A stretch of 64,000 bases of DNA. Origin: Thermoplasmatota archaeon (GTDB lineage: Archaea; Thermoplasmatota; Thermoplasmata; UBA10834). The translations under genes and the position numbers were made by a program. Shown piece after piece: positions 1 through 64,000 of the stretch. The stretch lies in assembly GCA_018818785.1 (NCBI GenBank), contig JAHIRF010000005.1, positions 207,093 through 271,092 of the forward strand, given 5' to 3'. Every line of letters begins with the position of its first letter. Position 1 is the stretch's first letter. The notes under the pieces were generated by a model, which did not search any database, was not told the DNA's origin, and was given only the letters and a program-made list of their open reading frames with translations.

Positions 1-3000
1 GGGTCACGAAGTGGAAGGACTGGTCAAGCATAAGGTCGGGGCTTAAGGACTACTTCGCGAACAGTCGAGCGCCGATCCTTTACGCGCTTCTCGCGGGTAT
101 CGCCTACGGCGTGCTGATGATGACCTGGGTGGGATTCGCGTATGTGACGGTCCTCATACTGGTCTATTACATCGCGCAGTTGTTGTTCAACAAGTTCAAG
201 AACCAGGATTCGACAAGCGTCACCATTCTGATGCTCTTCGCGTTCGGCATCGGTTACATCATTGCGCTCCCGTACTACATCAACTACTACGATTCCTTCA
301 TGGAGATCCGTTTCCTCGTGCCAGTCTACCTGACGATCGGTGCCATGGCCTTCGGAGGGATGTTCGTGATCACCAGGGACTATCCATGGACTCTGAGCCT
401 GCCCGCGATTGGCGGAGTGCTCTCGGTCGGTGTCCTGAGTGTGCTGATACTCTACCCTGAGCTGGGTGAGGCGATCATCACCGGTGCGGGTTATTTCCAG
501 GCCAGCAAGCTGTACTCGACCATCGCTGAAGCGCGTGCACCCATATTCTCCGAGCTGGCGTTGTCGTTCGGCGTCGTGACATTCTTCATGTCTCTGATCG
601 GTCTCGTCTGGGCAGTCATCAAGATCCCGAAGCGCGCAACGACCGAATACATGTTCATCGTCGTCTGGCTCGCAGCCTCAATCTTCATGGCGATCTCCGC
701 TGGCAGGTTCATGTTCAACGCCGCGCCCGCCTTCGCATTGTCTGCTGGTTGGGTGCTGGTATTGATAATCGATGCACTCGATTTCGAGAGTGTGCGTAAG
801 ACCATGATGGGTGCTGGCGGCTCCTTCCTGACTGTGTTCAGGAAGAGTATCAAGATCAGGCACATCGTGGGCGTGCTCTTCCTTGCGTTCCTGGTCGTTC
901 TGCCAAATGTCTGGTACTCCGTGGACGCTGGGATGCCTTCTGAAGTCAAGCGGATGTACGACAAGCAGGTCTACTCGACACTGCCGAGTTTCATGCAGCA
1001 AGACAATTATGACGCGATAAACGGGACTTACTGGTACTTCGGTGCCTTCGGATACTCTTTGCCGCTTCCGACATACTACTTCCCTGCTGCCTGGGACTGG
1101 TTTTCTGAACAGGACACCGACGTGGTTCCAGCTTCGAGCAAACCCGCATATGCTGCGTGGTGGGACTACGGTTTCGAAGCCATCGATGTAGGTGAGCACC
1201 CTGCAGTGGCAGATAACTTCCAGAACGGCTATCGGATGACTGGTAATATCATCCTCGCTCAGAGTGAGGATGAGGCCATCGCCCTGTTCGCATACCGATT
1301 GATCGAAGTGGGCCTCTCCAAGAGCGAAGATATGGAAGCCGGCATAATGACACTTCTCGAGAGCTACGGCATCTCGTCAGAGAGGATGTCTGAAATACGG
1401 TTTGGTTCCGGACAGGCACTCATAGACGAGGTGCTTGCGGATCCAGATATGTACGGTCCGATGTCCTCTGATTTGGATGTCGAGAACGCCCGTATCACCG
1501 TTGGTCGTGTCGAACTCTCGAAGATCGGAACGGACCTCCTGGTGGCTCTATACGATGATTTGTGCGCCTTCACTGGCTGGGAGATCAGGTACTTCAATGT
1601 GGACTCAAGGATGTTCCCTCTCTCAGGGTCGAGCACCGGCATATTCTATGCTCCCGCCAAACTCGCTGACCGAAGGTTCGCGGAAGGGTCCTCGATACCA
1701 TACGACTTCTTCCGCATCGTCGCCGTGGACTCCAGCGGGGTACAGCACGAGCTCGAGGATCTCACGTACAATATGAACATCGTGAGTTACGAGGTAGTCT
1801 ACACAGAGATGTTCTACAACAGCATGTTCTACGCAGCCATGTGTGGCTTCAGCGGCTCCGACATCGGCCTCGAGGACGCGGGTCTGCCCGGTTACTCGGG
1901 AGATATCCAGAGCGAGACGCCGATGCCTGGATGGAACATGACTCACTTCCGGATGGTCTACAGGACTGCCTATTACAATCCGTACCCGACAGCCGAGATA
2001 CCTTATCACTCCGATGCGACCATCGCGATAAGCTACGATGAGGCGCTCGAGATAAGCGAGAAGATCGCGAACGGCGAGATGGAAGGATACGTATACGCTC
2101 CTGCTTCTGCCTACCAGAGCGGCACGGTGTTCTTGGAGTACTACCACGGTGCATATGTCAACGGAACTGTCACCACAGAGGAAGAATACCCTGTCGAGGG
2201 ATTGGTGGTGACGATACTGGACGAGTACGGCATACCGCACCATGTGACCACAACCAACTCTGAGGGCGAGTATTCTCTGCTCGCTCCGTTCGGGAACGTC
2301 ACGGTCGTGATCTCGCAAGGTTCGTACATGACGACCTCGCTGATAGGCACAAACGAGATCGATTACATTCAGTTCGATGTCACGGACGACCAGGCGATGA
2401 GAGTGAAACAGGACCTGAACGGTGACGGGATACTAGACTACATAATCACCAAAGATTTCGTGATGGCCAGCACACCAGTGTCGGGCGATATCTTCTGGGA
2501 TGTCGACAAGGAAGGCAATTACACCGTGGGCACGGACGAGCTAATCTCCGATGTTACCGTGGTCGCAGTCGATACCGTCTCCGGCAGGGCTTACACATTC
2601 GACGCCTCCGAAGGCACATATGAGGGTATGCTTCCACCGGGCCAATACGATTTCAGCGCGATAATGTTCGGCAAGAATCTGACGAACGCTGCGATGGCTG
2701 ATGTCAAGGCCAACTCTGAATTCACACTCGACCTGCCAATCGTACCTGGCATAATCGTAGGCTACGCCAGCTATGTCGATGGTGAACCTGCAGCAGGCGT
2801 GGAACTTGTGCTTTCCGATATAGCGTCGGACATGCAGTTCGTCACGGTCACGGGCGAGAACGGCGAATACCTGTTCGATCGGGTCCTCGAAGCCAAGTTC
2901 AGGCTTCAGACGACAGAGCCTGGACTGATAGTGTTCGATGAGAAGTTCTCCGTCACGACCTACACCGAGGCGCGGAACATCACCGTCTACGACAAGGTCT

Positions 3001-5930
3001 CGATATCGTACAGGGCAACCGTCGACGGTGCTGCCGCAGCCTATGCTTCGTACCAGGTCTCGGATGACTATGATGCGTCCGAGTACCTTACCGGAAGCGC
3101 GGACAAATACGGAAAGATCAAACTCGACCTTCCGGTGGGACACTTTAGTCTATACGTCACATACAACTCAGGTGAAGTGACTTACGCAGGATCAATCGCG
3201 ATAGATGCGAGCATATCGTCTACGGGCACGCTCGCACTCGCACAATCCTACAGAATCGTTGGCGGACTCCTGTCCCCTAGCGGATCCGTGGTGAAGAATT
3301 GCCATGTCACATTCACATCGGAGAACGGCGCAAGGATCCCTGTCCAGAGCGACAAATATGGTGGTCTGGAGATATGGCTTCCAGCCGGCACGTACGCCGT
3401 AACTGCGTCCTCTATGGCAGAGGGCGGCATCTACTCATCCACTATCACGGTCAGTTCGAACATCGTCGGAACCAGCTTCAAGATGTCCACCGCGATCGCG
3501 ATATCCGGGACTCTGTACATGGACTCCAATAGCGATGGAGCGATATCCTTGTCTGAGGCTGGTTTGGGTGGACTCATGATCTCCACCGACTCCTTCGGAA
3601 GGACGCACTATTGGAGAGCGTATGCAGATGGTACATTCTCCATCATGATTCAGAAAGGTATCAAGACGGTCCTCACGAGTGGAAATGATGGATACTCGTC
3701 CTGGTCCAGCAGCATCCTCTTCGGCAGCGATGTCTCAGACACATCGTTAATAATGGTGCCGGACAAAGTGGTCATCACCGGCAAGGTGACCATGGGCTCC
3801 ATCGGCATCAGAGCAGTCGATATCCTGTTCGACCCAACGAGCACTAGCATATCTCCAGTCACCGTGGTGTCCGGAACGAACGGATACTTCTCCGTGGCAA
3901 TCAATCCATCGGAGTACACGGTCATAATCGATCAGGAATCATCCATCGTCGAGGGTCAGTGGTATCAGTACGAATCGGATATCGAGATATTGCCAGGTTC
4001 GGCATCCACGACTCTGAACCTCCCCGTGATCACGCGAGTCGAGGTTTCTGGAAACATACTCGGGGCATCGTCTGATTTGAGAGTCAGCTTCACAGGGCCT
4101 GAAACCAAGGAACAGTCGCTCGACCTATTCAGCTATTCCATGCTTCTGATTCCGGGCACATACGACGTGTATGCGAGCGGCATCACTGGCAGCTCTAGCT
4201 ACGCTCAGATGCTCTCTTTCGATGTGTCCATCGACTCTCGTGTGTGCGATATCCACCTTGAGCTTGCCCACAAGCTGTCGGGGGCCATAACCCTAGAGAG
4301 CTCCACTGTGACCAAGCCGATCTCTATCACAGCTACCTCGCTGTTCGGCGTCCAGATATCCGACAAATCCTCAAGTTCTGGAGTCTACAGCCTGACTCTG
4401 CCTCAAGGGACCTATGTCGTCTCGTATCTTTTGGAGAGCACTCTGGCGGATGCATCCGGCACGAGGTACATCGAATACTATGACGAATCGATCGTCGAGA
4501 TGAGCTCATATGACGTCGTCGAGAGTCCAGAGCTTTTCATGCGGTTCGACAACACGACCTTGAGCGGACAGGTCGTCAATGAATACGGCACGCCTGTGAC
4601 GGCGTTCGTTCAGCTGACCCCTAACGGAGACTACGGCATCGCGACATCGTTCGCAACATCGTCCTCAGGTTCGTTCTCGGCCAAGGTTCAGCCGGGAGAC
4701 TATACGATGTACGTCACGAGGTCGACTGACAAGCGTGTATCTATCAGCTATCTTCACATAGCTCGGAACACGCCAGTCGAACAGACGGTTACGCTCTCGG
4801 TCGGAGTATACCTGAAGGGTACGCTGACAGTCGCAGGTTCGGCATCGCAGGAGACCGTTATGATCTCCAGTGGGGAGACGATACTAAGTCTCGTACCAGG
4901 AGCGGACGGATTCTTCAACGCGCTCGTGCCTAGTGGTGAGTTCATGGTCAGCTCTTCTGCCTCCAGGGTCGAAGGCGGCATGACCGTGAGCTACGGCCTC
5001 TCGAAGGACGTGGCCATGAACAAGAGCGATGTCTTTGTCAACCTGGCTCTGGTCCGGGACACGGAACGTTCGGTCGTCGGAAGCTGGAATCCCACTGCGC
5101 TCAAGACGGTCGCGCTCGGAGGGGAGGTCAGCTATGTGATCGCCCTCGAGAACACGGGAAACGTCGCAGATACCTACATACTCTCATACTCGGGCAGCGA
5201 CTTCGAAGTGACCTTCGAGCCGGCCCAGGTGTACGCAGATTACGGCACTTACGGCGATATGGTATACGTCATCGCGAAGATAATTGTCGGCGACTCGCTC
5301 GAAGCGGGGAACAATACACTCACTGTGACCGCGAAGTCGGATTCCCAGAGCAGCATCCGGTCTGATATCAACATGATCGTGAACGTGCTGCCGTCCCACT
5401 CAGTGATGATCGAAAGCGCGAATATTGGCGAACCCGTCGACGGGAACAGCACCACCACTACATTCGTCGTGACCAATACCGGCAATGTCGCTGATGAGTT
5501 CACACTCGAGATCTCCAACCTGGAGTCGCTCGCTGGATCCGGCTGGACAGCGGAGATCGTGGATGTCAAGACGGACGAGGAAGTGACATCCGTCGAGCTA
5601 GATGCATTTGAAGAGGCGGAGCTCAAGGTAATATTCACGAGCATTCGCGTGACCCCTGACCCGAAAGTAGGAGCGGTCGTTCTGGCGGTCTCTACAGTCA
5701 ACGACGGAATCGAGTCGCAAGGCACGGTAGCAGTCAAGCTGCCGGACCTCGTAGTGGGTGTCGGCGATCTCGAGGTCGAACGGGACGACGTTTCGTATGT
5801 GTATGACGCGAGCCGCCTGTACCTGGATGTGTTGCTTGCAGCCATGCTCGCAGCTCTCGTGGCGATGTTCTTCATAATGAGACGCCGCAAAGGTCTCGGC
5901 AGATCATCTGAAAAGGGGGGTAAGAAATGA
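1..5930 (+). CDS. aglB: AglB/STT3-type oligosaccharyltransferase fused to a ~1250-aa extracellular beta-sandwich repeat region and a C-terminal membrane anchor; the 5' end probably lies left of the window
   Basis: The ORF-track frame (111..5930) has no stop codon back to nt 3, so the gene is likely 5'-partial. The N-terminal third is polytopic and hydrophobic. The WWDYG catalytic motif is at nt 1158-1172. About ten carboxypeptidase-regulatory-like units follow by eye (e.g. GLVVTILDEYGIPHHVTTTNSEGEYSLLAPFGNVTVV, GVELVLSDIASDMQFVTVTGENGEYLFDRV, VTAFVQLTPNGDYGIATSFATSSSGSFSAKVQPGDYTMYV). Then come two CARDB/DUF11-like units (ALENTGNVADTYIL, VVTNTGNVADEFTL) and a terminal hydrophobic helix followed by RRRKG. 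Confidence 0.85.
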   Translation, partial: VTKWKDWSSIRSGLKDYFANSRAPILYALLAGIAYGVLMMTWVGFAYVTVLILVYYIAQLLFNKFKNQDSTSVTILMLFAFGIGYIIALPYYINYYDSFMEIRFLVPVYLTIGAMAFGGMFVITRDYPWTLSLPAIGGVLSVGVLSVLILYPELGEAIITGAGYFQASKLYSTIAEARAPIFSELALSFGVVTFFMSLIGLVWAVIKIPKRATTEYMFIVVWLAASIFMAISAGRFMFNAAPAFALSAGWVLVLIIDALDFESVRKTMMGAGGSFLTVFRKSIKIRHIVGVLFLAFLVVLPNVWYSVDAGMPSEVKRMYDKQVYSTLPSFMQQDNYDAINGTYWYFGAFGYSLPLPTYYFPAAWDWFSEQDTDVVPASSKPAYAAWWDYGFEAIDVGEHPAVADNFQNGYRMTGNIILAQSEDEAIALFAYRLIEVGLSKSEDMEAGIMTLLESYGISSERMSEIRFGSGQALIDEVLADPDMYGPMSSDLDVENARITVGRVELSKIGTDLLVALYDDLCAFTGWEIRYFNVDSRMFPLSGSSTGIFYAPAKLADRRFAEGSSIPYDFFRIVAVDSSGVQHELEDLTYNMNIVSYEVVYTEMFYNSMFYAAMCGFSGSDIGLEDAGLPGYSGDIQSETPMPGWNMTHFRMVYRTAYYNPYPTAEIPYHSDATIAISYDEALEISEKIANGEMEGYVYAPASAYQSGTVFLEYYHGAYVNGTVTTEEEYPVEGLVVTILDEYGIPHHVTTTNSEGEYSLLAPFGNVTVVISQGSYMTTSLIGTNEIDYIQFDVTDDQAMRVKQDLNGDGILDYIITKDFVMASTPVSGDIFWDVDKEGNYTVGTDELISDVTVVAVDTVSGRAYTFDASEGTYEGMLPPGQYDFSAIMFGKNLTNAAMADVKANSEFTLDLPIVPGIIVGYASYVDGEPAAGVELVLSDIASDMQFVTVTGENGEYLFDRVLEAKFRLQTTEPGLIVFDEKFSVTTYTEARNITVYDKVSISYRATVDGAAAAYASYQVSDDYDASEYLTGSADKYGKIKLDLPVGHFSLYVTYNSGEVTYAGSIAIDASISSTGTLALAQSYRIVGGLLSPSGSVVKNCHVTFTSENGARIPVQSDKYGGLEIWLPAGTYAVTASSMAEGGIYSSTITVSSNIVGTSFKMSTAIAISGTLYMDSNSDGAISLSEAGLGGLMISTDSFGRTHYWRAYADGTFSIMIQKGIKTVLTSGNDGYSSWSSSILFGSDVSDTSLIMVPDKVVITGKVTMGSIGIRAVDILFDPTSTSISPVTVVSGTNGYFSVAINPSEYTVIIDQESSIVEGQWYQYESDIEILPGSASTTLNLPVITRVEVSGNILGASSDLRVSFTGPETKEQSLDLFSYSMLLIPGTYDVYASGITGSSSYAQMLSFDVSIDSRVCDIHLELAHKLSGAITLESSTVTKPISITATSLFGVQISDKSSSSGVYSLTLPQGTYVVSYLLESTLADASGTRYIEYYDESIVEMSSYDVVESPELFMRFDNTTLSGQVVNEYGTPVTAFVQLTPNGDYGIATSFATSSSGSFSAKVQPGDYTMYVTRSTDKRVSISYLHIARNTPVEQTVTLSVGVYLKGTLTVAGSASQETVMISSGETILSLVPGADGFFNALVPSGEFMVSSSASRVEGGMTVSYGLSKDVAMNKSDVFVNLALVRDTERSVVGSWNPTALKTVALGGEVSYVIALENTGNVADTYILSYSGSDFEVTFEPAQVYADYGTYGDMVYVIAKIIVGDSLEAGNNTLTVTAKSDSQSSIRSDINMIVNVLPSHSVMIESANIGEPVDGNSTTTTFVVTNTGNVADEFTLEISNLESLAGSGWTAEIVDVKTDEEVTSVELDAFEEAELKVIFTSIRVTPDPKVGAVVLAVSTVNDGIESQGTVAVKLPDLVVGVGDLEVERDDVSYVYDASRLYLDVLLAAMLAALVAMFFIMRRRKGLGRSSEKGGKK

Positions 5931-6727
5931 AGGCCTTCGCAGTCCGAGCGATGACATTGGCAGTGATGACCCTCATGGTTCTGGCACTATGCGTGGTCGC
6001 GTTTGATCGCGCATCGACCAATGTGACCGCATACTCTCCGATCACGGTCTCCGTCGAAGTCGCCGCCGCGGCGGAGAAGTCTGCTATCATCCCAGGCAAG
6101 ATCACCATCGTGGGCGGTCCCGCAGCCGATGGATCGGGTAATTACTCGTACAAGGCGGAGATCATCGCTGACAACAAGACGGGCTCATCGGTCTCGCCGA
6201 GCACGGGCACATCCTCATCCGGCAAGTTCGGACTGAACATCACCATGCCCGGGTACGGTCCTCAGACAATCACGCTGAAGGTCAACGTGACCTCGAAGAA
6301 CTCGGCCACGGGCGACAGTGTCAGCAAGATACACGAAGTGGAGATCAAGGTCGTCGACCCTATCATCCTGAGCGTCACCGTCCACAACACCGGTGTGGTC
6401 GATGCTAAGAATGTCACGGCGAGATTCTACGCCGATGGGATACTCCTGAACACGCAGATATTCAATGTATCCGCCGGTTCGTCCAAGGTGCTCAGACAGA
6501 ACTGGACCTGGGTCAATGTCGCGAATGGCGAACATGTCGTATCCGTGATAATCGACGACCCGAAAGGGATCGTGGAGTTCAGCGACGGGAACAATGTCTA
6601 TTCGATGACAGTCTACATCGGAGAGCAGAGCAACCCAATCGGCGGCGTGCTGACGATCGGCGTGATCATCATGTCTGTGCTCGTGGGATTGACAATGCTG
6701 ACCAAGCCGACCCGCAAGAAGAAGTGA
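5927..6727 (+). CDS. Secreted/membrane-anchored CARDB-like surface protein, rich in N-glycosylation sequons
   Basis: ATGA overlap with the aglB stop. N-terminal signal/anchor MKAFAVRAMTLAVMTLMVLALCVVAF. CARDB-like unit SVTVHNTGVVDAKNVTARFYADG...GEHVVSVIIDD. C-terminal hydrophobic helix plus RKKK. Eight N-x-S/T sequons counted by hand. Confidence 0.8.
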   Translation: MKAFAVRAMTLAVMTLMVLALCVVAFDRASTNVTAYSPITVSVEVAAAAEKSAIIPGKITIVGGPAADGSGNYSYKAEIIADNKTGSSVSPSTGTSSSGKFGLNITMPGYGPQTITLKVNVTSKNSATGDSVSKIHEVEIKVVDPIILSVTVHNTGVVDAKNVTARFYADGILLNTQIFNVSAGSSKVLRQNWTWVNVANGEHVVSVIIDDPKGIVEFSDGNNVYSMTVYIGEQSNPIGGVLTIGVIIMSVLVGLTMLTKPTRKKK

Positions 6728-6791
6728 TCTAGGGCGGACGAGATATGGTACTATTCCCTATCTGGGATAGATATTATATCGCAGAAGCTCT

Positions 6792-7142
6792 TTGTGGCCA
6801 GTCAAGGAAGTGAGGCCTCTGTCAGAAGACATCGTACATCTTACGGATGCGAATTTCGAGACCGTCGTGAAATCCTCAGATAAGCTGATAATTGACTGTT
6901 GGGCACCATGGTGTGGTCCTTGCAGGATGCTCGCGCCGACGTTCGAAGCGCTCGCGAAGGATTACAAGGGCAAGGTCACCTTCGCCAAGCTCGACACGGA
7001 CGAGGCTCCTAAGATTGCGATGTCCATGGGCATCAACAGCATACCGACCTTGATATTCTTCAAGGGCGGGAATCAGGTCGAGAGGATGACCGGTGCTCAT
7101 CCGAGGACGAGCATCGAGAACACGATGAAGAAACACTTCTGA
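6792..7142 (+). CDS. trxA: Thioredoxin
   Basis: WCGPC active-site motif and typical length (~110 aa). The start is TTG at 6792 or GTG at 6810. Confidence 0.9.
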   Translation: MWPVKEVRPLSEDIVHLTDANFETVVKSSDKLIIDCWAPWCGPCRMLAPTFEALAKDYKGKVTFAKLDTDEAPKIAMSMGINSIPTLIFFKGGNQVERMTGAHPRTSIENTMKKHF

Positions 7143-7164
7143 TCGTTTTCGGAAGTGCCGCTCC

Positions 7165-7791
7165 TCAAAACTTCTTCAACACCTCTTCCAACTTTTCCTG
7201 AAGGTTCTTCGCGCTAGCGGCGACCGCCACCTCTCCACGCGTCTTCTCCAGCAGGCTCCTCGCGATATCCTGCTTCCGCCTTATGGCGACGATCGCATCG
7301 GGATAATCGAACCTCATCAGTGCCGTGTACAGGTCCTCCATCCTGTCCAGGAAGTAGTTCGCCCTGATCACGTTACTTCTCTTCAGCTCGTCCAGGGCGA
7401 GGCGTCTCAGCTCCCCGACCGAGTCCCCGAGCGCGAGCAGGTAGGCGACGCTGGATACCCCTAGGTCGTCCGGTGATGGCACATCATCCTTCTCTAAGAT
7501 TGACAGGATTATTCCAACCTCTGCATACTCCTGGAACGCGCTCTCCACATATCCGGCGGACCATAGGTCCGGATGGTCTGTGATGAGACTGGACAGCATA
7601 GAAGCCTCGTCCTTCAGATCATCCAGGGCTTCGGCGATATCCTCGTCCCTGTGGATGCTCTTCATTATCCCTCCTGACAGTCTTACGACCGTCCTGGACG
7701 ATTTCAGGGCGACCTCTCTGATCTGGTCCTTCTCGTCGAGCTCCTCTTCTATCTTCGTGACCACTTTCTCCAGGTTAATCACTTTGAGCAC
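7165..7791 (-). CDS. Translin-family protein (archaeal COG2178-like)
   Basis: Helical ~200-aa protein with QEYAE... and LALGDSVGELRRLALDEL, matching the translin GLxDxxGELxR signature. GTG start at 7791 or 7782, the latter a GTGA overlap with the purD stop. Confidence 0.6.
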   Translation of the reverse strand: MLKVINLEKVVTKIEEELDEKDQIREVALKSSRTVVRLSGGIMKSIHRDEDIAEALDDLKDEASMLSSLITDHPDLWSAGYVESAFQEYAEVGIILSILEKDDVPSPDDLGVSSVAYLLALGDSVGELRRLALDELKRSNVIRANYFLDRMEDLYTALMRFDYPDAIVAIRRKQDIARSLLEKTRGEVAVAASAKNLQEKLEEVLKKF

Positions 7792-9107
7792 CCTCTGATA
7801 TCATTCATCCTAACTACCTTCGCTTCCAGCATGGTCCGCTTGCCTATGTCGTGTCTCACGAATACATTGCCAGAGACATGCTTGATCGCGTTCTCCGCGA
7901 TCCTCTCTGCCTCGTATATCTCATCCGAGACGCCGACGATGCCGACAGACCTCGAGGTGGTGGTGTAGACCTTACCGTCCTTCTCGTTCACGCTGGAATA
8001 GTACAACACCGCGCCCTCGTCCGATATCCCCTTCTCATCGACCTTGATCTCCTCTCCTGCGAGAGGTTTGGAGCCGTATCCTGCAGGCACGACGTACTTG
8101 CAGACGGAGGCCTTCCTGTGGAACTGGTTGAGACCGTTCGCGAGGTTCCCATCTGCCATCCCCTGACATATCTTCACGAAGTCGCCCCGCAACAATGTGA
8201 GGACATTCATGGCCTCGGGATCCCCAAACCGTGCATTGAATTCGATGACCTTCGGGCCATCTTTCGTAAGCATGAACTGGCCGTACAGGGTCCCCTTGTA
8301 TGGTGCCCCTTCCTTCTTGAGGGCACCGACGGTCTGCTCTATGATAGACACCGCCTGATCATAATCGCCCCTGGTCAAGAAAGGCAGCAGTCCGTCGGAT
8401 TGCGAGTACGAGCCCATGCCTCCAGTATTCGGGCCTTTATCCCCCTCATAGGCCCTCTTGTGATCCTGGACCGCTGGCATGGGCAGTATCCTGGTGCCGT
8501 CGCAGAATGCCTGAAGTGTGAACTCCTCGCCGACCAGTTTCTCCTCGAGGACAATCTTGCTGCCGCCTATGCGATTCGATATTATCTCCTCCGAATAGCG
8601 CAGGATGTCTTCTTTGGTCATCATGTGCTCGCCGAAGACCTTCACTCCCTTCCCACCTGTGAGCCCGGTCGGCTTCACGACGACCTCGTTCCCGAGCTCG
8701 TCCAGGCCTGACTCGACCTCGTCAATCGTGTGGGCCTCGACGAACCTTACCGACCCCTTCAAACCATGTTCCCTCATCAGATTCCGCATGAAGATCTTCG
8801 AGGTCTCTATCCTTGCAGCATCCTTGCAGGGGCTGGCAGTGGGTATGCCCGCGCTCTCGAGCCCGTCCGCCAGGCCGACCTCCAGAGGCGCCTCCGGTCC
8901 GACGACCGCGAGCTCAACGCTCTTCTCCTTGGCGTACTCGACCACCTTCGCCACATCCATCTCGTCGACGTAGAATGTGTCCTTGGCGATCCTAGCGATG
9001 CCGGGATTCCTGTTCTTCATCGCGACGAATATGTCCGCGCCAGATCTCGCGAGTCCGCTCACGATCGCGTGTTCTCGGGCACCTCCACCAACGGCCAACA
9101 CTTTCAT
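7779..9107 (-). CDS. purD: Phosphoribosylamine--glycine ligase
   Basis: MKVLAVGGGAREHAI N-terminus, ATP-grasp core, GDPE motif (NARFGDPEAM). ATG at 9107. The ORF-track start at 9116 is a TTG three codons upstream. Confidence 0.93.
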   Translation of the reverse strand: MKVLAVGGGAREHAIVSGLARSGADIFVAMKNRNPGIARIAKDTFYVDEMDVAKVVEYAKEKSVELAVVGPEAPLEVGLADGLESAGIPTASPCKDAARIETSKIFMRNLMREHGLKGSVRFVEAHTIDEVESGLDELGNEVVVKPTGLTGGKGVKVFGEHMMTKEDILRYSEEIISNRIGGSKIVLEEKLVGEEFTLQAFCDGTRILPMPAVQDHKRAYEGDKGPNTGGMGSYSQSDGLLPFLTRGDYDQAVSIIEQTVGALKKEGAPYKGTLYGQFMLTKDGPKVIEFNARFGDPEAMNVLTLLRGDFVKICQGMADGNLANGLNQFHRKASVCKYVVPAGYGSKPLAGEEIKVDEKGISDEGAVLYYSSVNEKDGKVYTTTSRSVGIVGVSDEIYEAERIAENAIKHVSGNVFVRHDIGKRTMLEAKVVRMNDIRGCSK

Positions 9108-9239
9108 TATATGCAACCGGCCAGGGCATCAGGCTCAGGTCTTAAGAAGATTCTCTCTGGAACATTGTTTTTTCGGCCATCATCCTCCCTTCTGACGCTC
9201 AGCAAATCATTTAAGACGACTAACACCTTCTACCGCCCG

Positions 9240-10529
9240 ATGACCTATTCTGGCCTCATCGGAAAGCTCCTGGAGGCTACGGGAACGTCCGTCGGCGATG
9301 TGATCTCCGTGACCCGCGGCAAGGAGAAGACCACGGGCGTTCTGATGCCACACCACGAGTTCAGTTCGGAATCGATCATCACGGTGAAGTTGTCAAACGG
9401 TTACAACATCGGTGTCCGCATAGACGGCAGTTCGCGCATCGGACTAATCTCCAAGAAGGAGTCGAAGACTTTGGTGAGCAGGTCGATGCCAACAGGGGAT
9501 TCCAAGAAGGATGTCGCAGTCATAAGCACCGGCGGAACGATCGCATCTTATGTGGACTATAGGACCGGCGCGGTGCATCCTGCGAAGTCGGCGGAGGAAC
9601 TGGTCTTCTCAGTGCCTGAACTGATGGATCTGTGCAATATCCGCGCGAAGGTTCTATATTCGATTCTCAGCGAGAACATGACCGTGAAGCATTGGCAGGG
9701 CCTGGCGAACGCAGTCGCGGACGAGCTCAACGGCGGCGCGGCCGGCGTCATAGTACCCCACGGCACGGACACGATGGGATTCACTTCAGCGGCTCTATCG
9801 TTCATGCTCAGGAACCTCTCTGGACCGGTGGTCTGCGTGGGTTCCCAGCGCTCATCGGACCGTCCCTCATCTGACGCTAGGATGAATCTGCTTGCAGCCA
9901 CTCGTCTTTGCGTCGACTCGGACCTGGGCGAGGTCGTCGTGGTCATGCACGGTGAATCCTCAGATACTTATTGCCATGCCCATCGAGGCACCAGGGTCCG
10001 TAAGATGCACTCGTCCCGGAGGGACGCCTTCAGGAGCATCAACATCGACCCGATCGCGAAGGTAGAAGGGCCGGAGACGAGCTTCATTGGGCAGTATTCG
10101 AAACGTTCATCGGGCCCAGTAGAGGTGCGGGACAAGATGGACCGGAAGGTCAGCCTTCTTTACTTCTATCCCGGTTTCGAGGGCGAGCATTTCGACCTCA
10201 TAGCGAGCCATGTGAAAGGCGTGGTCGTGGCCGGTACGGGGCTAGGTCATGTATCCGAGGAGATCACAAGGTCGATCAAGATTGCCGTGGACAATGGAGT
10301 TCACGTGGTCGTGACGAGCCAATGCCTCTCCGGTACCACGAACCTCAACGTCTATTCGACCGGAAGGGACATGGTCGCCGCTGGCGCCCTTCCTCTCGGT
10401 GACATGCTTCCAGAGACGGCGTACGTGAAGCTCATGTGGGCACTTGGCCAGGCCAAGGACCACGACGCGGTCAAGAAGCTCATGCTGACCAACATATCCG
10501 GGGAGATATGCTTGCGGAGGGAGGTCTGA
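9240..10529 (+). CDS. gatD: Glutamyl-tRNA(Gln) amidotransferase subunit D
   Basis: Asparaginase-like core (VAVISTGGTIAS, HGTDTM) after the GatD-type N-terminal domain. First ATG (MTYSGLIGKLLE) is at 9240. The ORF-track extension back to 8730 is antisense to purD. Confidence 0.9.
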   Translation: MTYSGLIGKLLEATGTSVGDVISVTRGKEKTTGVLMPHHEFSSESIITVKLSNGYNIGVRIDGSSRIGLISKKESKTLVSRSMPTGDSKKDVAVISTGGTIASYVDYRTGAVHPAKSAEELVFSVPELMDLCNIRAKVLYSILSENMTVKHWQGLANAVADELNGGAAGVIVPHGTDTMGFTSAALSFMLRNLSGPVVCVGSQRSSDRPSSDARMNLLAATRLCVDSDLGEVVVVMHGESSDTYCHAHRGTRVRKMHSSRRDAFRSINIDPIAKVEGPETSFIGQYSKRSSGPVEVRDKMDRKVSLLYFYPGFEGEHFDLIASHVKGVVVAGTGLGHVSEEITRSIKIAVDNGVHVVVTSQCLSGTTNLNVYSTGRDMVAAGALPLGDMLPETAYVKLMWALGQAKDHDAVKKLMLTNISGEICLRREV

Positions 10530-10530
10530 C

Positions 10531-12405
10531 TTGGACTACAAGAACCTCGGCCTCAGGGTTGGCATCGAGATACATCAACAGCTGAACACGGGTAAGCTGT
10601 TCTGCAGCTGCGATTCAGAGCTCGTCGACGAACACCACAAGGAATTCGTGCGGAACCTTCGCCCCACGCAGAGCGAGCTGGGCGAGATAGATAAGGCTGC
10701 GCTCGAAGAGGCGGAGAGGAAGCTCCAGTTCAGGTATCAGACGGTCCCGTGCTCGTGCCTGGTGGAGGCGGACGAGGAACCACCACACGATGCAAACAGG
10801 TTGGCGATCGAAGCGTCCTTGGAGATGGCATTGCTTCTGGGGGCGATACCTGTTGACGAGATACACTTCATGCGAAAGATCGTGATCGATGGGTCCAATA
10901 CGGGAGGATTCCAGCGAACCGCGCTAATAGCCACCAAGGGGAGCTTCGAGCTTCACGGGAAGCGGTTCGGCATGTCATCGATATGTCTGGAGGAGGACGC
11001 TGCCAGGAAGATGACCGAGCACGCGTCGGAGGTCACCTACAGGCTGGACCGGCTAGGGATCCCACTGATCGAGATCGCGACGGACCCTGACATGTCGACT
11101 CCGGAGGAGGCCCGGGCCGTGGCCGCAAGGTTGGGCGCCCTGCTCAGGGCCACCAAGAAGGTCAGACGCGGCATAGGCACGATCCGCGAAGACATCAACA
11201 TATCCATCGCAGGCGGCGCGAGGGTGGAGATCAAGGGTGCGCAGGACCTGCGCCTGATTCCTGTCTATGTCGAGGAGGAGGTCAAGAGGCAGCTCGCACT
11301 TCTGGATGTGAAGGACGTCCTGAGGAAGCGAGGAACGAAACCCGTCATCGTCGATATCAGGGACCTGTCCGGCCTCTTGAGGGGCACCAGCTGCAAAGTG
11401 CTTCGATCCGCCCTGGATTCAGGCGGTAGGGTGCTCGGGGTCAAACTAGAAAAATTCGCAGGCACCATGGGGCGTACGGAAGCCGGCGTCAAGCGATTGG
11501 GGGCCGAGATAGCCGCTCACGCTCGTGTCGCCGGGGTCAAAGGCCTGTTCCATTCGGACGAGCTTCCGGGCTACGGCATAACCCGGGCGGAGGTCGAGGA
11601 CATCGGCACGATGCTGTCCGCAGAGGCTGAGGATGCATTCGTGCTCGTGGCGGATTCCGAGGAGAAGGCGAGGGCCGCCCTCACCCGCGTAGTCGACCGC
11701 GCGAACATCGGCCTATCCGGAGTGCCGGAGGAAACCAGGGACCCGCTTCCAGACGGTCAATCAGTTTACAGCAGGCCGCTCCCGGGGAAGGATAGGATGT
11801 ACCCCGAGACTGATGTGAAGCCGATCCTGATCAGCGAGAAGGTGCTGAAGAGCATCGAACTCAACCTCCCCGAGTTGCCCGAGGCGAAGGTCTCGAGGTT
11901 GACGAAGGAGTATTCCATCAACAAGGAGCAGGCGGAGGCGTTGATCAACAACGCGTACGACGACGAGTTCGAGCTGCTCGCAGGGAGCCTGGGCAATGCT
12001 CCCGTGGTCGCGAGGATTTATCTCAACATATTCCCTGAGCTGGAGAAGGCGGGCCTGGACCAGGACAACGTGAAGGTGGAGATGGTCCGCGAACTTCTCT
12101 CCGCCCTCGATAAAGGGACCTTCGCGAAGGAGGCGATTCCGGACATACTGCACTGGATGCTCAAGAACGATGTCCGGGATGTCGAGAAGGCATCCGAATC
12201 ACTCGGAGTGTCATCCGTCGGCCTATCCGATGTGCGCGCGATCTGCGAGCGAGTGGTGAAGGAGCGCGAATCTTACATAAAAGAGCGGGGCAAGAGCGCC
12301 CTAGGGCCGATAATGGGCATAGTCATGAAGGAGCTCCGCGGAAAAGTGGACGGAAAGATCATCAGTGAGATTTTGAACGAGAAGATAGAACAGCTCCTGA
12401 GTTGA
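10531..12405 (+). CDS. gatE: Glutamyl-tRNA(Gln) amidotransferase subunit E
   Basis: GatB/E-type N-terminus (GLRVGIEIHQQL...KLFCSC), 624 aa. Starts (TTG) 2 nt after the gatD stop. Confidence 0.92.
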   Translation: MDYKNLGLRVGIEIHQQLNTGKLFCSCDSELVDEHHKEFVRNLRPTQSELGEIDKAALEEAERKLQFRYQTVPCSCLVEADEEPPHDANRLAIEASLEMALLLGAIPVDEIHFMRKIVIDGSNTGGFQRTALIATKGSFELHGKRFGMSSICLEEDAARKMTEHASEVTYRLDRLGIPLIEIATDPDMSTPEEARAVAARLGALLRATKKVRRGIGTIREDINISIAGGARVEIKGAQDLRLIPVYVEEEVKRQLALLDVKDVLRKRGTKPVIVDIRDLSGLLRGTSCKVLRSALDSGGRVLGVKLEKFAGTMGRTEAGVKRLGAEIAAHARVAGVKGLFHSDELPGYGITRAEVEDIGTMLSAEAEDAFVLVADSEEKARAALTRVVDRANIGLSGVPEETRDPLPDGQSVYSRPLPGKDRMYPETDVKPILISEKVLKSIELNLPELPEAKVSRLTKEYSINKEQAEALINNAYDDEFELLAGSLGNAPVVARIYLNIFPELEKAGLDQDNVKVEMVRELLSALDKGTFAKEAIPDILHWMLKNDVRDVEKASESLGVSSVGLSDVRAICERVVKERESYIKERGKSALGPIMGIVMKELRGKVDGKIISEILNEKIEQLLS

Positions 12406-12580
12406 TGTCCTTCTTCGCGAGCACCGTGAGGAAGTCCTTGCAGTACCCGATCGCCGTCCCAGAGTCTTTCTCTTGACAGCTCAGGAAGCTCCTGCAGAGC
12501 TCGTCGAGGTCTTCCTGGTTGTTGTACTTCCTCTTCTTCTCAACGGTCACTGGAACCCTCTCCTGAAGGGATTCTCCCAA
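12362..12580 (-). CDS. Small hypothetical protein (about 60-72 aa)
   Basis: GC3-rich, coding-like codon usage (..gag aag aag agg aag tac aac aac cag gaa gac ctc gac gag ctc tgc..). Lies 37 nt downstream of the methyltransferase on the same strand. TTG (12580) or an internal GTG start. Its 3' end overlaps the gatE 3' end by 44 nt. No family recognised. Confidence 0.3.
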   Translation of the reverse strand: MGESLQERVPVTVEKKRKYNNQEDLDELCRSFLSCQEKDSGTAIGYCKDFLTVLAKKDINSGAVLSSRSKSH

Positions 12581-12617
12581 TCGGGGCGGTGCCTAATAAT
12601 ACTTCTCGCTCACATTC

Positions 12618-13223
12618 TCAATGGCTGCCAATCTTCTGAACCAATCTGTACGCGAATATCGATTCGAAGAACATGTGCTTCTCCTCGATCATCTCCGTCT
12701 CGTACCGCTCCCTGGCTGCCCTGAGGATGCTCCTCAAGCCTCCAAGGGATGAGAGGATCATGTAGATCTCGCCCCTCGGTGAAAGATGCCTCCACGCGTG
12801 GTCTAGGAACCTGATGATCACGTCCGACCCGTCCCCTCCTCCCGCCCAAGCCTTCTCCATCCAGCTGGGCGGACCATCCTCGTCCGGGAGATAAGGCGGA
12901 TTGAACACGATCACATCGAACAGCCCTGGTACCTTCTCGAAAAGATCGCTCTCGATCGCATCCATCTTCAAGTCGTTCCGCAGCGCGTTCGACCGTGCAC
13001 ACTGAACCGCATTGGGATTGATGTCGACAGCGGTCACCACGGCCCCGGCCTTCGCAGCATGGAGCGCCACTATCCCGCTGCCGGTGCCCATATCGAGCAG
13101 CTTCTGACCAGGGGACGCCTCAGCGATCTTCAGTATAAGGAAAGAATCATCGCTGGGGTTGTACACCTCTGAGGCCACCTGTATGTCTATCGAATGATCG
13201 AGCTTCACATGGTCGGTATGCAC
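12618..13223 (-). CDS. HemK/Mtq2-like SAM-dependent (N5-glutamine-type) methyltransferase
   Basis: SAM-binding LLDMGTGSGIVAL and NPPY motif (VIVFNPPYLP). ~200 aa. GTG start. Confidence 0.8.
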   Translation of the reverse strand: MHTDHVKLDHSIDIQVASEVYNPSDDSFLILKIAEASPGQKLLDMGTGSGIVALHAAKAGAVVTAVDINPNAVQCARSNALRNDLKMDAIESDLFEKVPGLFDVIVFNPPYLPDEDGPPSWMEKAWAGGGDGSDVIIRFLDHAWRHLSPRGEIYMILSSLGGLRSILRAARERYETEMIEEKHMFFESIFAYRLVQKIGSH

Positions 13224-13281
13224 ACCCTTACGATTAAGACTTTACCGAAAGAGGGTATTCTCCCTATCTGGAAGTACACCA

Positions 13282-14157
13282 ATGGAAGCATATGTCCTTG
13301 TCGTGATAGCGGCGGTCATCGCCGCCATAGCATACTCCTATCTGAGGCAGTTCAGTTTCTCCCTGGTTGCCAGTGCGACCTGCGGCGCGGTGTTCCTGTT
13401 CATGCTGATCGATGCGGGAACCCGGGGCATAATTTACTCAAGAGCGATCGTGGAGTTCGGTTTCAGGCCAGAAGACTTGATTGACCCGAGCAGGTTCTAC
13501 ACGGTGCTCACATCGATGTTCACCCACGCGAGCTTCGGTCACTTGTTCATGAATGTGATCGCCCTCGCGTTCCTGGGGATGATCCTTGAGCAGCGTATAG
13601 GCACTCGTCAATACATCCTCATCTTCTTATTCGCTGGAGTGTGCGGAACGCTCTCCTTTGCCGCGTTCAGATGGAACGAGCCATTCGTGCTGGTCGTAGG
13701 GGCATCAGGGGCGATAAGCGGAGTGTTGGGCGCGCTTGTCAGGATGTACCCACACGAACGCATGACGCTGATATTCTTTCCTAGGATGCCTCTGCCGCTC
13801 TGGACGATAATCTGCGGATTCCTGCTTCTTCAGCTTGTAATGCTGATTGGCGATTACGGGGTCGCGGTGGAGGCTCATCTGGGCGGTCTGGTCGCCGGGA
13901 TGTTCGCAGCGCCTTATTTCGCGAAGGCGCAGGTCCTTCGAAGGGAGAAGAGGACCATCCCGGTCACCGCGTTGAGGAAACTCGCCACCACCCATGAGCT
14001 GAAGGCCATGCTGGCCAGGATCGAGAACGAGGAGATCCCAGATGTCCGGAGCGCATGGATCGAGAAGTTCGTCTCTGTCGCCAGGTGCCCTGTGTGTGGG
14101 GCTGCTCTGAAGACGCGGAAGGCCGGTCTGTTCTGCGATCGAGGGCACCTGCTATGA
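13282..14157 (+). CDS. Rhomboid-family intramembrane serine protease with a C-terminal zinc ribbon
   Basis: Six hydrophobic segments. GASGAISGVLGA (GxSG serine) and AHLGGLVAG (His). C-terminal CPVCGAALKTRKAGLFCDRGH. Confidence 0.85.
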   Translation: MEAYVLVVIAAVIAAIAYSYLRQFSFSLVASATCGAVFLFMLIDAGTRGIIYSRAIVEFGFRPEDLIDPSRFYTVLTSMFTHASFGHLFMNVIALAFLGMILEQRIGTRQYILIFLFAGVCGTLSFAAFRWNEPFVLVVGASGAISGVLGALVRMYPHERMTLIFFPRMPLPLWTIICGFLLLQLVMLIGDYGVAVEAHLGGLVAGMFAAPYFAKAQVLRREKRTIPVTALRKLATTHELKAMLARIENEEIPDVRSAWIEKFVSVARCPVCGAALKTRKAGLFCDRGHLL

Positions 14158-14747
14158 CCGACCGGGGTGCTCCTCCCAAAGTAAGAGTATTACGTCATGG
14201 CTGGATCGTGAGAGATGGCTCAAGAGTCGTGGACGCATCTTCGTCCGTCACCCTCATCGAGGAGGGTGACCATCGGTTCCTCGTCGATACGGGGGCATCC
14301 AAGGACTCGGACGCACTAATATGCGCACTCTCCGAGGTCGGCCTTCGCCCTCAGGATATTGATGATGTGGTGAACACTCATCTGCACATCGACCATTGCG
14401 GATGCAACGACCTGTTCACGAATGCCCGGTTCCACGCACACGCATCCGAGGCCCCTCCTCTCGGAACCGTTCGATTCACCGGGGATGTCGATCTTTCCCC
14501 GCATGTCCGAGTGGTCCATACGCCGGGTCATACGAGAGGATGCGTATCGGTCTTCGTAGAATCGGATACAAGGTACGCGATATGCGGGGACGCCCTTCCC
14601 ACTGAGGCCAATTATCGGTCATGGGTGCCTCCAGGGATTCATTTCGACCGTTCCCTCGCCTTGGCAAGCATGGGACTCATCGTCGGCTGGGCCCAGACAG
14701 TTGTCCCGGGCCACGACAAGCCCTTCACCGTCATGGGAAAGAAGTAA
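14154..14747 (+). CDS. MBL-fold metallo-hydrolase
   Basis: HxHxDH motif (THLHIDHCG) and downstream HTPGHT. ATG at 14154 forms an ATGA overlap with the rhomboid stop. Confidence 0.8.
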   Translation: MTDRGAPPKVRVLRHGWIVRDGSRVVDASSSVTLIEEGDHRFLVDTGASKDSDALICALSEVGLRPQDIDDVVNTHLHIDHCGCNDLFTNARFHAHASEAPPLGTVRFTGDVDLSPHVRVVHTPGHTRGCVSVFVESDTRYAICGDALPTEANYRSWVPPGIHFDRSLALASMGLIVGWAQTVVPGHDKPFTVMGKK

Positions 14748-14772
14748 AACCAAGGACCGCAATGGGCTCGCG

Positions 14773-15408
14773 ATGAAAGCAGCACCTGCATCCATATCCG
14801 CCGAATGTCCAATATGTCGCGAGGAGACACTTCACGAGATACTTACTGGCAAGGTGGCAGGCAAGGCAAAGGCAGTCCTGGACTGTACGGCCAAATGTCG
14901 GCAGTGCGGACAGGTTCATCACATCACCTTGAGCGAGGACAAGCCAGTGGAGATACCTGTCATCGTCAGCTGGCTCAAGGATTCCAAGAAGGCCTCGGTC
15001 GTGTTCGGCCCTGATGAGGTGATATTCGTGGACGATGAGATCATGTGTGCGGAGACGCCAGCTCTCATAACATCCATCGAGTCCAAAGGCGCCCGCGTGA
15101 AGCGATGCAAGGCCAAGAACATCGATACTATCTGGGCCAAGAAGTTCGACAAGATCCGCGTGCCATTCTCGATCAACCATCAGGGTAAGAGCTACTCGGA
15201 CCATGTCATGGCGGTCCCGGACGAGGAGTTCATCATCGGCGACATGGTCGAGATCAGCAAGAAGCAGGTAGTCATCCACTCGATAAAGCTCGAGAACCGG
15301 GTCTTCAGACGCGGTTCAGCGCTGGCCCGGGACATAGTCAGAGTCTATGGCAACCTCGTCAGGAAGACTGATCAGAACATGCCGCGCCCTCCAAGGTTTA
15401 AATCGTAA
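14773..15408 (+). CDS. Archaeal zinc-ribbon protein (COG1326-like)
   Basis: N-terminal CPICREETLHEIL...CRQCGQVHH four-Cys ribbon followed by a ~150-aa domain. ATG at 14773 (MKAAPASI). Confidence 0.55.
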   Translation: MKAAPASISAECPICREETLHEILTGKVAGKAKAVLDCTAKCRQCGQVHHITLSEDKPVEIPVIVSWLKDSKKASVVFGPDEVIFVDDEIMCAETPALITSIESKGARVKRCKAKNIDTIWAKKFDKIRVPFSINHQGKSYSDHVMAVPDEEFIIGDMVEISKKQVVIHSIKLENRVFRRGSALARDIVRVYGNLVRKTDQNMPRPPRFKS

Positions 15409-15428
15409 TAGCCCCCTTTGATTGTACG

Positions 15429-16091
15429 ATGGATTTCGACGGGGCTAGGGCAAGACTCGTGGCCGACCTCAGGCAGAGCCGTTTCATCAAGGATGATATG
15501 GTAGCGGATGCGATGCTGAAGGTGCCCAGGGAGCAGTTCGTCCCGAGATCGATGCGGGAAGAAGCGTACACCGACTCTCCGCTCTCTATCGGTTCCGGAC
15601 AGACGATATCCGCTCCTCACATGGTCGCCATAATGGTGGAAGCGTCGCAGCTGAAGAGCGGGCACAAGGTGCTGGAGATAGGCGCAGGGTCGGGATATCA
15701 CGCGGCGGTGGTCGCCGAGCTTGTCAGACCGGGCGGGAGAGTGTTCACGGTCGAGCGGGTGGCGTCTCTGGCGAAATTCGCGGGTGATAACATAAATCGC
15801 ACGGGATATGGTAATACCGTGCAGATAATCTGCGGGGACGGTTCAAACGGTCTTCCGGAGGAAGCGCCCTTCGACAGGATATTCGTCGCGTGCGCCGCCC
15901 CGGATGTCCCCATGCCCCTGAAGGCGCAGTTGGCCGATGGCGGGAGATTGCTGGTGCCCGTCGGCGGTCGATATTTCCAGAAACTGATGCTCGTGGAACG
16001 GAAAGGTTCGAAGTTCAATCAGGAAGACCTCGGAGGTTGCGTATTCGTTCCACTCATAGGCGAGCACGGTTATCGAACATCGTCTATGTGA
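15429..16091 (+). CDS. pcm: Protein-L-isoaspartate O-methyltransferase
   Basis: TISAPHMVA, VLEIGAGSGYHAAV and DRIFV motifs. 220 aa. Confidence 0.92.
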   Translation: MDFDGARARLVADLRQSRFIKDDMVADAMLKVPREQFVPRSMREEAYTDSPLSIGSGQTISAPHMVAIMVEASQLKSGHKVLEIGAGSGYHAAVVAELVRPGGRVFTVERVASLAKFAGDNINRTGYGNTVQIICGDGSNGLPEEAPFDRIFVACAAPDVPMPLKAQLADGGRLLVPVGGRYFQKLMLVERKGSKFNQEDLGGCVFVPLIGEHGYRTSSM

Positions 16092-16717
16092 TCCAGTATC
16101 CTGCGCAGGTCCCGCCCTTCGACCACGATGTCCGCCCGCGCCCTCACCTCTTCGTCCTCAGGTGAGAACGCGATGCCGAGCGAGGATGCCTCAAACATGG
16201 TGACATCGTACCGTGAGTTCCCCACGCTCACGATGTCCTTCTGTCCTATGCCAAGGCGACGGGCGGTTTCTGTGACCGTGTTGCCCTTGTCCATCAGCCT
16301 CACCCGCAGGATACCTTCCCCGGATAGTCGATCATGAGCATCCGTACCAAGGCCGTTTGCGAACTGCATGTCCATGTCCAGTTGCTGGCATATGCGTTCA
16401 GAAAGCAGGTCGATGCCGGCCGATACGATGACGGTCCTGTGGCCAGCCTCCTTCAGGGTCGAGACGGTCTCCTCAGCTCCATTCATCAGAGGCGCATCAT
16501 CGAGCATTTTCCGGATGACCTCTCGCGTGATCCCAGGATCCTTCTCGCGCCACAGCTCGATGTCCCTTCGGATGAACTCGCGGTCATCTATCTCTCCTCT
16601 GAGATACGCGTGAAGTGAATGGTCGTTGTTCACGCCGAACTTGCGGTGGACGAATACCCAGGAGCTGTCGACATCGGCGAGCACGCCGTCCATGTCGAAG
16701 ACAACCAGCTTGGTCAC
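16070..16717 (-). CDS. HAD-IB family phosphatase (phosphoserine-phosphatase-like)
   Basis: DxD motif in KLVVFDMDGVLAD, then SAG and GNSRYD motifs. I prefer the GTG at 16717 (MTKLVVFDMDG). The ORF-track ATG at 16798 would overlap the divergent TraB gene. The 3' end overlaps pcm by 22 nt. Confidence 0.8.
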   Translation of the reverse strand: MTKLVVFDMDGVLADVDSSWVFVHRKFGVNNDHSLHAYLRGEIDDREFIRRDIELWREKDPGITREVIRKMLDDAPLMNGAEETVSTLKEAGHRTVIVSAGIDLLSERICQQLDMDMQFANGLGTDAHDRLSGEGILRVRLMDKGNTVTETARRLGIGQKDIVSVGNSRYDVTMFEASSLGIAFSPEDEEVRARADIVVEGRDLRRILDHIDDVR

Positions 16718-16771
16718 AGCCAGCCAATGGAACGAAGGTTTATTAAAAGCATCTCCCGATGGAGCCTTCCG

Positions 16772-17476
16772 ATGATAACGCTGGTCGGGGTCGGGCACGT
16801 GTTCGCCATATCGGACAATGTGAAGGATATCATCCGTTCGAAGAACCCCGAAGTGGTGTGTCTAGAACTGGACGCGGCTAGGTTCAACTCGCTGATGAGC
16901 AAAAACCAGAGCAAGAAGGTCCCGCTCCAGTATATGCTGCTTGCCAGCATCCAGCGTCGCATGGCCAATAAGTTCGGGTCCGAGGTCGGCGATGAGATGA
17001 TGGCTGCTTTTGGTGCCGCCCAGGAGATCGGGGCCAAGGTGGCGTTGATCGACATGGAGGCTTCGGTGGTCTTCAGCAATATGTGGCGCACGATGTCCTT
17101 GAAGGAGCGGATCAACTTGTTCATGGGGGCACTCATAGGCCTGGTCGCCTCCAAAGAGAAGGTCGAGCACGAGCTTGATGCGTACGCGGATAACGAAGCG
17201 AAGTACCTTGACACGCTGGGTGAGCAGTTCCCGTCCATAAAGAAGGCGCTCCTGGACGACAGAAACGTTTACATGGCGGAGCGCATCGCATCGTTGGCGA
17301 CCAAGCACCAGAACATACTGGCGATCGTCGGGGATGGTCACATTTCGGGTCTGACAGCCGCTTTGGCCGGTCAGGAGGTCGAGACCGTCAGATTGAAGGA
17401 TGTACGGAACGGATCCGCGTTACCAGAGAGCTCATCCACCGATTATTCTATCAGCTATAGGTATGACAGCCAATGA
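16772..17476 (+). CDS. TraB/PrgY-family protein
   Basis: MITLVGVGHVFAISDN... N-terminus and IVGDGHISGL, both typical of the TraB family. Alternative ATG at 16727. Confidence 0.75.
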   Translation: MITLVGVGHVFAISDNVKDIIRSKNPEVVCLELDAARFNSLMSKNQSKKVPLQYMLLASIQRRMANKFGSEVGDEMMAAFGAAQEIGAKVALIDMEASVVFSNMWRTMSLKERINLFMGALIGLVASKEKVEHELDAYADNEAKYLDTLGEQFPSIKKALLDDRNVYMAERIASLATKHQNILAIVGDGHISGLTAALAGQEVETVRLKDVRNGSALPESSSTDYSISYRYDSQ

Positions 17477-17563
17477 TCGGAGGCGTGGGCCATCATCGCC
17501 GTCGGTCATATCCTACGCCTCTCGTGAAAAGCATTTAGATAGGTAAGTGGTTTAGCAAGACGC

Positions 17564-18295
17564 TTGGCGGAGATATCCTTGAATGTGAGATTGCTGAACT
17601 ACACCAAGAACCCGGACAAGGTATGTGCGGCAGCGGCACAATCGTGCTACTCTGAGAAGGGCGCTGGTGAACTGTTCGATACGACGGCCGATGACCGTGC
17701 CGAGAAGATGATCACGAAGGTCGTGGGCATGGGGCATCTATCTGTCGTGGAGCATGCGTACTTCACATTCAGCGTAGAGGGTGTATCCAGATCCCTCACC
17801 CACCAGCTGGTCAGGCACAGGATCGCCTCCTATTCCCAGCAGAGCCAAAGGTATGTCGGCATGGCCAAGGCCGAATATGTGCTCCCTCCGTCCGTGGCTG
17901 GAGATGATGGGGCTAGGATGAAGTACACTCAGGCGATGGACGCGGCCTGGAAAGCCTATCGTGAACTCGCTGAGCTCGTGCCCAAGGAGGACGCCAGATA
18001 CGTGCTCCCGAACGCATGCCACACGAACATAACGGTCACCATGAACGCGCGCGAGCTCTGGCACATGTTCAGGCTCCGATGCTGCCGGAGGGCACAATGG
18101 GAGATACGAATGATGGCATGGAAGATGTTGGAGGAGGCGAAGAAGGTCGCCCCCATCCTCTTCGAGAACGCAGGGCCTGGATGCTTCGCTGGACCATGCC
18201 CTGAGGGTGAGTATTCGTGCGGGAAGCCCTACAGACGCGGCGCGATGCCCTCGGACGATGAATTGCTGGTCGAGAGCGCCAAACCACGCAGCTGA
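17564..18295 (+). CDS. thyX: FAD-dependent thymidylate synthase
   Basis: ThyX signature [14 protein letters not shown] (RHRxxSxxxxSxR). TTG start at 17564 or GTG at 17585. Confidence 0.92.
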
Positions 18296-18340
18296 ATATT
18301 CTGGCTATTACCACCAAGAGGCCGTCTCCGTCCGCAAACC

Positions 18341-18349
18341 ATATATATA
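18341..18349 (+). promoter_or_regulatory. TATA-like box for rps17e
   Basis: ATATATATA lies 35 nt before the ATG at 18384. GGTGA (18374-18378), a Shine-Dalgarno-like match, lies 5 nt before the ATG. Confidence 0.35.
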
Positions 18350-18383
18350 CCCTTCTCATTCGGAGAGTTTCACGGTGAGCCTC

Positions 18384-18575
18384 ATGGGAAACATCAGGCC
18401 GACATACATCAAGAGGGTAGCAATCGAGCTGGTCCAGAATTACCCCGAGCAGTTCTCTGGTGACTTCCAGCACAACAAAGAGATGGTGTCAAAACTCACT
18501 GATGTACGGTCTATCACAATGAGGAACCGGATTGCTGGGTATGTGACGCGATACCGTACTCACTACGAAGCCTGA
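18384..18575 (+). CDS. rps17e: 30S ribosomal protein S17e
   Basis: [17 protein letters not shown]...[10 protein letters not shown] is the characteristic S17e sequence. 63 aa. Confidence 0.9.
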
Positions 18576-18637
18576 AATTGCGCCTATCATCTGGCGGTCC
18601 TCAAACCGGTTGATATTTTCATCTGGGCGTACCACGC

Positions 18638-18645
18638 CTATATAG
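18638..18645 (+). promoter_or_regulatory. TATA-like box for the ABC operon
   Basis: CTATATAG lies ~31 nt before the ATG at 18676, which is compatible with a near-leaderless transcript. Confidence 0.3.
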
Positions 18646-18675
18646 CCATCAAATGATGTTCGAGTGTGCATAACT

Positions 18676-19653
18676 ATGCATCAATACGCGGTCGAAACAC
18701 AATCACTTACACGGGTCTTCACACCAAAGAAGCGAGAGGGCGAACCAGTCAACGCTCTCAATTCCGTCGATCTCAAGATAGAGACGGGAGAGCTGTTCGG
18801 CCTGCTTGGCCCGAACGGGGCCGGCAAGACCACACTTCTCAAGATACTATGTACCCTGCTTCTGCCGACATCCGGCAAGGCGTTCGTAGCCGGCCTGGAC
18901 GTAGAGAATCAGTACGAGGACATACGGACGAAGATCAACATGGTCAGTGGCGGCGAGATGTCCGGATACGGGCTCCTGACGGTCAGGGAGAACCTATGGA
19001 TGTTCTCGCAGTTCTACGGTATCAAGAGCAAGGTCGCCAAGGATAAGATAGACCGTCTGTTGGAGACCTTCGGGATGACTGACAAGAGCAAAGCGAAGCT
19101 GAGGACGCTGTCCACTGGTCAGCGTCAGAAGATGAATGTGATAAGGGGCTTCGTCACAGACCCGGAGATCATATTCCTGGACGAACCCACCCTTGGTCTG
19201 GATGTCAATGCCAGCCGCATCATCAGGACGTTCATCCTTGATTGGCTCAAGGATAACCCCGACAAGACCGTTGTGCTCACGACCCATTACATGGCCGAGG
19301 CCGACGAGCTCTGCGACCGGATCGCGATCATAGACCAGGGCGGGATACTCGCATGCGACACCCCTGAGAGGCTGAAGAAAACCGTCAGGATGAACACCAT
19401 GCTCAGCATGGATGTCACCCTGTTGAAGAACAGAGAGGTATTCCAGGGGCTGAACGGGGTGGGGAATGTCTCATTCGTCGACGATTCCGAACGCAATCAG
19501 ACGCATGTGAAATTCGTCGTTCAGGACGACTCCTGCGTCTCAGACATAGTCTCCGGCGTTCTCGATCAGGGTTCCAAGATAATCTCGCTTCAGAAGACCG
19601 AACCTACACTCGAGGACGTGTTCATCAAGATGGTTGGCAAGGGATTCGAATGA
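18676..19653 (+). CDS. ABC transporter ATP-binding protein (ABC-2/DrrA-like)
   Basis: Walker A GPNGAGKTT, signature LSTGQRQ, Walker B IIFLDEPT. Confidence 0.9.
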   Translation: MHQYAVETQSLTRVFTPKKREGEPVNALNSVDLKIETGELFGLLGPNGAGKTTLLKILCTLLLPTSGKAFVAGLDVENQYEDIRTKINMVSGGEMSGYGLLTVRENLWMFSQFYGIKSKVAKDKIDRLLETFGMTDKSKAKLRTLSTGQRQKMNVIRGFVTDPEIIFLDEPTLGLDVNASRIIRTFILDWLKDNPDKTVVLTTHYMAEADELCDRIAIIDQGGILACDTPERLKKTVRMNTMLSMDVTLLKNREVFQGLNGVGNVSFVDDSERNQTHVKFVVQDDSCVSDIVSGVLDQGSKIISLQKTEPTLEDVFIKMVGKGFE

Positions 19654-20471
19654 CAGATGGCTGGCTTGTCAAGAACTTGAGGGCCATCCGCGGACGCGCG
19701 TACCCGAGGGTGATCGGCGCGGGCAGGGAGCCCAGCTGGATCTTCTTCGAGATAGTGCTGCCCTTGTTCACCGTCGCCGCCTATGCATATATCTACAAAT
19801 TCATGGACGCGCGCGCCGAGCTGATAGGATATGTCGTGCTCGGTGGAGCTATGACTGCCTTCTGGCTGAACGTGCTCTGGAACATGGCGTCCCAGTTCTA
19901 CTGGGAGAAGGAGATAGGGAACCTTCAGCTGTACATGATAGCGCCGATCTCCAGGATGTCCGTGCTTGCAGGCATGGCCCTTGGCGGCATGTTCTCGACC
20001 ACCCTGCACGCCGCATCGACGTTGCTCATAGGCACGCTGCTGTTCAACATCACTTACCAGCTAGTCGATCCGATCATGTTGATACTGATATTCACCACGA
20101 CACTGGTGGCCCTTTACGGCATGGGCATGATGTTCGCATCGATGTACCTGCTTTTCGGCCGCGAAGCCCATCATCTATCGAACCTGCTCACGGACCCCGT
20201 GTACCTGGTATCGGGTTTCTACTTCCCGGTGAATTCCTTGGGCACCTGGGCAGCGGCAGGCGCTTCGTTGATCCCGGTCACCCTGGGCTTGGACGCGATG
20301 CGACAGCTGTTCTTCTCGGATGTCTCGGGAGATGGGTTCCTGCCTCTCAATATCGAGCTGCTCATACTCGCCGGACTTAGCATCCTGTTCCTGGTCCTGG
20401 CGAAGTACTCGCTCTCGTACATGGAATATCTGGGCAAAACGACTGGGAGGTTGACCTTGAGATGGCAATAA
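19650..20471 (+). CDS. ABC-2 type transporter permease
   Basis: ATGA overlap with the ATPase gene. Six hydrophobic segments. Confidence 0.8.
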   Translation: MTDGWLVKNLRAIRGRAYPRVIGAGREPSWIFFEIVLPLFTVAAYAYIYKFMDARAELIGYVVLGGAMTAFWLNVLWNMASQFYWEKEIGNLQLYMIAPISRMSVLAGMALGGMFSTTLHAASTLLIGTLLFNITYQLVDPIMLILIFTTTLVALYGMGMMFASMYLLFGREAHHLSNLLTDPVYLVSGFYFPVNSLGTWAAAGASLIPVTLGLDAMRQLFFSDVSGDGFLPLNIELLILAGLSILFLVLAKYSLSYMEYLGKTTGRLTLRWQ

Positions 20472-21340
20472 TGCACGACCTCCGGACCCTCAAGAACGCC
20501 GCGTGGCTTGGCTGGCAGATGGAGGCGAACTGGACGGACCCGTTCCTGTTCGCCACGTATTCGATAGTGAAACCCATCAGCGCGACCTTGATCCTGGTGT
20601 TCATGTACATGGTGGTGACAGGTGGGCAGACCAACTCTGCCTTCTTCTCCTACATGTACGTCGGGAACGCTCTCTACATGTACGTGGCCGAGGTGCTGTT
20701 CGGCGTGACATGGGTCATCCACGACGATAGGGAGCATTACATGACCCTGAAACAGGTGTACATCGCTCCGATAAAATTCCCCGCGTATATTCTCGGCCGC
20801 TCAGCGATCAAGATCGCGATAACCTCGGCGGGCGTGTTCGTGACCCTCTTGTTCGGAGTGATCGTACTTGGGGTCGGCATTGACATCGGAGCGGTAGACT
20901 GGCCGCTGTTCGCGGCCTCCATGCTCCTCGGTATGAGCTGCATATGCGTCCTCGGTCTGGCACTGGGCGGGGTCACGTTCCTCACGGCGAAGCACTCGAT
21001 CGGCATAAACGAGGGCGTCGCCGGCGTGTTCTATGTGCTCTCAGGAGTCATATTCCCGATCACGGCCCTCCCAGGGTGGGCACAGTCGATATCTAAGGTC
21101 CTACCGATAACATACTGGATGGATTCCATGCGCCGGGCGCTTATGCCGGAGACGATGAGTGAGATGAACTCCTTGTCTGGCTTGGACGTGACCGGCCTGG
21201 GCACGTTCGACAACCTGTTCATCATGGCGTTCCTGGCACTGTCCGCCGCCATCTTCTTCATGATATCCCTCGGCGTGTTCAGGTATGCCGACAACGTCGC
21301 CAGAAAGCAAGGTAAGATCGACTGGACCACTGCATACTAA
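20462..21340 (+). CDS. ABC-2 type transporter permease (second subunit)
   Basis: 10-nt overlap with the previous permease. Polytopic membrane protein. Confidence 0.8.
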   Translation: MAIMHDLRTLKNAAWLGWQMEANWTDPFLFATYSIVKPISATLILVFMYMVVTGGQTNSAFFSYMYVGNALYMYVAEVLFGVTWVIHDDREHYMTLKQVYIAPIKFPAYILGRSAIKIAITSAGVFVTLLFGVIVLGVGIDIGAVDWPLFAASMLLGMSCICVLGLALGGVTFLTAKHSIGINEGVAGVFYVLSGVIFPITALPGWAQSISKVLPITYWMDSMRRALMPETMSEMNSLSGLDVTGLGTFDNLFIMAFLALSAAIFFMISLGVFRYADNVARKQGKIDWTTAY

Positions 21341-21411
21341 CGCCCAGGGGCATGGTTAGTTATTTCTACCGTTCCCCGCATGGAGGTGTCCGCTCAATGA
21401 GCGAAATCATT

Positions 21412-21485
21412 GCCCGAGTGGGGTAGCTTGGATATCCTAGAAGCCTGCGGAGTTTCAGACCTGGGTTCGAATCCCAGCTCGGGCG
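21412..21485 (+). tRNA. tRNA-Arg (anticodon GCG)
   Basis: Acceptor GCCCGAG/CTCGGGC. Anticodon stem GAAGC/GTTTC with loop CTGCGGA. T-arm CTGGG-TTCGAAT-CCCAG. No encoded CCA. Confidence 0.9.
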
Positions 21486-21605
21486 CCTCCTCATTCTTGA
21501 TGAAAGAGGGCTCTGCATAGTTATCGGTTGGTGTTGTTGACGGTGCCATCGGCAAGATAGGGGTCGCATCCGATGTGCAGCTGGACGAACGGCTATCCTC
21601 TCTGT

Positions 21606-23036
21606 TCAGCTGTTCTGGATCTTCCTGAAGAACCCGTCGAGCTTCGATAACTCCTCTTCCGTCACCAGAGGCGTCTTCGGTTTGCTCAATATCCTCTTCA
21701 CCTCTTCGCTCGCTCTTCTGATGAGCGATCCGCGCTTGTCCTCGCTCATCCTGTGCTCGATGGATGCTTCTGGGCGCGTCGATGCAATGATTTCCTTTCT
21801 GAACCTCGCCATGGTATGCCTCTTGCCGATGAAATTGCCGTCCTTCGCCGCGTCCCTGATAGTATCAAACGAGATCGCATCGTCATCGGTGTCGAACTCT
21901 CTCGCGAACTCTTTCGCGACGTCCCATACCCAAGCATCGGCCACCAGCTGCTCGAACGAGGCCCCGGTCGCCATGTCGATCCCACCGAACCCCGAGGCCA
22001 GGTCGGATGGTACCATGCTCTGGATCGAGATGTGCGGCACCCCTTCCCATACATTGCTCATACCATGCGCCAGATTCTCCAGACCGACGCCTATTACCAT
22101 CGTCGGCAGTCCGTAGGATCTCCCCATCTGTCCGGCGCCGACCCTTATGAGTGGTACTTCGAGAGCGCCGTAGTCGATTGAGCCGGTCTTGAGATCTGCC
22201 GGACTCGAGTCCGTGCTGTATATGAACGGGGATCCGCTCTTCGCAGCCTGCGATATGACTAGGCTGGCCAGATTCTCCGCGTTGACCTGGGTCAATGTGC
22301 CCGAGACTGTCACTGGTGAAGATAGGCCGGTGACGGACGCGGCCATCGCGACTATCGGTATGCCGCCACGTGAGAGTTCCACTTGTCCTTCCACCAACCC
22401 CTTCTCGAAGGTGAGCGGTGATATCGGGCATTCTACGGCTGAGAAGATAGGTCTCTCGGCGAGTGCCTCCTCTCCTCCCGTGAAGATCGAGGCCATCTCG
22501 ATCATCCATCGTGCCTCCTCGGTGCCCGTGGCCATAGCCTGGATGTGTTTCGTTGTATGCATCATCGAGACCTTATGCTCGGTTATCCCCTTCAACCTCA
22601 CAGGTTGTTCAAGGGCTCCGACCATGGGCCAGAAGAAATCTACCTGTGGCAGCTCGTTGACCAGTATGGCGAAATCCCTGAGGTCGTCCGATGTAGCGGA
22701 CCTGGACTCCCCGGTCACAAGGTTCTTCACGAAAACTCCTTCGCCGCCGTTGGTGACATACATCCTATCGGGTGAGGGTATACTGATATCGTTCTTCCCA
22801 TCCCTGGACGCCAGAAGCACCGGTCGCTTAGCATCCGACACGGCCGACATCACCATCCTCTCATCCAGAAGCAGCCTCTTGCCGTCATCAGACCGCCGCG
22901 CGCCCGCCTTTTCGAGCATTTCAGATACTTGCTGGCTATGGACCTGTATGCCCACTTCGTCCAGCAATCTCAACGATACCCCGTGTATGCGCGCTATTTC
23001 CTCCTTGTCTAAGAACTCCAAACGTCCCCTCGCCAT
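21606..23036 (-). CDS. MttB-superfamily (trimethylamine methyltransferase-like) protein with no in-frame TAG
   Basis: N-terminus RLEFLDKEEIARIHGVSLRLLDEVGIQV is typical of the family. 476 aa from the ATG at 23036. The frame is uninterrupted. Confidence 0.8.
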   Translation of the reverse strand: MARGRLEFLDKEEIARIHGVSLRLLDEVGIQVHSQQVSEMLEKAGARRSDDGKRLLLDERMVMSAVSDAKRPVLLASRDGKNDISIPSPDRMYVTNGGEGVFVKNLVTGESRSATSDDLRDFAILVNELPQVDFFWPMVGALEQPVRLKGITEHKVSMMHTTKHIQAMATGTEEARWMIEMASIFTGGEEALAERPIFSAVECPISPLTFEKGLVEGQVELSRGGIPIVAMAASVTGLSSPVTVSGTLTQVNAENLASLVISQAAKSGSPFIYSTDSSPADLKTGSIDYGALEVPLIRVGAGQMGRSYGLPTMVIGVGLENLAHGMSNVWEGVPHISIQSMVPSDLASGFGGIDMATGASFEQLVADAWVWDVAKEFAREFDTDDDAISFDTIRDAAKDGNFIGKRHTMARFRKEIIASTRPEASIEHRMSEDKRGSLIRRASEEVKRILSKPKTPLVTEEELSKLDGFFRKIQNS

Positions 23037-23195
23037 CAGCAACACATCTCCTCTACGCCGAAGACCTGAAGCTCTCCATTTTGAATAATGTTTTGCTTTC
23101 TCGCGCCATTTTCGGTCATGTTTCTGACATAGACCGTCCATTCGTATCCCTGACAGTGCGCAATCGATGATACTTTGATATTGACTGGCACCATT

Positions 23196-23528
23196 ATGCC
23201 CGCGAGGAGATCCCGGTACATGGAAGCGGAATGGCGCAAGGCCATGTTCAGATTCATTCTGAACAACATCGGACAGCTCGATCAGGACGAGTTCGATTCA
23301 TGGGCCGACGATGATTTCGACCTGGCACCACTGCTGGCTCCGTTCCTGAAGACGATGTCTGTGCATAGGGATAGGATATTGGCGGAAATGCATCAGATGT
23401 TCCCTACAGAGGTGTTCGATAGGTTCAAGGCAGAGCATCCAGAGATCGCTATCGACTCGGCGGACAAGGTCATATTCAAGATTGGCAAGGAGCTCGAGGC
23501 GATAAAATCCATCGTGAGTTCGCTGTGA
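23196..23528 (+). CDS. Hypothetical protein
   Basis: Coding-like acidic helical ORF, divergent from the MttB-like gene. Start candidates are 23175 (TTG), 23196 (ATG) and 23220 (ATG). Confidence 0.45.
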   Translation: MPARRSRYMEAEWRKAMFRFILNNIGQLDQDEFDSWADDDFDLAPLLAPFLKTMSVHRDRILAEMHQMFPTEVFDRFKAEHPEIAIDSADKVIFKIGKELEAIKSIVSSL

Positions 23529-23727
23529 GGCTCTATCCATCTCTAGTGCCTTCGACCTTTCATGGACGTCTTGGTCCATTGTTGTACGGTGCGTTTGTTG
23601 ATGGCCTTTGCGGAGGACCAAGGTGGAAGTCGCATCCGAATTCCCGCCATCTACTGATGCCAGGTATCGATTTGGCGGACTTGTATGTACGTGCAAAACC
23701 GTTATTATTCGGAATGGGATTTTGTAG

Positions 23728-25662
23728 ATGACCCAGATGACGAATAATGATGTTCAGCCTGTCGATGCAGACAAGAGAAGCCCATCAAAATCTCATTTCA
23801 GCCCTCATTTGATGGCTGATTGGCAGGAAAAGTACCGCGAGAAGCTACGAACGGCCGAACAGGCGATCTCCACTATCCGTAGGGGAGACAAGGTCTTCAT
23901 TGGGTCCGGTGCCGCAGAACCTCAGGTCTTGGTGAAGGCATTGATAGACTCCGCCGGGAGATTGGCGGACACTAGGATCATGCACATCATGACACTGGGT
24001 GTCGCGCCATACACCGAGGAGAAGTTCACGGACCAGTTCAGGCACAATGCGTTCTTCATCGGTGCCAACACAAGAAAGGCGGTTTCAGAGGGACGGGCAG
24101 ATTACACTCCAGTGTTTCTATCAGAGATACCTGCACTCTTCCGTTCAGGTCAGAGTCCGATTGATGTCGCACTGATACAGGTCTCACCACCGGACAAGCA
24201 CGGCTACTGCAGCTACGGAGTTTCCACAGACGTAGTGAAATCGGCTGCAGAGTCAGCCTCGAAGGTGATAGCGGAGATCAATCCGCAGATGCCCCGTGCG
24301 CTTGGGGATTGTTTCATCAACATGGATGACATCGACCTGGTTATCCCGATAGATGCGCCACTTCTCTATTCGAAGCGGGACCGAGCGGATGATATCGCGA
24401 AGAAGATCGGCAAGAACATCGCAGACCTGATCGAGGACGGATCCACGATCCAGATGGGTATTGGGACCATCCCCGACTCGGTGCTATATTATCTCACCGA
24501 CAAGAAGGATCTGGGCATACACACTGAAATGTTCTCTGACGGGCTCATGGAGCTTGCCCAGAGGGACGTCATCAACAACTCCAGGAAGACCATACACAAA
24601 GGAAAGACGGTAGCATCGTTCTGCATGGGCAGCCGTGAGCTATACGATTTCGTGGATGACAATCCTGCTATCGAGTTCCACCCGACAGAATATACGAACG
24701 ACCCGTTCATCATATCTCAGAACGACAAGATGGTCGCGATAAACTCTGCGATCGAAGTAGACCTCACAGGCCAGGTATGCGCGGACTCGCTCGGCACGAT
24801 GTTCTACTCTGGCATCGGAGGCCAGGTCGATTTCGTCCGTGGATCGGCCAGGTCAAAGGGCGGAAAACCGATCATCGCCCTGCCATCGACCGCCAAGGAC
24901 GATACGGTCTCAAGAATATCCGTACACCTCCACGAAGGCGCGGGCGTCGTAACGACTCGTGGAGATGTCCACTATGTGGTGACCGAATATGGGACTGCAT
25001 ACCTGCACGGGAAGAACATACGCGAGAGGGCGATGTCGCTCATCAGCATAGCACATCCCAAGTTCCGTCAGGATCTGATGGAAGCTGCGAAGGAGCTGAA
25101 CTACGTCTACGGCGACCAGAAGCTCGCACCTCAAACGACGAGGTATCCCGAGGAATTCGAGACGATCATGCGCGAGAAGCAAGGTAGCGATCTCCTCGTG
25201 AGACCGATCAAGTCGACTGACGAGGAGATGCTCAGTGACATGTTCTACGACCTGAGCGATCAGACCATCATCAACCGTTTCTTCAGCATGCTCAAGTCGA
25301 TGCCGCACAGGAGACTCCAGGAGTTCTGTGTGATAGACTACGAATCCGAGATGTCCCTGGTCGTGCTGGATGGCAAGGGACCGAAACAGAAGATGATCAG
25401 CGTGGGAAGCTATCACCTGAACCCTTCAACCAAGCGCGCTGAGATAGCGTTCCTCGTCGCCGATGAATGGCAGGGAAGGGGTATCGGGACATACTTGATG
25501 CACGAGCTGGTCAAGATAGCGAGACAGAAGAAGATGAAGGGATTCACCGCGGAGGTCCTGAGGGACAATGTGGCGATGATCGCACTGATGCACAAGGCCG
25601 GCGTTCCGCCGAAGTCCGCGATCGTGAACGGGGGCTACTTGTTCACGATGGATTTCGAATAA
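23728..25662 (+). CDS. Acetyl-CoA hydrolase/transferase-family domain (4-hydroxybutyrate CoA-transferase-like) fused to a C-terminal GNAT acetyltransferase domain
   Basis: N-terminal ~450 aa carry the family pattern (GDKVFIGSGAAEPQ, IQMGIGTIPD, GIGGQVDF). The C-terminal ~170 aa carry the GNAT acetyl-CoA motif (WQGRGIGTYLMHELVKIA). Confidence 0.8.
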   Translation: MTQMTNNDVQPVDADKRSPSKSHFSPHLMADWQEKYREKLRTAEQAISTIRRGDKVFIGSGAAEPQVLVKALIDSAGRLADTRIMHIMTLGVAPYTEEKFTDQFRHNAFFIGANTRKAVSEGRADYTPVFLSEIPALFRSGQSPIDVALIQVSPPDKHGYCSYGVSTDVVKSAAESASKVIAEINPQMPRALGDCFINMDDIDLVIPIDAPLLYSKRDRADDIAKKIGKNIADLIEDGSTIQMGIGTIPDSVLYYLTDKKDLGIHTEMFSDGLMELAQRDVINNSRKTIHKGKTVASFCMGSRELYDFVDDNPAIEFHPTEYTNDPFIISQNDKMVAINSAIEVDLTGQVCADSLGTMFYSGIGGQVDFVRGSARSKGGKPIIALPSTAKDDTVSRISVHLHEGAGVVTTRGDVHYVVTEYGTAYLHGKNIRERAMSLISIAHPKFRQDLMEAAKELNYVYGDQKLAPQTTRYPEEFETIMREKQGSDLLVRPIKSTDEEMLSDMFYDLSDQTIINRFFSMLKSMPHRRLQEFCVIDYESEMSLVVLDGKGPKQKMISVGSYHLNPSTKRAEIAFLVADEWQGRGIGTYLMHELVKIARQKKMKGFTAEVLRDNVAMIALMHKAGVPPKSAIVNGGYLFTMDFE

Positions 25663-25703
25663 GTCTTATACGCTTCGTACGCAGATTACCGCCGAGGTTG
25701 CCG

Positions 25704-26546
25704 ATGCTGTTGGGCGCGCATGTATCCATCTCTGGGGGCGTTCAGAACGCTCCTCAACGCGCACGTGATGTCACATGCGATTGTATGCAGATATTCTCTA
25801 AGAACCAGATGCAATGGAGGTCGAAACCGCTCGAGGCGACCGAGATCTCCCAGTTCAAAGAGAACCTGGGGAAGTTCGATATCCGCGAGACGGTCATACA
25901 CGATTCATACCTGATCAACCTCGCGAGCCCGGACAAGACGCTGTTGACGAAATCGAGAGAGGCCTTCTTGGATGAAGCGGTCAGAGCGGATCAGTTGGGT
26001 GTCAGATACCTGATATTCCACCCGGGCGCTCATGTTGGTTCTGGCGAGCAGGCCGGGCTGAGGACCGTTGCGGAATCGTTGAACTGGGTGCGGAAGGAGT
26101 TGGGCTCGAGCTCAGTGGAGTTCATAATCGAGATAACAGCCGGCCAGGGCAGCGTGCTCGGCCATTCCTTCGAGCAGCTTTCCAGGATAATTGATGTGTT
26201 GGATGATCAGAAGCGCGCGGGCATCTGTTTCGATACCTGTCATGCATACGCTGCTGGGTACGATGTGAAGACCCGATCGGGATACGAGAAGACATTCGCC
26301 CACTTGGACGAAGTCCTAGGAGTAGAGATGGTCAAGGCAATGCACCTCAACGATTCCAAAGGGAAGCTAGGTTCCCATCTCGACAGGCATGATTCGATAG
26401 GGAGTGGCTTCCTCGGCATCGAGTGTTTCAAGCATCTCATGAACGACGATCGATGGGAGTCCGTTCCGATGGTTCTCGAGACGCCTCAGGCCGAAAAGAA
26501 TTATGCCAATGAGCTCAAGACTCTCCGTTCGCTCGTCGAGAAGTGA
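25704..26546 (+). CDS. nfo: Endonuclease IV
   Basis: MLLGAHVSISGG N-terminus, plus the FHPG, HLNDSK and LETP motifs of the AP endonuclease 2 TIM barrel. The ORF-track extension to 25467 overlaps the preceding gene. Confidence 0.9.
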   Translation: MLLGAHVSISGGVQNAPQRARDVTCDCMQIFSKNQMQWRSKPLEATEISQFKENLGKFDIRETVIHDSYLINLASPDKTLLTKSREAFLDEAVRADQLGVRYLIFHPGAHVGSGEQAGLRTVAESLNWVRKELGSSSVEFIIEITAGQGSVLGHSFEQLSRIIDVLDDQKRAGICFDTCHAYAAGYDVKTRSGYEKTFAHLDEVLGVEMVKAMHLNDSKGKLGSHLDRHDSIGSGFLGIECFKHLMNDDRWESVPMVLETPQAEKNYANELKTLRSLVEK

Positions 26547-28461
26547 GTTCCTGGATGTCGATCCCCGAACTCTCTAATATATCTAGATCGCCCGGGGGCA
26601 GGATGCTCTGTATCTCCTCTATCGGCACTCCGAACCTGTCGGCCAACACCTTGGCGAACCGGTTCTTCTCTATCCGACCGGGACGAAGGATCACCAGTCT
26701 CGTGCACTTCGCTCTGACCGCCGATATCGGTCCGCACATTATCTTGCGCTCATTTTCGTAGACGATCTCGCCGATCGCGAGTCTTATATCGATCTTGTTC
26801 GTGTAATTCCTCTTGCCTCGTATCACGAAAGCTCCCTTGGCGAGATATTCTCCGCTCTGCGGGGTCTTGCTGACCTGTTCTGGAAGCACCCAGTAGCCGG
26901 CAGCCGACCCTATCTTCGCGTTCCATGCTTTTGATGTTGCGACCGCGAACTCGCACGCCTCTCTCAGGGTCTCCTCGCCCACTCCATCTTTCATCTTCAC
27001 GACTATGCTCGGCGCACCGTGCATATCCGCATGGGCGTACCTGTCGCCATCGTCGAGATGTTTCTTGACGAGCATATCATTGCTCTTGGCATCCTTTCCA
27101 CCGAGGACTACCGCGTCCTCGCTGGATATGAACCACCTGTATCTCTCGAACCAGAATCTCTTGGTCGGCTTGTGCTTGGTCTTCTCTGCATCGGAGGCCT
27201 TCATCATCATCTTCTTCTGCTGCTCTATCTCCTTTCTCGTCTCCACAAGGACGACGAGGAGGCCTTCCAGCTTCCTCTTGGCCTTCTTCGCATCTTCATA
27301 ATATCGTTGAGCGCTGGATTCGACAGATCCCTTTATGTCCAGCCTAAAAGTCGCATCAGCGATCTTCACGTCGAGGATCGAGGACTTCCTGTCGAACGAG
27401 ACCACACCCGGTATGTCGCCCACGTCTCCTGATGCGTCGACGTTCCGTTTCGCAGCCGCGATGATCGCGCTGACTTCGCCATATATTGCATACAACGCAT
27501 CTCCCATGGCTTGCGCATCCTTGCTCTCATTCTGGAGGCTCGTCACAGCAGCCTCCTGTTGAGCGATCTTCCTCTTGAGCTTGCCTGAATCCTTCGATTC
27601 CTCAGCGACCTTCTCCTTCTTGGTCGCGGGTTTCATCGATATGTATTCTTCAATGGCTTCCGAGAACGATGGGAATTCGCTCGTCTCTCCACCGTCGTAT
27701 GTCCTCATGCTGATGGGGACTACATCTTCTACCACGCCGCCTTTCTTGACGATTATCCCCTTCTCAGACTCCTTCGCTTCTTTCATCAGAGTCTTTATCA
27801 TATCGAGGATAGCGGAGGACTCATCCGCCGAGACATCCGCGGCCTCTCTATGAGGATCGATACCGAGGCGAGCGCACGCCTCCTCGCTGTATCTCCCACC
27901 CAGGTTCATCCTGGTCGCAAGGGTCCTCACGATGTCCGCATCGGACGCCTTCATCATCTCCATGATCGCGCCTTGATCCATCTCGGACGGGTCAGGTATG
28001 GGTGGCGGGAATGCGAACTCTCTCCTCGCCCTGACTACCCTGTGCTTCCATGTGCGGCTGATGAGCGGCTGGATTATGATCCCGTCCTTCACGAGGACGA
28101 CGTTGCCCTCAGCGAAGAGTTCCAGGACGAGTTCGTACTTGCCATCCTTCTCCAGCGTGAGCACGATTATCCTCTCGAAGCCCTGCTGCCTCACACCCGT
28201 CAGTCTGGCGTTCGACACTCTCTTCCTGAGCATCATGGCGAAGTCCGTGGGCTGCTGCGGCATCTCCTTCGTTTTGGTGGACCTAAAAAGCCATTTCCCG
28301 ACGAAGAAATTTATGAACTCCTTCCCCTCGCCACGGCTCTTCAGGGCGAGGATCAGATGTTCCCTTGTGGGCTGATAGACCTTATCAAGGTTCCAATCGA
28401 CGTACCGCTGGAACTCCTTCACGACAGCTGTCACGTCGAAACTGCTCAGGGCTTCTTTCAT
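26515..28461 (-). CDS. NFACT-family protein (archaeal Rqc2/FbpA homologue)
   Basis: NFACT-N-type N-terminus, a long central coiled coil, and a DUF814-like region (FWFERYRWFISSEDAVVLGGKDAKSNDMLVKKH..DRYAHADMHGAPS). Overlaps the nfo 3' end by 32 nt. Confidence 0.85.
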   Translation of the reverse strand: MKEALSSFDVTAVVKEFQRYVDWNLDKVYQPTREHLILALKSRGEGKEFINFFVGKWLFRSTKTKEMPQQPTDFAMMLRKRVSNARLTGVRQQGFERIIVLTLEKDGKYELVLELFAEGNVVLVKDGIIIQPLISRTWKHRVVRARREFAFPPPIPDPSEMDQGAIMEMMKASDADIVRTLATRMNLGGRYSEEACARLGIDPHREAADVSADESSAILDMIKTLMKEAKESEKGIIVKKGGVVEDVVPISMRTYDGGETSEFPSFSEAIEEYISMKPATKKEKVAEESKDSGKLKRKIAQQEAAVTSLQNESKDAQAMGDALYAIYGEVSAIIAAAKRNVDASGDVGDIPGVVSFDRKSSILDVKIADATFRLDIKGSVESSAQRYYEDAKKAKRKLEGLLVVLVETRKEIEQQKKMMMKASDAEKTKHKPTKRFWFERYRWFISSEDAVVLGGKDAKSNDMLVKKHLDDGDRYAHADMHGAPSIVVKMKDGVGEETLREACEFAVATSKAWNAKIGSAAGYWVLPEQVSKTPQSGEYLAKGAFVIRGKRNYTNKIDIRLAIGEIVYENERKIMCGPISAVRAKCTRLVILRPGRIEKNRFAKVLADRFGVPIEEIQSILPPGDLDILESSGIDIQELTSRRANGES

Positions 28462-28546
28462 CTGGATGATGAATCCTTGGTCTCGCTAATAAATGATGCG
28501 CATGCGCCCAGTATCTCCAGAAGGCCCTTCCCGATCCTCAATAACC

Positions 28547-28556
28547 TTTTAATATA
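28547..28556 (+). promoter_or_regulatory. TATA-like box for tRNA-Thr
   Basis: TTTTAATATA lies 34-43 nt upstream of the tRNA 5' end. Confidence 0.3.
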
Positions 28557-28589
28557 CCTGGCAGGATGACTTGCGGCCGGACACAGGAT

Positions 28590-28661
28590 GCCACTGTGGC
28601 TTAGAGGTATAGCGACGCCTTGGTAAGGCGTAGGTCGAGGGTTCAATTCCCTCCAGTGGCT
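28590..28661 (+). tRNA. tRNA-Thr (anticodon GGT)
   Basis: Acceptor GCCACTG/CAGTGGC. Anticodon stem ACGCC/GGCGT with loop TTGGTAA. T-arm GAGGG-TTCAATT-CCCTC. CCA is encoded at 28662-28664. Confidence 0.92.
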
Positions 28662-28751
28662 CCATCCCTTCTCTATCGTCATCTAGACGCGATGTCATGG
28701 AAAAATATGAAAATCGAAAGGGTTTTCAGGTTTTCATCGACCGCTATCAGC

Positions 28752-31700
28752 TCACTCGACCACGGTGATCAAGACCTCGATCCTGAACATGCTCGAGGAT
28801 CCGAGGAATCCGAAGGTCGCTGCGCCGACATATGTCCCGGGGATGGCGGGCATGCCGTAATCGATGCTGAACGAGTACAGGCCGGACGAAACGAGCGGGG
28901 CTATCCCGGTCGCTGTTATGTATGTCCCTTCGACCCCTATCTGGACATTCAGTCCGAAGTATCCAGGGTTGCCGACAACCGTGTAGCCGAGCACCTTCAC
29001 CAGGTATGTCCCATCAGCCACATCCCTCAGGGTGAGGCTCTCGTCCGATCCGCCTGCACCGACATACCAGTACGGTTCGTTCAAGGACGCTATGCCATCC
29101 TCGTTGGCGTCGTACCAGACACCCATGTCGATGTCTGGGCAATCAGACACTTCCCATACCGACACCTTCAGCACAGCTGCGCTCTCAACATAGATCGGCA
29201 TCGTGTAGTCTGCGTTGGCCAGATCGGATTCGAAGTCGCTGCCCAGAACCCCCTGGTATATGGGCACGCTATCCCACTGGTATGATTTGGTCGGGTCCTC
29301 GCTACCTCCGCTCGCCGCGATCTCACCGTCGATCGTCACGTCGAACCATGCTGGTATCGATCCAGTCAAGGGATCTCCGTCCGAGATGTCCAGTTCGAGT
29401 TCGACCGCGGACGGTTCGAGACCGTTCAGAACGATCATCTTCGTGTATCCCTGGAGTGTCTCCGTCGGCGCATCGCCTGATATGAGCGGGCATCTCGTGA
29501 CGATTGCGAACGGAGCTGGTGAACCTACTGCGGTCTCATAAGCACCGAGTGGAGCCGCTATCGCTTCCTTAGGTCCGCCCGTGTTCGTCCAGGAGCCGAA
29601 TATGCCGGCGCCCATGTACCGCTCGTCGCTGGATGCGATGCCTGTCTCATAGTATCCAGGTCCGTAGGGGTCGTCGAACACTCCCTGCCACTCGCTCTCC
29701 GGATCAGTTGCCACCGGTGCGAGAACGTGTATGTTGATATCGGTAGGCAGGTCCGTCCATTCGACACAAGCCATGAGGTACGCGTTCGGATCTGGCATCT
29801 CAGTCGGGAGCGACCAGAATATCCTCCAGTCACCGACCTCGAACCTCCAGAATTTGTCGGTCACACCAGTGACCTCGTTGTTATATGGGGTATCGAAGTA
29901 GGATTCGCCACCGAATTCGAACTCGTACGACTGCGCAGGCACGTGTATCACGATTGGCAGGCATTGGATCCTCTCGCCATCATCTATGTAGACAGCTGCG
30001 CCGTACGATCCGACATATGCATCATCGGGTACCGAGACGAGGAGTTCCCATGCAAGTTGTCCACCGGCAGGGACTGTCGCAGTCAGACTGGATGACCATT
30101 CTTCGGTCCCCGCCGCCCTTACCTCCGCCCACGGAAATTCATCCAGCTCATAATAGTCCAGCTGGAGGCTGACTTCAATTCCCATCATCGGGGCGATCGC
30201 CCTTATCCTGACGATCAGACCATCCGTTGTCCTCTCGATCGGGTCCTTGAGCATTATCTGGTTGGCGTTGCATTGCGAGCCGTCCACGCTGTACCTGAAC
30301 AATTCCCAGTTCCCGGTGGTCTTCCCAACGGCACCATTGCCATTCAGATCCGCCCAGTCGTGCAGCTCGAGCCAATACTCGACATTCTGAACATAGTCCT
30401 GTTCAGGGTCGGTCTGCTCGTACGGGATGTACATGGTGACCTCCAGGAGGTCAGTGTCTGCAGGCACGTACGCTGTGATATCGACGAATATGTCCGACCT
30501 GGGCTTTGTGACGAAGTTCAGGGTATCACTGCCGGTCTTGAGCAGAATTTCCGGTGATACGACCACATCGGCATCCTCTGTGCCGAAGTTGGACGAAGTC
30601 ACTCCCTGAACCGCTTCCTGTCCGGGCAGCATGAAGTTCGGGAACATCTCGTAGCTCTGTCCGTAGACATCGCCTGGGTAGACGACACCTCCGGTGAAGA
30701 GTGCTCCCTGAGTAGTGGAGACTACGCCTGCTGCACCGCTCATGGCATCCGTGAATGTCTTCGCGTTCAGCCAGCCAGTTCCTTGCTTGAACGGATCGAA
30801 GTGCATATCATCGGCTGCTGCTAGCAGGACCGCCTTGGCGTAATCCTTCGCAGGCATCGCACCCTCGTTCGCGAGCTTGTACGCCTGGTATCCAAGAGCT
30901 GCGCCACCTGCTGCGGTCGGCGTCGCATGGCTCGTCCCACTTCCAAGCTGCGAGTGCCTGTACCCGTTCCCTATTGCTTCGTTGACCATGACGCTCATAC
31001 TCGGGTCATAGTTGAGCGGAGCCGGTTCCATGGAGTACATTCCAGATGCGATGATCTCGGAGTTCAGCTTGCCGTTCCTGCCAGGTCCGGAGTTCGAGAA
31101 CGGAGCTACGTCTCCCCACTGCGCATTGCCAGCGGGTTCGTAGCCCATGATGCCTCTGTACTGCATCGTCGTACCCGCACCAACATGGACCGAAGTGTAA
31201 TCGGTCACGCTGTGAACAGTGCCGTATCCGGGCCCACCGTTTCCGGAGGACCAGAACCAGAGTGTCGGTCCTGACATCGAGATCGTGGTGGCGATCATAT
31301 CTATCAGCTGATAGCCCGCGGCCACAGTGGTATCTGACCATCCGTAGCTGTTCGTGACTATGTCTGCCTCATCGCCCGTGCCCAGGATCCCATCAACACC
31401 GTATTGCGCAAACAGCCACGCGTTCACCGTGCTTCCGGTGAATGGTATCGCTATGAGCTTAGCACCTGGTGCCATGCCCTCTAGCTGTCCGCCATAGGTA
31501 TAGCCGTTGGCCAATGCTGCAGAGGAAGTCATAGTCCCATGCGTTCCCGCATAGGCTCCCATGAATGCTACTGCGTCGCCAGAATCTGCAACGAAATCCG
31601 CTCCATATGTCCAGTCTGATGCGGGATACACATTGACTCCGTCGCTGATCCAGTAGACCATTCCGCCGGAGTAGTCAGCGTATCCATCGCCAGCGTTCCA

Positions 31701-32735
31701 TGCGGAGAAGTCACTCTTCCCAGTGCTGGCATCGTACGCATCGAAATACGATATCTCATCACCCATGACGCACGCCTTGTCGTTGGTGAAGTCGAAATCG
31801 CGTGTGACATCGACGTAGACCGTGTCATAGACGCCGGCCACCTGTGAGTCCACAACCAGCACCGCGATGGATCCTCCCCAGAGCAGCTCAAGGGTCCAGT
31901 CAGGGCTGTATCCCATATGGACCACACCGCTCTGGCTCGAAAGCGCGTTACCATCGGCATCGGTCAGTCCCTTGATCAGGTACTTCGTGCCGTCGAACTT
32001 CACGTACTTGCTGTTCTTGACGGCGACCTCGGTCGAAGTGTCTACCACCCCTCCGCCTATGCTGCCGCTCGCCCATTGGTTGGCTGCATAGTCATCGTAG
32101 CAGATGGGCCATCCGGCGTATGTGCCGAACTCATACCTGGCCTGCTGTCCTTGCAGATCCGGATGAGCCATATCGAACCCGTCGTCGATGTCGGCCAGCA
32201 GTATCGTCTCACCCGTGTAACCGTCTTCCCACGCGGCCACCGCGCCATGTACTTCATCGACATCGATGTCCTCTGGCAACAGCGCAGCTATAGCGGCGGT
32301 CTCTTCCTTCGCGAGGTCCACTCTGTACGAATCGACCATCGGCTTTTCATAAGCAAGGATGCTCGTCACCGCATCGCTGTTCGCGAGCGCAAGAACCGTC
32401 TCCTTGTCCAGGGTCATGAGGCTCGTCAATTGGATGCCTGGGAATTCCTTTGCCTTTATCGGAGACAACCCTTTGGAGACCAGTAGTTCGTTGACCATCT
32501 CCTTATCCGATACGACCACATAGACTTCGAAGGGTCCGTCCGATTCCGCCAAGTCCTTCATGAGTCCGGAATCGATCTTGGACCCGCCCACATAGCCCAC
32601 ACTTCGCGCCACATCTCCGTTCACCGCTGCCTGCTCCGCAGCTGTCGGTGCGGAGCCGAGGACGACGAATGATGTCATCACCATCAGAGATGCCAACGCG
32701 AAACTGAGCGCAGCCTTCCTGAAAAACGTATTCAC
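28752..32735 (-). CDS. Large secreted subtilisin-family (S8) serine protease
   Basis: Signal peptide MNTFFRKAALSFALASLMVMTSFVVLGSAP. Catalytic Asp in LLADIDDG (~res 184), His in GTHGT (~399), oxyanion Asn in SSGNGGP (~499), Ser in GTSHATP (~602). The C-terminal extension is ~700 aa. Confidence 0.88.
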   Translation of the reverse strand: MNTFFRKAALSFALASLMVMTSFVVLGSAPTAAEQAAVNGDVARSVGYVGGSKIDSGLMKDLAESDGPFEVYVVVSDKEMVNELLVSKGLSPIKAKEFPGIQLTSLMTLDKETVLALANSDAVTSILAYEKPMVDSYRVDLAKEETAAIAALLPEDIDVDEVHGAVAAWEDGYTGETILLADIDDGFDMAHPDLQGQQARYEFGTYAGWPICYDDYAANQWASGSIGGGVVDTSTEVAVKNSKYVKFDGTKYLIKGLTDADGNALSSQSGVVHMGYSPDWTLELLWGGSIAVLVVDSQVAGVYDTVYVDVTRDFDFTNDKACVMGDEISYFDAYDASTGKSDFSAWNAGDGYADYSGGMVYWISDGVNVYPASDWTYGADFVADSGDAVAFMGAYAGTHGTMTSSAALANGYTYGGQLEGMAPGAKLIAIPFTGSTVNAWLFAQYGVDGILGTGDEADIVTNSYGWSDTTVAAGYQLIDMIATTISMSGPTLWFWSSGNGGPGYGTVHSVTDYTSVHVGAGTTMQYRGIMGYEPAGNAQWGDVAPFSNSGPGRNGKLNSEIIASGMYSMEPAPLNYDPSMSVMVNEAIGNGYRHSQLGSGTSHATPTAAGGAALGYQAYKLANEGAMPAKDYAKAVLLAAADDMHFDPFKQGTGWLNAKTFTDAMSGAAGVVSTTQGALFTGGVVYPGDVYGQSYEMFPNFMLPGQEAVQGVTSSNFGTEDADVVVSPEILLKTGSDTLNFVTKPRSDIFVDITAYVPADTDLLEVTMYIPYEQTDPEQDYVQNVEYWLELHDWADLNGNGAVGKTTGNWELFRYSVDGSQCNANQIMLKDPIERTTDGLIVRIRAIAPMMGIEVSLQLDYYELDEFPWAEVRAAGTEEWSSSLTATVPAGGQLAWELLVSVPDDAYVGSYGAAVYIDDGERIQCLPIVIHVPAQSYEFEFGGESYFDTPYNNEVTGVTDKFWRFEVGDWRIFWSLPTEMPDPNAYLMACVEWTDLPTDINIHVLAPVATDPESEWQGVFDDPYGPGYYETGIASSDERYMGAGIFGSWTNTGGPKEAIAAPLGAYETAVGSPAPFAIVTRCPLISGDAPTETLQGYTKMIVLNGLEPSAVELELDISDGDPLTGSIPAWFDVTIDGEIAASGGSEDPTKSYQWDSVPIYQGVLGSDFESDLANADYTMPIYVESAAVLKVSVWEVSDCPDIDMGVWYDANEDGIASLNEPYWYVGAGGSDESLTLRDVADGTYLVKVLGYTVVGNPGYFGLNVQIGVEGTYITATGIAPLVSSGLYSFSIDYGMPAIPGTYVGAATFGFLGSSSMFRIEVLITVVE

Positions 32736-33030
32736 TGTTTACCCCCCTCAATACCTAGACCACTCTGAGCGTGGTCTTAACCGTTAAGTCCGGAACCGCG
32801 ATTAGCGGTATTATACTCTATCGGCGAAGGGCAAGGTCAGTAGGACGAAAACCGAAGGAAGATCGGTGCGCGAATGAACACTTCTGTCATCGAAGACACC
32901 CCCCTTCTTCTAGCCTCATCGATTCGTCGAAAACAGTCAGTCGGATGACGGGTTTCCTCGTCAATCTTAAAGTATGAAAACCATCTCTCGTGCAACGATA
33001 AGTATTGGAGCCCGAGAACGGAAGGATACG

Positions 33031-34605
33031 ATGAACAAGTACTCTCCAAGACCCTGGTTCGTCCATGGCGTGAACGAGCCTGGTGATGAGATATCTGCCA
33101 GACGGATCGGGAAGTTGTTGCTCAACAAGCAGAGGACCGGCCTCTTCCTCGGCCCTCTGGTATTCGTAATCATCCTGCTCATCCCAGAGCCACAGTCCAT
33201 GATAGATGCTGCGGCGAATGTCGGCGCATCCGAACACGCTCCTCAGATCGCATTGGGCACACTTCTCTGGGTCCTCATCTGGTGGATCTCAGAGTGTGTT
33301 CCGCTGGGAATCGCCGCGTTGATACCTCCGATAGTCTTCTCGATGTCGCGAATAGTCGGCTGGAAGACATCGCTCACATCATTCACTGACCCCATCATCT
33401 GGATATTCATGGCCGGTTTCGTTCTTGCTGCGGCATTCAGGAAATGGGATCTCGACCGCCGCATAGCAGTGAGGTTGGGGTTGTTGTACAAGGGGAAGAA
33501 CCCAATGATCGCAGCATTCTTCGTCGCTGCGTTACCGGTGTTCATACTGACGCTCACGGGTTCCATCACGGCATCGACTGCAGTCGTGTTTCCATTCCTC
33601 ATAGCATATCTCTCGATGGCCGGCATCAAACCTGGTGGCAGATACAGTGAAGCTTGTATGCTCGTGCTCGCTCAGGCAGCGACCGCAGGTGCGATGCTGC
33701 TCCTCATCAGCACTCCGCCCAACCTGATCGCCAAGAGCACCGCGCAGGAATTCGGGAACATCGACATCACCTTCTTGGACTGGCTCATAATCGGAACGCC
33801 CCATGCCCTGATCGGTCTTCTCATCTCTTGGATCGTCGTTTTCAAAGTGTTGAGGCCCGAGGAGAAGAGTGTAGCCGCGGACCGCGGCAAGATGATGGCA
33901 TTGTCCAAGCAGCTTGGTCGTATGAGCCGAGGGGAGAAGGTGGTCGTCGGTCTGTTGCTCACGGCGATCAGCCTGTGGGTGCTCCCGTCCGTGGTCAAGA
34001 TACTGGCTGGCTACAATGCTGATCTTCTGCCTCTTTCGAACGATCTGACTGCCATAATGCCGGAGGCGATGCCCGCGGTCCTGGTGATTCTGCTCGCTGG
34101 TCTCATAAAGGTCAGGGGGGAACCGATCCTCAAATGGGAGGAACTCGCCCGTGGTATCGACTGGAACATCGTCTTCCTATTCGGAGGCGGCATCGCCCTC
34201 GGCATAGGACTAGCCGAGAGCGGGTTCGCGAATTGGCTCGCCACGGGCGTCAGCGGTGCTCTGGGGCCGAACCCTGGCGCGTGGGCGATCTTCGCGATGT
34301 CCTGCGTGCTCGGGTTCTTGTTGACATATGCTGCATCGAACACGGCCGCTGCGTTGATTACCTGTCCTATAGCCGCGACCCTCGCATTGGGTGCAGGGGT
34401 GTCCCCGATCCCGCCGATCATCGGGGCTGCACTCGCTTGTTCCATATCGAGTGCCATCCCGTCGACGACGCCACCGATGGCGATAGTCTACAGCTCTGGG
34501 TATGTCAAGATGTGGAGCATGTTCAAGGTGGGAATCATTTCCGACTTGCTCAGGTTGGGCGTGTTGATACTGATAGGTCCATTCCTCGCCAATATGCTCG
34601 TGTGA
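33031..34605 (+). CDS. DASS/SLC13-family anion:sodium symporter
   Basis: Polytopic membrane protein with the family's SNT-type hairpin motif (YAASNTAAALI). ATG at 33031 (MNKYSPRPW). Confidence 0.75.
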   Translation: MNKYSPRPWFVHGVNEPGDEISARRIGKLLLNKQRTGLFLGPLVFVIILLIPEPQSMIDAAANVGASEHAPQIALGTLLWVLIWWISECVPLGIAALIPPIVFSMSRIVGWKTSLTSFTDPIIWIFMAGFVLAAAFRKWDLDRRIAVRLGLLYKGKNPMIAAFFVAALPVFILTLTGSITASTAVVFPFLIAYLSMAGIKPGGRYSEACMLVLAQAATAGAMLLLISTPPNLIAKSTAQEFGNIDITFLDWLIIGTPHALIGLLISWIVVFKVLRPEEKSVAADRGKMMALSKQLGRMSRGEKVVVGLLLTAISLWVLPSVVKILAGYNADLLPLSNDLTAIMPEAMPAVLVILLAGLIKVRGEPILKWEELARGIDWNIVFLFGGGIALGIGLAESGFANWLATGVSGALGPNPGAWAIFAMSCVLGFLLTYAASNTAAALITCPIAATLALGAGVSPIPPIIGAALACSISSAIPSTTPPMAIVYSSGYVKMWSMFKVGIISDLLRLGVLILIGPFLANMLV

Positions 34606-34689
34606 TCGGGTGTTTCTTCACCTGGCGCGCGTCCGTTGAGCGCATGCCCGAGCGTGTGCGCGCGTGGCCGGTGCGCTCGTCCTACGCGC

Positions 34690-34696
34690 TTAAATA
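34690..34696 (+). promoter_or_regulatory. TATA-like box for ftsZ
   Basis: TTAAATA lies ~36 nt before the ATG at 34732. Confidence 0.3.
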
Positions 34697-34731
34697 CGAT
34701 TGGAACACAAGTGTACGTATAGGGATGCACG

Positions 34732-35889
34732 ATGCCACTGGATTTCATCAGTAGCGCGCTCAACAGGAATAGTGAGCGATCGTCTTCCGAGCAATCGAAT
34801 GACGATCTCGAGATCGAGAAGATTGCAGCGGGCCTAAATGTCCGTATCAAACTAGTTGGTTGTGGTGGGGCCGGTTCGAATACCGTCACCAGGTGTTACG
34901 AGGACGATCTATCCGGTGTCGAGATGATCGCGATCAATACAGATGCCAAACATCTTCTATCCGTCAAATGCGGCCGGAAACTGCTCATCGGAAAGTTGCT
35001 CACGAGAGGCATGGGTGCCGGTGCTAGACCTGAGATCGGTGAGAAAGCCGCGATGGAGAATGAACGCGAGATAGGAGAGTTCATGAAGGAGGCGCAGATC
35101 GTCTTCATCACCGCTGGCATGGGCGGTGGGACTGGCACAAGTTCATCGTTCGTCGCATCGCGTCTCGCGAAAGAGGCACGTGCACTCACCATCGGGATAG
35201 TCACCCTTCCATTCAAATCAGAAGGCGAGATGCGGATGGAGAATGCGTTGTCGGGATTGACGCGCTTGTCGAAAGTATGCGACACCACGATCGTGATACC
35301 GAACGATACGCTTCTCGAACTAGTCCCCAACCTCCCTGTCCAGGCAGCGTTCAAGGTCGCAGACGAACTTCTTCTGCAGACAATAAGAGGGTTGACCGAG
35401 ATGCTCACCCGCTCCGGATTGGTGAATGTTGATTTCGCGGACCTGAGGACGATCATGGACGAAGGCGGAGTCTCGTTGATCGGTGTGGGCGAGTCGGATA
35501 GTGCGCCCGGCGACCGCATGGACGAAGCGGTCGAGGAAGCATTGACTTCGCCGTTGCTTGGGATGATGGATCTGAAAGAAGCCAAGGGCGCTTTGATAAG
35601 GGTCGTCGGTGGTCCGGACATGGCCATTGAAGAAGCAGCGAGAGCCGCGGAGATCATCTCTGGCAGATTGAGGCACAATGGTCGGCTTATCTGGGGTTGC
35701 TCTCTCGAACCGGAGATGTCTGGACGGGTCAAGATACTCCTCATAGCGACCGGGGCCAAATCGCAATATGTGCTTCGGAGAGATGGGGAAGATGCGGTCA
35801 TGCAGTCTGCAGGCCAGGATTACCGTGGCGAGATCAATCTCCCGCCGGATATCCGTTCGGACGAAGACCTTGCGATGTTCGTCAGATGA
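34732..35889 (+). CDS. ftsZ: Cell division protein FtsZ
   Basis: GCGGAGSNTV, tubulin signature GMGGGTGT, NDTLL, VNVDFADL. Confidence 0.93.
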   Translation: MPLDFISSALNRNSERSSSEQSNDDLEIEKIAAGLNVRIKLVGCGGAGSNTVTRCYEDDLSGVEMIAINTDAKHLLSVKCGRKLLIGKLLTRGMGAGARPEIGEKAAMENEREIGEFMKEAQIVFITAGMGGGTGTSSSFVASRLAKEARALTIGIVTLPFKSEGEMRMENALSGLTRLSKVCDTTIVIPNDTLLELVPNLPVQAAFKVADELLLQTIRGLTEMLTRSGLVNVDFADLRTIMDEGGVSLIGVGESDSAPGDRMDEAVEEALTSPLLGMMDLKEAKGALIRVVGGPDMAIEEAARAAEIISGRLRHNGRLIWGCSLEPEMSGRVKILLIATGAKSQYVLRRDGEDAVMQSAGQDYRGEINLPPDIRSDEDLAMFVR

Positions 35890-35898
35890 AACCAAGCG

Positions 35899-37803
35899 TC
35901 ATATCCCTAGAATGATGTGAGCCGTCGTTCCCATGATGAGTGCCAGCGAGACTGAGCCCAGCGCGACCAGGACCGTGCTCTTCATACCGAACTCCTTCAC
36001 CATGACAGCGAATGCAGCGATGCACGGGAGGAATATGGCCATCACCAGCGCGAACACGAACATCTGTTCGGATGACAGCTCAAGCGCGAGATTGCTCGTG
36101 CCGAACAGTATCATCAACATCTGCAGAGCCATCTCCTTCCTCAGTATGCCGAACACCAGTGCGATCACGGTGACACCAGGAAGGCCTAGCATAGTCATCA
36201 TGACCCATTCTGAAGGGCCTATCAGTTTATCGAGCCAGCCAATGACCATCATCGTCTCGAGGATGATGCTTCCCGCAAGCAGAAGTGGGAATGCGATTGT
36301 GAGGAACTCCTTGACGCGCAGGTATGTCTTCGACAGTATCTGCATCAAGGATGGGGTTCTCAGGTCAGGTATCTCGAGGAATAACCCCGTCGGTTCGAAC
36401 TTGATCGTCTTGTGCATCGCATAGCCGAGCGTCATGAATATGCCGCCGAGTATGACGTATATCAGCAATGCCCACCAGACACCTGCGTAATTCCCGACGG
36501 TGCCAATGATGATCGCAGTCTGCGCGGAGCAGGGCACTGCGATCGTGATGAGTGTGGCGAGTATCAGCCGCTCTCTCTTCGACCCCATCGCTCTTGTGGC
36601 GAGTATTGCCGGCACATTGCATCCGTATCCGACGACCATCGGAATCACAGCTCGCCCGTGAAGGCCGAATCTGTGCATGACGCCGTCGAGCAATGAGACG
36701 ACCCTTACTAGATATCCCGTGTCTTCAAGGACGGCGAGCATCAGGTAGAATACCAGTATGTACGGGACAACGATCGCCAGCATCGCCTCGATGCTCAGAT
36801 AGATTCCTTCGACGATCCCTTTGGCCACATCACTGGATAGACCGTTCTCGAAATCGTTGAAGGGCTGTCTGGCAATATCAGAATATGTCGATACGAGCAA
36901 CCCCTCGATCGCTCCACCGACGAATACCAGGGTCAGAAATACTGTTGCCAGTACTGCGACGAGGATAGGTATTCCGGTTGCGGGTCGAAGAGTGAGGTCT
37001 GAGATCAGGCTCCTATCCCGCCTCGCTGTGGCCACCTTGCCGACGGCTTCGCTTGAGATTCTGCCAGCTTCCCCGAACCTGTCCCTTTGGATGTGGACTA
37101 TGATGTCTTCACCATGTTGCTTCTTGAAGTCCTTTTGCATCTCCTCGATGAGCGTCGCGATCTCTGGCGTGGCTTTCTCCGACATCTTCGGGTCCCCGCT
37201 CAGCAGCCTGATCGCAGCTGCTCTCAACGGGATGTCCCATCTATTCTCATCAAGGCGAGATTCGATCCTTCTGATCATCTCCTCTATGTGCGAATCGTAG
37301 CGGACCTTGAACTTGCTCTTCTTTCTCAGCTGGACCGAAGTGAACAGGAGCGAATCGATCCCTTCGCCAGTGGTCGCCACGGTCGGGATGACCGGAATCG
37401 ATAGGATTCTTTCGAGCCGTTCGACATCTATTATGAGCTTCTTCTTCCTCATGATGTCGTACATGTTCAGCGAAGCGACGACATTGTATCCTGATTCTAT
37501 GAGCTCAAAAAGGAACACAAGGTTCCTCTCCAACCTGGAGGAATCGAGCACTGCGATGACCGTATCTGGTCTCCTCTTGAAAAGAAGATCCGTGGCAACC
37601 CGCTCATCATCAGTATTCCCCTCGAGTGAATATGTTCCTGGTAGGTCGATCACTGTGATCGTGGACCCCATGAACTTGGCCCGTCCTTCTGAGAATTCGA
37701 CCGTGGTTCCGGGATAGTTGGAGCTGATGACTCCTACCCCAGTCAGTTTTCCGAATATCTGGCTTTTACCTACATTCGGATTCCCTGCGAGAGCGATCTC
37801 CAT
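35899..37803 (-). CDS. feoB: Ferrous iron transporter FeoB
   Basis: N-terminal G domain (ALAGNPNVGKS, DLPGTYSL) followed by a polytopic membrane domain. 634 aa. Confidence 0.92.
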   Translation of the reverse strand: MEIALAGNPNVGKSQIFGKLTGVGVISSNYPGTTVEFSEGRAKFMGSTITVIDLPGTYSLEGNTDDERVATDLLFKRRPDTVIAVLDSSRLERNLVFLFELIESGYNVVASLNMYDIMRKKKLIIDVERLERILSIPVIPTVATTGEGIDSLLFTSVQLRKKSKFKVRYDSHIEEMIRRIESRLDENRWDIPLRAAAIRLLSGDPKMSEKATPEIATLIEEMQKDFKKQHGEDIIVHIQRDRFGEAGRISSEAVGKVATARRDRSLISDLTLRPATGIPILVAVLATVFLTLVFVGGAIEGLLVSTYSDIARQPFNDFENGLSSDVAKGIVEGIYLSIEAMLAIVVPYILVFYLMLAVLEDTGYLVRVVSLLDGVMHRFGLHGRAVIPMVVGYGCNVPAILATRAMGSKRERLILATLITIAVPCSAQTAIIIGTVGNYAGVWWALLIYVILGGIFMTLGYAMHKTIKFEPTGLFLEIPDLRTPSLMQILSKTYLRVKEFLTIAFPLLLAGSIILETMMVIGWLDKLIGPSEWVMMTMLGLPGVTVIALVFGILRKEMALQMLMILFGTSNLALELSSEQMFVFALVMAIFLPCIAAFAVMVKEFGMKSTVLVALGSVSLALIMGTTAHIILGI

Positions 37804-37812
37804 CCCATCACC

Positions 37813-38481
37813 TCATGCAGCTCTCGTAATCCGGAGAATCGCCCCTATTTCCCTGGCGATCGCCACCTTCGTGCCTTTCAGGGAGACTATGATCGGTCCT
37901 CCCATGGGGATCTTCTTCTCCAACTTCACCTCAGAGCCTGGTACGAACCCCATCGCGAGTATCCTGCACAGTTCGTCCTTGCTGTTGGATTCCAGATGTG
38001 AGATGGTGCCCAGTTCCCCCTCGTCGAGATCAAGCAGAAGGACCGTGTCGTCCGCGCATTTCTCACAAGGGATCCCCCTGCCACATTTCGGTATCTTCTT
38101 GCCGTGGGGACATTCGGATGGATGGTTCATCATCCTGCAGAGCTGCTTCTCTGCCTCATCTGATAATGCATGCTCCATCTTGCACGCCTGCTCGTGCCTC
38201 GAATTGCCTCTGATCCCGACGTAATCGTGCAAGAACCTCTCGAGGAGCCTGTGCTTTCTTGTTACGTTGCACGCGATCCTGCGGCCTTTAGGCTTCAGCG
38301 TGACACCCTTGTACTTCTCGTGCCTGATATAACCCTGTTTGGCGAGTTTCTGTATCATTTCGGTCACGGATGATGGTGAGATGGCCAGCGCATCCGCTAT
38401 ATCTGAAGTCCTTGCGAGGCCGCCATCCTCTGTCAGATTGTACACTATCTTGAGATACTGCTCAGTTATCTCCGAGGCCAT
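37813..38481 (-). CDS. DtxR/IdeR-family metal-dependent regulator with a C-terminal FeoA/SH3-like domain
   Basis: wHTH N-terminus (ITEQYLKIVYNL...TSDIADALAISPSSVTEMIQKL), a dimerisation/metal region with HE..H and a Cys cluster, and a FeoA-like tail (LAMGFVPGSEVKLEKKIPMGGPIIVSLKGTKVAIAREIG). Lies 9 nt upstream of feoB. Confidence 0.85.
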   Translation of the reverse strand: MASEITEQYLKIVYNLTEDGGLARTSDIADALAISPSSVTEMIQKLAKQGYIRHEKYKGVTLKPKGRRIACNVTRKHRLLERFLHDYVGIRGNSRHEQACKMEHALSDEAEKQLCRMMNHPSECPHGKKIPKCGRGIPCEKCADDTVLLLDLDEGELGTISHLESNSKDELCRILAMGFVPGSEVKLEKKIPMGGPIIVSLKGTKVAIAREIGAILRITRAA

Positions 38482-38491
38482 CTGACGGGAA

Positions 38492-38513
38492 TTAGGCTGA
38501 CCTAAATTATAAA
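38492..38513 (-). promoter_or_regulatory. Iron-box-like palindrome abutting a TATA box, upstream of the dtxR-feoB genes
   Basis: Read on the coding strand: TTTATAAT-TTAGGTCAGCCTAA-(10 nt)-ATG. The palindrome arms TTAGG/CCTAA (38492-38505) match the outer arms of the IdeR/DtxR consensus. The TATA-like box is at 38506-38513. Confidence 0.45.
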
Positions 38514-38571
38514 TCTTGCTCCTGTAAACCGGCGTCTTCGAGGCCGCTGAACACGGTATCTGAGCGCGAAT

Positions 38572-38763
38572 TCACTTCCGATGGTCAAGGTACCGCTTGA
38601 ATGGGTATGTTTTCAGCTTGATATCCCTCTCACCATCCGGCGGATACTCTTCATCGTATTCCATCCTGGCAACATCGAGTTCCTTCTCGTTCAGAGAGGA
38701 TGGCTCTATTCCGTAATTCTGAACGAGCCAAGTCTCAAAGTCGAATTTCAACCGAACCACCAT
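38572..38763 (-). CDS. Hypothetical small protein (63 aa)
   Basis: ORF between the ATPase genes and dtxR on the same strand. Acidic. No family recognised. Confidence 0.35.
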   Translation of the reverse strand: MVVRLKFDFETWLVQNYGIEPSSLNEKELDVARMEYDEEYPPDGERDIKLKTYPFKRYLDHRK

Positions 38764-38806
38764 GAAAGGAAGCGGCGGATCGGGAGTTAAATCCTTCCAT
38801 GAAAAG

Positions 38807-39694
38807 TCATAGTTCTTCGAGCAGCGCAGATAATCGTTCCCAACACTGTCTCATCGCATCGATGGCAGGACAATTCAACCGATCATCGACGACGTTTCCC
38901 TTCGCCATCTCCTCGGCCAGGATATCATCGTAGGGTATCTTTCCGAGGAAATCCACACCTCTCTCCATCGCCATCCTCTCAATGGAATCAGCGGCACCGA
39001 CATTGATGTCACACCTATTCACGATGATGGCTGCTCCGACTTTGAAACCATGTAGCAAATCCAGTACCCTCTCGAGATCGTTCAGACCAGAACTGGTCGG
39101 TTCGGTGACAATCACCGCGATGCTCGCGCCTGACAATGACGATATCACCGGGCACCCAACCCCTGGTGGACCATCGACCAGGATCAATTGGAGCCCTTGA
39201 TCCATTGCCACCATTCGAGCTTTTTGTTTGACAATCGCCACCAATTTTCCGGAGTTCTCGGCACCTGGCTCCAAAAGTGCATGTACCATGGTTCCGCAGC
39301 TGGTATCGGAAACGAACCAATCGCCGACATACCTGTCCTTCATATCGATTGCTCCGTTGTCACATATTCTAGCACAAAGAGAGCATCCTTCACACGCATC
39401 TGCATCTATCTTGATCCTACCCAGGCAGGGATTGCCCGTGCTTTGGATGGCATCGAATCTGCATGCGGGGATGCACCAACCGCAGCCAGAGCACTTGGTG
39501 TCATCTATCGTCGCAATCTTCGAGCCGATGAACCGTTCACTCTGGACGATCTTTGGTTTGAGCATCAGGTGAAGGTTCGGTGCATCTACATCACAATCCG
39601 CCAACACCTTATCCTTCATGACAGTGGCCAGATATCCCAGGAATGTGGTCTTGCCAGTGCCACCCTTTCCGCTTATTACCACGATCTCCTTCAC
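38807..39694 (-). CDS. MinD-superfamily P-loop ATPase with an inserted 2x[4Fe-4S] ferredoxin domain (COG1149-like)
   Basis: Deviant Walker A ISGKGGTGKTT. CSGCGWCIPACRFDAI and CEGCSLCARICDNGAI. ATGA overlap with the upstream paralogue. Confidence 0.85.
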   Translation of the reverse strand: MKEIVVISGKGGTGKTTFLGYLATVMKDKVLADCDVDAPNLHLMLKPKIVQSERFIGSKIATIDDTKCSGCGWCIPACRFDAIQSTGNPCLGRIKIDADACEGCSLCARICDNGAIDMKDRYVGDWFVSDTSCGTMVHALLEPGAENSGKLVAIVKQKARMVAMDQGLQLILVDGPPGVGCPVISSLSGASIAVIVTEPTSSGLNDLERVLDLLHGFKVGAAIIVNRCDINVGAADSIERMAMERGVDFLGKIPYDDILAEEMAKGNVVDDRLNCPAIDAMRQCWERLSALLEEL

Positions 39695-40551
39695 CGAGAC
39701 ACCTCCTTCAGGATGCGGTCCCTCAACTCAGAGAACACTCCGGCATATTCCGGAAGGCTGGAGATGAGTCCTCCTTTCGAATAGATCTCGGCGATCCTCC
39801 TATCTAGGGGTAGTGTGCCAGCTATCGGCATATCGACCGATTCACAAAATTTACGGATATCAGGGCCCGGAAGCCCCTCCTTGTTGACGAACACCATGGT
39901 TGGTATGTTGAGCTTCCTCGTCACGTTGAGCGCAAGTTTCAGGTCGTGCAATCCGAACGGAGTGGGTTCGGTCACCAGGACGCAGATATCCGATCCTCTG
40001 ATACTCTCCACTGCTGTGCACGCCGTGCCCGGCGGACAATCTATTATCGTGACAGTGTCAGGAGGTAACGCCTTCTTCACCCTCCTGATCAATGAAGGGG
40101 CCGAAACCTCTCCCACCTTCAATCTCCCATATAGGAGGTTCAGTATGCCTCCTTTGGCTCTGATCACAGCACCCATCAAGTGATCTTTTTCCTCGATTGC
40201 GCCATCTGGACAGAGCATCGTGCATGCGCCACATCCGTGGCAGAGTTCATCGAATACCATGACTCTCTTCGGTAGCACGACGATGGCATGGAATTCGCAT
40301 ACCTCTGCGCATCTTCCGCATAACGTGCACAGGTCGTCATCTACCTTCGGCACGGGTCTGTGGGCAGGTTCCTCGGATTCAGAGGTCGCATTCGTGAAAA
40401 TGTGGCAGTTCGGTTCCTCCACATCCAGATCGACAAGTAGAGAACCATCGGTCATCGCTGCGAGGTTCGTGGCGATCAAGGTCTTTCCAGTACCCCCTTT
40501 TCCGCTGGCTACCGCTATCCTGATGGAATCTCCTCCATTATCTGTTGCCAT
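39691..40551 (-). CDS. MinD-superfamily P-loop ATPase with an inserted 2x[4Fe-4S] ferredoxin domain (COG1149-like), second paralogue
   Basis: ASGKGGTGKT. CTLCGRCAEVCEFHAI and CHGCGACTMLCPDGAI. Confidence 0.85.
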   Translation of the reverse strand: MATDNGGDSIRIAVASGKGGTGKTLIATNLAAMTDGSLLVDLDVEEPNCHIFTNATSESEEPAHRPVPKVDDDLCTLCGRCAEVCEFHAIVVLPKRVMVFDELCHGCGACTMLCPDGAIEEKDHLMGAVIRAKGGILNLLYGRLKVGEVSAPSLIRRVKKALPPDTVTIIDCPPGTACTAVESIRGSDICVLVTEPTPFGLHDLKLALNVTRKLNIPTMVFVNKEGLPGPDIRKFCESVDMPIAGTLPLDRRIAEIYSKGGLISSLPEYAGVFSELRDRILKEVSR

Positions 40552-40553
40552 GA

Positions 40554-40913
40554 TCAGTGATGATGATCCTTACATGCGGTGTCATGGGTCGCAGGCTGCA
40601 ACTTGCCATCGGTCCAAAGCTTGATGGCATCTCTCGCAGTCCCGGTCGCTCCCACGAAGACATTGATGCCGAACGAGCTGAGCATGTCTATGGCTTTCGG
40701 CCCAAGACCTGCACATATCATGATCTGCGCTCCAGTCTTCGCTATGTGTTCAGGGGGCTTCCCTAGGCCACCCATGTGCTCACTTCTATTCTTCACGATC
40801 AACACGTCGTTGGTGTCAAGGTCTACTACCGTGAATGTCGGCGCGCGGCCGAAGTGGTCGCTCACCATGTCATCTAATCCGCCTTTTTCCATTGTTGGTA
40901 TGCAGAGTTTCAT
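40554..40913 (-). CDS. NifX/NifB-C-terminal-like (dinitrogenase FeMo-cofactor-binding fold, COG1433) protein
   Basis: MKLCIPTMEKGGLDDMVSDHFGRAPTFTVVDL... is the typical family N-terminus. His-rich tail CKDHHH. Confidence 0.8.
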   Translation of the reverse strand: MKLCIPTMEKGGLDDMVSDHFGRAPTFTVVDLDTNDVLIVKNRSEHMGGLGKPPEHIAKTGAQIMICAGLGPKAIDMLSSFGINVFVGATGTARDAIKLWTDGKLQPATHDTACKDHHH

Positions 40914-41071
40914 CCGTTCGCACTCCTCTTCTTCTCAATCTTCTTTCTGAATCTCATCCCCCACCCTTCTCTGACGATATTGGTGGAGCCGCAGCAAAAG
41001 CATTTCGCAGGTTTGTCTGGCATGGCGATGTCGAGCCCGCATGCCGCACATCTGAACCTGAGGATCCTCAA
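40910..41071 (-). CDS. Unlisted 53-aa zinc-ribbon micro-protein (or 37 aa from the internal ATG at 41023)
   Basis: My own translation: (TTG)MRILRFRCAACGLDIAMPDKPAKCFCCGSTNIVREGWGMRFRKKIEKKRSANG*. It has a CxxC-x12-CxCC pattern. The TTG overlaps the upstream TGA (TTGA) and its TGA overlaps the downstream ATG (ATGA). It is below the ORF-track length cut-off. Confidence 0.5.
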   Translation of the reverse strand: MRILRFRCAACGLDIAMPDKPAKCFCCGSTNIVREGWGMRFRKKIEKKRSANG

Positions 41072-41535
41072 TCTCTGTCCTCCTCATTCCTCGCCATTTT
41101 CTCTCTGCGGTCTCTTATCGCATTCCTGAAAGCTATTATGGCGAGGTTGGCGCAGTGCTTGTGATCCTCCGGAAGTCCACCTAGCGAGTGTTCGAGTTCC
41201 TCTGCCCTCAACTTCTCCGCCTCATCGATGGTCTTGCCAATGATCATCTTGGTCAGGCGGCTCCCGCAAGCTATCGTTGCGCCACAACCATCGGTATAGA
41301 AAGTGCACCGCGTTATGCGGTCTTTCTCCACTTTTATCCATATCTCCATGGTGTCCATGCATAGACCGTCAGCGACACCGTTCCCGTCCGCCTCGTCGAT
41401 GGGACCGATGTTCGCTGGACTTCTGAACTCGGCGATGACATCCTTTGAGTAGATCGCATATTCATCCGCATCGATCGCGACCATTATGTTATCGACGAGT
41501 CTGTCGAGCTCAGAAGACTCCCGGTTATTGTTCAT
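41068..41535 (-). CDS. IscU/NifU-N-like Fe-S scaffold protein
   Basis: Three scaffold-type cysteines in ADGLCMD, TDGCGATIACGS and HKHCANLAIIAFRNAI. Start candidates are 41574, 41550, 41535 and 41484. Confidence 0.75.
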   Translation of the reverse strand: MNNNRESSELDRLVDNIMVAIDADEYAIYSKDVIAEFRSPANIGPIDEADGNGVADGLCMDTMEIWIKVEKDRITRCTFYTDGCGATIACGSRLTKMIIGKTIDEAEKLRAEELEHSLGGLPEDHKHCANLAIIAFRNAIRDRREKMARNEEDRD

Positions 41536-41542
41536 GGTGTTT

Positions 41543-41965
41543 TCATCCATTCCTATTCGGTCCGTGAGGGCCATGTCCGTGATGTCCGGGTGATGTCCAT
41601 GATCCCATGCGCGTCAGTTCGCCTCTCCTATACGCTTCAATCGCGGCACTGACAGTCCCAACGGGTTTCATGAAGGCAGCGATGCCACTCCCATCCAGAA
41701 CCATGAATGCGTTCGGCCCCAGATTTCCAGTGATCACCACTTTTACTCCTAGGTCCACTACCTTTTGCGCTGCCTGGGTCCCAGCCCCGCTTGCGGAATC
41801 TTGGCCAGGGTTTCTCACCGCCCGATGTGATCCATCTGCTTCGACAACGATGAAGTAACTGCATCGGCCGAATCGTGGATCCAGAGGCGATTCCATCGAA
41901 TCGCCCGTCGCGCTCACTGCTATGCATTGACTATTCTCGTCTTTCTCAACAATTTTCGAATTCAT
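41543..41965 (-). CDS. NifX-like (COG1433) protein with a His/Gly-rich tail
   Basis: SPLDPRFGRCSYFIVVEADG...GAGTQAAQKVVDLGVKVVITGNLGPNA. Tail SPGHHGHGPHGPNRNG. ATG at 41965. Confidence 0.75.
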   Translation of the reverse strand: MNSKIVEKDENSQCIAVSATGDSMESPLDPRFGRCSYFIVVEADGSHRAVRNPGQDSASGAGTQAAQKVVDLGVKVVITGNLGPNAFMVLDGSGIAAFMKPVGTVSAAIEAYRRGELTRMGSWTSPGHHGHGPHGPNRNG

Positions 41966-41969
41966 ATGA

Positions 41970-42278
41970 TCACTCACAACATTGAGTTCCTCGCATAATG
42001 GTGCCACAACCTGGACACAGCATCCTGTTGCATGGCACACCCCTCGTCGTGTGGGGCACTCTCTTCCCGCACTTCGGGCACACGCACGTGGGCGACCCGA
42101 ACGCGGAACAGTCATCACTCGAGGGTTCTTGGTCCTCTGTCATTCCTTCCCCTCCAGAATCTCTGAGGGCCCACCCGTCTCGGATTACCAAGATTGCATC
42201 CACACCGACATGGTCTGCCCCTGGGCCCGAATCCTGGGTCACCGTATTGGCGATATTCTCGATTGTATCCTGCACCAC
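41970..42278 (-). CDS. Small protein with a C-terminal double zinc-ribbon (CxCPxCG...PC...CPGCG)
   Basis: C-terminus CVCPKCGKRVPHTTRGVPCNRMLCPGCGTIMRG. GTG at 42278 or ATG at 42143. The upstream half overlaps an alternative R/G-rich frame (see findings). Confidence 0.55.
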   Translation of the reverse strand: MVQDTIENIANTVTQDSGPGADHVGVDAILVIRDGWALRDSGGEGMTEDQEPSSDDCSAFGSPTCVCPKCGKRVPHTTRGVPCNRMLCPGCGTIMRGTQCCE

Positions 42279-42300
42279 GTCCTCTGTTGCCTCTCCTCAT

Positions 42301-43173
42301 CTAGTTCACCTCTTCCTCAACCAACTCGATAATCCTGTCAGTGATTGGTTCGAAGGCCTTCGATATGCCATTCGAGCCGCCCGCAAATGGTTTGCCATCA
42401 TCACCGCTCCTGGCGATCTCGGGATCAATGGGGAGCTTTCCAAGTATCGGTATGGACATATCTCTTACCGCTCTCTCGACTCCGCCGTCCTCGAACAGTT
42501 TTATCTCCTTTCCACAATGCGTGCATTGCAGGCCATACATGTTTTCAACAAGTCCCAGTGTTCTCAGTCCGACTGCCTTCGCGAAATTGATGGACTTCCT
42601 GACGCTTAGGAGGGCGACATCCTGAGGTGTTGTCACTATGATTGTTCCGTCAGGGGATGGGACGAGCTGGGCTACGCTCAATGGCTCGTCTCCAGTGCCT
42701 GGAGGCAGGTCGACGATCAGATAGTCCAGTTCGCCCCAGGACACCTCTTCGAGGAACTGCTTTATTGCGCCCATCTTCACAGGCCCTCGCCAGATCACCG
42801 GTGAGTCTGTGTCCTTGAGCAAGAATGCGATTGAAACGACCTTGATCGATGAGCCGAACATGGCTGGCACGATCTTCCCGTTCTCGTCGATGTTCAATGG
42901 CAGGTTCGGCAATCCCAACATCTTGGGCACGCTTGGGCCATGCATGTCCGCGTCAAGCAAGCCGACCTTCCTTCCCTTCTTAGCCAGCCCTGCCGCGAGG
43001 TTCACGGCAACGGTGGATTTTCCAACGCCGCCCTTACCGCTCATCACTATGATCTTGTGCTTGACCCCCCTGAGGTTCTCCTCGGCGCTGTTGCCGGATT
43101 TCTCCTTGGAGGATGCCGCCTGCTTCCCAGTGAATGCGTTCATTCTTTCACCACTCTCCGTATGATCTAGCAT
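42301..43173 (-). CDS. Mrp/NBP35/ApbC-family Fe-S cluster carrier ATPase
   Basis: VMSGKGGVGKST deviant Walker A and the CxxC motif (QCTHCGK) typical of the family. Alternative ATG at 43143. TAG stop. Confidence 0.88.
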   Translation of the reverse strand: MLDHTESGERMNAFTGKQAASSKEKSGNSAEENLRGVKHKIIVMSGKGGVGKSTVAVNLAAGLAKKGRKVGLLDADMHGPSVPKMLGLPNLPLNIDENGKIVPAMFGSSIKVVSIAFLLKDTDSPVIWRGPVKMGAIKQFLEEVSWGELDYLIVDLPPGTGDEPLSVAQLVPSPDGTIIVTTPQDVALLSVRKSINFAKAVGLRTLGLVENMYGLQCTHCGKEIKLFEDGGVERAVRDMSIPILGKLPIDPEIARSGDDGKPFAGGSNGISKAFEPITDRIIELVEEEVN

Positions 43174-43553
43174 GTGAACACGCGGTCTGCGTCAGCAGCC
43201 TCAGCTGCAAAATCCATGAGATTGATGAACTCGACCCCTTCGATGAACGCTTTCTTGTCTATGCCCCTTGATTCCAGGCAAGGAATGCAGACCTGGACTT
43301 TGCCACCGCTCTTCACGAACGCGTCGATCATCTGCTTCACAGGTGCCATGCCCTCTACCGACTTCAGCTTCTCCGCAAAACCCTTCTGGACAAGCTTGAC
43401 CCCGCTCCCGGTCAAGAACACCTTCGTCTTGATGCCAAGCGCGGATGATGCGCCTGCGCAAGCGAAGGCCATGGTCGCTCTTTCGACGTCCTCGTCTCCA
43501 TGCGTTCCGACAACTATGAACGACTTCTTGCTGTAATCCTTAGTCTCTGACAT
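43167..43553 (-). CDS. DsrE/DsrF-like (COG2044-type) protein
   Basis: FIVVGTHGDEDVERATMAFACAG...KVQVCIPCLESRGI. 128 aa. TAG stop. Confidence 0.6.
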   Translation of the reverse strand: MSETKDYSKKSFIVVGTHGDEDVERATMAFACAGASSALGIKTKVFLTGSGVKLVQKGFAEKLKSVEGMAPVKQMIDAFVKSGGKVQVCIPCLESRGIDKKAFIEGVEFINLMDFAAEAADADRVFTC

Positions 43554-43627
43554 TCTGATACCTATGTGATACTAGCGGCATCAGGGTCAAGTCGAGAACG
43601 GCGAACAAGTTCGCCGCCCGCCAAATA

Positions 43628-44230
43628 TCAGTCTTCAGAAAGGCCGAATCTGTTCTCCTTGTAGTACGCACTGTATATGGCCCCGATGGGGTTGTGCGCG
43701 AGCACCCGGTCCTTCACTATGAGCGTCGTCACAGGTGCTTTCGAGTGCTTCGTGAAGAGTATGTCGTGACCGATGCACAGACCGATAGCGATGTTCATTT
43801 CAGTGCCAACCTCTGCGAGGCACATGGCCTGTCCGATCGGATCGCAGACTGCTTCATTAGCATCATCTCCATGCATCTTGACGACTCCAAGGTCCGCCTT
43901 GTCTATTCCGCAGACCTTGCAGCATACTGAATGGACTTCGAAGTCGTTCTTTTGGAGGATGTCAGTGATGGTCCTTGCCTCCGATGAAAGGCCGACACAG
44001 AACGCCACCCCGAGCTTCTTCATCCCCATCTCCTTTGCGTAGAGAATCAGTTCTTCGAGCCTCGTCAACTTCATGTAGTGCTCGGCCTCGATCTTGCCTG
44101 AGACGAGCATGGATTCGAGGTCGAACCCCTCGTACTCTCTCTTGGCCTTCTCCGCCAAGCCGAAGCAGTCTTTACCCTCGTAGCAGTCCTTCTTGTCGCA
44201 GTGCGCGCAATCCGTTCGCATCTTCCTCAC
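43628..44230 (-). CDS. DUF1847-like Cys-rich putative metal-binding protein
   Basis: N-terminal CAHCDKKDCYEGKDC cluster plus conserved internal Cys (SVCCKVCG, AVCDP). 200 aa. Confidence 0.55.
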   Translation of the reverse strand: MRKMRTDCAHCDKKDCYEGKDCFGLAEKAKREYEGFDLESMLVSGKIEAEHYMKLTRLEELILYAKEMGMKKLGVAFCVGLSSEARTITDILQKNDFEVHSVCCKVCGIDKADLGVVKMHGDDANEAVCDPIGQAMCLAEVGTEMNIAIGLCIGHDILFTKHSKAPVTTLIVKDRVLAHNPIGAIYSAYYKENRFGLSED

Positions 44231-44250
44231 CGTCCCTTTTCGCAGCAGTA

Positions 44251-44886
44251 TCAGCAGATCTCTCTAATATGGCTCGCAACGAGCTTCCTCTGGGCTCTTC
44301 GCAAGATGACATCGAGAGTCGCCTTTGATATCTCCAGCTTCTTCGCGAGCTTATCGAGCGTGATCTTCCTCGGAATCTCGAAGTACCCGAACTGGAACGC
44401 GATCTGGAGCACTTTCTCTTGAGCCACGGTCAGTTCGGAGACCGTTCTCATGACCGATACTTTTTCCACCTCGACCGTGCAACCTAAATTCTTGACCTTG
44501 GCCACAAGGTCTGTCAGGACCGCTGCGTTCGGAGCTATCACATTCCATTGCATCACGCCGTTCTCGCGGTTGGATGCGGAATCTAGGAAACATCCCGAAT
44601 CGGCCATCAGCCTGCAGGCTGCACAAGTCTGGAGCTCAACGGTCCCAATGTGTCGGCCGGGTCCTGCGCTGGTGAGCTGCACGTTGCAGTTCGGTTCGAT
44701 TGCGCGGATCTTCTCGGCGAGTTCCTCCTGGGTGATCCCAGGATCCGCATCTATCTGGAGCAGACTCTGTCCCCCGGTTCCGTTCTTCGGTATGCATCTG
44801 AGTATCTTCACTGAGAGATCGCAACTGCTCGCCAGGCACCCTATCCAGTTGCCTGGTATCTTGATAAGGAGCGATGCGGATCTCAA
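44251..44886 (-). CDS. Transcriptional regulator with a C-terminal HTH_10 (bacterio-opsin-activator-type) domain
   Basis: LTVAQEKVLQIAFQFGYFEIPRKITLDKLAKKLEISKATLDVILRRAQRKL. The N-terminal domain carries Cys (LQTCAACRLMADSGCF). Confidence 0.75.
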   Translation of the reverse strand: MRSASLLIKIPGNWIGCLASSCDLSVKILRCIPKNGTGGQSLLQIDADPGITQEELAEKIRAIEPNCNVQLTSAGPGRHIGTVELQTCAACRLMADSGCFLDSASNRENGVMQWNVIAPNAAVLTDLVAKVKNLGCTVEVEKVSVMRTVSELTVAQEKVLQIAFQFGYFEIPRKITLDKLAKKLEISKATLDVILRRAQRKLVASHIREIC

Positions 44887-45245
44887 GCCCGATCACCCGT
44901 TTCCTTTCCTCGCCTCGATCGATTCCGACCATGGTCCTTTCGCGCGTCCGGGTCGATTGTGTGAGGGACATTTCTCGCGATCTTCAATGCTGCGCCATCG
45001 ATCAACGATTTTGCGGACTTGTGTCTAGCGCTCGACAATATCCGATTGAAAGTCGGTTGCGATACGTCCATCTTCTCTGCGGATTGTCCTTGTGAAAATC
45101 CTTCTAGGTCTGATAATCTGAGTGCTTCGAGCTCGTCCAGTTCCATCTCTATGATCGACAGTTCGCTCAAAGGAGTCCCCTGGGGTTTGAAAATCTTATG
45201 GTTCGGATCCAGGCAGATCTTTCTGCATCTTTTCGGTCTAGGCAC
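44883..45245 (-). CDS. DUF134/UPF0251 (COG1342) predicted DNA-binding protein
   Basis: MPRPKRCRKI...FKPQG...ELEALRLSDLEGFSQGQSAEKMDVSQPTFNRIL is the classic family sequence. GTG start. 4-nt overlap with the next gene. Confidence 0.8.
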   Translation of the reverse strand: MPRPKRCRKICLDPNHKIFKPQGTPLSELSIIEMELDELEALRLSDLEGFSQGQSAEKMDVSQPTFNRILSSARHKSAKSLIDGAALKIARNVPHTIDPDARKDHGRNRSRRGKETGDRA

Positions 45246-45247
45246 GG

Positions 45248-45267
45248 TTATGAATAATAATTCATAA
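45248..45267 (-). promoter_or_regulatory. Perfect 8-bp-arm palindrome between a TATA-like box and the first gene of the cluster
   Basis: TTATGAAT-aata-ATTCATAA lies 3-22 nt upstream of the GTG at 45245. A TATA-like CTTTAAGAT is at 45271-45279. Confidence 0.35.
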
Positions 45268-45335
45268 CTACTTTAAGATTTCCCCCGAATGGCGATTGCC
45301 TGATATCATTCGACGTCAAATCGGGATAATGGATG

Positions 45336-45408
45336 TGGGCCCAACCGGATTTGAACCGGTGATCTACGCCGTGTAAGGGCGTTGTCATAACCGCTAGACC
45401 ATGGGCCC
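45336..45408 (-). tRNA. tRNA-Val (anticodon TAC)
   Basis: The reverse complement gives acceptor GGGCCCA/TGGGCCC, anticodon stem ACGCC/GGCGT with loop CTTACAC, and T-arm ACCGG-TTCAAAT-CCGGT. No encoded CCA. Confidence 0.9.
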
Positions 45409-45462
45409 GTTGGGGCGGACCAGTTTATGCCCTACCTGTTCTTAAAACATTCTCAGGGCGGT

Positions 45463-46044
45463 TCATCGCTTCGCAGCATCGAAACCCATGGCGAATGCCT
45501 GGAGGTTCTCCTGTAGTCTCCTTGGAATGTTCATCTCGAGCGCCTTCTCGAAATGCTCCCTCGAGATTCCTGTCACTCCTGTCCCGACTAGCGCTCCTAT
45601 CATGACTACGTTCGAGGACATCGGCACGCCGGCCTTCTTTGCGACCTCCCCCGAGTCGATCATGAAAACACGAGCCGAGGTCTCTTCCATCTTCTTCTTG
45701 ATCTCATCGAGACCAGGATACCTCATCTTCTGCGTGGACACGCTTAGGGGCACGACCCTCTCGGTGGAGCTGATGACCACGGTCTTCTTGGACGACTTGC
45801 AGACCGCTCTCTCGGTCTCGAGGAGTTCAAGCGAGAGTATTACATCCGCGTTGCCGTCGGTTATCAATGGACTTGAGTGGTCACCGATCCTCGCAGTGCA
45901 GACGACGGACCCGCCTCTCTGGGCCATGCCGTGCGTCTCGCTCATTATCACGCCTTTGCCCGCTAGTATCGCTGCATCGCCGATTATCTTGGATGCGGTG
46001 ATTATCCCCTGGCCACCCACACCTACGAGATAGATATCGACCAT
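45463..46044 (-). CDS. iorB: Indolepyruvate:ferredoxin oxidoreductase subunit beta
   Basis: MVDIYLVGVGGQGIITASKIIG...ETHGMAQRGGSV. The ATG shares one base with the iorA TGA (TGATG). Confidence 0.88.
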   Translation of the reverse strand: MVDIYLVGVGGQGIITASKIIGDAAILAGKGVIMSETHGMAQRGGSVVCTARIGDHSSPLITDGNADVILSLELLETERAVCKSSKKTVVISSTERVVPLSVSTQKMRYPGLDEIKKKMEETSARVFMIDSGEVAKKAGVPMSSNVVMIGALVGTGVTGISREHFEKALEMNIPRRLQENLQAFAMGFDAAKR

Positions 46045-47918
46045 CACTGCACCTCCTTGATCGCCTTGTATGGGCAGACCTCGGCACATACTCCGCAACC
46101 CGCGCATTGAGCCTCGTCTATGGTCTGCACCTTGTCGACGCTCGATATCGCTGGGCACTGGAACTTCGTGACACAGGTCCTGCACTTCTTGCAGTCGGCC
46201 TGGTCGATGAAGTGCTTCTTGATGATGGCCCCTTTCTCGTCCCTCTTTGCGATGAGGGCGCACTCTCTTCTGGCGATTATGACGGTGATGCTATCCTGAG
46301 CGAGCGCCTCCTTGATGGTCTCGGTCATCAAAGAGACACCATACGAATCGACGGTCCTTATCCACTTCACTCCACATCCTTTCACGACATCCTCTATCGG
46401 CAAGGATATCGCATCGGGGTTTAACGGGTCTTTGCCGCTACCTGGGTGAGGTTGATGTCCGGTCATCGCGGTCGTGCGGTTGTCGAGGATCATCAACAGG
46501 AACTTGTGTCTTTGGTGGACCGCATTCACAAGTCCTGGTATACCGGAATGGAAGAATGTGGAATCGCCGATGAATGAGATGACGGGCAGGTCGTTTACCT
46601 TCGCAAGACCTCCTGCAGTGCCAACGCTTGAACCCATGCATACAAGGAAGTCCGCAGTGCTGTACGGCGGTGCGACGCCCAATGTGTAGCAGCCGATATC
46701 CGATGCGAAGATCGCCTTCTTGTTAGTGGCCTTGTTGACCGCGAAGTATGTCGCGCTGTGTGGGCACCCTGCACACAGTACTGGCGGGCGCTTTGGCAGA
46801 TCTTCAGGGAGTTCGCATTTCTTTCGGTCTCCCGCGCTTCCAAGACCGAATGCATTTCTCAAACCTTTCGCCACGATATCCTGATCTAACTCGTGCGCTC
46901 TCGGGAACACTCCATCGAGCTTCCCTACCACCTTGGTCTTCACCCCATCTCTCTGGATGATAGCCCTTATCGCAGTCTCCAGAATCGGTTCGAGCTCCTC
47001 TACCACAGTGACGATCTCGTGAGACTTCAGGAATTCTGTAACTTTTCTGACAGGCAGCGGATTGGAGAATCCCAGCTTCAGTAGGTCGACTGACAGGGAA
47101 AGGTTGACTGCTGCATCCGAAGCGTAGTTCGCGGCGACGGATGATGCTATCATACCGTGCTTCTCGGAACCGCCGTTTATTCTGATGGATTTGTTGAACT
47201 CCGAAACCTCAGCGATCTCTTGAGCCTTCTTGAGTTGCTCGAGCAACACCAGGTGCCTGACCCGAGCGACTGCAGGGACCGTCACGAATCTCGTGGGATC
47301 CTTGACGAACTCCTTCTTCTTTGGACCTTGGATGATCTCTCCCACATTGACAGGCCCGCGCACATGCGACACGCGCGTAGTTGTGCGTAGCATGACCGGT
47401 TGCTCAAGCTTTTCAGAGATTTCGAAAGCCTTCTTCGTCATCTCGTAGCATTCCTGAGGTGACGCAGGCTCGAAGAGTGGGAACCCTCCGAGAAGTGAAT
47501 AGTACCTGTTGTCCTGCTCGTTCTGACTGGAGTGACATGACGGATCATCCGCGGTGACGAGCACGAAGCCGCCTCTAGTGCCTGTGTATGCGAAAGTCAT
47601 CAGAGGGTCGGCAGCGACGTTGACTCCCACATGTTTCATGCTGACGATTGCTCTCACGCCCGAGGCCGCCGCGCCCATGGCGATCTCGGCTGCGACTTTC
47701 TCGTTGACCGAATATTCGAAGTATATGCCCGCATCCTTGGCTACACGCGCGAGCGTGTCGCCTATCTCGGACGCTGGCGTGCCTGGATATGTAGTGGCGA
47801 CTGATATCCCCGCTTCCAAGGCCCCCCTCGCGATCGCCTCATTCCCGAGAAGAAGGATCTTGGATCCCGGTTCGGCTGACAGAACCTTGTCCATGGTGTC
47901 CCTGTTAACGATTTCCAA
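46044..47918 (-). CDS. iorA: Indolepyruvate:ferredoxin oxidoreductase subunit alpha
   Basis: TPP-enzyme core (GDSTFFHSG) and two C-terminal 4Fe-4S motifs (CKKCRTC...CP, CAGCGVCAEVCP). 624 aa. Confidence 0.9.
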   Translation of the reverse strand: MEIVNRDTMDKVLSAEPGSKILLLGNEAIARGALEAGISVATTYPGTPASEIGDTLARVAKDAGIYFEYSVNEKVAAEIAMGAAASGVRAIVSMKHVGVNVAADPLMTFAYTGTRGGFVLVTADDPSCHSSQNEQDNRYYSLLGGFPLFEPASPQECYEMTKKAFEISEKLEQPVMLRTTTRVSHVRGPVNVGEIIQGPKKKEFVKDPTRFVTVPAVARVRHLVLLEQLKKAQEIAEVSEFNKSIRINGGSEKHGMIASSVAANYASDAAVNLSLSVDLLKLGFSNPLPVRKVTEFLKSHEIVTVVEELEPILETAIRAIIQRDGVKTKVVGKLDGVFPRAHELDQDIVAKGLRNAFGLGSAGDRKKCELPEDLPKRPPVLCAGCPHSATYFAVNKATNKKAIFASDIGCYTLGVAPPYSTADFLVCMGSSVGTAGGLAKVNDLPVISFIGDSTFFHSGIPGLVNAVHQRHKFLLMILDNRTTAMTGHQPHPGSGKDPLNPDAISLPIEDVVKGCGVKWIRTVDSYGVSLMTETIKEALAQDSITVIIARRECALIAKRDEKGAIIKKHFIDQADCKKCRTCVTKFQCPAISSVDKVQTIDEAQCAGCGVCAEVCPYKAIKEVQ

Positions 47919-47969
47919 AGGAAATACCTTTTCGAGTGACCATTATCGTGCATTCAACTGATTCGGCGA

Positions 47970-47990
47970 CCGAGACATAGGATGTCTCGG
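47970..47990. promoter_or_regulatory. Perfect 9-bp-arm inverted repeat in the iorA / surface-protein divergent intergenic region
   Basis: CCGAGACAT-agg-ATGTCTCGG, 52 nt upstream of the iorA ATG. Confidence 0.25.
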
Positions 47991-48185
47991 CACCTAGAAA
48001 TAGGGACATCGCAGATTCTCCCTTGTCTGCGATTCTAGCGATCTTCGATTACTCCAGGGGACATCTACATGGATCATGGTGCCAGGGACAGCAGCCTTAA
48101 CAGTGGACAGGGATTTTACGGAAGCAACTACAGGGGAACGCAACATCGGGTGGCCAAGTCTAAGAAGGTCGATCATCAGAGGCCA

Positions 48186-49706
48186 ATGAACCGCAGATTT
48201 GTACAGAAACGATTCGTTGTGGCATTCGTATCTCTCGGAATTGTCGCATCGATGGCCCTTCTCGCCCTGAACGGTATTCACATTCCCTCATTCGGCAAGG
48301 CACCTTCTGTGCCTGACTCTGACGAACCGGTGTATTCTTTCGACTGGCCAGTCGACTACCTCAACGGCACCGTGACACCGATTGTCACTATCCATTCCGA
48401 TTTCTCGACCTATGATGGGACTGATGTAGCTGTCCAAGGAAATGTGACGGCAGCCCCTGACGAATATGACAATGGCTGCTTCTTCATACAGGATTCTACT
48501 GGTGGGCTCATGGTGCAGACAGGAGGTTCGGGATTCACATTCAACCTCAACAGAGGCGATTATGTGAGGCTGTATGGAACCGTAGCAGAGACCGTCCAGG
48601 GCATGCACATGATACAGGACGCTCAGAGCTATTGGTTGATGGGTACAGGCAGCACCGTCGAGACGGAGCACATGTACAATTCCTCGCTCGTGGCTGCGTC
48701 GGACCAGGGAAGGCTCATCAAGATGAACGGGTACCTGACCAATTTCATCTACGACAACACCTCCCATACCACTCCTGATTGGGAGAAGATTTCCTGCACA
48801 TCTACCCTATGGATGTACGGCCGTTACTTCACCGTGCAGGCGACTAACATCACCCTCTCGGACTATGCAGGGTTCGCGATGGTCACCGGTGTGATGTTCT
48901 ACGATGGCGGATCCTATGCTCTATCCCCACGGTCAGTTTCTGATATCGAGCAGGGAAACGGTCCTCTGAATTCTCCATATCCCGATGGTGACATCAGTGA
49001 TTGGACATCATCCGAGACTGCCATACTCGATTCGGATGGCGATTCCAATAGCCCTGGAAACGAGATTGTATGCCTCTATGTATCTTGGGATGCAGATTTC
49101 TTCTATGTGGCATTGGATTACATCATCAACACCGGCTATGCGGCCATCGTTTATGTCGATGCAATTCCGAATTTTGGAGCCGATAATGTATCGACCCTTC
49201 CCTCATGGCCTAGACACCTTGCATTCATGGACGGTGATTTCGACGCGGATCTCATGATATGCAGATATGAGGATTCCACGGTCGGAATATGGCGGATCTT
49301 AAGCAATGCCGCTGTGATTGATATCGCTATTTCCTGCATGCCTACCGCCTCTGGTGCCGCTGATGGAAGCGGTGCCACAATCGAAGTCGGCATCCCATGG
49401 AACATCCTCACCGGACAAGATCCTGGCAGAGTGCTACCTGGCAACATCATTAGAATGGGGGCGGTGATCACTGGTGGGGACAACACCAATGTGTGGGACT
49501 GCGCACCTGATTCCCTGCTCTATACCATGTGGTATGATTGGGCCAAGATGTACAATTTCTACGATTTCTGCATCGATTGCGATCTTGACGGTTACCCTGA
49601 TGATTACAGCTCGGGATTCGCGATACCTGAGTTCTCCATACTGATAGTCGTACCGATGATGGTCGCTGTCATGTTGGTCGTCCGCGCTAGAAGGAAGAAG
49701 ACCTAG
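48186..49706 (+). CDS. Secreted surface protein with a PEF-CTERM-like C-terminal anchor
   Basis: N-terminal signal/anchor MNRRFVQKRFVVAFVSLGIVASMALLAL. C-terminus IPEFSILIVVPMMVAVMLVVRARRKKT (PEF at nt 49626-49634). TAG stop followed by ATT TGA. Confidence 0.75.
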   Translation: MNRRFVQKRFVVAFVSLGIVASMALLALNGIHIPSFGKAPSVPDSDEPVYSFDWPVDYLNGTVTPIVTIHSDFSTYDGTDVAVQGNVTAAPDEYDNGCFFIQDSTGGLMVQTGGSGFTFNLNRGDYVRLYGTVAETVQGMHMIQDAQSYWLMGTGSTVETEHMYNSSLVAASDQGRLIKMNGYLTNFIYDNTSHTTPDWEKISCTSTLWMYGRYFTVQATNITLSDYAGFAMVTGVMFYDGGSYALSPRSVSDIEQGNGPLNSPYPDGDISDWTSSETAILDSDGDSNSPGNEIVCLYVSWDADFFYVALDYIINTGYAAIVYVDAIPNFGADNVSTLPSWPRHLAFMDGDFDADLMICRYEDSTVGIWRILSNAAVIDIAISCMPTASGAADGSGATIEVGIPWNILTGQDPGRVLPGNIIRMGAVITGGDNTNVWDCAPDSLLYTMWYDWAKMYNFYDFCIDCDLDGYPDDYSSGFAIPEFSILIVVPMMVAVMLVVRARRKKT

Positions 49707-49739
49707 ATTTGAAATAGTAATGGCCTGATTGAGAATACG

Positions 49740-51002
49740 TTGACTGGAAGGACGATTGCGGAGAAAATCATCGGCAAGTCGGCGGGCTATCCCGAAGCGA
49801 GGGAAGGACAGATACTCGAAGCTTCTCCAGATTTGGTCATGTCCCACGAGAACACGTTCCTAGTGAACAAGTCCTTCTCGGAACTCGGCAAGGAGCGCCC
49901 TTGGGACCCTGAGAAGATAGTCATAGTCCTCGACCATCGAACACCAGCGAACACGACACAGACCGCGACGGTGCACTCGAAGATCCGAGGGATTGTGAAA
50001 GACTTCGGGATCAGCAAATTCTTCGATGCCGGGGAAGGGATATGTCATCAGCTTCTTGTGGAGAAGAGACTCGCACGTCCTGGCCAATTGATACTTGGCA
50101 CGGACTCTCACACTATCACGGCGGGTGCGATCGGAGCTTTCGCCACGGGGATAGGCGCCACTGAGATGGCGGGCGTCTGGGCGACGGGCCGCGTATGGCT
50201 GAAGGTTCCACGGTCAATAATGATCAACATGTTCGGCACGATGCCGAAAGGAGTCTTCGCCAAAGATATCTCATTGTATCTCGCGGGAATAATGGGGCCA
50301 TCAGGAGCGGAGTACAAGTGCATGGAGTTCACAGGAGAACTCATACCTTCTATGTCCATCTCAGGCAGGATGGTTCTCTGCAACATGTGCATGGAAATGG
50401 GCGCGGAGGGCGCGGTGATGCCGTGTGACGATGTCACTCGGGCATGGTACCAGGGTCACACGGATAGCGAGTTCGCTACGTTTTCTTCGGATGAGAATGC
50501 ACGTTACGACAATTGGATCGACATCGAAGTCGATGGCCTCACGCCGATGGTGTCCGGTCCTCACAAGGTGGAGGCCGTCAAGTCCGTGGAGAAGATGGAG
50601 GGCATAGTGATCGACCAGGCATTCATAGGTACTTGCACCAATGGACGACTCGAAGACCTCGAGGCGGCCGCGATGATCCTGAAAGGCCAGAAGGTCTCAC
50701 CCAACTGCAGGTTGATAGTCGCTCCGGCTTCGAGGGATATCCTGACGGAAGCCGCTGACAGAGGATATGTGCAGAGCATACTGAAAGCGGGCGGAACTAT
50801 TCTACCACCTGGATGCGGACCATGTCTCGGATCTCACGGTGGAGTCCTCGGTCCGAAAGAGGTGTGCATATCATCGGGCAACAGGAACTTTCCAGGTCGG
50901 ATGGGGTCCGATATTGCCGAGATATACCTCGCCAGTCCAGCTACCGTGGCTGCGAGCGCGATCGTCGGGAGGATAACCGATCCAAGGAACGTGATGCTAT
51001 GA
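49740..51002 (+). CDS. Aconitase-family dehydratase large subunit (3-isopropylmalate dehydratase / homoaconitase type)
   Basis: LVMSHENT, LGTDSHT and IGTCTNGR Fe-S ligand motifs. 420 aa. TTG start. Confidence 0.88.
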   Translation: MTGRTIAEKIIGKSAGYPEAREGQILEASPDLVMSHENTFLVNKSFSELGKERPWDPEKIVIVLDHRTPANTTQTATVHSKIRGIVKDFGISKFFDAGEGICHQLLVEKRLARPGQLILGTDSHTITAGAIGAFATGIGATEMAGVWATGRVWLKVPRSIMINMFGTMPKGVFAKDISLYLAGIMGPSGAEYKCMEFTGELIPSMSISGRMVLCNMCMEMGAEGAVMPCDDVTRAWYQGHTDSEFATFSSDENARYDNWIDIEVDGLTPMVSGPHKVEAVKSVEKMEGIVIDQAFIGTCTNGRLEDLEAAAMILKGQKVSPNCRLIVAPASRDILTEAADRGYVQSILKAGGTILPPGCGPCLGSHGGVLGPKEVCISSGNRNFPGRMGSDIAEIYLASPATVAASAIVGRITDPRNVML

Positions 51003-51502
51003 ATGTAAATGGTAGAATATGGCTGTTCGGTGATGATGTGAACACCGACCTGATAATCCCTGGCCGATATCTGGATAATTACGATCCTTCCCATCTTGCT
51101 GCGCACGCGATGGAGGGTGCCAACAAGGAGTTCGCATCGAAAGTGTCTCCTGGAGATATCGTCATAGCGGGCCGCAATTTCGGATGCGGTTCGAGCAGGG
51201 AGCAAGCGGTGACCGCCTTGAAACAATCGGGCGTGTCAGCAGTGATCGCGAGGTCATTCGCGAGGATTTTTTACAGGAACGCGATCAACCTCGGCCTTTA
51301 CGTGCTAGAATGTGATGATGCAGATAGCGTATTCTCGGACGGTGAGACTGCTATGTTGGACATCGATGCTCACACGATGTGTTCAGATGACGGGTCTCGA
51401 CGCGTGAACCTCACAGAGATCCCGAACCACGCCAAGAAGATCATCGACTCCGGGGGACTCATACCTCATCTGAAGTCGCAGATCGGCAAGAGGGATCATT
51501 GA
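50999..51502 (+). CDS. Aconitase-family dehydratase small subunit (LeuD/HacB type)
   Basis: GRIWLFGDDVNTDLIIPGRYL and GCGSSREQA. ATGA overlap with the large subunit. Confidence 0.88.
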   Translation: MNVNGRIWLFGDDVNTDLIIPGRYLDNYDPSHLAAHAMEGANKEFASKVSPGDIVIAGRNFGCGSSREQAVTALKQSGVSAVIARSFARIFYRNAINLGLYVLECDDADSVFSDGETAMLDIDAHTMCSDDGSRRVNLTEIPNHAKKIIDSGGLIPHLKSQIGKRDH

Positions 51503-51564
51503 CGATTAAAACGAACCAGAACGGTGGAATCATATTCCTCATTTAGCCCGATATCCTTATCGCA

Positions 51565-51669
51565 ATGGCAGATTTCGTGGTCGAGGACGCTTTCGGATAT
51601 CTCGGACTAGCTATACTGTTATTCATAATCGTCTATGTGATCTTGCGCCTTCTGACGCATCGGCACTGA
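51565..51669 (+). CDS. Possible 34-aa single-TM micro-protein
   Basis: My translation: MADFVVEDAFGYLGLAILLFIIVYVILRLLTHRH*. ATG start and TGA stop, in the gap between the dehydratase genes and tRNA-Arg. There is no support beyond the ORF itself and its hydrophobic core. Confidence 0.2.
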   Translation: MADFVVEDAFGYLGLAILLFIIVYVILRLLTHRH

Positions 51670-51690
51670 CACTCCCGCCCTGCAAAGGCT

Positions 51691-51698
51691 ATTATATG
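51691..51698 (+). promoter_or_regulatory. TATA-like box for tRNA-Arg(TCG)
   Basis: ATTATATG is centred ~26 nt upstream of the tRNA 5' end. Confidence 0.35.
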
Positions 51699-51719
51699 CT
51701 AGACTAATCACTGCATTGC

Positions 51720-51793
51720 GGGCCCGTGGGGTAGTTAGGATATCCTTCTGGCCTTCGAAGCCGGTGACGTGGGTTCAAATCCCACCGGGCCCG
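51720..51793 (+). tRNA. tRNA-Arg (anticodon TCG)
   Basis: Acceptor GGGCCCG/CGGGCCC. Anticodon stem CTGGC/GCCGG with loop CTTCGAA. T-arm GTGGG-TTCAAAT-CCCAC. CCA is encoded at 51794-51796. Confidence 0.9.
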
Positions 51794-52014
51794 CCATTAA
51801 ACATAGCCAGTAAAATCTTCTCGGAGTTCAATTCCGGGGGTTTTTGCACTCGGACCTTTTGTAGGCCCCCCGAAAGCACGCAGTATTTCGTTATCCATAG
51901 AATTCAGATTTGATTCTCAATGCTAGTATCTTGAGGTTGCTGAACAACAATGTATGGATAAGATTTATCTGCAACCATGGCTCTGTGACCCTTGTGTTTG
52001 AGGGTGGATGATGA

Positions 52015-52680
52015 GTGGATGCTGAATGGCGTGGTCAGGTAGGATTTCTCCGCGGGACTAGGGCTGCAATTATTCTGACACCTGTAGCAATGATTCTATG
52101 CTTCCTATCCACAACAATGCCTTGGTACAAGATTTCGTACTACAACGAAATCTCCATAGGCGATTCTACCCACATAGTCTCTAGGAGTTACACTTTCTAC
52201 TGGGATTATTACCATATCGATAGATTGGGTTCTATCGCCTACGAATCCACGCCAGTCGGCAGTCTAATGCATATCATGACGATTCTCATCCTTGTCTGGA
52301 TGGTATTTAGCGTAGTCTACATCGCATCATGCGTTCTTGGTGCTCGAGCATTGATTCGAGGGATCATCGTTCAAGCCTGCTCCATTATTCCTGTCATATG
52401 CTATGCCGCTGGAATCGCTTCAGCGATTGCCGACTTACGGTATGATTTATACAATTTCTTCGTACCGCCCGACTTTTTCGGCTCGATATCTTTCCATCCC
52501 TATGATGGAAGCTCTCGTCACTGGGGGCCGATGTTGGGATGGTTTGTATTGGCCATTGCCTGCGTGATTCAAGTTGCAGTCATAACTAGACGAAACGCTC
52601 CCTTGATTGCAGCGATTCTCAATCAGAGGCGCATGCGAAAATATAATGTCCAGACTGGTGCTGAGAACGAAGGAGAATGA
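52015..52680 (+). CDS. Hypothetical polytopic membrane protein
   Basis: Four to five hydrophobic segments. GTG start. No recognised family. Confidence 0.6.
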   Translation: MDAEWRGQVGFLRGTRAAIILTPVAMILCFLSTTMPWYKISYYNEISIGDSTHIVSRSYTFYWDYYHIDRLGSIAYESTPVGSLMHIMTILILVWMVFSVVYIASCVLGARALIRGIIVQACSIIPVICYAAGIASAIADLRYDLYNFFVPPDFFGSISFHPYDGSSRHWGPMLGWFVLAIACVIQVAVITRRNAPLIAAILNQRRMRKYNVQTGAENEGE

Positions 52681-52720
52681 TTCTGCGACACCCGCCAGGT
52701 TCACAATCACTGAGAAAGGG

Positions 52721-52843
52721 TCATAGGGGCGGAAGAAAGAGAAAGGGGGTTGTGCCGAGTGAATCATCCCCCTCGATTGAACCTCCGCATCTGACTAATG
52801 GCATAGAATGATGGCGATACCCCGCGGGTCCGCTAACATCCAT
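52721..52843 (-). CDS. 40-aa micro-protein, paralogue A (also copy A of a 123-nt repeat)
   Basis: My translation: MDVSGPAGYRHHSMPLVRCGGSIEGDDSLGTTPFLFLPPL*. It aligns codon-for-codon with 53661-53783 (21/40 aa identical), and the similarity is confined to the ORF. Confidence 0.45.
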   Translation of the reverse strand: MDVSGPAGYRHHSMPLVRCGGSIEGDDSLGTTPFLFLPPL

Positions 52844-53023
52844 AGCTAGTGATCAAGTCTCGCTTCTCATTCAGGTTTTCTTGCGTTTGGGTGTGCTATA
52901 TCTTCAGAGTTCGACTCGAATCCGAAAGGCGGATGGTTTCTTCGAAGTTTGTGCCAACCTTTGATAACCGTATCATAAAGGACATACACCTAGGACCTTG
53001 GTCATGGACAGAGAGGCACAAAG

Positions 53024-53395
53024 GTGCTGAGCGAGACTGTCAGAGACATAGACACTCTCGATGAGAAAGACCAAGGAAGTGAGGACATGAGGAAGGAGTT
53101 CGAGAGCGAGTTGGCCAGAGACATATCTGGACAGAAGAAGGAGCGGAAGATGTTGGGCAAGGCATGGATCACGCTGGCGCTAGGCGCGATCCTCATGGCT
53201 GGCAGCACGTTGACCGTCGCGGCGCAATGGACTGGCGGCGAGAATGGCGCTGGCGTCGTTAACGGGGACCAAGATCAGATACGAGACCCAGAGTTGAACC
53301 CCGATTGCACCTGCGATTGCGATGGGATTTGTGACAACGACGCTGACGGAGACGGGATCTGCGACAACAAAGAGGATTGCTCTTGCCAGAGCTGA
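53024..53395 (+). CDS. Small secreted Asp/Cys-rich protein with thrombospondin-type-3-like calcium-binding repeats
   Basis: Internal signal-like MLGKAWITLALGAILMAGSTLTVAAQ (alternative starts 53087 and 53150). Tail DCTCDCDGICDNDADGDGICDNKEDCSCQS. Confidence 0.55.
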   Translation: MLSETVRDIDTLDEKDQGSEDMRKEFESELARDISGQKKERKMLGKAWITLALGAILMAGSTLTVAAQWTGGENGAGVVNGDQDQIRDPELNPDCTCDCDGICDNDADGDGICDNKEDCSCQS

Positions 53396-53578
53396 TCGCG
53401 CATCGTCTGATTCAGCCCCTCAAACTTGAGCGGGAAACCCTTTGTATGCCTGTCGGTCGAGTCATGGCCCGGCAGGCGACCACTTTTCATAGACTCTGAA
53501 CCATCGCTCGCTCTTGGAGGATTGGGCAAGCGTCAATCACGCCTACTATGCATATACGAATCCCGCATAGACGGGTGA

Positions 53579-53716
53579 ATCAAGGAAGTTTGCTCGCTCT
53601 GCGGAGGAGAGGTCACGAGTCAAGATTTCGCTAGATCAACCGGTTTCTTCTCGGAGGTGGTCATAGGGCCGGAAGAAATGGAATGGGTTCATGTTGAGTG
53701 CAAGACTTGCCCTTGA
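53579..53716 (+). pseudogene. Start-less zinc-ribbon reading frame (possible decayed small gene)
   Basis: The frame IKEVCSLCGGEVTSQDFARSTGFFSEVVIGPEEMEWVHVECKTCP* is bounded upstream by TGA at 53576-53578. There is no ATG/GTG/TTG before the first CxxC. The nearest ATG (53548) is out of frame. Confidence 0.25.
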
Positions 53717-53783
53717 TTGAACCTCTGCGCCGGACTGCTAGCATGCTGAAATGGCGATACCCACATGGCCCGCTACTAGACAT
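53661..53783 (-). CDS. 40-aa micro-protein, paralogue B (also copy B of a 123-nt repeat)
   Basis: My translation: MSSSGPCGYRHFSMLAVRRRGSIKGKSCTQHEPIPFLPAL*. Same length, and the same start and stop register, as 52721-52843, exactly 940 nt away. Confidence 0.45.
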   Translation of the reverse strand: MSSSGPCGYRHFSMLAVRRRGSIKGKSCTQHEPIPFLPAL

Positions 53784-53943
53784 GGTATGCAAATAGAATG
53801 ATCGACCGATGAGGACAGCTAAGACATCCCTTTCGTCCTAGTCTTCTTGAGTCGAACCACTCAATGATATCGCCCTCCCAAAGAGCGCGCAATCCTCATA
53901 GTAATATCCATATTGATGTAGTGGGATCGGGGATTCGGAGGAT

Positions 53944-54588
53944 ATGGAGTTGAATTCTCAAGATCCCGATGGTACTCAAAGCACCCCCGTGAGATATGGG
54001 CGTATGGTGGAGGTTCCAGAATCAGAGCTACGGCAGCTTCGATCAGTGCCGAAACCACGACCAAAGCGAACGAAAACAATACTCACTCTCTTGATCGTCA
54101 TTGTCGCGGTCGTGGCCGTGACCGCCGTAGCATACGTATATGTTCTGCCCACTGATGGAAACACTCCAGAGGAAGTATTTCTGGCAATAATCGATGCGAT
54201 AAATGATGACGATGATGAGATGCTGATCGGATGCTCGGTCGCGTGCTTCGCAGATGACACCGTGAAGGAGAATGCGCTTACGGAGTTGGAGATCGAACTC
54301 TGGCCGTTCACAGCTTGGTCCGCCATTCTTCAATCCTACGAATTATTGTCCGGTGACGAATCGCCGTACTTGCAGCAGACGCTCAGCGAGCTCGTTGACT
54401 ATAATGAGAGGACATATTCTGTAGAGGTCCTGGACTACTGCATAATCATCGCGCAATATACAGCCTCCATCGATGGCCAATCATTCGATGAGGAGCAGCC
54501 ATTACCATTCGTGAAGATAGATGCAAACTGGTATCTGGGATTGATTCCGATTCCAGAAGGCGAAGGGACGGTGACGCTTTCAGAATGA
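53944..54588 (+). CDS. Hypothetical single-pass membrane protein with an extracellular domain
   Basis: Basic N-terminus, then TM helix ILTLLIVIVAVVAVTAVAYVYVL, then an acidic ~140-aa domain. No recognised family. Confidence 0.6.
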   Translation: MELNSQDPDGTQSTPVRYGRMVEVPESELRQLRSVPKPRPKRTKTILTLLIVIVAVVAVTAVAYVYVLPTDGNTPEEVFLAIIDAINDDDDEMLIGCSVACFADDTVKENALTELEIELWPFTAWSAILQSYELLSGDESPYLQQTLSELVDYNERTYSVEVLDYCIIIAQYTASIDGQSFDEEQPLPFVKIDANWYLGLIPIPEGEGTVTLSE

Positions 54589-54851
54589 GTTGTTGATCGA
54601 ATCAGCGGACATACTCCACGATCATCAACTTCGTCTGAGATGCCTTTCAGCGAACCATGACCTGAGGGGCTCCTGGAGCACCCATCTCCTTGCTCGAAGT
54701 CTGTTCACTCGGCGTCATACTCTGAGGGTAATGCGCTAACCTGGTCATCTGATTTTCCCGTGCCGATTTTTTAGAGCTAACTCTGATGGAATGATTGATA
54801 TTCTGCCTCTATGATTGAGTACAAGTGTAACATGGGTCTGGATGGGACTAA

Positions 54852-56027
54852 ATGGACGATGAGCCACATTTGCCAACGCGCCAAATGAGAGCGGATATGA
54901 TATTGAGAATCTACATCGCCTCGATAGCTGCGATAGGCGGCATCACTGCATTCTCATCTTCCGTGTTAGCGTACCCAGCGAATATGCCTCAGGAGACATC
55001 GGTGTTCATATTTCAGATATTGATCGTGCTCGCAATCATTTTCCCGATCAACCTTCTTCTCTATTCGGCATTGCTACGTGTTCTATCTCTTACAGTTGGC
55101 GACTCCATCGGAAGACTTCCAGGCCGCGCGCGGCAATTCGCATGGTCAATCGTCCTGACCGTGCTGATTTCCAGCTCCCTAGTTGCATTGGTCTACACCT
55201 GGTTGTCGATATCCTGGTATGACCTGTACGGACCGGCTGACGATGGATTGCGAATATTCTATGCGCTGATCGCCTCTGCAATGATCTTCATAGCCTACCT
55301 CGTGCCGACCCATTTCCTCGTCGGTCTCAAAAAGAGGATCAACGTGATTATAGCTGGAGTCATTGCGCTCATTAACCCGATATTGTGGTACTTGATGGAT
55401 ACGGACGCATTGGACTGGGGAACATTGATAAGTTACTCATTCCTGGCAATATTCCTAGATATTCTATTGATAGCATTCCTGGTAATCTGGCATGAGCAGA
55501 GATACCTCTCTGATCCTTCACGAGCGGAATATTCACCGCGGATCATATTCCGGGCCTCGATTTCATACTTCGGCGTTCTAGCGGTCGTACTCATCCTGAT
55601 GTTTGCGATGTTGATCAACGATGATGATGAGCACTATTCTTCAACTCCAACGACTCAGCTAACAAGAGCGCTTCTGGATACAGAAGATGGATGGAAATTC
55701 ACGCTCTCTGCAGTATCTATTGATACGCGTTGGACGGAAATAGATATTCTGATATCTGATGGAACATACAGCGATGACTGGACCAACATCAGCACAAAAG
55801 ATCTAGATGATGGTTCATTCACTACCAAGAACTACGGGGCCGCCTCATTGAACACTCTCACAGTGTTCATGAACATGACCGATATTTCGGGCAACGGATA
55901 TGTGAACCAGGGCGATTACTTCGCCCTGACAGCGAACGCATTTGCCAATACAACTACCTACACGGTGATTTTGATATACGCTCCGACGGCCAGCGAGATG
56001 GCCCGTATGACGTTCAGTGGCCCCTGA
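54852..56027 (+). CDS. Hypothetical polytopic membrane protein with a C-terminal extracellular beta-rich domain
   Basis: About 7 hydrophobic segments, then ~130 aa rich in T/S/D/N with several N-x-S/T sequons (NISTK, NMTD, NTTT). Confidence 0.6.
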   Translation: MDDEPHLPTRQMRADMILRIYIASIAAIGGITAFSSSVLAYPANMPQETSVFIFQILIVLAIIFPINLLLYSALLRVLSLTVGDSIGRLPGRARQFAWSIVLTVLISSSLVALVYTWLSISWYDLYGPADDGLRIFYALIASAMIFIAYLVPTHFLVGLKKRINVIIAGVIALINPILWYLMDTDALDWGTLISYSFLAIFLDILLIAFLVIWHEQRYLSDPSRAEYSPRIIFRASISYFGVLAVVLILMFAMLINDDDEHYSSTPTTQLTRALLDTEDGWKFTLSAVSIDTRWTEIDILISDGTYSDDWTNISTKDLDDGSFTTKNYGAASLNTLTVFMNMTDISGNGYVNQGDYFALTANAFANTTTYTVILIYAPTASEMARMTFSGP

Positions 56028-56538
56028 TGCGGTCCGGACTCCCAGTTCAGGTCCTCTGAAAAGACTCGTGTTCGACCATGGTGAAACGGTCGTTTCTTCT
56101 TGACAACTGTGAGAATTCTTCAACCAACTAATGTCCTACTTCGCCTTCGCACGATTCGTTGCTTCATGGCAGATCGAGCTGATATGTCGATACCTGCATC
56201 AAGTGTTGTCAACGATGATTCTTGGGGCTTGTAAGATTCCGCACGTTAAGGTCCAGAGCCGCCTACGACTTCACGAGTCTTCGCTCGGGACGTGTTCATC
56301 CGCATGGCTGTGTCAGTGGTGGTTGAGCATCATGCCGTGGTGGTAGGAGTCCCGCTCTATGGGTACTCAGCCGGTGCGAATGCGTGGCAATCTCTCCAAC
56401 TGAGTGCCTATGATCTCGCTTATGCATTGATGATGAAAAAGGATGAAAAGAGGCCGGCTCTTCTCTCTGAAATATCTCCGCTGATAACCGTTGCATCGAT
56501 AGTCCGTATCCTTTCAATCACCGCCAGTATCTGAATGA

Positions 56539-57297
56539 CTAGGCGAGTTCTTTTTCGCGGAACAGGTACGCGCCGAGGATCAGGAATGTGATTGTCAGAA
56601 CGATTATTACTAGGACTGAGTCAAAGAAGCCGGTGGCCTGTCCGTAATGGCTGATGCTTCCATAGTCCACCCATTCGAAGCCTATGCTTCTCAGATAGTG
56701 TCTGATGGACGCTTTCTGTATCACGCCGGGGAGCGATCCTATGAACGCTTCCCATATGAATGCATAGAAAAGACCGAAGAATACCGGCTTCTTGAAAAGA
56801 ACACCCATAGATAGGAACAGCGCAGAATACACAACCGAACCAATGATGACGAGGCTTGTGAACGCGAGGTATATGCTCAGGCTATCGGAGTCAATCCCCT
56901 TCTGAGCGAAGAACGCAACGAACCCTGCGGTAGTGATGATGATCATGGATATTGCGACCGCTATCACCAATGGCACGTAATAGCCAGCATACGAGTATGC
57001 GCGGTCGAGCGGTGCAGTAGCCACATGCGTGATGCTCTTGTCGTCTATCTCGTCGCGAATCAGTGACGAACCATAGATCATCGCCATGACCGGCATGAAG
57101 AACAGAAGTATGAGTGTGTCCAGGAGATTCACCCCTTCGTCCAGGGGCTCAACGTCCTGTGTGCCCGCATATCCCATCACGGCCGCGACGAACACCGCGA
57201 CCAGCGTGGTGATCACTGCTTTTCGACTGAACAGCAGCTTCCTGATGGAGTACCGCGTTATCGCGATTATCCCGGTGAATGCTCTGTCAAGATCCAT
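56539..57297 (-). CDS. ABC-2-type transporter permease
   Basis: Six hydrophobic segments. Last gene of a four-gene ATPase-permease-ATPase-permease run. TAG stop. Confidence 0.7.
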   Translation of the reverse strand: MDLDRAFTGIIAITRYSIRKLLFSRKAVITTLVAVFVAAVMGYAGTQDVEPLDEGVNLLDTLILLFFMPVMAMIYGSSLIRDEIDDKSITHVATAPLDRAYSYAGYYVPLVIAVAISMIIITTAGFVAFFAQKGIDSDSLSIYLAFTSLVIIGSVVYSALFLSMGVLFKKPVFFGLFYAFIWEAFIGSLPGVIQKASIRHYLRSIGFEWVDYGSISHYGQATGFFDSVLVIIVLTITFLILGAYLFREKELA

Positions 57298-57299
57298 AT

Positions 57300-58250
57300 C
57301 TATCTCCCCACCAGGTATCTGAATATGGCTTCCAGGTTATCGTCCAGGCTGTACATTGTGCGGACGGCGCAGCCAGACTGTTGGATTAGTTCGGGAAGCC
57401 TGTTGAAGAAGTCGTCTGGTCTCAAGACCTGGACGGTTATGCTGTTCCGGTCATCGCCGTATGCGACGGATACGGTGTATCCCTCGCCCAACAGGATCTT
57501 TGCCAGAGACTCTATCCCTTCGCCTTCAACGATTATGTTGTGTGGATGCTTGTCGATCAAGTCCCTTATCTCATAGATATCTCCAGTTGCAACTGCTCGA
57601 CCTTTGTAGATCAATACCACATCGTGGGTCATCCTCTCTATCTCGAACAGGACATGGGAACTGACCACCACACTGTGACCATGGTCCTTGTTGAGGCTCT
57701 TTATGAGGTCGATCAACTCTTTCCTCACGAGAGGGTCGGTGCCGCTCAACGGCTCGTCCAGGATCAGCAGGTCTGGGTCGTGTATCAGAGCCCCAGCGAT
57801 CTTCATCCTCTGCTTCATACCTCTACTGTATCCGCCAGTCTTCCTATCCAACGCGCGCCTCATCCCCACGAGGTCGGACACCTCTATCGTTCTCTTCGAG
57901 AGCGTGTCGTCCTTCATGCCATGAAGCCCGCCTATCAGTCGCAGGTACTCTCGCCCTGTTGCCTCTGTCGGGAGCGATTCGTAATCCGGGCAGAATCCTA
58001 TGGACGAATGCAGGGGAGCGTTCCTCCAGGGTTTCTCGCCCAGCACGGTTATGTCTCCAGCATTTGGTCTTATGAGTCCGAGCGCAAGCTTGAACAGAGT
58101 GCTCTTTCCTGAACCGTTTGGTCCAACTATGCCGGTGATCCCCGGGCGGATCCTGAGGTTGAAATTGTTCACCCCTATCACCTCGCCGTACCACTTGCTG
58201 AGCGCGACCGTTTCGATGACAGTATCAGATTCAGATGCACGCCCGGTCAT
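57300..58250 (-). CDS. ABC transporter ATP-binding protein
   Basis: Walker A GPNGSGKST, signature YSRGMKQR, Walker B LLILDEPLSG. ATG at 58250 makes an ATGA overlap with the upstream permease. TAG stop. Confidence 0.88.
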   Translation of the reverse strand: MTGRASESDTVIETVALSKWYGEVIGVNNFNLRIRPGITGIVGPNGSGKSTLFKLALGLIRPNAGDITVLGEKPWRNAPLHSSIGFCPDYESLPTEATGREYLRLIGGLHGMKDDTLSKRTIEVSDLVGMRRALDRKTGGYSRGMKQRMKIAGALIHDPDLLILDEPLSGTDPLVRKELIDLIKSLNKDHGHSVVVSSHVLFEIERMTHDVVLIYKGRAVATGDIYEIRDLIDKHPHNIIVEGEGIESLAKILLGEGYTVSVAYGDDRNSITVQVLRPDDFFNRLPELIQQSGCAVRTMYSLDDNLEAIFRYLVGR

Positions 58251-59104
58251 TTTCCGATCACCTGCCTCTGTATCTTCATCCACACGATCACCGAAGGCAC
58301 TACGATGAACATTGCGATGAATGCCGCAAGACCCGCTCCTGGGATTTCCGTCGGTATGCCAAATCCGAATATCCAGTCGATTGCATAGGAGAGTGATTCC
58401 ACGGGACTTATCACGCCCCATGCAGGGTCGAAATCAGAGAATATCCCCGAGACCAGGGTCAGGGCGAAGAACGACATGAATGTCCCGACGGCTGCGTAGC
58501 TCTTGCGTTTGGTGAACGAAGAGATCATGAGACCGTACGGTACGAAGAACACGGTGACCAGGGTTCCCGCAACGGCCGTCCGTCCGAGTATGCCCGCGCT
58601 GTGCCAGTAGTCATCCCCCGTTTGAGTGGCTATTGAAACGATGCCTACCAGGACGGGCGGGATGGCGCACAGAATGCCCATGACTATCAATGCCGCCCCG
58701 GTCTTGCCGATGAGATAGTCCCTGACCTTGATCGCCCTGGAGAAATAGAGCACGAAGGAGCTGTTTGCGAAGTCTCCCGATATCAGGTCGGATGTGAGAA
58801 CAGCTGCGAGCAGCATGGCGAACACTGCGAGGATCCCGTCTCCCATGTAGCCGCTCATGACGTCCCCCTCCAGTCCCTCATGGGGGGAAAATACGGTCGT
58901 GAGTATCTGCGAGACGTGGACTAGGAAGAAACCGAGGGCGAGGAGTATTATTACACCGACGGATTTGATCTTGTGGTTCAAGATACTTCTCGCGATCACG
59001 TAGAACCTGGCGTTCTGAGCGGCCCTCTGTCCCTTCCAAGGACGGTATTCGATCGGGTTAATTCCCACCCGCGCCACCTCCCTTGAACGAGCTGAGGAAC
59101 ACAT
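58247..59104 (-). CDS. ABC transporter permease-like membrane protein
   Basis: N-terminal INPIEYRPWKGQR, then six hydrophobic segments. The start is uncertain (59104 ATG or 59068 GTG). Confidence 0.7.
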   Translation of the reverse strand: MCSSARSREVARVGINPIEYRPWKGQRAAQNARFYVIARSILNHKIKSVGVIILLALGFFLVHVSQILTTVFSPHEGLEGDVMSGYMGDGILAVFAMLLAAVLTSDLISGDFANSSFVLYFSRAIKVRDYLIGKTGAALIVMGILCAIPPVLVGIVSIATQTGDDYWHSAGILGRTAVAGTLVTVFFVPYGLMISSFTKRKSYAAVGTFMSFFALTLVSGIFSDFDPAWGVISPVESLSYAIDWIFGFGIPTEIPGAGLAAFIAMFIVVPSVIVWMKIQRQVIGK

Positions 59105-60059
59105 CCTCCAGACTCAACTTGTCCGGATGGAATCTTCTGATCTGTACGCCGTTCTCGTGAGCGAGCTTGAATACCCTCTTCCCATCCGAACACCCTCGTA
59201 CGGTGAATGCAATCTGGTTCCAACCCTCCTCTTTTCTGTCCATGATTTCACAGACCTGCGCGAGCGCATCGATGAATCTGGTCATGGCTTGTTCGCCTCC
59301 GCGCACGGTCAGTTTCTGAAGGTCTTCTTCACCGGCCATGAGGACCTCCATCTTCCCTTGTCGAACGAGCTTGCCGTTGCTGATTATGACCGCGTATTCG
59401 CAGACCAGTTCGACCTCTTGTAGGATATGCGACGATACGATGACCGTCTTCTCGGATGCCCCTATCTTCTTGATCAGGTCGAGCATCTCCTCCCTTCCGT
59501 TCGGGTCCATGCCGCTCGTCGGCTCGTCGAGGAACAAGAGAGATGGGTCGTGGATCACCGCCTGCGCCAGTTTGATCCTCTGCTTCATCCCGGTCGAGTA
59601 TGATTTGATGAGCCTGTACCTCTCCTCACCGATGCCGACGAAATCCAACACTTCATGGGTCCGCTGGATGGCATCCTTTGAGGACATGCCGGAGATCTTG
59701 CCCATGTAGGACACGAGCTCGACGGAACTCATGTTCGGGATGAGGCAGTCGTGCTCTGGCATGTAGCCTATGTCGTCCCTTATCTGCAGATACTGCAGCT
59801 GTGAATCGAGACCACTGACGGAGATTCTTCCCTTATCGAGAGAAACGAGTCCCAAAGAAGCTTTGATGAAGGTGCTTTTCCCAGCGCCGTTCGGTCCTAG
59901 CAAGCCGATTATACCTCTGGGAATTTCTACTGTGAAATCATCTAGTGCAACGACGGGACCAAATCGAACGGTCACTCCCATCGCCGAGAGATGGGGTGAA
60001 CTGCTCGTTTTGTTATCCTCTGATTGGTGGACCACTTCCCCGATCATCAGCAAGTGCAT
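59058..60059 (-). CDS. ABC transporter ATP-binding protein
   Basis: Walker A GPNGAGKST, signature YSTGMKQR, Walker B LLFLDEPTSG. Start candidates are 60059, 60047 and 59981. Confidence 0.88.
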   Translation of the reverse strand: MHLLMIGEVVHQSEDNKTSSSPHLSAMGVTVRFGPVVALDDFTVEIPRGIIGLLGPNGAGKSTFIKASLGLVSLDKGRISVSGLDSQLQYLQIRDDIGYMPEHDCLIPNMSSVELVSYMGKISGMSSKDAIQRTHEVLDFVGIGEERYRLIKSYSTGMKQRIKLAQAVIHDPSLLFLDEPTSGMDPNGREEMLDLIKKIGASEKTVIVSSHILQEVELVCEYAVIISNGKLVRQGKMEVLMAGEEDLQKLTVRGGEQAMTRFIDALAQVCEIMDRKEEGWNQIAFTVRGCSDGKRVFKLAHENGVQIRRFHPDKLSLEDVFLSSFKGGGAGGN

Positions 60060-60104
60060 GGGCTGGTAGATATAAGCATTTAAGCAAGGATTGCGGAGGT
60101 CTTT

Positions 60105-61073
60105 TCAGGACAGCTCGATCGTTCCGATGACTCTGAGCTTCCCGCCTTCTAGATGTGCGACGACTCCCCTCGACCCCGGTTTGAATACGAGATCCTTCTG
60201 CAGCGTAAGTGTGAGTGTCGGGGATCTCCAGTCTTCACATTCAGTTGATACATCGTCCACCCTGGCTGGCGAGAACTGCATCCAGTGGCCGACATGGACC
60301 ACCATCCCGCTCTTGAGTTGCGAGGGCCAGTACTTCACTATTCGGCACTTACCCTTGAGCGACGATCTGCACACAAGCTCGTCGTCGGTCGAAAGCACCA
60401 TACCCCTGTCGAGATCCGCCGCGGAGACACCCTTCAGCGCCAGACCGACCCGGTCTCCTCTGACCGCCCAGTCATAGTCGTCATCGTGTTTCTGTATCGA
60501 CCTGACGATGGCCTGCTTATCTGTCGGCAGGACTTTCATCGAGTCGTGTTTCCTCATGTGTCCATCAGCGACTCGCCCTAGAACGACCGTTCCCACACCT
60601 TTGACGTCGAAGTAGTGGTCGATCGGGACGGAACCTTTGGATGTACCGGTCGGTTCAGACCCATCGAGTTCCTCCGCTTCTTCGAGCAAGAGCTCTCTTA
60701 TCTTCACAGGGTCATCTTCGATTACAGAGTACTGCTCCAGCGCAGTGCCCTTGATGAATGGGGCGAACTGCTCCTTCGTGATGTAGTTGCGTGGGAGTAT
60801 CCAGCCCTTCCCAACGCCTGCGCAGTCAAGCATGATGACGCATTCGCCGAATACATGGTCGATCTTGTCCACGACCAATACGGCGCAGTCCGCCATCGAG
60901 ACGACATGGAACAAGGACGATAGACGGTCGGGGTACTTGGTCGGCTCCACGCAGGTGAGCGTGGTCTCCCCTTTCTTGACATCATAGAATGTCATGTCCG
61001 ACTCTGTCGATTTCTTGCCTATCCCCTTGGAGAATTCAGGGGAGCCAAGAACGGCTACCGTAAGATTGCTCAT
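60105..61073 (-). CDS. EF-Tu/EF-1alpha-like protein with an apparently degenerate G domain
   Basis: Beta-barrel domain-2-like region (FDVKGVGTVVLGRVADGHMRKHDSMKVLP...GDRVGLALKGV). The N-terminal domain lacks a canonical GxxxxGK[ST] (has GSPEFSKGIGKKST) and lacks DxPGH (has EPTKYPDR). Confidence 0.6.
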   Translation of the reverse strand: MSNLTVAVLGSPEFSKGIGKKSTESDMTFYDVKKGETTLTCVEPTKYPDRLSSLFHVVSMADCAVLVVDKIDHVFGECVIMLDCAGVGKGWILPRNYITKEQFAPFIKGTALEQYSVIEDDPVKIRELLLEEAEELDGSEPTGTSKGSVPIDHYFDVKGVGTVVLGRVADGHMRKHDSMKVLPTDKQAIVRSIQKHDDDYDWAVRGDRVGLALKGVSAADLDRGMVLSTDDELVCRSSLKGKCRIVKYWPSQLKSGMVVHVGHWMQFSPARVDDVSTECEDWRSPTLTLTLQKDLVFKPGSRGVVAHLEGGKLRVIGTIELS

Positions 61074-61172
61074 CTGGTTCCGTGTAGGGTGCCCTGATAA
61101 TCAATTTTTCGACGCAACCGATAGGCAATATACTCGAATACGCGATTTGGGTAATGTAGCGGTGGTGTCAAG

Positions 61173-62213
61173 ATGGATGAGAAAGGATTCGCCAGATTCT
61201 GCAAGATCAGCAAGCGGTTGCGAAGACATCTGGATGATAAGGGCATAGCGGACAATATTGCGGTGGTCAAGGAGTTCGAATCGTTCCTGAGGAAGAATCG
61301 CAAGCGAAGGAGCACGGGCACCGCTACCGAGGCAGATGTCGAGGCGTATTCCGAGCATCTCATCAAGTCCGGGAAGAACACATGGGACACATACATATCG
61401 TTGCTGAGATACGCCCGTTTCTTGGATGCCAGGAAAGTTGAATTGTCGATACTCAATCGCTTGGATGGGGTGAATGTCCTCCCCGATCTCTCCAACACTC
61501 TCAAGAAGAGGGTCGGAGCCAGAAGACAAGCGGAAATCCTAGGTGGGTTGGAGTTCCCATCGCTCGGAAGCTCGAATACAAGCTGGCCCGTGATAACGAA
61601 GCAATTCATGGAACGTCTGGAAGGAAATCTCACTCAGAAGCGTTGCAGGAGCCTTCTGCTGACTGGACCGCACGCCGGCCCGCCAGAGGATTACAAGCAT
61701 GAGCGAGAGTTGTTCTTGAAATCGAATGATCTCGACGACTTCTTAAGGAAGAGACATAGACGATCGATCAAGACTCTAGAGACTCACATGAAGGAGAAGA
61801 CTCTCTTCTACACTCAAGAGATAGACAGGGACGTGCTGGAGTTCGTCAAAGGGAATCAGGAGATAATGGGCGGAGTGAGGGCCGGCGATGTCATCTATGA
61901 AACCAAGATTCCGTACATGACCCGTGAATACCTCGCAGAACGCGACACGAAGATGAAGCGGTATTACGGCTGTCATTGTCCATGGGCGCGCGAATCGATC
62001 CTATCGGGCGTCAATATCCCATCCGATTTCTGTTACTGCAGCGCAGGATATCACAAGCGTCCATGGGATGTGGTGTTCGGTCAGCCAGTCTGGGTCGACG
62101 TGGAACAATCGATCCTTGAGGGCGATCCAATATGCAGATTCTCGATCCGCATTCCAAAAGAGTATTCGAAACCCCCGGCGAAAATGAAACGCCGCCGAGG
62201 GGCAAATCGATGA
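61173..62213 (+). CDS. Hypothetical protein with a C-terminal Cys/His-rich module
   Basis: Coding-like 346-aa ORF. C-terminus YYGCHCPWARESI...FCYCSAGYHKRPWD...GDPICRFSIRIP. No family assigned with confidence. Confidence 0.6.
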   Translation: MDEKGFARFCKISKRLRRHLDDKGIADNIAVVKEFESFLRKNRKRRSTGTATEADVEAYSEHLIKSGKNTWDTYISLLRYARFLDARKVELSILNRLDGVNVLPDLSNTLKKRVGARRQAEILGGLEFPSLGSSNTSWPVITKQFMERLEGNLTQKRCRSLLLTGPHAGPPEDYKHERELFLKSNDLDDFLRKRHRRSIKTLETHMKEKTLFYTQEIDRDVLEFVKGNQEIMGGVRAGDVIYETKIPYMTREYLAERDTKMKRYYGCHCPWARESILSGVNIPSDFCYCSAGYHKRPWDVVFGQPVWVDVEQSILEGDPICRFSIRIPKEYSKPPAKMKRRRGANR

Positions 62214-62247
62214 ACATCCAGGTGGATCCCTGACGATCATGTCGTGA

Positions 62248-62568
62248 TCATCGATATTTCGAGTATCTGTCCAGGAGGTCGAGGATGTCGTCCGTGACGC
62301 GCGCGGGATACGAGCCAGCGTTCTCCTGATCAATGACGTATTCTCTGGCAGCTGCGATGGAAATACGGGACCCTTTCGCTATTACGGATGCGACTACTGT
62401 GGATGCGATCGCCTCGTCGATTTCGTGGGCGGTCATGATATCTCTTATCGCGTATCTGAACGTCGAGACCCTGTTCAGGTTCAACATCGGAATCCTTTCG
62501 CTATCCGGATTCGGTCGCTTTCTCACATAGCTGCTCTTCCGTCCCTTGTACTTCCTGCGATACGCCAA
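62248..62568 (-). CDS. Hypothetical protein (basic N-terminus)
   Basis: 106-aa ORF from TTG at 62568, or 79 aa from ATG at 62487. No family recognised. Confidence 0.4.
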   Translation of the reverse strand: MAYRRKYKGRKSSYVRKRPNPDSERIPMLNLNRVSTFRYAIRDIMTAHEIDEAIASTVVASVIAKGSRISIAAAREYVIDQENAGSYPARVTDDILDLLDRYSKYR

Positions 62569-62631
62569 TAATACCTCTCCGTATGAATATCCATACCTCT
62601 CCTTGCTACTTAAATATTGACTGGGTTTGGT

Positions 62632-64000
62632 TCACGGGTGTATCAGTAGCTTAGTTTTTGTTCGATACGAGACAAGTCCAATCTTCTTGAGGTCACTCAT
62701 GAATCTCAAAGCATGCTCATGCGAGGTCGGTCCGAATTCAGCCGAGACGATGTCCATTATCTCTTGCAGGCTCCTCTTTCCATCGATGAGATTCACCATG
62801 TCGTAGGTCTTCCTTGAGAAGTCGTGGTCGTCTTTTTCGACATCACGATGCCATTGGAAATCGTCGCCGAGTTCATCCGACATATAATCTGGATCGATCG
62901 TGCCTTTGAACAGTCTCTTGGGTATGATGACTCTGGCTTCGGCTTCCGCCTTCGTCTCCTTCAATGCCTTCGGAATCATCACATTCTTGTCGGCTGAGAT
63001 CGTATCGATGATGTGTTCGAGCCTCAGACTCTCTCTCTCGCCATGCGCCTCGATGTCGTTCACCTGCTCGTCGACGAAATCGCGCAAGGATTCGGAACCG
63101 CAGAGTCTGCTCACGGACCTTATTGCGCTTGCTTCCCGGGATGTGATCCGTCGAATGCACATCCGATGATGTCTGATGAGTCTTGCCAGCTCTTCCCCGG
63201 CCTTCTTTGTCTGCTTCGGCTCCTCGATTTTCGCGAATAGCTCACCCGACGCGTTGCGCACACGGTCCGTTACTCTCTTCACACCTTCAGTGCAGGTGTC
63301 TGCAGCCAACTCCATCGCCGTGCGCTCGCCAGCATTGGCCACTGTGAGCACGGACAGTGCAGCGACGAATCCGACTCTTCTCAGACTGTCCTCGCTCACC
63401 TTGTCCATCGTGTCCATGCTGGTGTGATAGAACTTGTCCGGCCATTGTGTCACGCTCACACATGGAACGCCGGTCGTCGATTCGCCGAATTCGGAATGGT
63501 CGCTCCCTCCGGTATATGGAGTGCGTGCATATCTGAAATTGCTGATCATTCCGAGCTTGACTCTGTCGTCATACGCATCATTCGCCCGCCTCATCGCGGA
63601 GAAGACGAGGTCGTTCAGATATGACGGTATCGAATCCGGTGTACAATCCAGACAGAGAGTGGATCCGCACAACTCTTGGTTCTCGCCCACCATGTCCAGG
63701 TTAATCCCTGCTAGCAGCCTTTCGCGGATCTCTGGATGTGTAGATAGGAGCGCCACGGAACCAACCGTCTCGGGCAACCACATGAATCGGATGGTCCTCA
63801 CGGGCCGTTTCATCTTCCCTGACCTGATGAGCGACATGAGGGTGCGTGCGATCTCCATGAGCAACCCGCAACCTGATGCGTTATCGTTCGCTCCGGGCTT
63901 CGGATGACAGAGATGTGAGACCAGGAGTATCTCTTCGTCGGGTTTCTCGGATCCCTTTATCGATGCTGTAAGGATCTCGTACTTTCCGGGCATCAGTTTC
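62632..64000 (-). CDS. Aminopeptidase-like (M28/DUF4910-type, COG4310-like) protein with a C-terminal winged-helix domain; the 5' end probably lies right of the window
   Basis: HLCHPKPGANDNASGCGLLMEIARTL, LPETVGS and GGSDHSEF metal-site-like motifs. C-terminal DGKRSLQEIMDIVSAEFG...FMSDLKKIGLV. The frame stays open upstream of the listed ATG (63993) to the window edge. Confidence 0.7.
   Translation of the reverse strand, partial: KLMPGKYEILTASIKGSEKPDEEILLVSHLCHPKPGANDNASGCGLLMEIARTLMSLIRSGKMKRPVRTIRFMWLPETVGSVALLSTHPEIRERLLAGINLDMVGENQELCGSTLCLDCTPDSIPSYLNDLVFSAMRRANDAYDDRVKLGMISNFRYARTPYTGGSDHSEFGESTTGVPCVSVTQWPDKFYHTSMDTMDKVSEDSLRRVGFVAALSVLTVANAGERTAMELAADTCTEGVKRVTDRVRNASGELFAKIEEPKQTKKAGEELARLIRHHRMCIRRITSREASAIRSVSRLCGSESLRDFVDEQVNDIEAHGERESLRLEHIIDTISADKNVMIPKALKETKAEAEARVIIPKRLFKGTIDPDYMSDELGDDFQWHRDVEKDDHDFSRKTYDMVNLIDGKRSLQEIMDIVSAEFGPTSHEHALRFMSDLKKIGLVSYRTKTKLLIHP

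Follow-up and report, generated by a model that had tools for sequence, protein, structure and literature searches.

An ORP-type gene cluster beside a dtxR-feoB unit in a Thermoplasmatota archaeon, with a proposed role in Fe-S chemistry

A 64,000-nucleotide stretch of a Thermoplasmatota archaeon contig (the window) contains a block in which genes for MinD-type ATPases, NifX-like proteins, an IscU-like scaffold and an Mrp-type carrier run in the same direction as genes for ferrous iron uptake. Does this block encode one metal-cluster system, and has such a system been described before? The initial annotation proposed an iron-regulated assembly line for a complex Fe-S or other metal cofactor, made of families that recur together with no assigned pathway.

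A compact block of Fe-S-related genes

All 15 ORFs listed in the initial annotation lie on the minus strand at the coordinates that it gave, and Pfam and NCBIfam profile searches bear out their domain assignments (Table 1). The Pfam search returned no family for the 63-, 53- and 102-aa ORFs, and the 53-aa zinc ribbon has a weak Zn_ribbon_8 match (E 0.04). The tight junctions are also present in the sequence: 4-nt overlaps join ATPase b to ATPase a (start of b over stop of a), NifX1 to the 53-aa zinc ribbon, the zinc ribbon to the IscU-like gene and HTH_10 to DUF134, and gaps of 2 nt and 4 nt separate ATPase a from NifX1 and NifX2 from the 102-aa Cys-ribbon gene. The reported spacers of 20, 74, 43 and 90 nt and the palindrome at 43600-43615 were found as well; the spacer between the Cys-ribbon and Mrp genes measures 22 nt. 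With the longest ORFs, the IscU-like and NifX2 genes overlap by 32 nt and the Mrp and DsrE-like genes by 7 nt. The NifX2 gene and its domain are real, but its start was moved to the ATG at 41965, which gives a protein of 140 aa in place of the 191-aa ORF.

The reported lack of a cysteine desulfurase held: tblastn with E. coli IscS found no match in the window, and 84 of 85 related loci have no linked IscS-like gene (one does). Elsewhere in the genome, beyond the window, there may be genes for a desulfurase and for a housekeeping SUF/SMS system.

Table 1. Genes and non-coding elements of the block and its flanks
Feature	Coordinates	Strand	Match or remark
FtsZ-family gene	34732-35889	plus	convergent to feoB here, in L001 and L006
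FeoB ferrous iron transporter	35899-37803	minus	FeoB_N, FeoB_Cyto, Gate, FeoB_C domains
DtxR-family metalloregulator with C-terminal FeoA domain	37813-38481	minus	PF01325, PF02742, PF04023
Iron-box-like palindrome TTAGGTCAGCCTAA	38492-38505		directly after TATA box TTTATAAT, ~10 nt before dtxR ATG
63-aa ORF, status doubtful	38572-38763	minus	no Pfam/NCBIfam match
MinD/ParA-type ATPase b with inserted 2x[4Fe-4S] ferredoxin domain	38807-39694	minus	CbiA/ParA, two Fer4
MinD/ParA-type ATPase a with inserted 2x[4Fe-4S] ferredoxin domain (Orp3/Orp4 family)	39691-40551	minus	CbiA/ParA, two Fer4
NifX-like protein 1 (NifX1), TM1290/PH0822 subfamily	40554-40913	minus	PF02579 (Nitro_FeMo-Co), E 1e-20
53-aa zinc-ribbon protein	40910-41071	minus	RxRCxxCG..P..CFCCGS..REGW
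IscU-like scaffold	41068-41574	minus	PF01592 (NifU_N), E 2e-27
NifX-like protein 2 (NifX2), ORP/MTH1175/TM1816 subfamily	41543-41965	minus	PF02579 (Nitro_FeMo-Co), E 2e-21
Small Cys-ribbon protein ("double zinc ribbon", 102 aa)	41970-42278	minus	no Pfam family
Mrp/ApbC/NBP35-type Fe-S carrier ATPase	42301-43173	minus	PF10609, E 4e-94 (ParA/NUBPL)
DsrE-like protein	43167-43553	minus	PF02635, E 1e-18
Palindrome GGCGAACTTGTTCGCC	43600-43615		in 74-nt spacer upstream of DsrE-like gene
DUF1847 Cys-rich protein	43628-44230	minus	PF08901, E 1e-53
HTH_10 regulator with N-terminal sensor domain	44251-44886	minus	PF04967, E 7e-19
DUF134 (UPF0251) DNA-binding protein	44883-45245	minus	PF02001, E 3e-21
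Perfect 9-bp inverted repeat GTTATGAAT-N4-ATTCATAAC	45247-45268		between TATA-like CTTAAAGT and DUF134 GTG start
tRNA-Val gene	45335-45408	minus	between block and iorAB

The core matches the ORP complex cluster

By sequence, the core of the block matches the ORP (orange protein) complex cluster of the Desulfovibrio type (Orp3, Orp4, Orp8 and Orp9). This complex has been described in Desulfovibrio (PMC6345978, PMC8359166), and earlier work had connected it with homologues in archaea, AF2378-AF2380 (PMC3949148, PMC8359166), so the view that these genes lack an assigned pathway does not stand. What our analysis adds to the known core is a set of three conserved non-coding motifs and a widespread family of Cys-ribbon proteins.

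The named comparator is the D. vulgaris Hildenborough locus (orp5-orp4-orp3 and orp7-orp8-orp9, DVU2103-DVU2109), and protein comparisons were made with the ORP-containing metagenome locus L086 and the D. gigas ORP sequence rather than with the D. vulgaris locus. ATPase a is 41% identical to the first ATPase of L086 and 30% to the second, whereas ATPase b is 45% identical to the second and 34% to the first. Alignment of ATPase a reveals invariant Walker A, switch I and Walker B motifs, the eight ferredoxin cysteines and a further cysteine, C178, seven residues past the Walker B Asp. In every locus with both genes b follows a, directly in 55 of 74, and a conserved paralogue pair in fixed order fits the heterodimer suggested by the initial annotation, as does the co-purification of Orp3 and Orp4 in Desulfovibrio (PMC6345978).

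NifX2 is the counterpart of Orp8. Its top three PDB matches are 1rdu (E 7e-15), 1eo1 (E 1e-13) and D. gigas ORP (2wfb, E 1.4e-13, 37% identity). NifX1 matches 1t3v/1o13 (E 1e-16), chains that likewise end in DHHH, and a C-terminal A-C-K-[DE]-H-x-H motif is common to the 17 orthologues listed. The Mrp protein carries a GKGGVGKS Walker A and a CTHC motif and has MrpORP as its best NCBIfam match (359 bits, short of the cut-off of 450, over positions 2-254 of the 365-position profile); it corresponds to the P-loop domain of Orp9/MrpORP. The DUF134 protein is a probable regulator and, by synteny, likely the counterpart of orp7; the order DUF134-ORP-Mrp is present in locus L073.

Both systems combine two paralogous MinD-type ATPases bearing two [4Fe-4S] motifs each, an ORP-family NifX-like protein and an Mrp/NBP35 carrier with Walker A and CXXC motifs; both are confined to anaerobes, and in both, expression is presumably tied to a Cys- or Fe-S-based sensor. 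They differ in that the Desulfovibrio genes form two divergent operons controlled by sigma54, OrpR and IHF, whereas the archaeal block is one co-directional array with HTH_10 and DUF134 regulators. In addition, the archaeal Mrp has no fused NifX-like (Di-Nase) domain, the block has extra genes (IscU-like, DsrE-like, DUF1847 and two small Cys-ribbon proteins), and a dtxR-feoB unit adjoins it.

The core recurs across anaerobes, with lineage-specific additions

The core recurs in 80 species-level genomes from many anaerobic phyla; co-location was counted in the 32 complete loci, those flanked on either side by 6 kb or more. There the second ATPase is always present (100%), NifX1 and NifX2 lie near the ATPase pair in 91% and 88%, Mrp in 69%, the IscU-like gene in 50%, DUF134 in 44%, and FeoB or DtxR in ~10%. 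Four other Thermoplasmata genomes (L001, L002, L006 and L007), with proteins only 42-73% identical, keep all 12 genes in this order. The initial view of a co-directional set tied to Fe-S chemistry is upheld, and the set is conserved.

Membership is graded beyond this core. The DsrE-like gene, whose product carries a VCIPCxxxRG motif, is conserved in the same four genomes only, and HTH_10 occurs only in Thermoplasmata loci; both had been counted in the gene set, and both are Thermoplasmata-specific additions rather than general members. DUF1847 is found in 16% of complete loci, spanning archaea and Dehalococcoidia, and alignment reveals an N-terminal CxxCx4Cx5C motif and six more conserved cysteines. 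The 53-aa zinc ribbon is kept in five of five Thermoplasmata loci.

The "double zinc ribbon" belongs to a widespread, unnamed Cys-ribbon family. Its conservation is limited to the C-terminal ~45 aa (CVCPxCG..PH..RGVPC....CPxCG..M.G..C), and the true start is probably internal. The motif occurs on the same strand in 32 of 80 species loci, mostly directly before the first ATPase, and is fused to a NifX-like protein in L070 and L077.

Conserved non-coding elements suggest separate promoters

Three conserved non-coding motifs, a TATA element with a palindrome before DUF134, a motif before the DsrE-like gene and a TATA box with an iron box before dtxR, can be read as separate promoters within the block. 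The first palindrome occurs once in the window (chance expectation 0.02), is kept in L001, L002 and L006 despite proteins at only 55-64% identity, and is a candidate operator of a leaderless promoter. The second, conserved as GGC[GT][AG]A[CT]NTGTTCGCC, had been described as a hairpin. Its right arm is invariant, and a G-to-T change in the left arm is uncompensated in L002, L006 and L007, so a DNA element is more likely than an RNA hairpin; folded as RNA, it reaches a z-score of only -2.1, and there is no U-run downstream. We consider it a candidate promoter or operator of the main operon.

The third motif is the sole iron-box-like site in the window, and it is kept with its TATA box at equal spacing in L001 and L006. 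Because dtxR-feoB has its own conserved promoter elements, its link to the cluster appears to be one of adjacency rather than a shared operon, and with no second iron box in the window the proposed iron regulation of the assembly genes is not upheld. The Feo genes do adjoin the block, as reported, but only the two closest relatives and ~10% of distant loci share this arrangement. Of the relatives, only the closest, L001, has the 63-aa ORF; L006 lacks it.

A proposed mechanism for Fe-S handling

We consider it moderately likely that the block comprises a Thermoplasmata ORP-type Fe-S gene cluster and a separate dtxR-feoB unit, working as follows. Positions 38807-45268 would be the Thermoplasmata form of an anaerobe-specific ORP-type gene cluster, with a regulatory unit (DUF134-HTH_10-DUF1847), predicted from motifs and headed by the palindromic promoter, and a predicted long operon running from the DsrE-like gene through Mrp, Cys-ribbon, NifX2, IscU-like, zinc ribbon and NifX1 to ATPases a and b. 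Positions 35899-38505 would be the dtxR-feoB unit, whose own product apparently acts at the iron box to repress it.

For the first of these, the substrate, the part played by ATP and the reliance on sulfide are our inference. In a reducing environment rich in sulfide, Fe(II) and free sulfide would combine into Fe-S clusters on the IscU-like scaffold, Mrp or both, with no cysteine desulfurase involved. From Mrp, [4Fe-4S] clusters would then pass to the ferredoxin domains inserted in both ATPases; cluster transfer from Desulfovibrio MrpORP to Orp3-Orp4-Orp8 has been observed in vitro by others, and the Orp proteins form a complex (PMC6345978, PMC8359166). The ATPases, as an ATP-dependent heterodimer partnered by the two NifX-like proteins and the Cys-ribbon protein, may hold, reduce or pass on non-covalently bound inorganic Fe-S (or metal-sulfide) species. 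Expression could be set by DUF134 and by HTH_10, whose sensor domain has four conserved cysteines (C31, C88, C91 and C100 in an alignment of six orthologues), in parallel with the unrelated bacterial Fe-S redox sensor OrpR.

The IscU-like protein has the Cys-x-Asp, Cys and His-Cys ligand positions in its translation, which lacks an LPPVK motif; its NifU_N match begins at residue 42, after an N-terminal ~40 aa. That it falls under every curated IscU/NifU cut-off (NifU_clost, 105 bits against 188) counts against the mechanism. It resembles MisU of the MIS (MisS-MisU) system, and sulfide use without a desulfurase has been proposed for SMS (SmsCB) (PMC13066941, PMC12192291), but the block has no adjacent MisS desulfurase and no SufB or SufC homologues. 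None of the five recognised Fe-S pathways includes NifX-like proteins and ferredoxin-ATPases, among which this scaffold sits. The ATPases share with NifH, BchL and CfbC their class, a deviant Walker A driving dimerisation, bound Fe-S clusters and a switch II Cys a few residues past the Walker B Asp. Unlike those reductases, they carry the clusters in an inserted ferredoxin domain and not at a NifH-like bridging site, and no NifDK- or BchNB-like partner is encoded here; the Pfam Fer4_NifH model does not match them, and in a fold search with the AF2 model of ATPase a (pLDDT 91.8), MinD, ApbC and HypB rank above BchL.

Alternative functions of the block

Storage of polymeric FeS in the manner of P. 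furiosus IssA (thioferrate), with NifX2, its tail and a Gly/Arg-rich Cys-ribbon protein as the store and the ATPases, IscU and Mrp mobilising it, is fairly unlikely. NifX2 shares the IPR003731/NifX-like domain, and one of its top PDB matches, MTH1175, with which it groups, was placed in the IssA clade by the IssA authors (PMC5524996). Gly/Arg-rich tails occur in 16 of 70 NifX2 orthologues, and bacterial Cys-ribbon partners start with a Gly/Arg-rich stretch (L070 has the NifX fusion). In the window, however, NifX2 has a short His/Gly tail (SPGHHGHGPHG; ~20 residues with one Arg) and a pI of 6.96, and the Cys-ribbon N-terminus is acidic and non-conserved; the IssA-defining features are therefore missing here. 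IssA, moreover, is not described as a partner of ferredoxin-ATPases.

The discoverers of the ORP complex lean towards a function in cell division or in placing the septum (PMC3897727, PMC4672049), in which the MinD-like ATPases and Mrp would place the division site or segregate contents and the Fe-S clusters add redox dependence; MrpORP lies at the cell pole (PMC6345978, PMC4672049, PMC3897727). MinD proteins are the best structural matches of ATPase a, which also counts against the Fe-S mechanism, and an FtsZ-family gene flanks feoB. We regard this role as unlikely: a MinD-like fold is expected for any ATPase of the class, with ApbC, HypB and Cfd1 scoring nearly equal, the 2x[4Fe-4S] insert is never missing from the ATPases, genes for NifX-like, Mrp, IscU-like and Cys-ribbon proteins lie beside them, and the FtsZ-like neighbour is found in only 1 of 80 species loci, on the opposite strand.

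Handling of Mo/W-sulfide, with NifX-like proteins binding thiomolybdate- or thiotungstate-type clusters and the ATPases serving Mo/W enzyme maturation or detoxification, seems quite unlikely. NifX2 is an ORP homologue, ORP as isolated from Desulfovibrio binds [S2MoS2CuS2MoS2] (cited in PMC6345978), a native Mo-Cu-S rather than Fe-S ligand that also weighs against the Fe-S mechanism, and the authors on AF2378-AF2380 proposed a role in Mo cofactor synthesis (PMC3949148). Against this, Pfam tables for L001, L002 and L004 place no gene for Mo/W transport or for making molybdopterin within the cluster, block-gene homologues beyond the cluster in related loci are regulators, Feo and FtsZ-like genes only, and the recurrent extras (IscU-like, Mrp, Feo/DtxR) point to iron.

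A chance neighbourhood of unrelated Fe-S-related genes is highly improbable: linkage of dtxR-feoB, the 63-aa ORF and the FtsZ-like gene is confined to the closest relatives, but for the core such an origin is refuted by its recurrent order in 80 species-level genomes of many phyla, as well as by the 12-gene order kept among divergent Thermoplasmata.

Composition of the gene block

Minus-strand genes run without interruption from 35899 to 45245 in the ORF list of the window. The initial annotation had described this stretch as a co-directional block that links Fe(II) uptake to metallocluster-related families, an observation borne out as a whole by the ORF list, the domains, the junctions and the palindrome. 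Profile searches (Pfam, NCBIfam) recovered each family it had named, and matched no family in the ORFs of 63, 53 and 102 aa. The tight packing is also real: start and stop codons overlap by 4 nt, other genes stand 2-4 nt apart and the spacers measure 20, 74, 43 and 90 nt, and overlaps of 7 nt and 32 nt appear at two junctions when the longest ORFs are used. ORFs and junctions are otherwise as described, except that the start of the second NifX-like gene is at 41965, for a product of 140 aa. A tRNA gene between iorB and the DUF134 gene, absent from the initial annotation, marks the upstream edge and was the sole match in an Rfam scan of the block.

Features of the block and its surroundings
Feature	Coordinates	Strand	Assignment	Basis
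MttB-family gene	21606-23141	-	MttB (trimethylamine methyltransferase) family	
FtsZ-family gene	34732-35889	+	Tubulin and FtsZ_C domains; convergent to feoB	
feoB		-	FeoB	profile search
dtxR		-	DtxR with FeoA domain	profile search
Motif before dtxR	38492-38505		conserved non-coding motif	
63-aa ORF	38572-38763	-		
ATPase b	38807-39694	-	CbiA/ParA-type ATPase, two 4Fe-4S ferredoxin motifs	profile search
ATPase a	39691-40551	-	CbiA/ParA-type ATPase, two 4Fe-4S ferredoxin motifs	profile search
NifX1	40554-40913	-	Nitro_FeMo-Co (NifX-like)	profile search
IscU-like gene		-	NifU_N (IscU-like)	profile search
NifX2	41543-41965	-	Nitro_FeMo-Co (NifX-like)	profile search
Mrp gene		-	ParA/NUBPL Mrp	profile search
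DsrE-like gene		-	DsrE	profile search
Motif before DsrE-like gene	43600-43615		conserved non-coding motif	
DUF1847 gene		-	DUF1847	profile search
HTH_10 gene		-	HTH_10	profile search
DUF134 gene		-	DUF134	profile search
Motif before DUF134 gene	45247-45268		conserved non-coding motif	
tRNA gene	45335-45408	-	tRNA-Val(TAC)	
Oxidoreductase-like pair	45463-47918	-	indolepyruvate:ferredoxin oxidoreductase-like; POR, TPP and Fer4 domains	

Lying between ATPase b and dtxR, the familyless 63-aa ORF recurs only in the nearest relative, the Thermoplasmata locus L001 (93% identical), is missing from a second such locus, L006, and may not be a real gene. The oxidoreductase-like pair lies upstream on the same strand and stands beside the cluster in no relative. 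Fe-S biogenesis genes are absent from the window flanks, which encode an aconitase-family protein, a subtilase, NFACT, an acetyl-CoA transferase and the MttB-family protein.

The core is a variant of an ORP-type system

The block consists of two systems side by side, a dtxR-feoB unit and a core that is a variant of the known orange protein (ORP)-type system, itself without proven function. The lead to ORP is that MrpORP (NF041136) is the best NCBIfam model for the 290-aa Mrp protein (359 bits, cut-off 450; profile positions 2-254 of 365), and that both NifX-like proteins match the C-terminal part of this model. Mrp itself matches PF10609 (E 4e-94) and carries GKGGVGKS and CTHC motifs, and it falls outside the MrpORP definition because it lacks the NifX-like (Di-Nase) fusion and scores below the cut-off. 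NifX-like domains are encoded by separate genes in the window; genuine Mrp-NifX fusions are found in three related loci (L027, L033 and L060), and in some Desulfobacterales loci such a fusion still adjoins an IscU-like gene.

In the bacterial system, Orp3 and Orp4 belong to the MinD-like ATPases and bear two [4Fe-4S] motifs apiece, the NifX-like orange protein with its bound Mo-Cu-S cluster is Orp8, and Orp9 combines Mrp and a NifX-like domain in one fusion protein (PMC6345978). Orp5 relates to a small [2Fe-2S] protein (PMC6345978) and may be a small Cys protein instead of a NifX-like one (reference 23 of PMC6345978). Orp3, Orp4 and Orp8 co-purify (PMC6345978), MrpORP transfers Fe-S clusters to all three in vitro (PMC6345978, PMC8359166), and the Fe-S cluster regulator OrpR activates the orp operons at low redox potential (PMC8359166). 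An archaeal origin of the complex has been proposed (PMC8359166), and Archaeoglobus encodes homologues of its components (AF2378-AF2380; PMC3949148).

The window block contains the paired MinD-type ATPases with two [4Fe-4S] motifs each, as in Orp3 and Orp4, a NifX-like homologue of Orp8 (NifX2), and an Mrp/NBP35 carrier with the Walker A and CXXC motifs of the Orp9 P-loop domain; synteny suggests DUF134 as the counterpart of Orp7. Unlike the bacterial cluster, with its divergent sigma54 operons under OrpR/IHF, it lies on a single strand with HTH_10 and DUF134 regulators and archaeal TATA-type promoter elements, and it adds IscU-like, DsrE-like, DUF1847, HTH_10 and small ribbon genes. The earlier interpretation of an uncharacterised assembly system stands in part: the set is conserved and Fe-S-linked, but it belongs to a known ORP-type system.

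As ORP reference we used the D. gigas protein, whose sequence came from a PDB alignment, and the metagenome locus L086. In that locus, two ferredoxin-ATPases and a NifX-like gene follow an ORP orthologue with 68% identity to the D. gigas protein. NifX2 shares 37% identity with D. gigas ORP (E 2e-16), which is among its top PDB matches (2wfb, E 1.4e-13) with TM1816 and MTH1175. NifX1 belongs to the TM1290/PH0822 subfamily and has its C-terminal Cys-x-Asp-His-x-His end.

Paired ferredoxin-ATPases

ATPase a is 41% identical to the first L086 ATPase and 30% to the second, whereas ATPase b is 45% identical to the second and 34% to the first. Since each matches its own positional counterpart best, a and b are ancient paralogues in a fixed order. 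AlphaFold modelled ATPase a with confidence (pLDDT 91.8). In a fold search the model's nearest solved relatives were MinD, ApbC, HypB and Cfd1, with BchL ranking lower; no solved protein with its ferredoxin insert was found, and NifH-like and MinD-like functions could not be separated by this search. Neither ATPase matched Fer4_NifH in the profile search. Both have a Cys seven residues past the Walker B Asp (DCPPGTAC and DGPPGVGC), and that of ATPase a, C178, is invariant among 23 homologues, with an equivalent Cys in ATPase b. This Cys sits in switch II, the region that bears a cluster ligand in NifH, and might provide an additional metal site at the interface of the dimer.

Conservation across bacteria and archaea

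A scan with one genome per species shows the ORP complex to be widespread in anaerobic bacteria and archaea (relatives in more than 514 species genomes). The 80 loci among the matches listed come from Chloroflexota, Desulfobacterota, Bathyarchaeia, methanogens, Planctomycetota, Omnitrophota and others, so the core recurs in both domains beyond the source genome, as the initial annotation had proposed to check. Thermoplasmata supply the closest homologues of the block proteins, and four of their genomes (L001, L002/L003, L006 and L007; protein identities 42-97%) keep the full order DUF134-HTH_10-(DUF1847)-DsrE-Mrp-Cys-ribbon-NifX2-IscU-zinc ribbon-NifX1-ATPase a-ATPase b. Among these four, dtxR, feoB and the convergent FtsZ-family gene continue the cluster only in L001 and L006.

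We derived co-location rates from the 32 of the 80 listed loci that extend 6 kb or more to each side, comparing all window proteins with the locus ORFs by HSP coordinates. ATPase a was accompanied by ATPase b in 100% of these loci, by NifX1 in 91%, NifX2 in 88%, Mrp in 69%, the IscU-like protein in 50%, DUF134 in 44%, DUF1847 in 16%, FeoB in 12% and DtxR in 9%; HTH_10 and DsrE (6%) were confined to Thermoplasmata. The ATPase pair has an IscU-like scaffold nearby in half of the loci, iron uptake or its regulators in about a tenth and a cysteine desulfurase almost never.

IscU-like and small Cys-rich proteins

The translated IscU-like protein presents GLCMD, GCGATIAC and HKHC at the three Cys, Asp and His ligand positions, and scores below the cut-offs of NifU_clost (105 vs 188) and IscU (74 vs 192). 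In the 102-aa protein, annotated initially as a double zinc ribbon, conservation is limited to the C-terminal 45 residues. Of the 80 species loci listed, 32 contain its motif, CPxCG..PH..G.PC....CPxCG, always on the cluster strand and mostly directly 5' of ATPase a, and in two loci (L070 and L077) the entire unit is fused to a NifX-like domain. Bacterial versions start with a Gly/Arg-rich MPRGDGTGP..GRG, which matches the start of DUF5320 only. We conclude that this Cys-ribbon protein, for which Pfam has no dedicated model, is a frequent member of the core.

Ten loci (L009, L013, L017, L018, L021, L029, L037, L047, L068 and L069) contain NifX2-matching ORFs with a long coiled-coil-like tail (..EELEKLK..RIEELEK), perhaps a DUF5320-type extension, perhaps an adjoining gene merged into the ORF. 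Bacterial ORP-type clusters also encode FmdB/Zn_ribbon_8-like small proteins (MPIYEYxCxxCG..CPxCGS..TCC; L012, L013, L016, L020, L023, L024, L026, L031, L037, L052, L058 and L079), which may correspond to the 'small iron-sulfur protein of the ORP operon'; the 53-aa ribbon of the window resembles them weakly.

Regulators and non-coding motifs

Three conserved non-coding motifs precede genes of the block. Before the DUF134 gene, a TATA-like box and the gene start flank a perfect 9-bp inverted repeat. The element GGC[GT][AG]A[CT]NTGTTCGCC lies 5' of the DsrE-like gene in the 74-nt spacer. Its palindrome in the window, GGCGAACTTGTTCGCC, is present as first described, but we take it for a site in the DNA and not for a hairpin in RNA, because a change in its left arm is uncompensated; a terminator hairpin was rejected on the same ground, with no U-run after it and a z-score of -2.1. 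The third motif, 5' of dtxR, consists of the TATA box TTTATAAT followed by TTAGGTCAGCCTAA, the latter conserved in L001 and L006. Against what we take to be the iron-box consensus, TTAGGTCAGCCTAA reads as a candidate iron box, the sole one in the window; a search 5' of the main operon found no second.

With the DNA-binding and metal-binding domains of DtxR (PF01325 and PF02742) and this palindrome, the dtxR-feoB unit has the make-up of a DtxR-Feo regulon and resembles an iron importer under its own repression. In the HTH_10 regulator, four Cys of the sensor domain are conserved among six orthologues. The conserved operator-like motifs provide direct entry points for work on the regulators. DtxR-family genes also occur in or beside the ORP-type clusters of Methanocellaceae, Altiarchaeota, Methanohalophilus and Nitrososphaeria (L011, L025, L051 and L068), which hints at metal-dependent control in some lineages.

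Probable Fe-S handling and alternative functions

The absence of a cysteine desulfurase, remarked on initially, holds for the 64-kb window, in which an IscS probe found no match and motif scans none; the desulfurase that adjoins ISC, MIS and NIF systems is therefore missing here. Only one of 85 related loci, L051, contained a desulfurase-like gene by this probe, whose sequence was approximate yet picked up that homologue. Most likely, the ORP-type unit deals with Fe-S species assembled from Fe(II) and free sulfide. The IscU-like and Mrp proteins would build and carry clusters, and Mrp would load the ferredoxin inserts of the ATPases, a transfer shown for the bacterial proteins. The a/b dimer, the NifX-like proteins and the Cys-ribbon protein might then act on a bound inorganic cluster.

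A bolder and, in our judgement, improbable extension is that ORP-type clusters are self-contained Fe-S machines that need no cysteine desulfurase and are distinct from ISC, SUF, NIF, MIS and SMS. NifX-like proteins (with their Gly/Arg tails) and the Cys-ribbon partner would hold inorganic FeS, whether imported or built from Fe(II) and sulfide. With ATP and low-potential electrons, the ferredoxin-ATPase heterodimer would convert or release this FeS, and the IscU-like and Mrp proteins would hand over finished clusters. On this view no version seen would be more complete than that of Thermoplasmata, which has Cys-based regulators of its own and an iron importer next to it. A 2026 review counts only ISC, SUF, NIF, MIS and SMS as Fe-S biogenesis systems and does not mention ORP (PMC13066941), so that a further route of ORP type, as yet hypothetical, would be new.

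Among the rivals to handling of Fe-S species from free sulfide, Mo/W-sulfide handling has a precedent in the metal cluster of Orp8, whereas the recurrent IscU-like, Mrp and Feo/DtxR neighbours point to iron. For IssA-type storage, Gly/Arg-rich IssA-like tails are present on 16 of 70 NifX2 orthologues; of the IssA hallmarks (IPR003731 domain, long cationic Gly-rich aromatic tail, high pI), window NifX2 has the domain alone. Its tail is a short His/Gly stretch of some 20 aa that includes a single Arg, and the pI of the whole protein is a neutral 6.96. Cell division, the published guess for the ORP complex, can appeal to the MinD-like fold of ATPase a. MinD equivalog scores, however, are far below the cut-offs (minD_bact 51 bits vs 213, minD_arch 45 vs 202), and Pfam tables of L001, L002 and L004 hold no MinC/MinE-type partner homologues. 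The IscU-like and iron company, the near-absence of a cysteine desulfurase, the Cys-ribbon protein and the motifs together shift the balance from cell division to Fe-S handling from free sulfide, with function not settled, and the archaeal variant and its comparison suggest concrete experiments on ORP-type function. The FtsZ-family gene convergent to feoB, an arrangement kept in L001 and L006, is a curious neighbour beside the published hypothesis, but such a gene accompanies only one of the 80 species loci listed.
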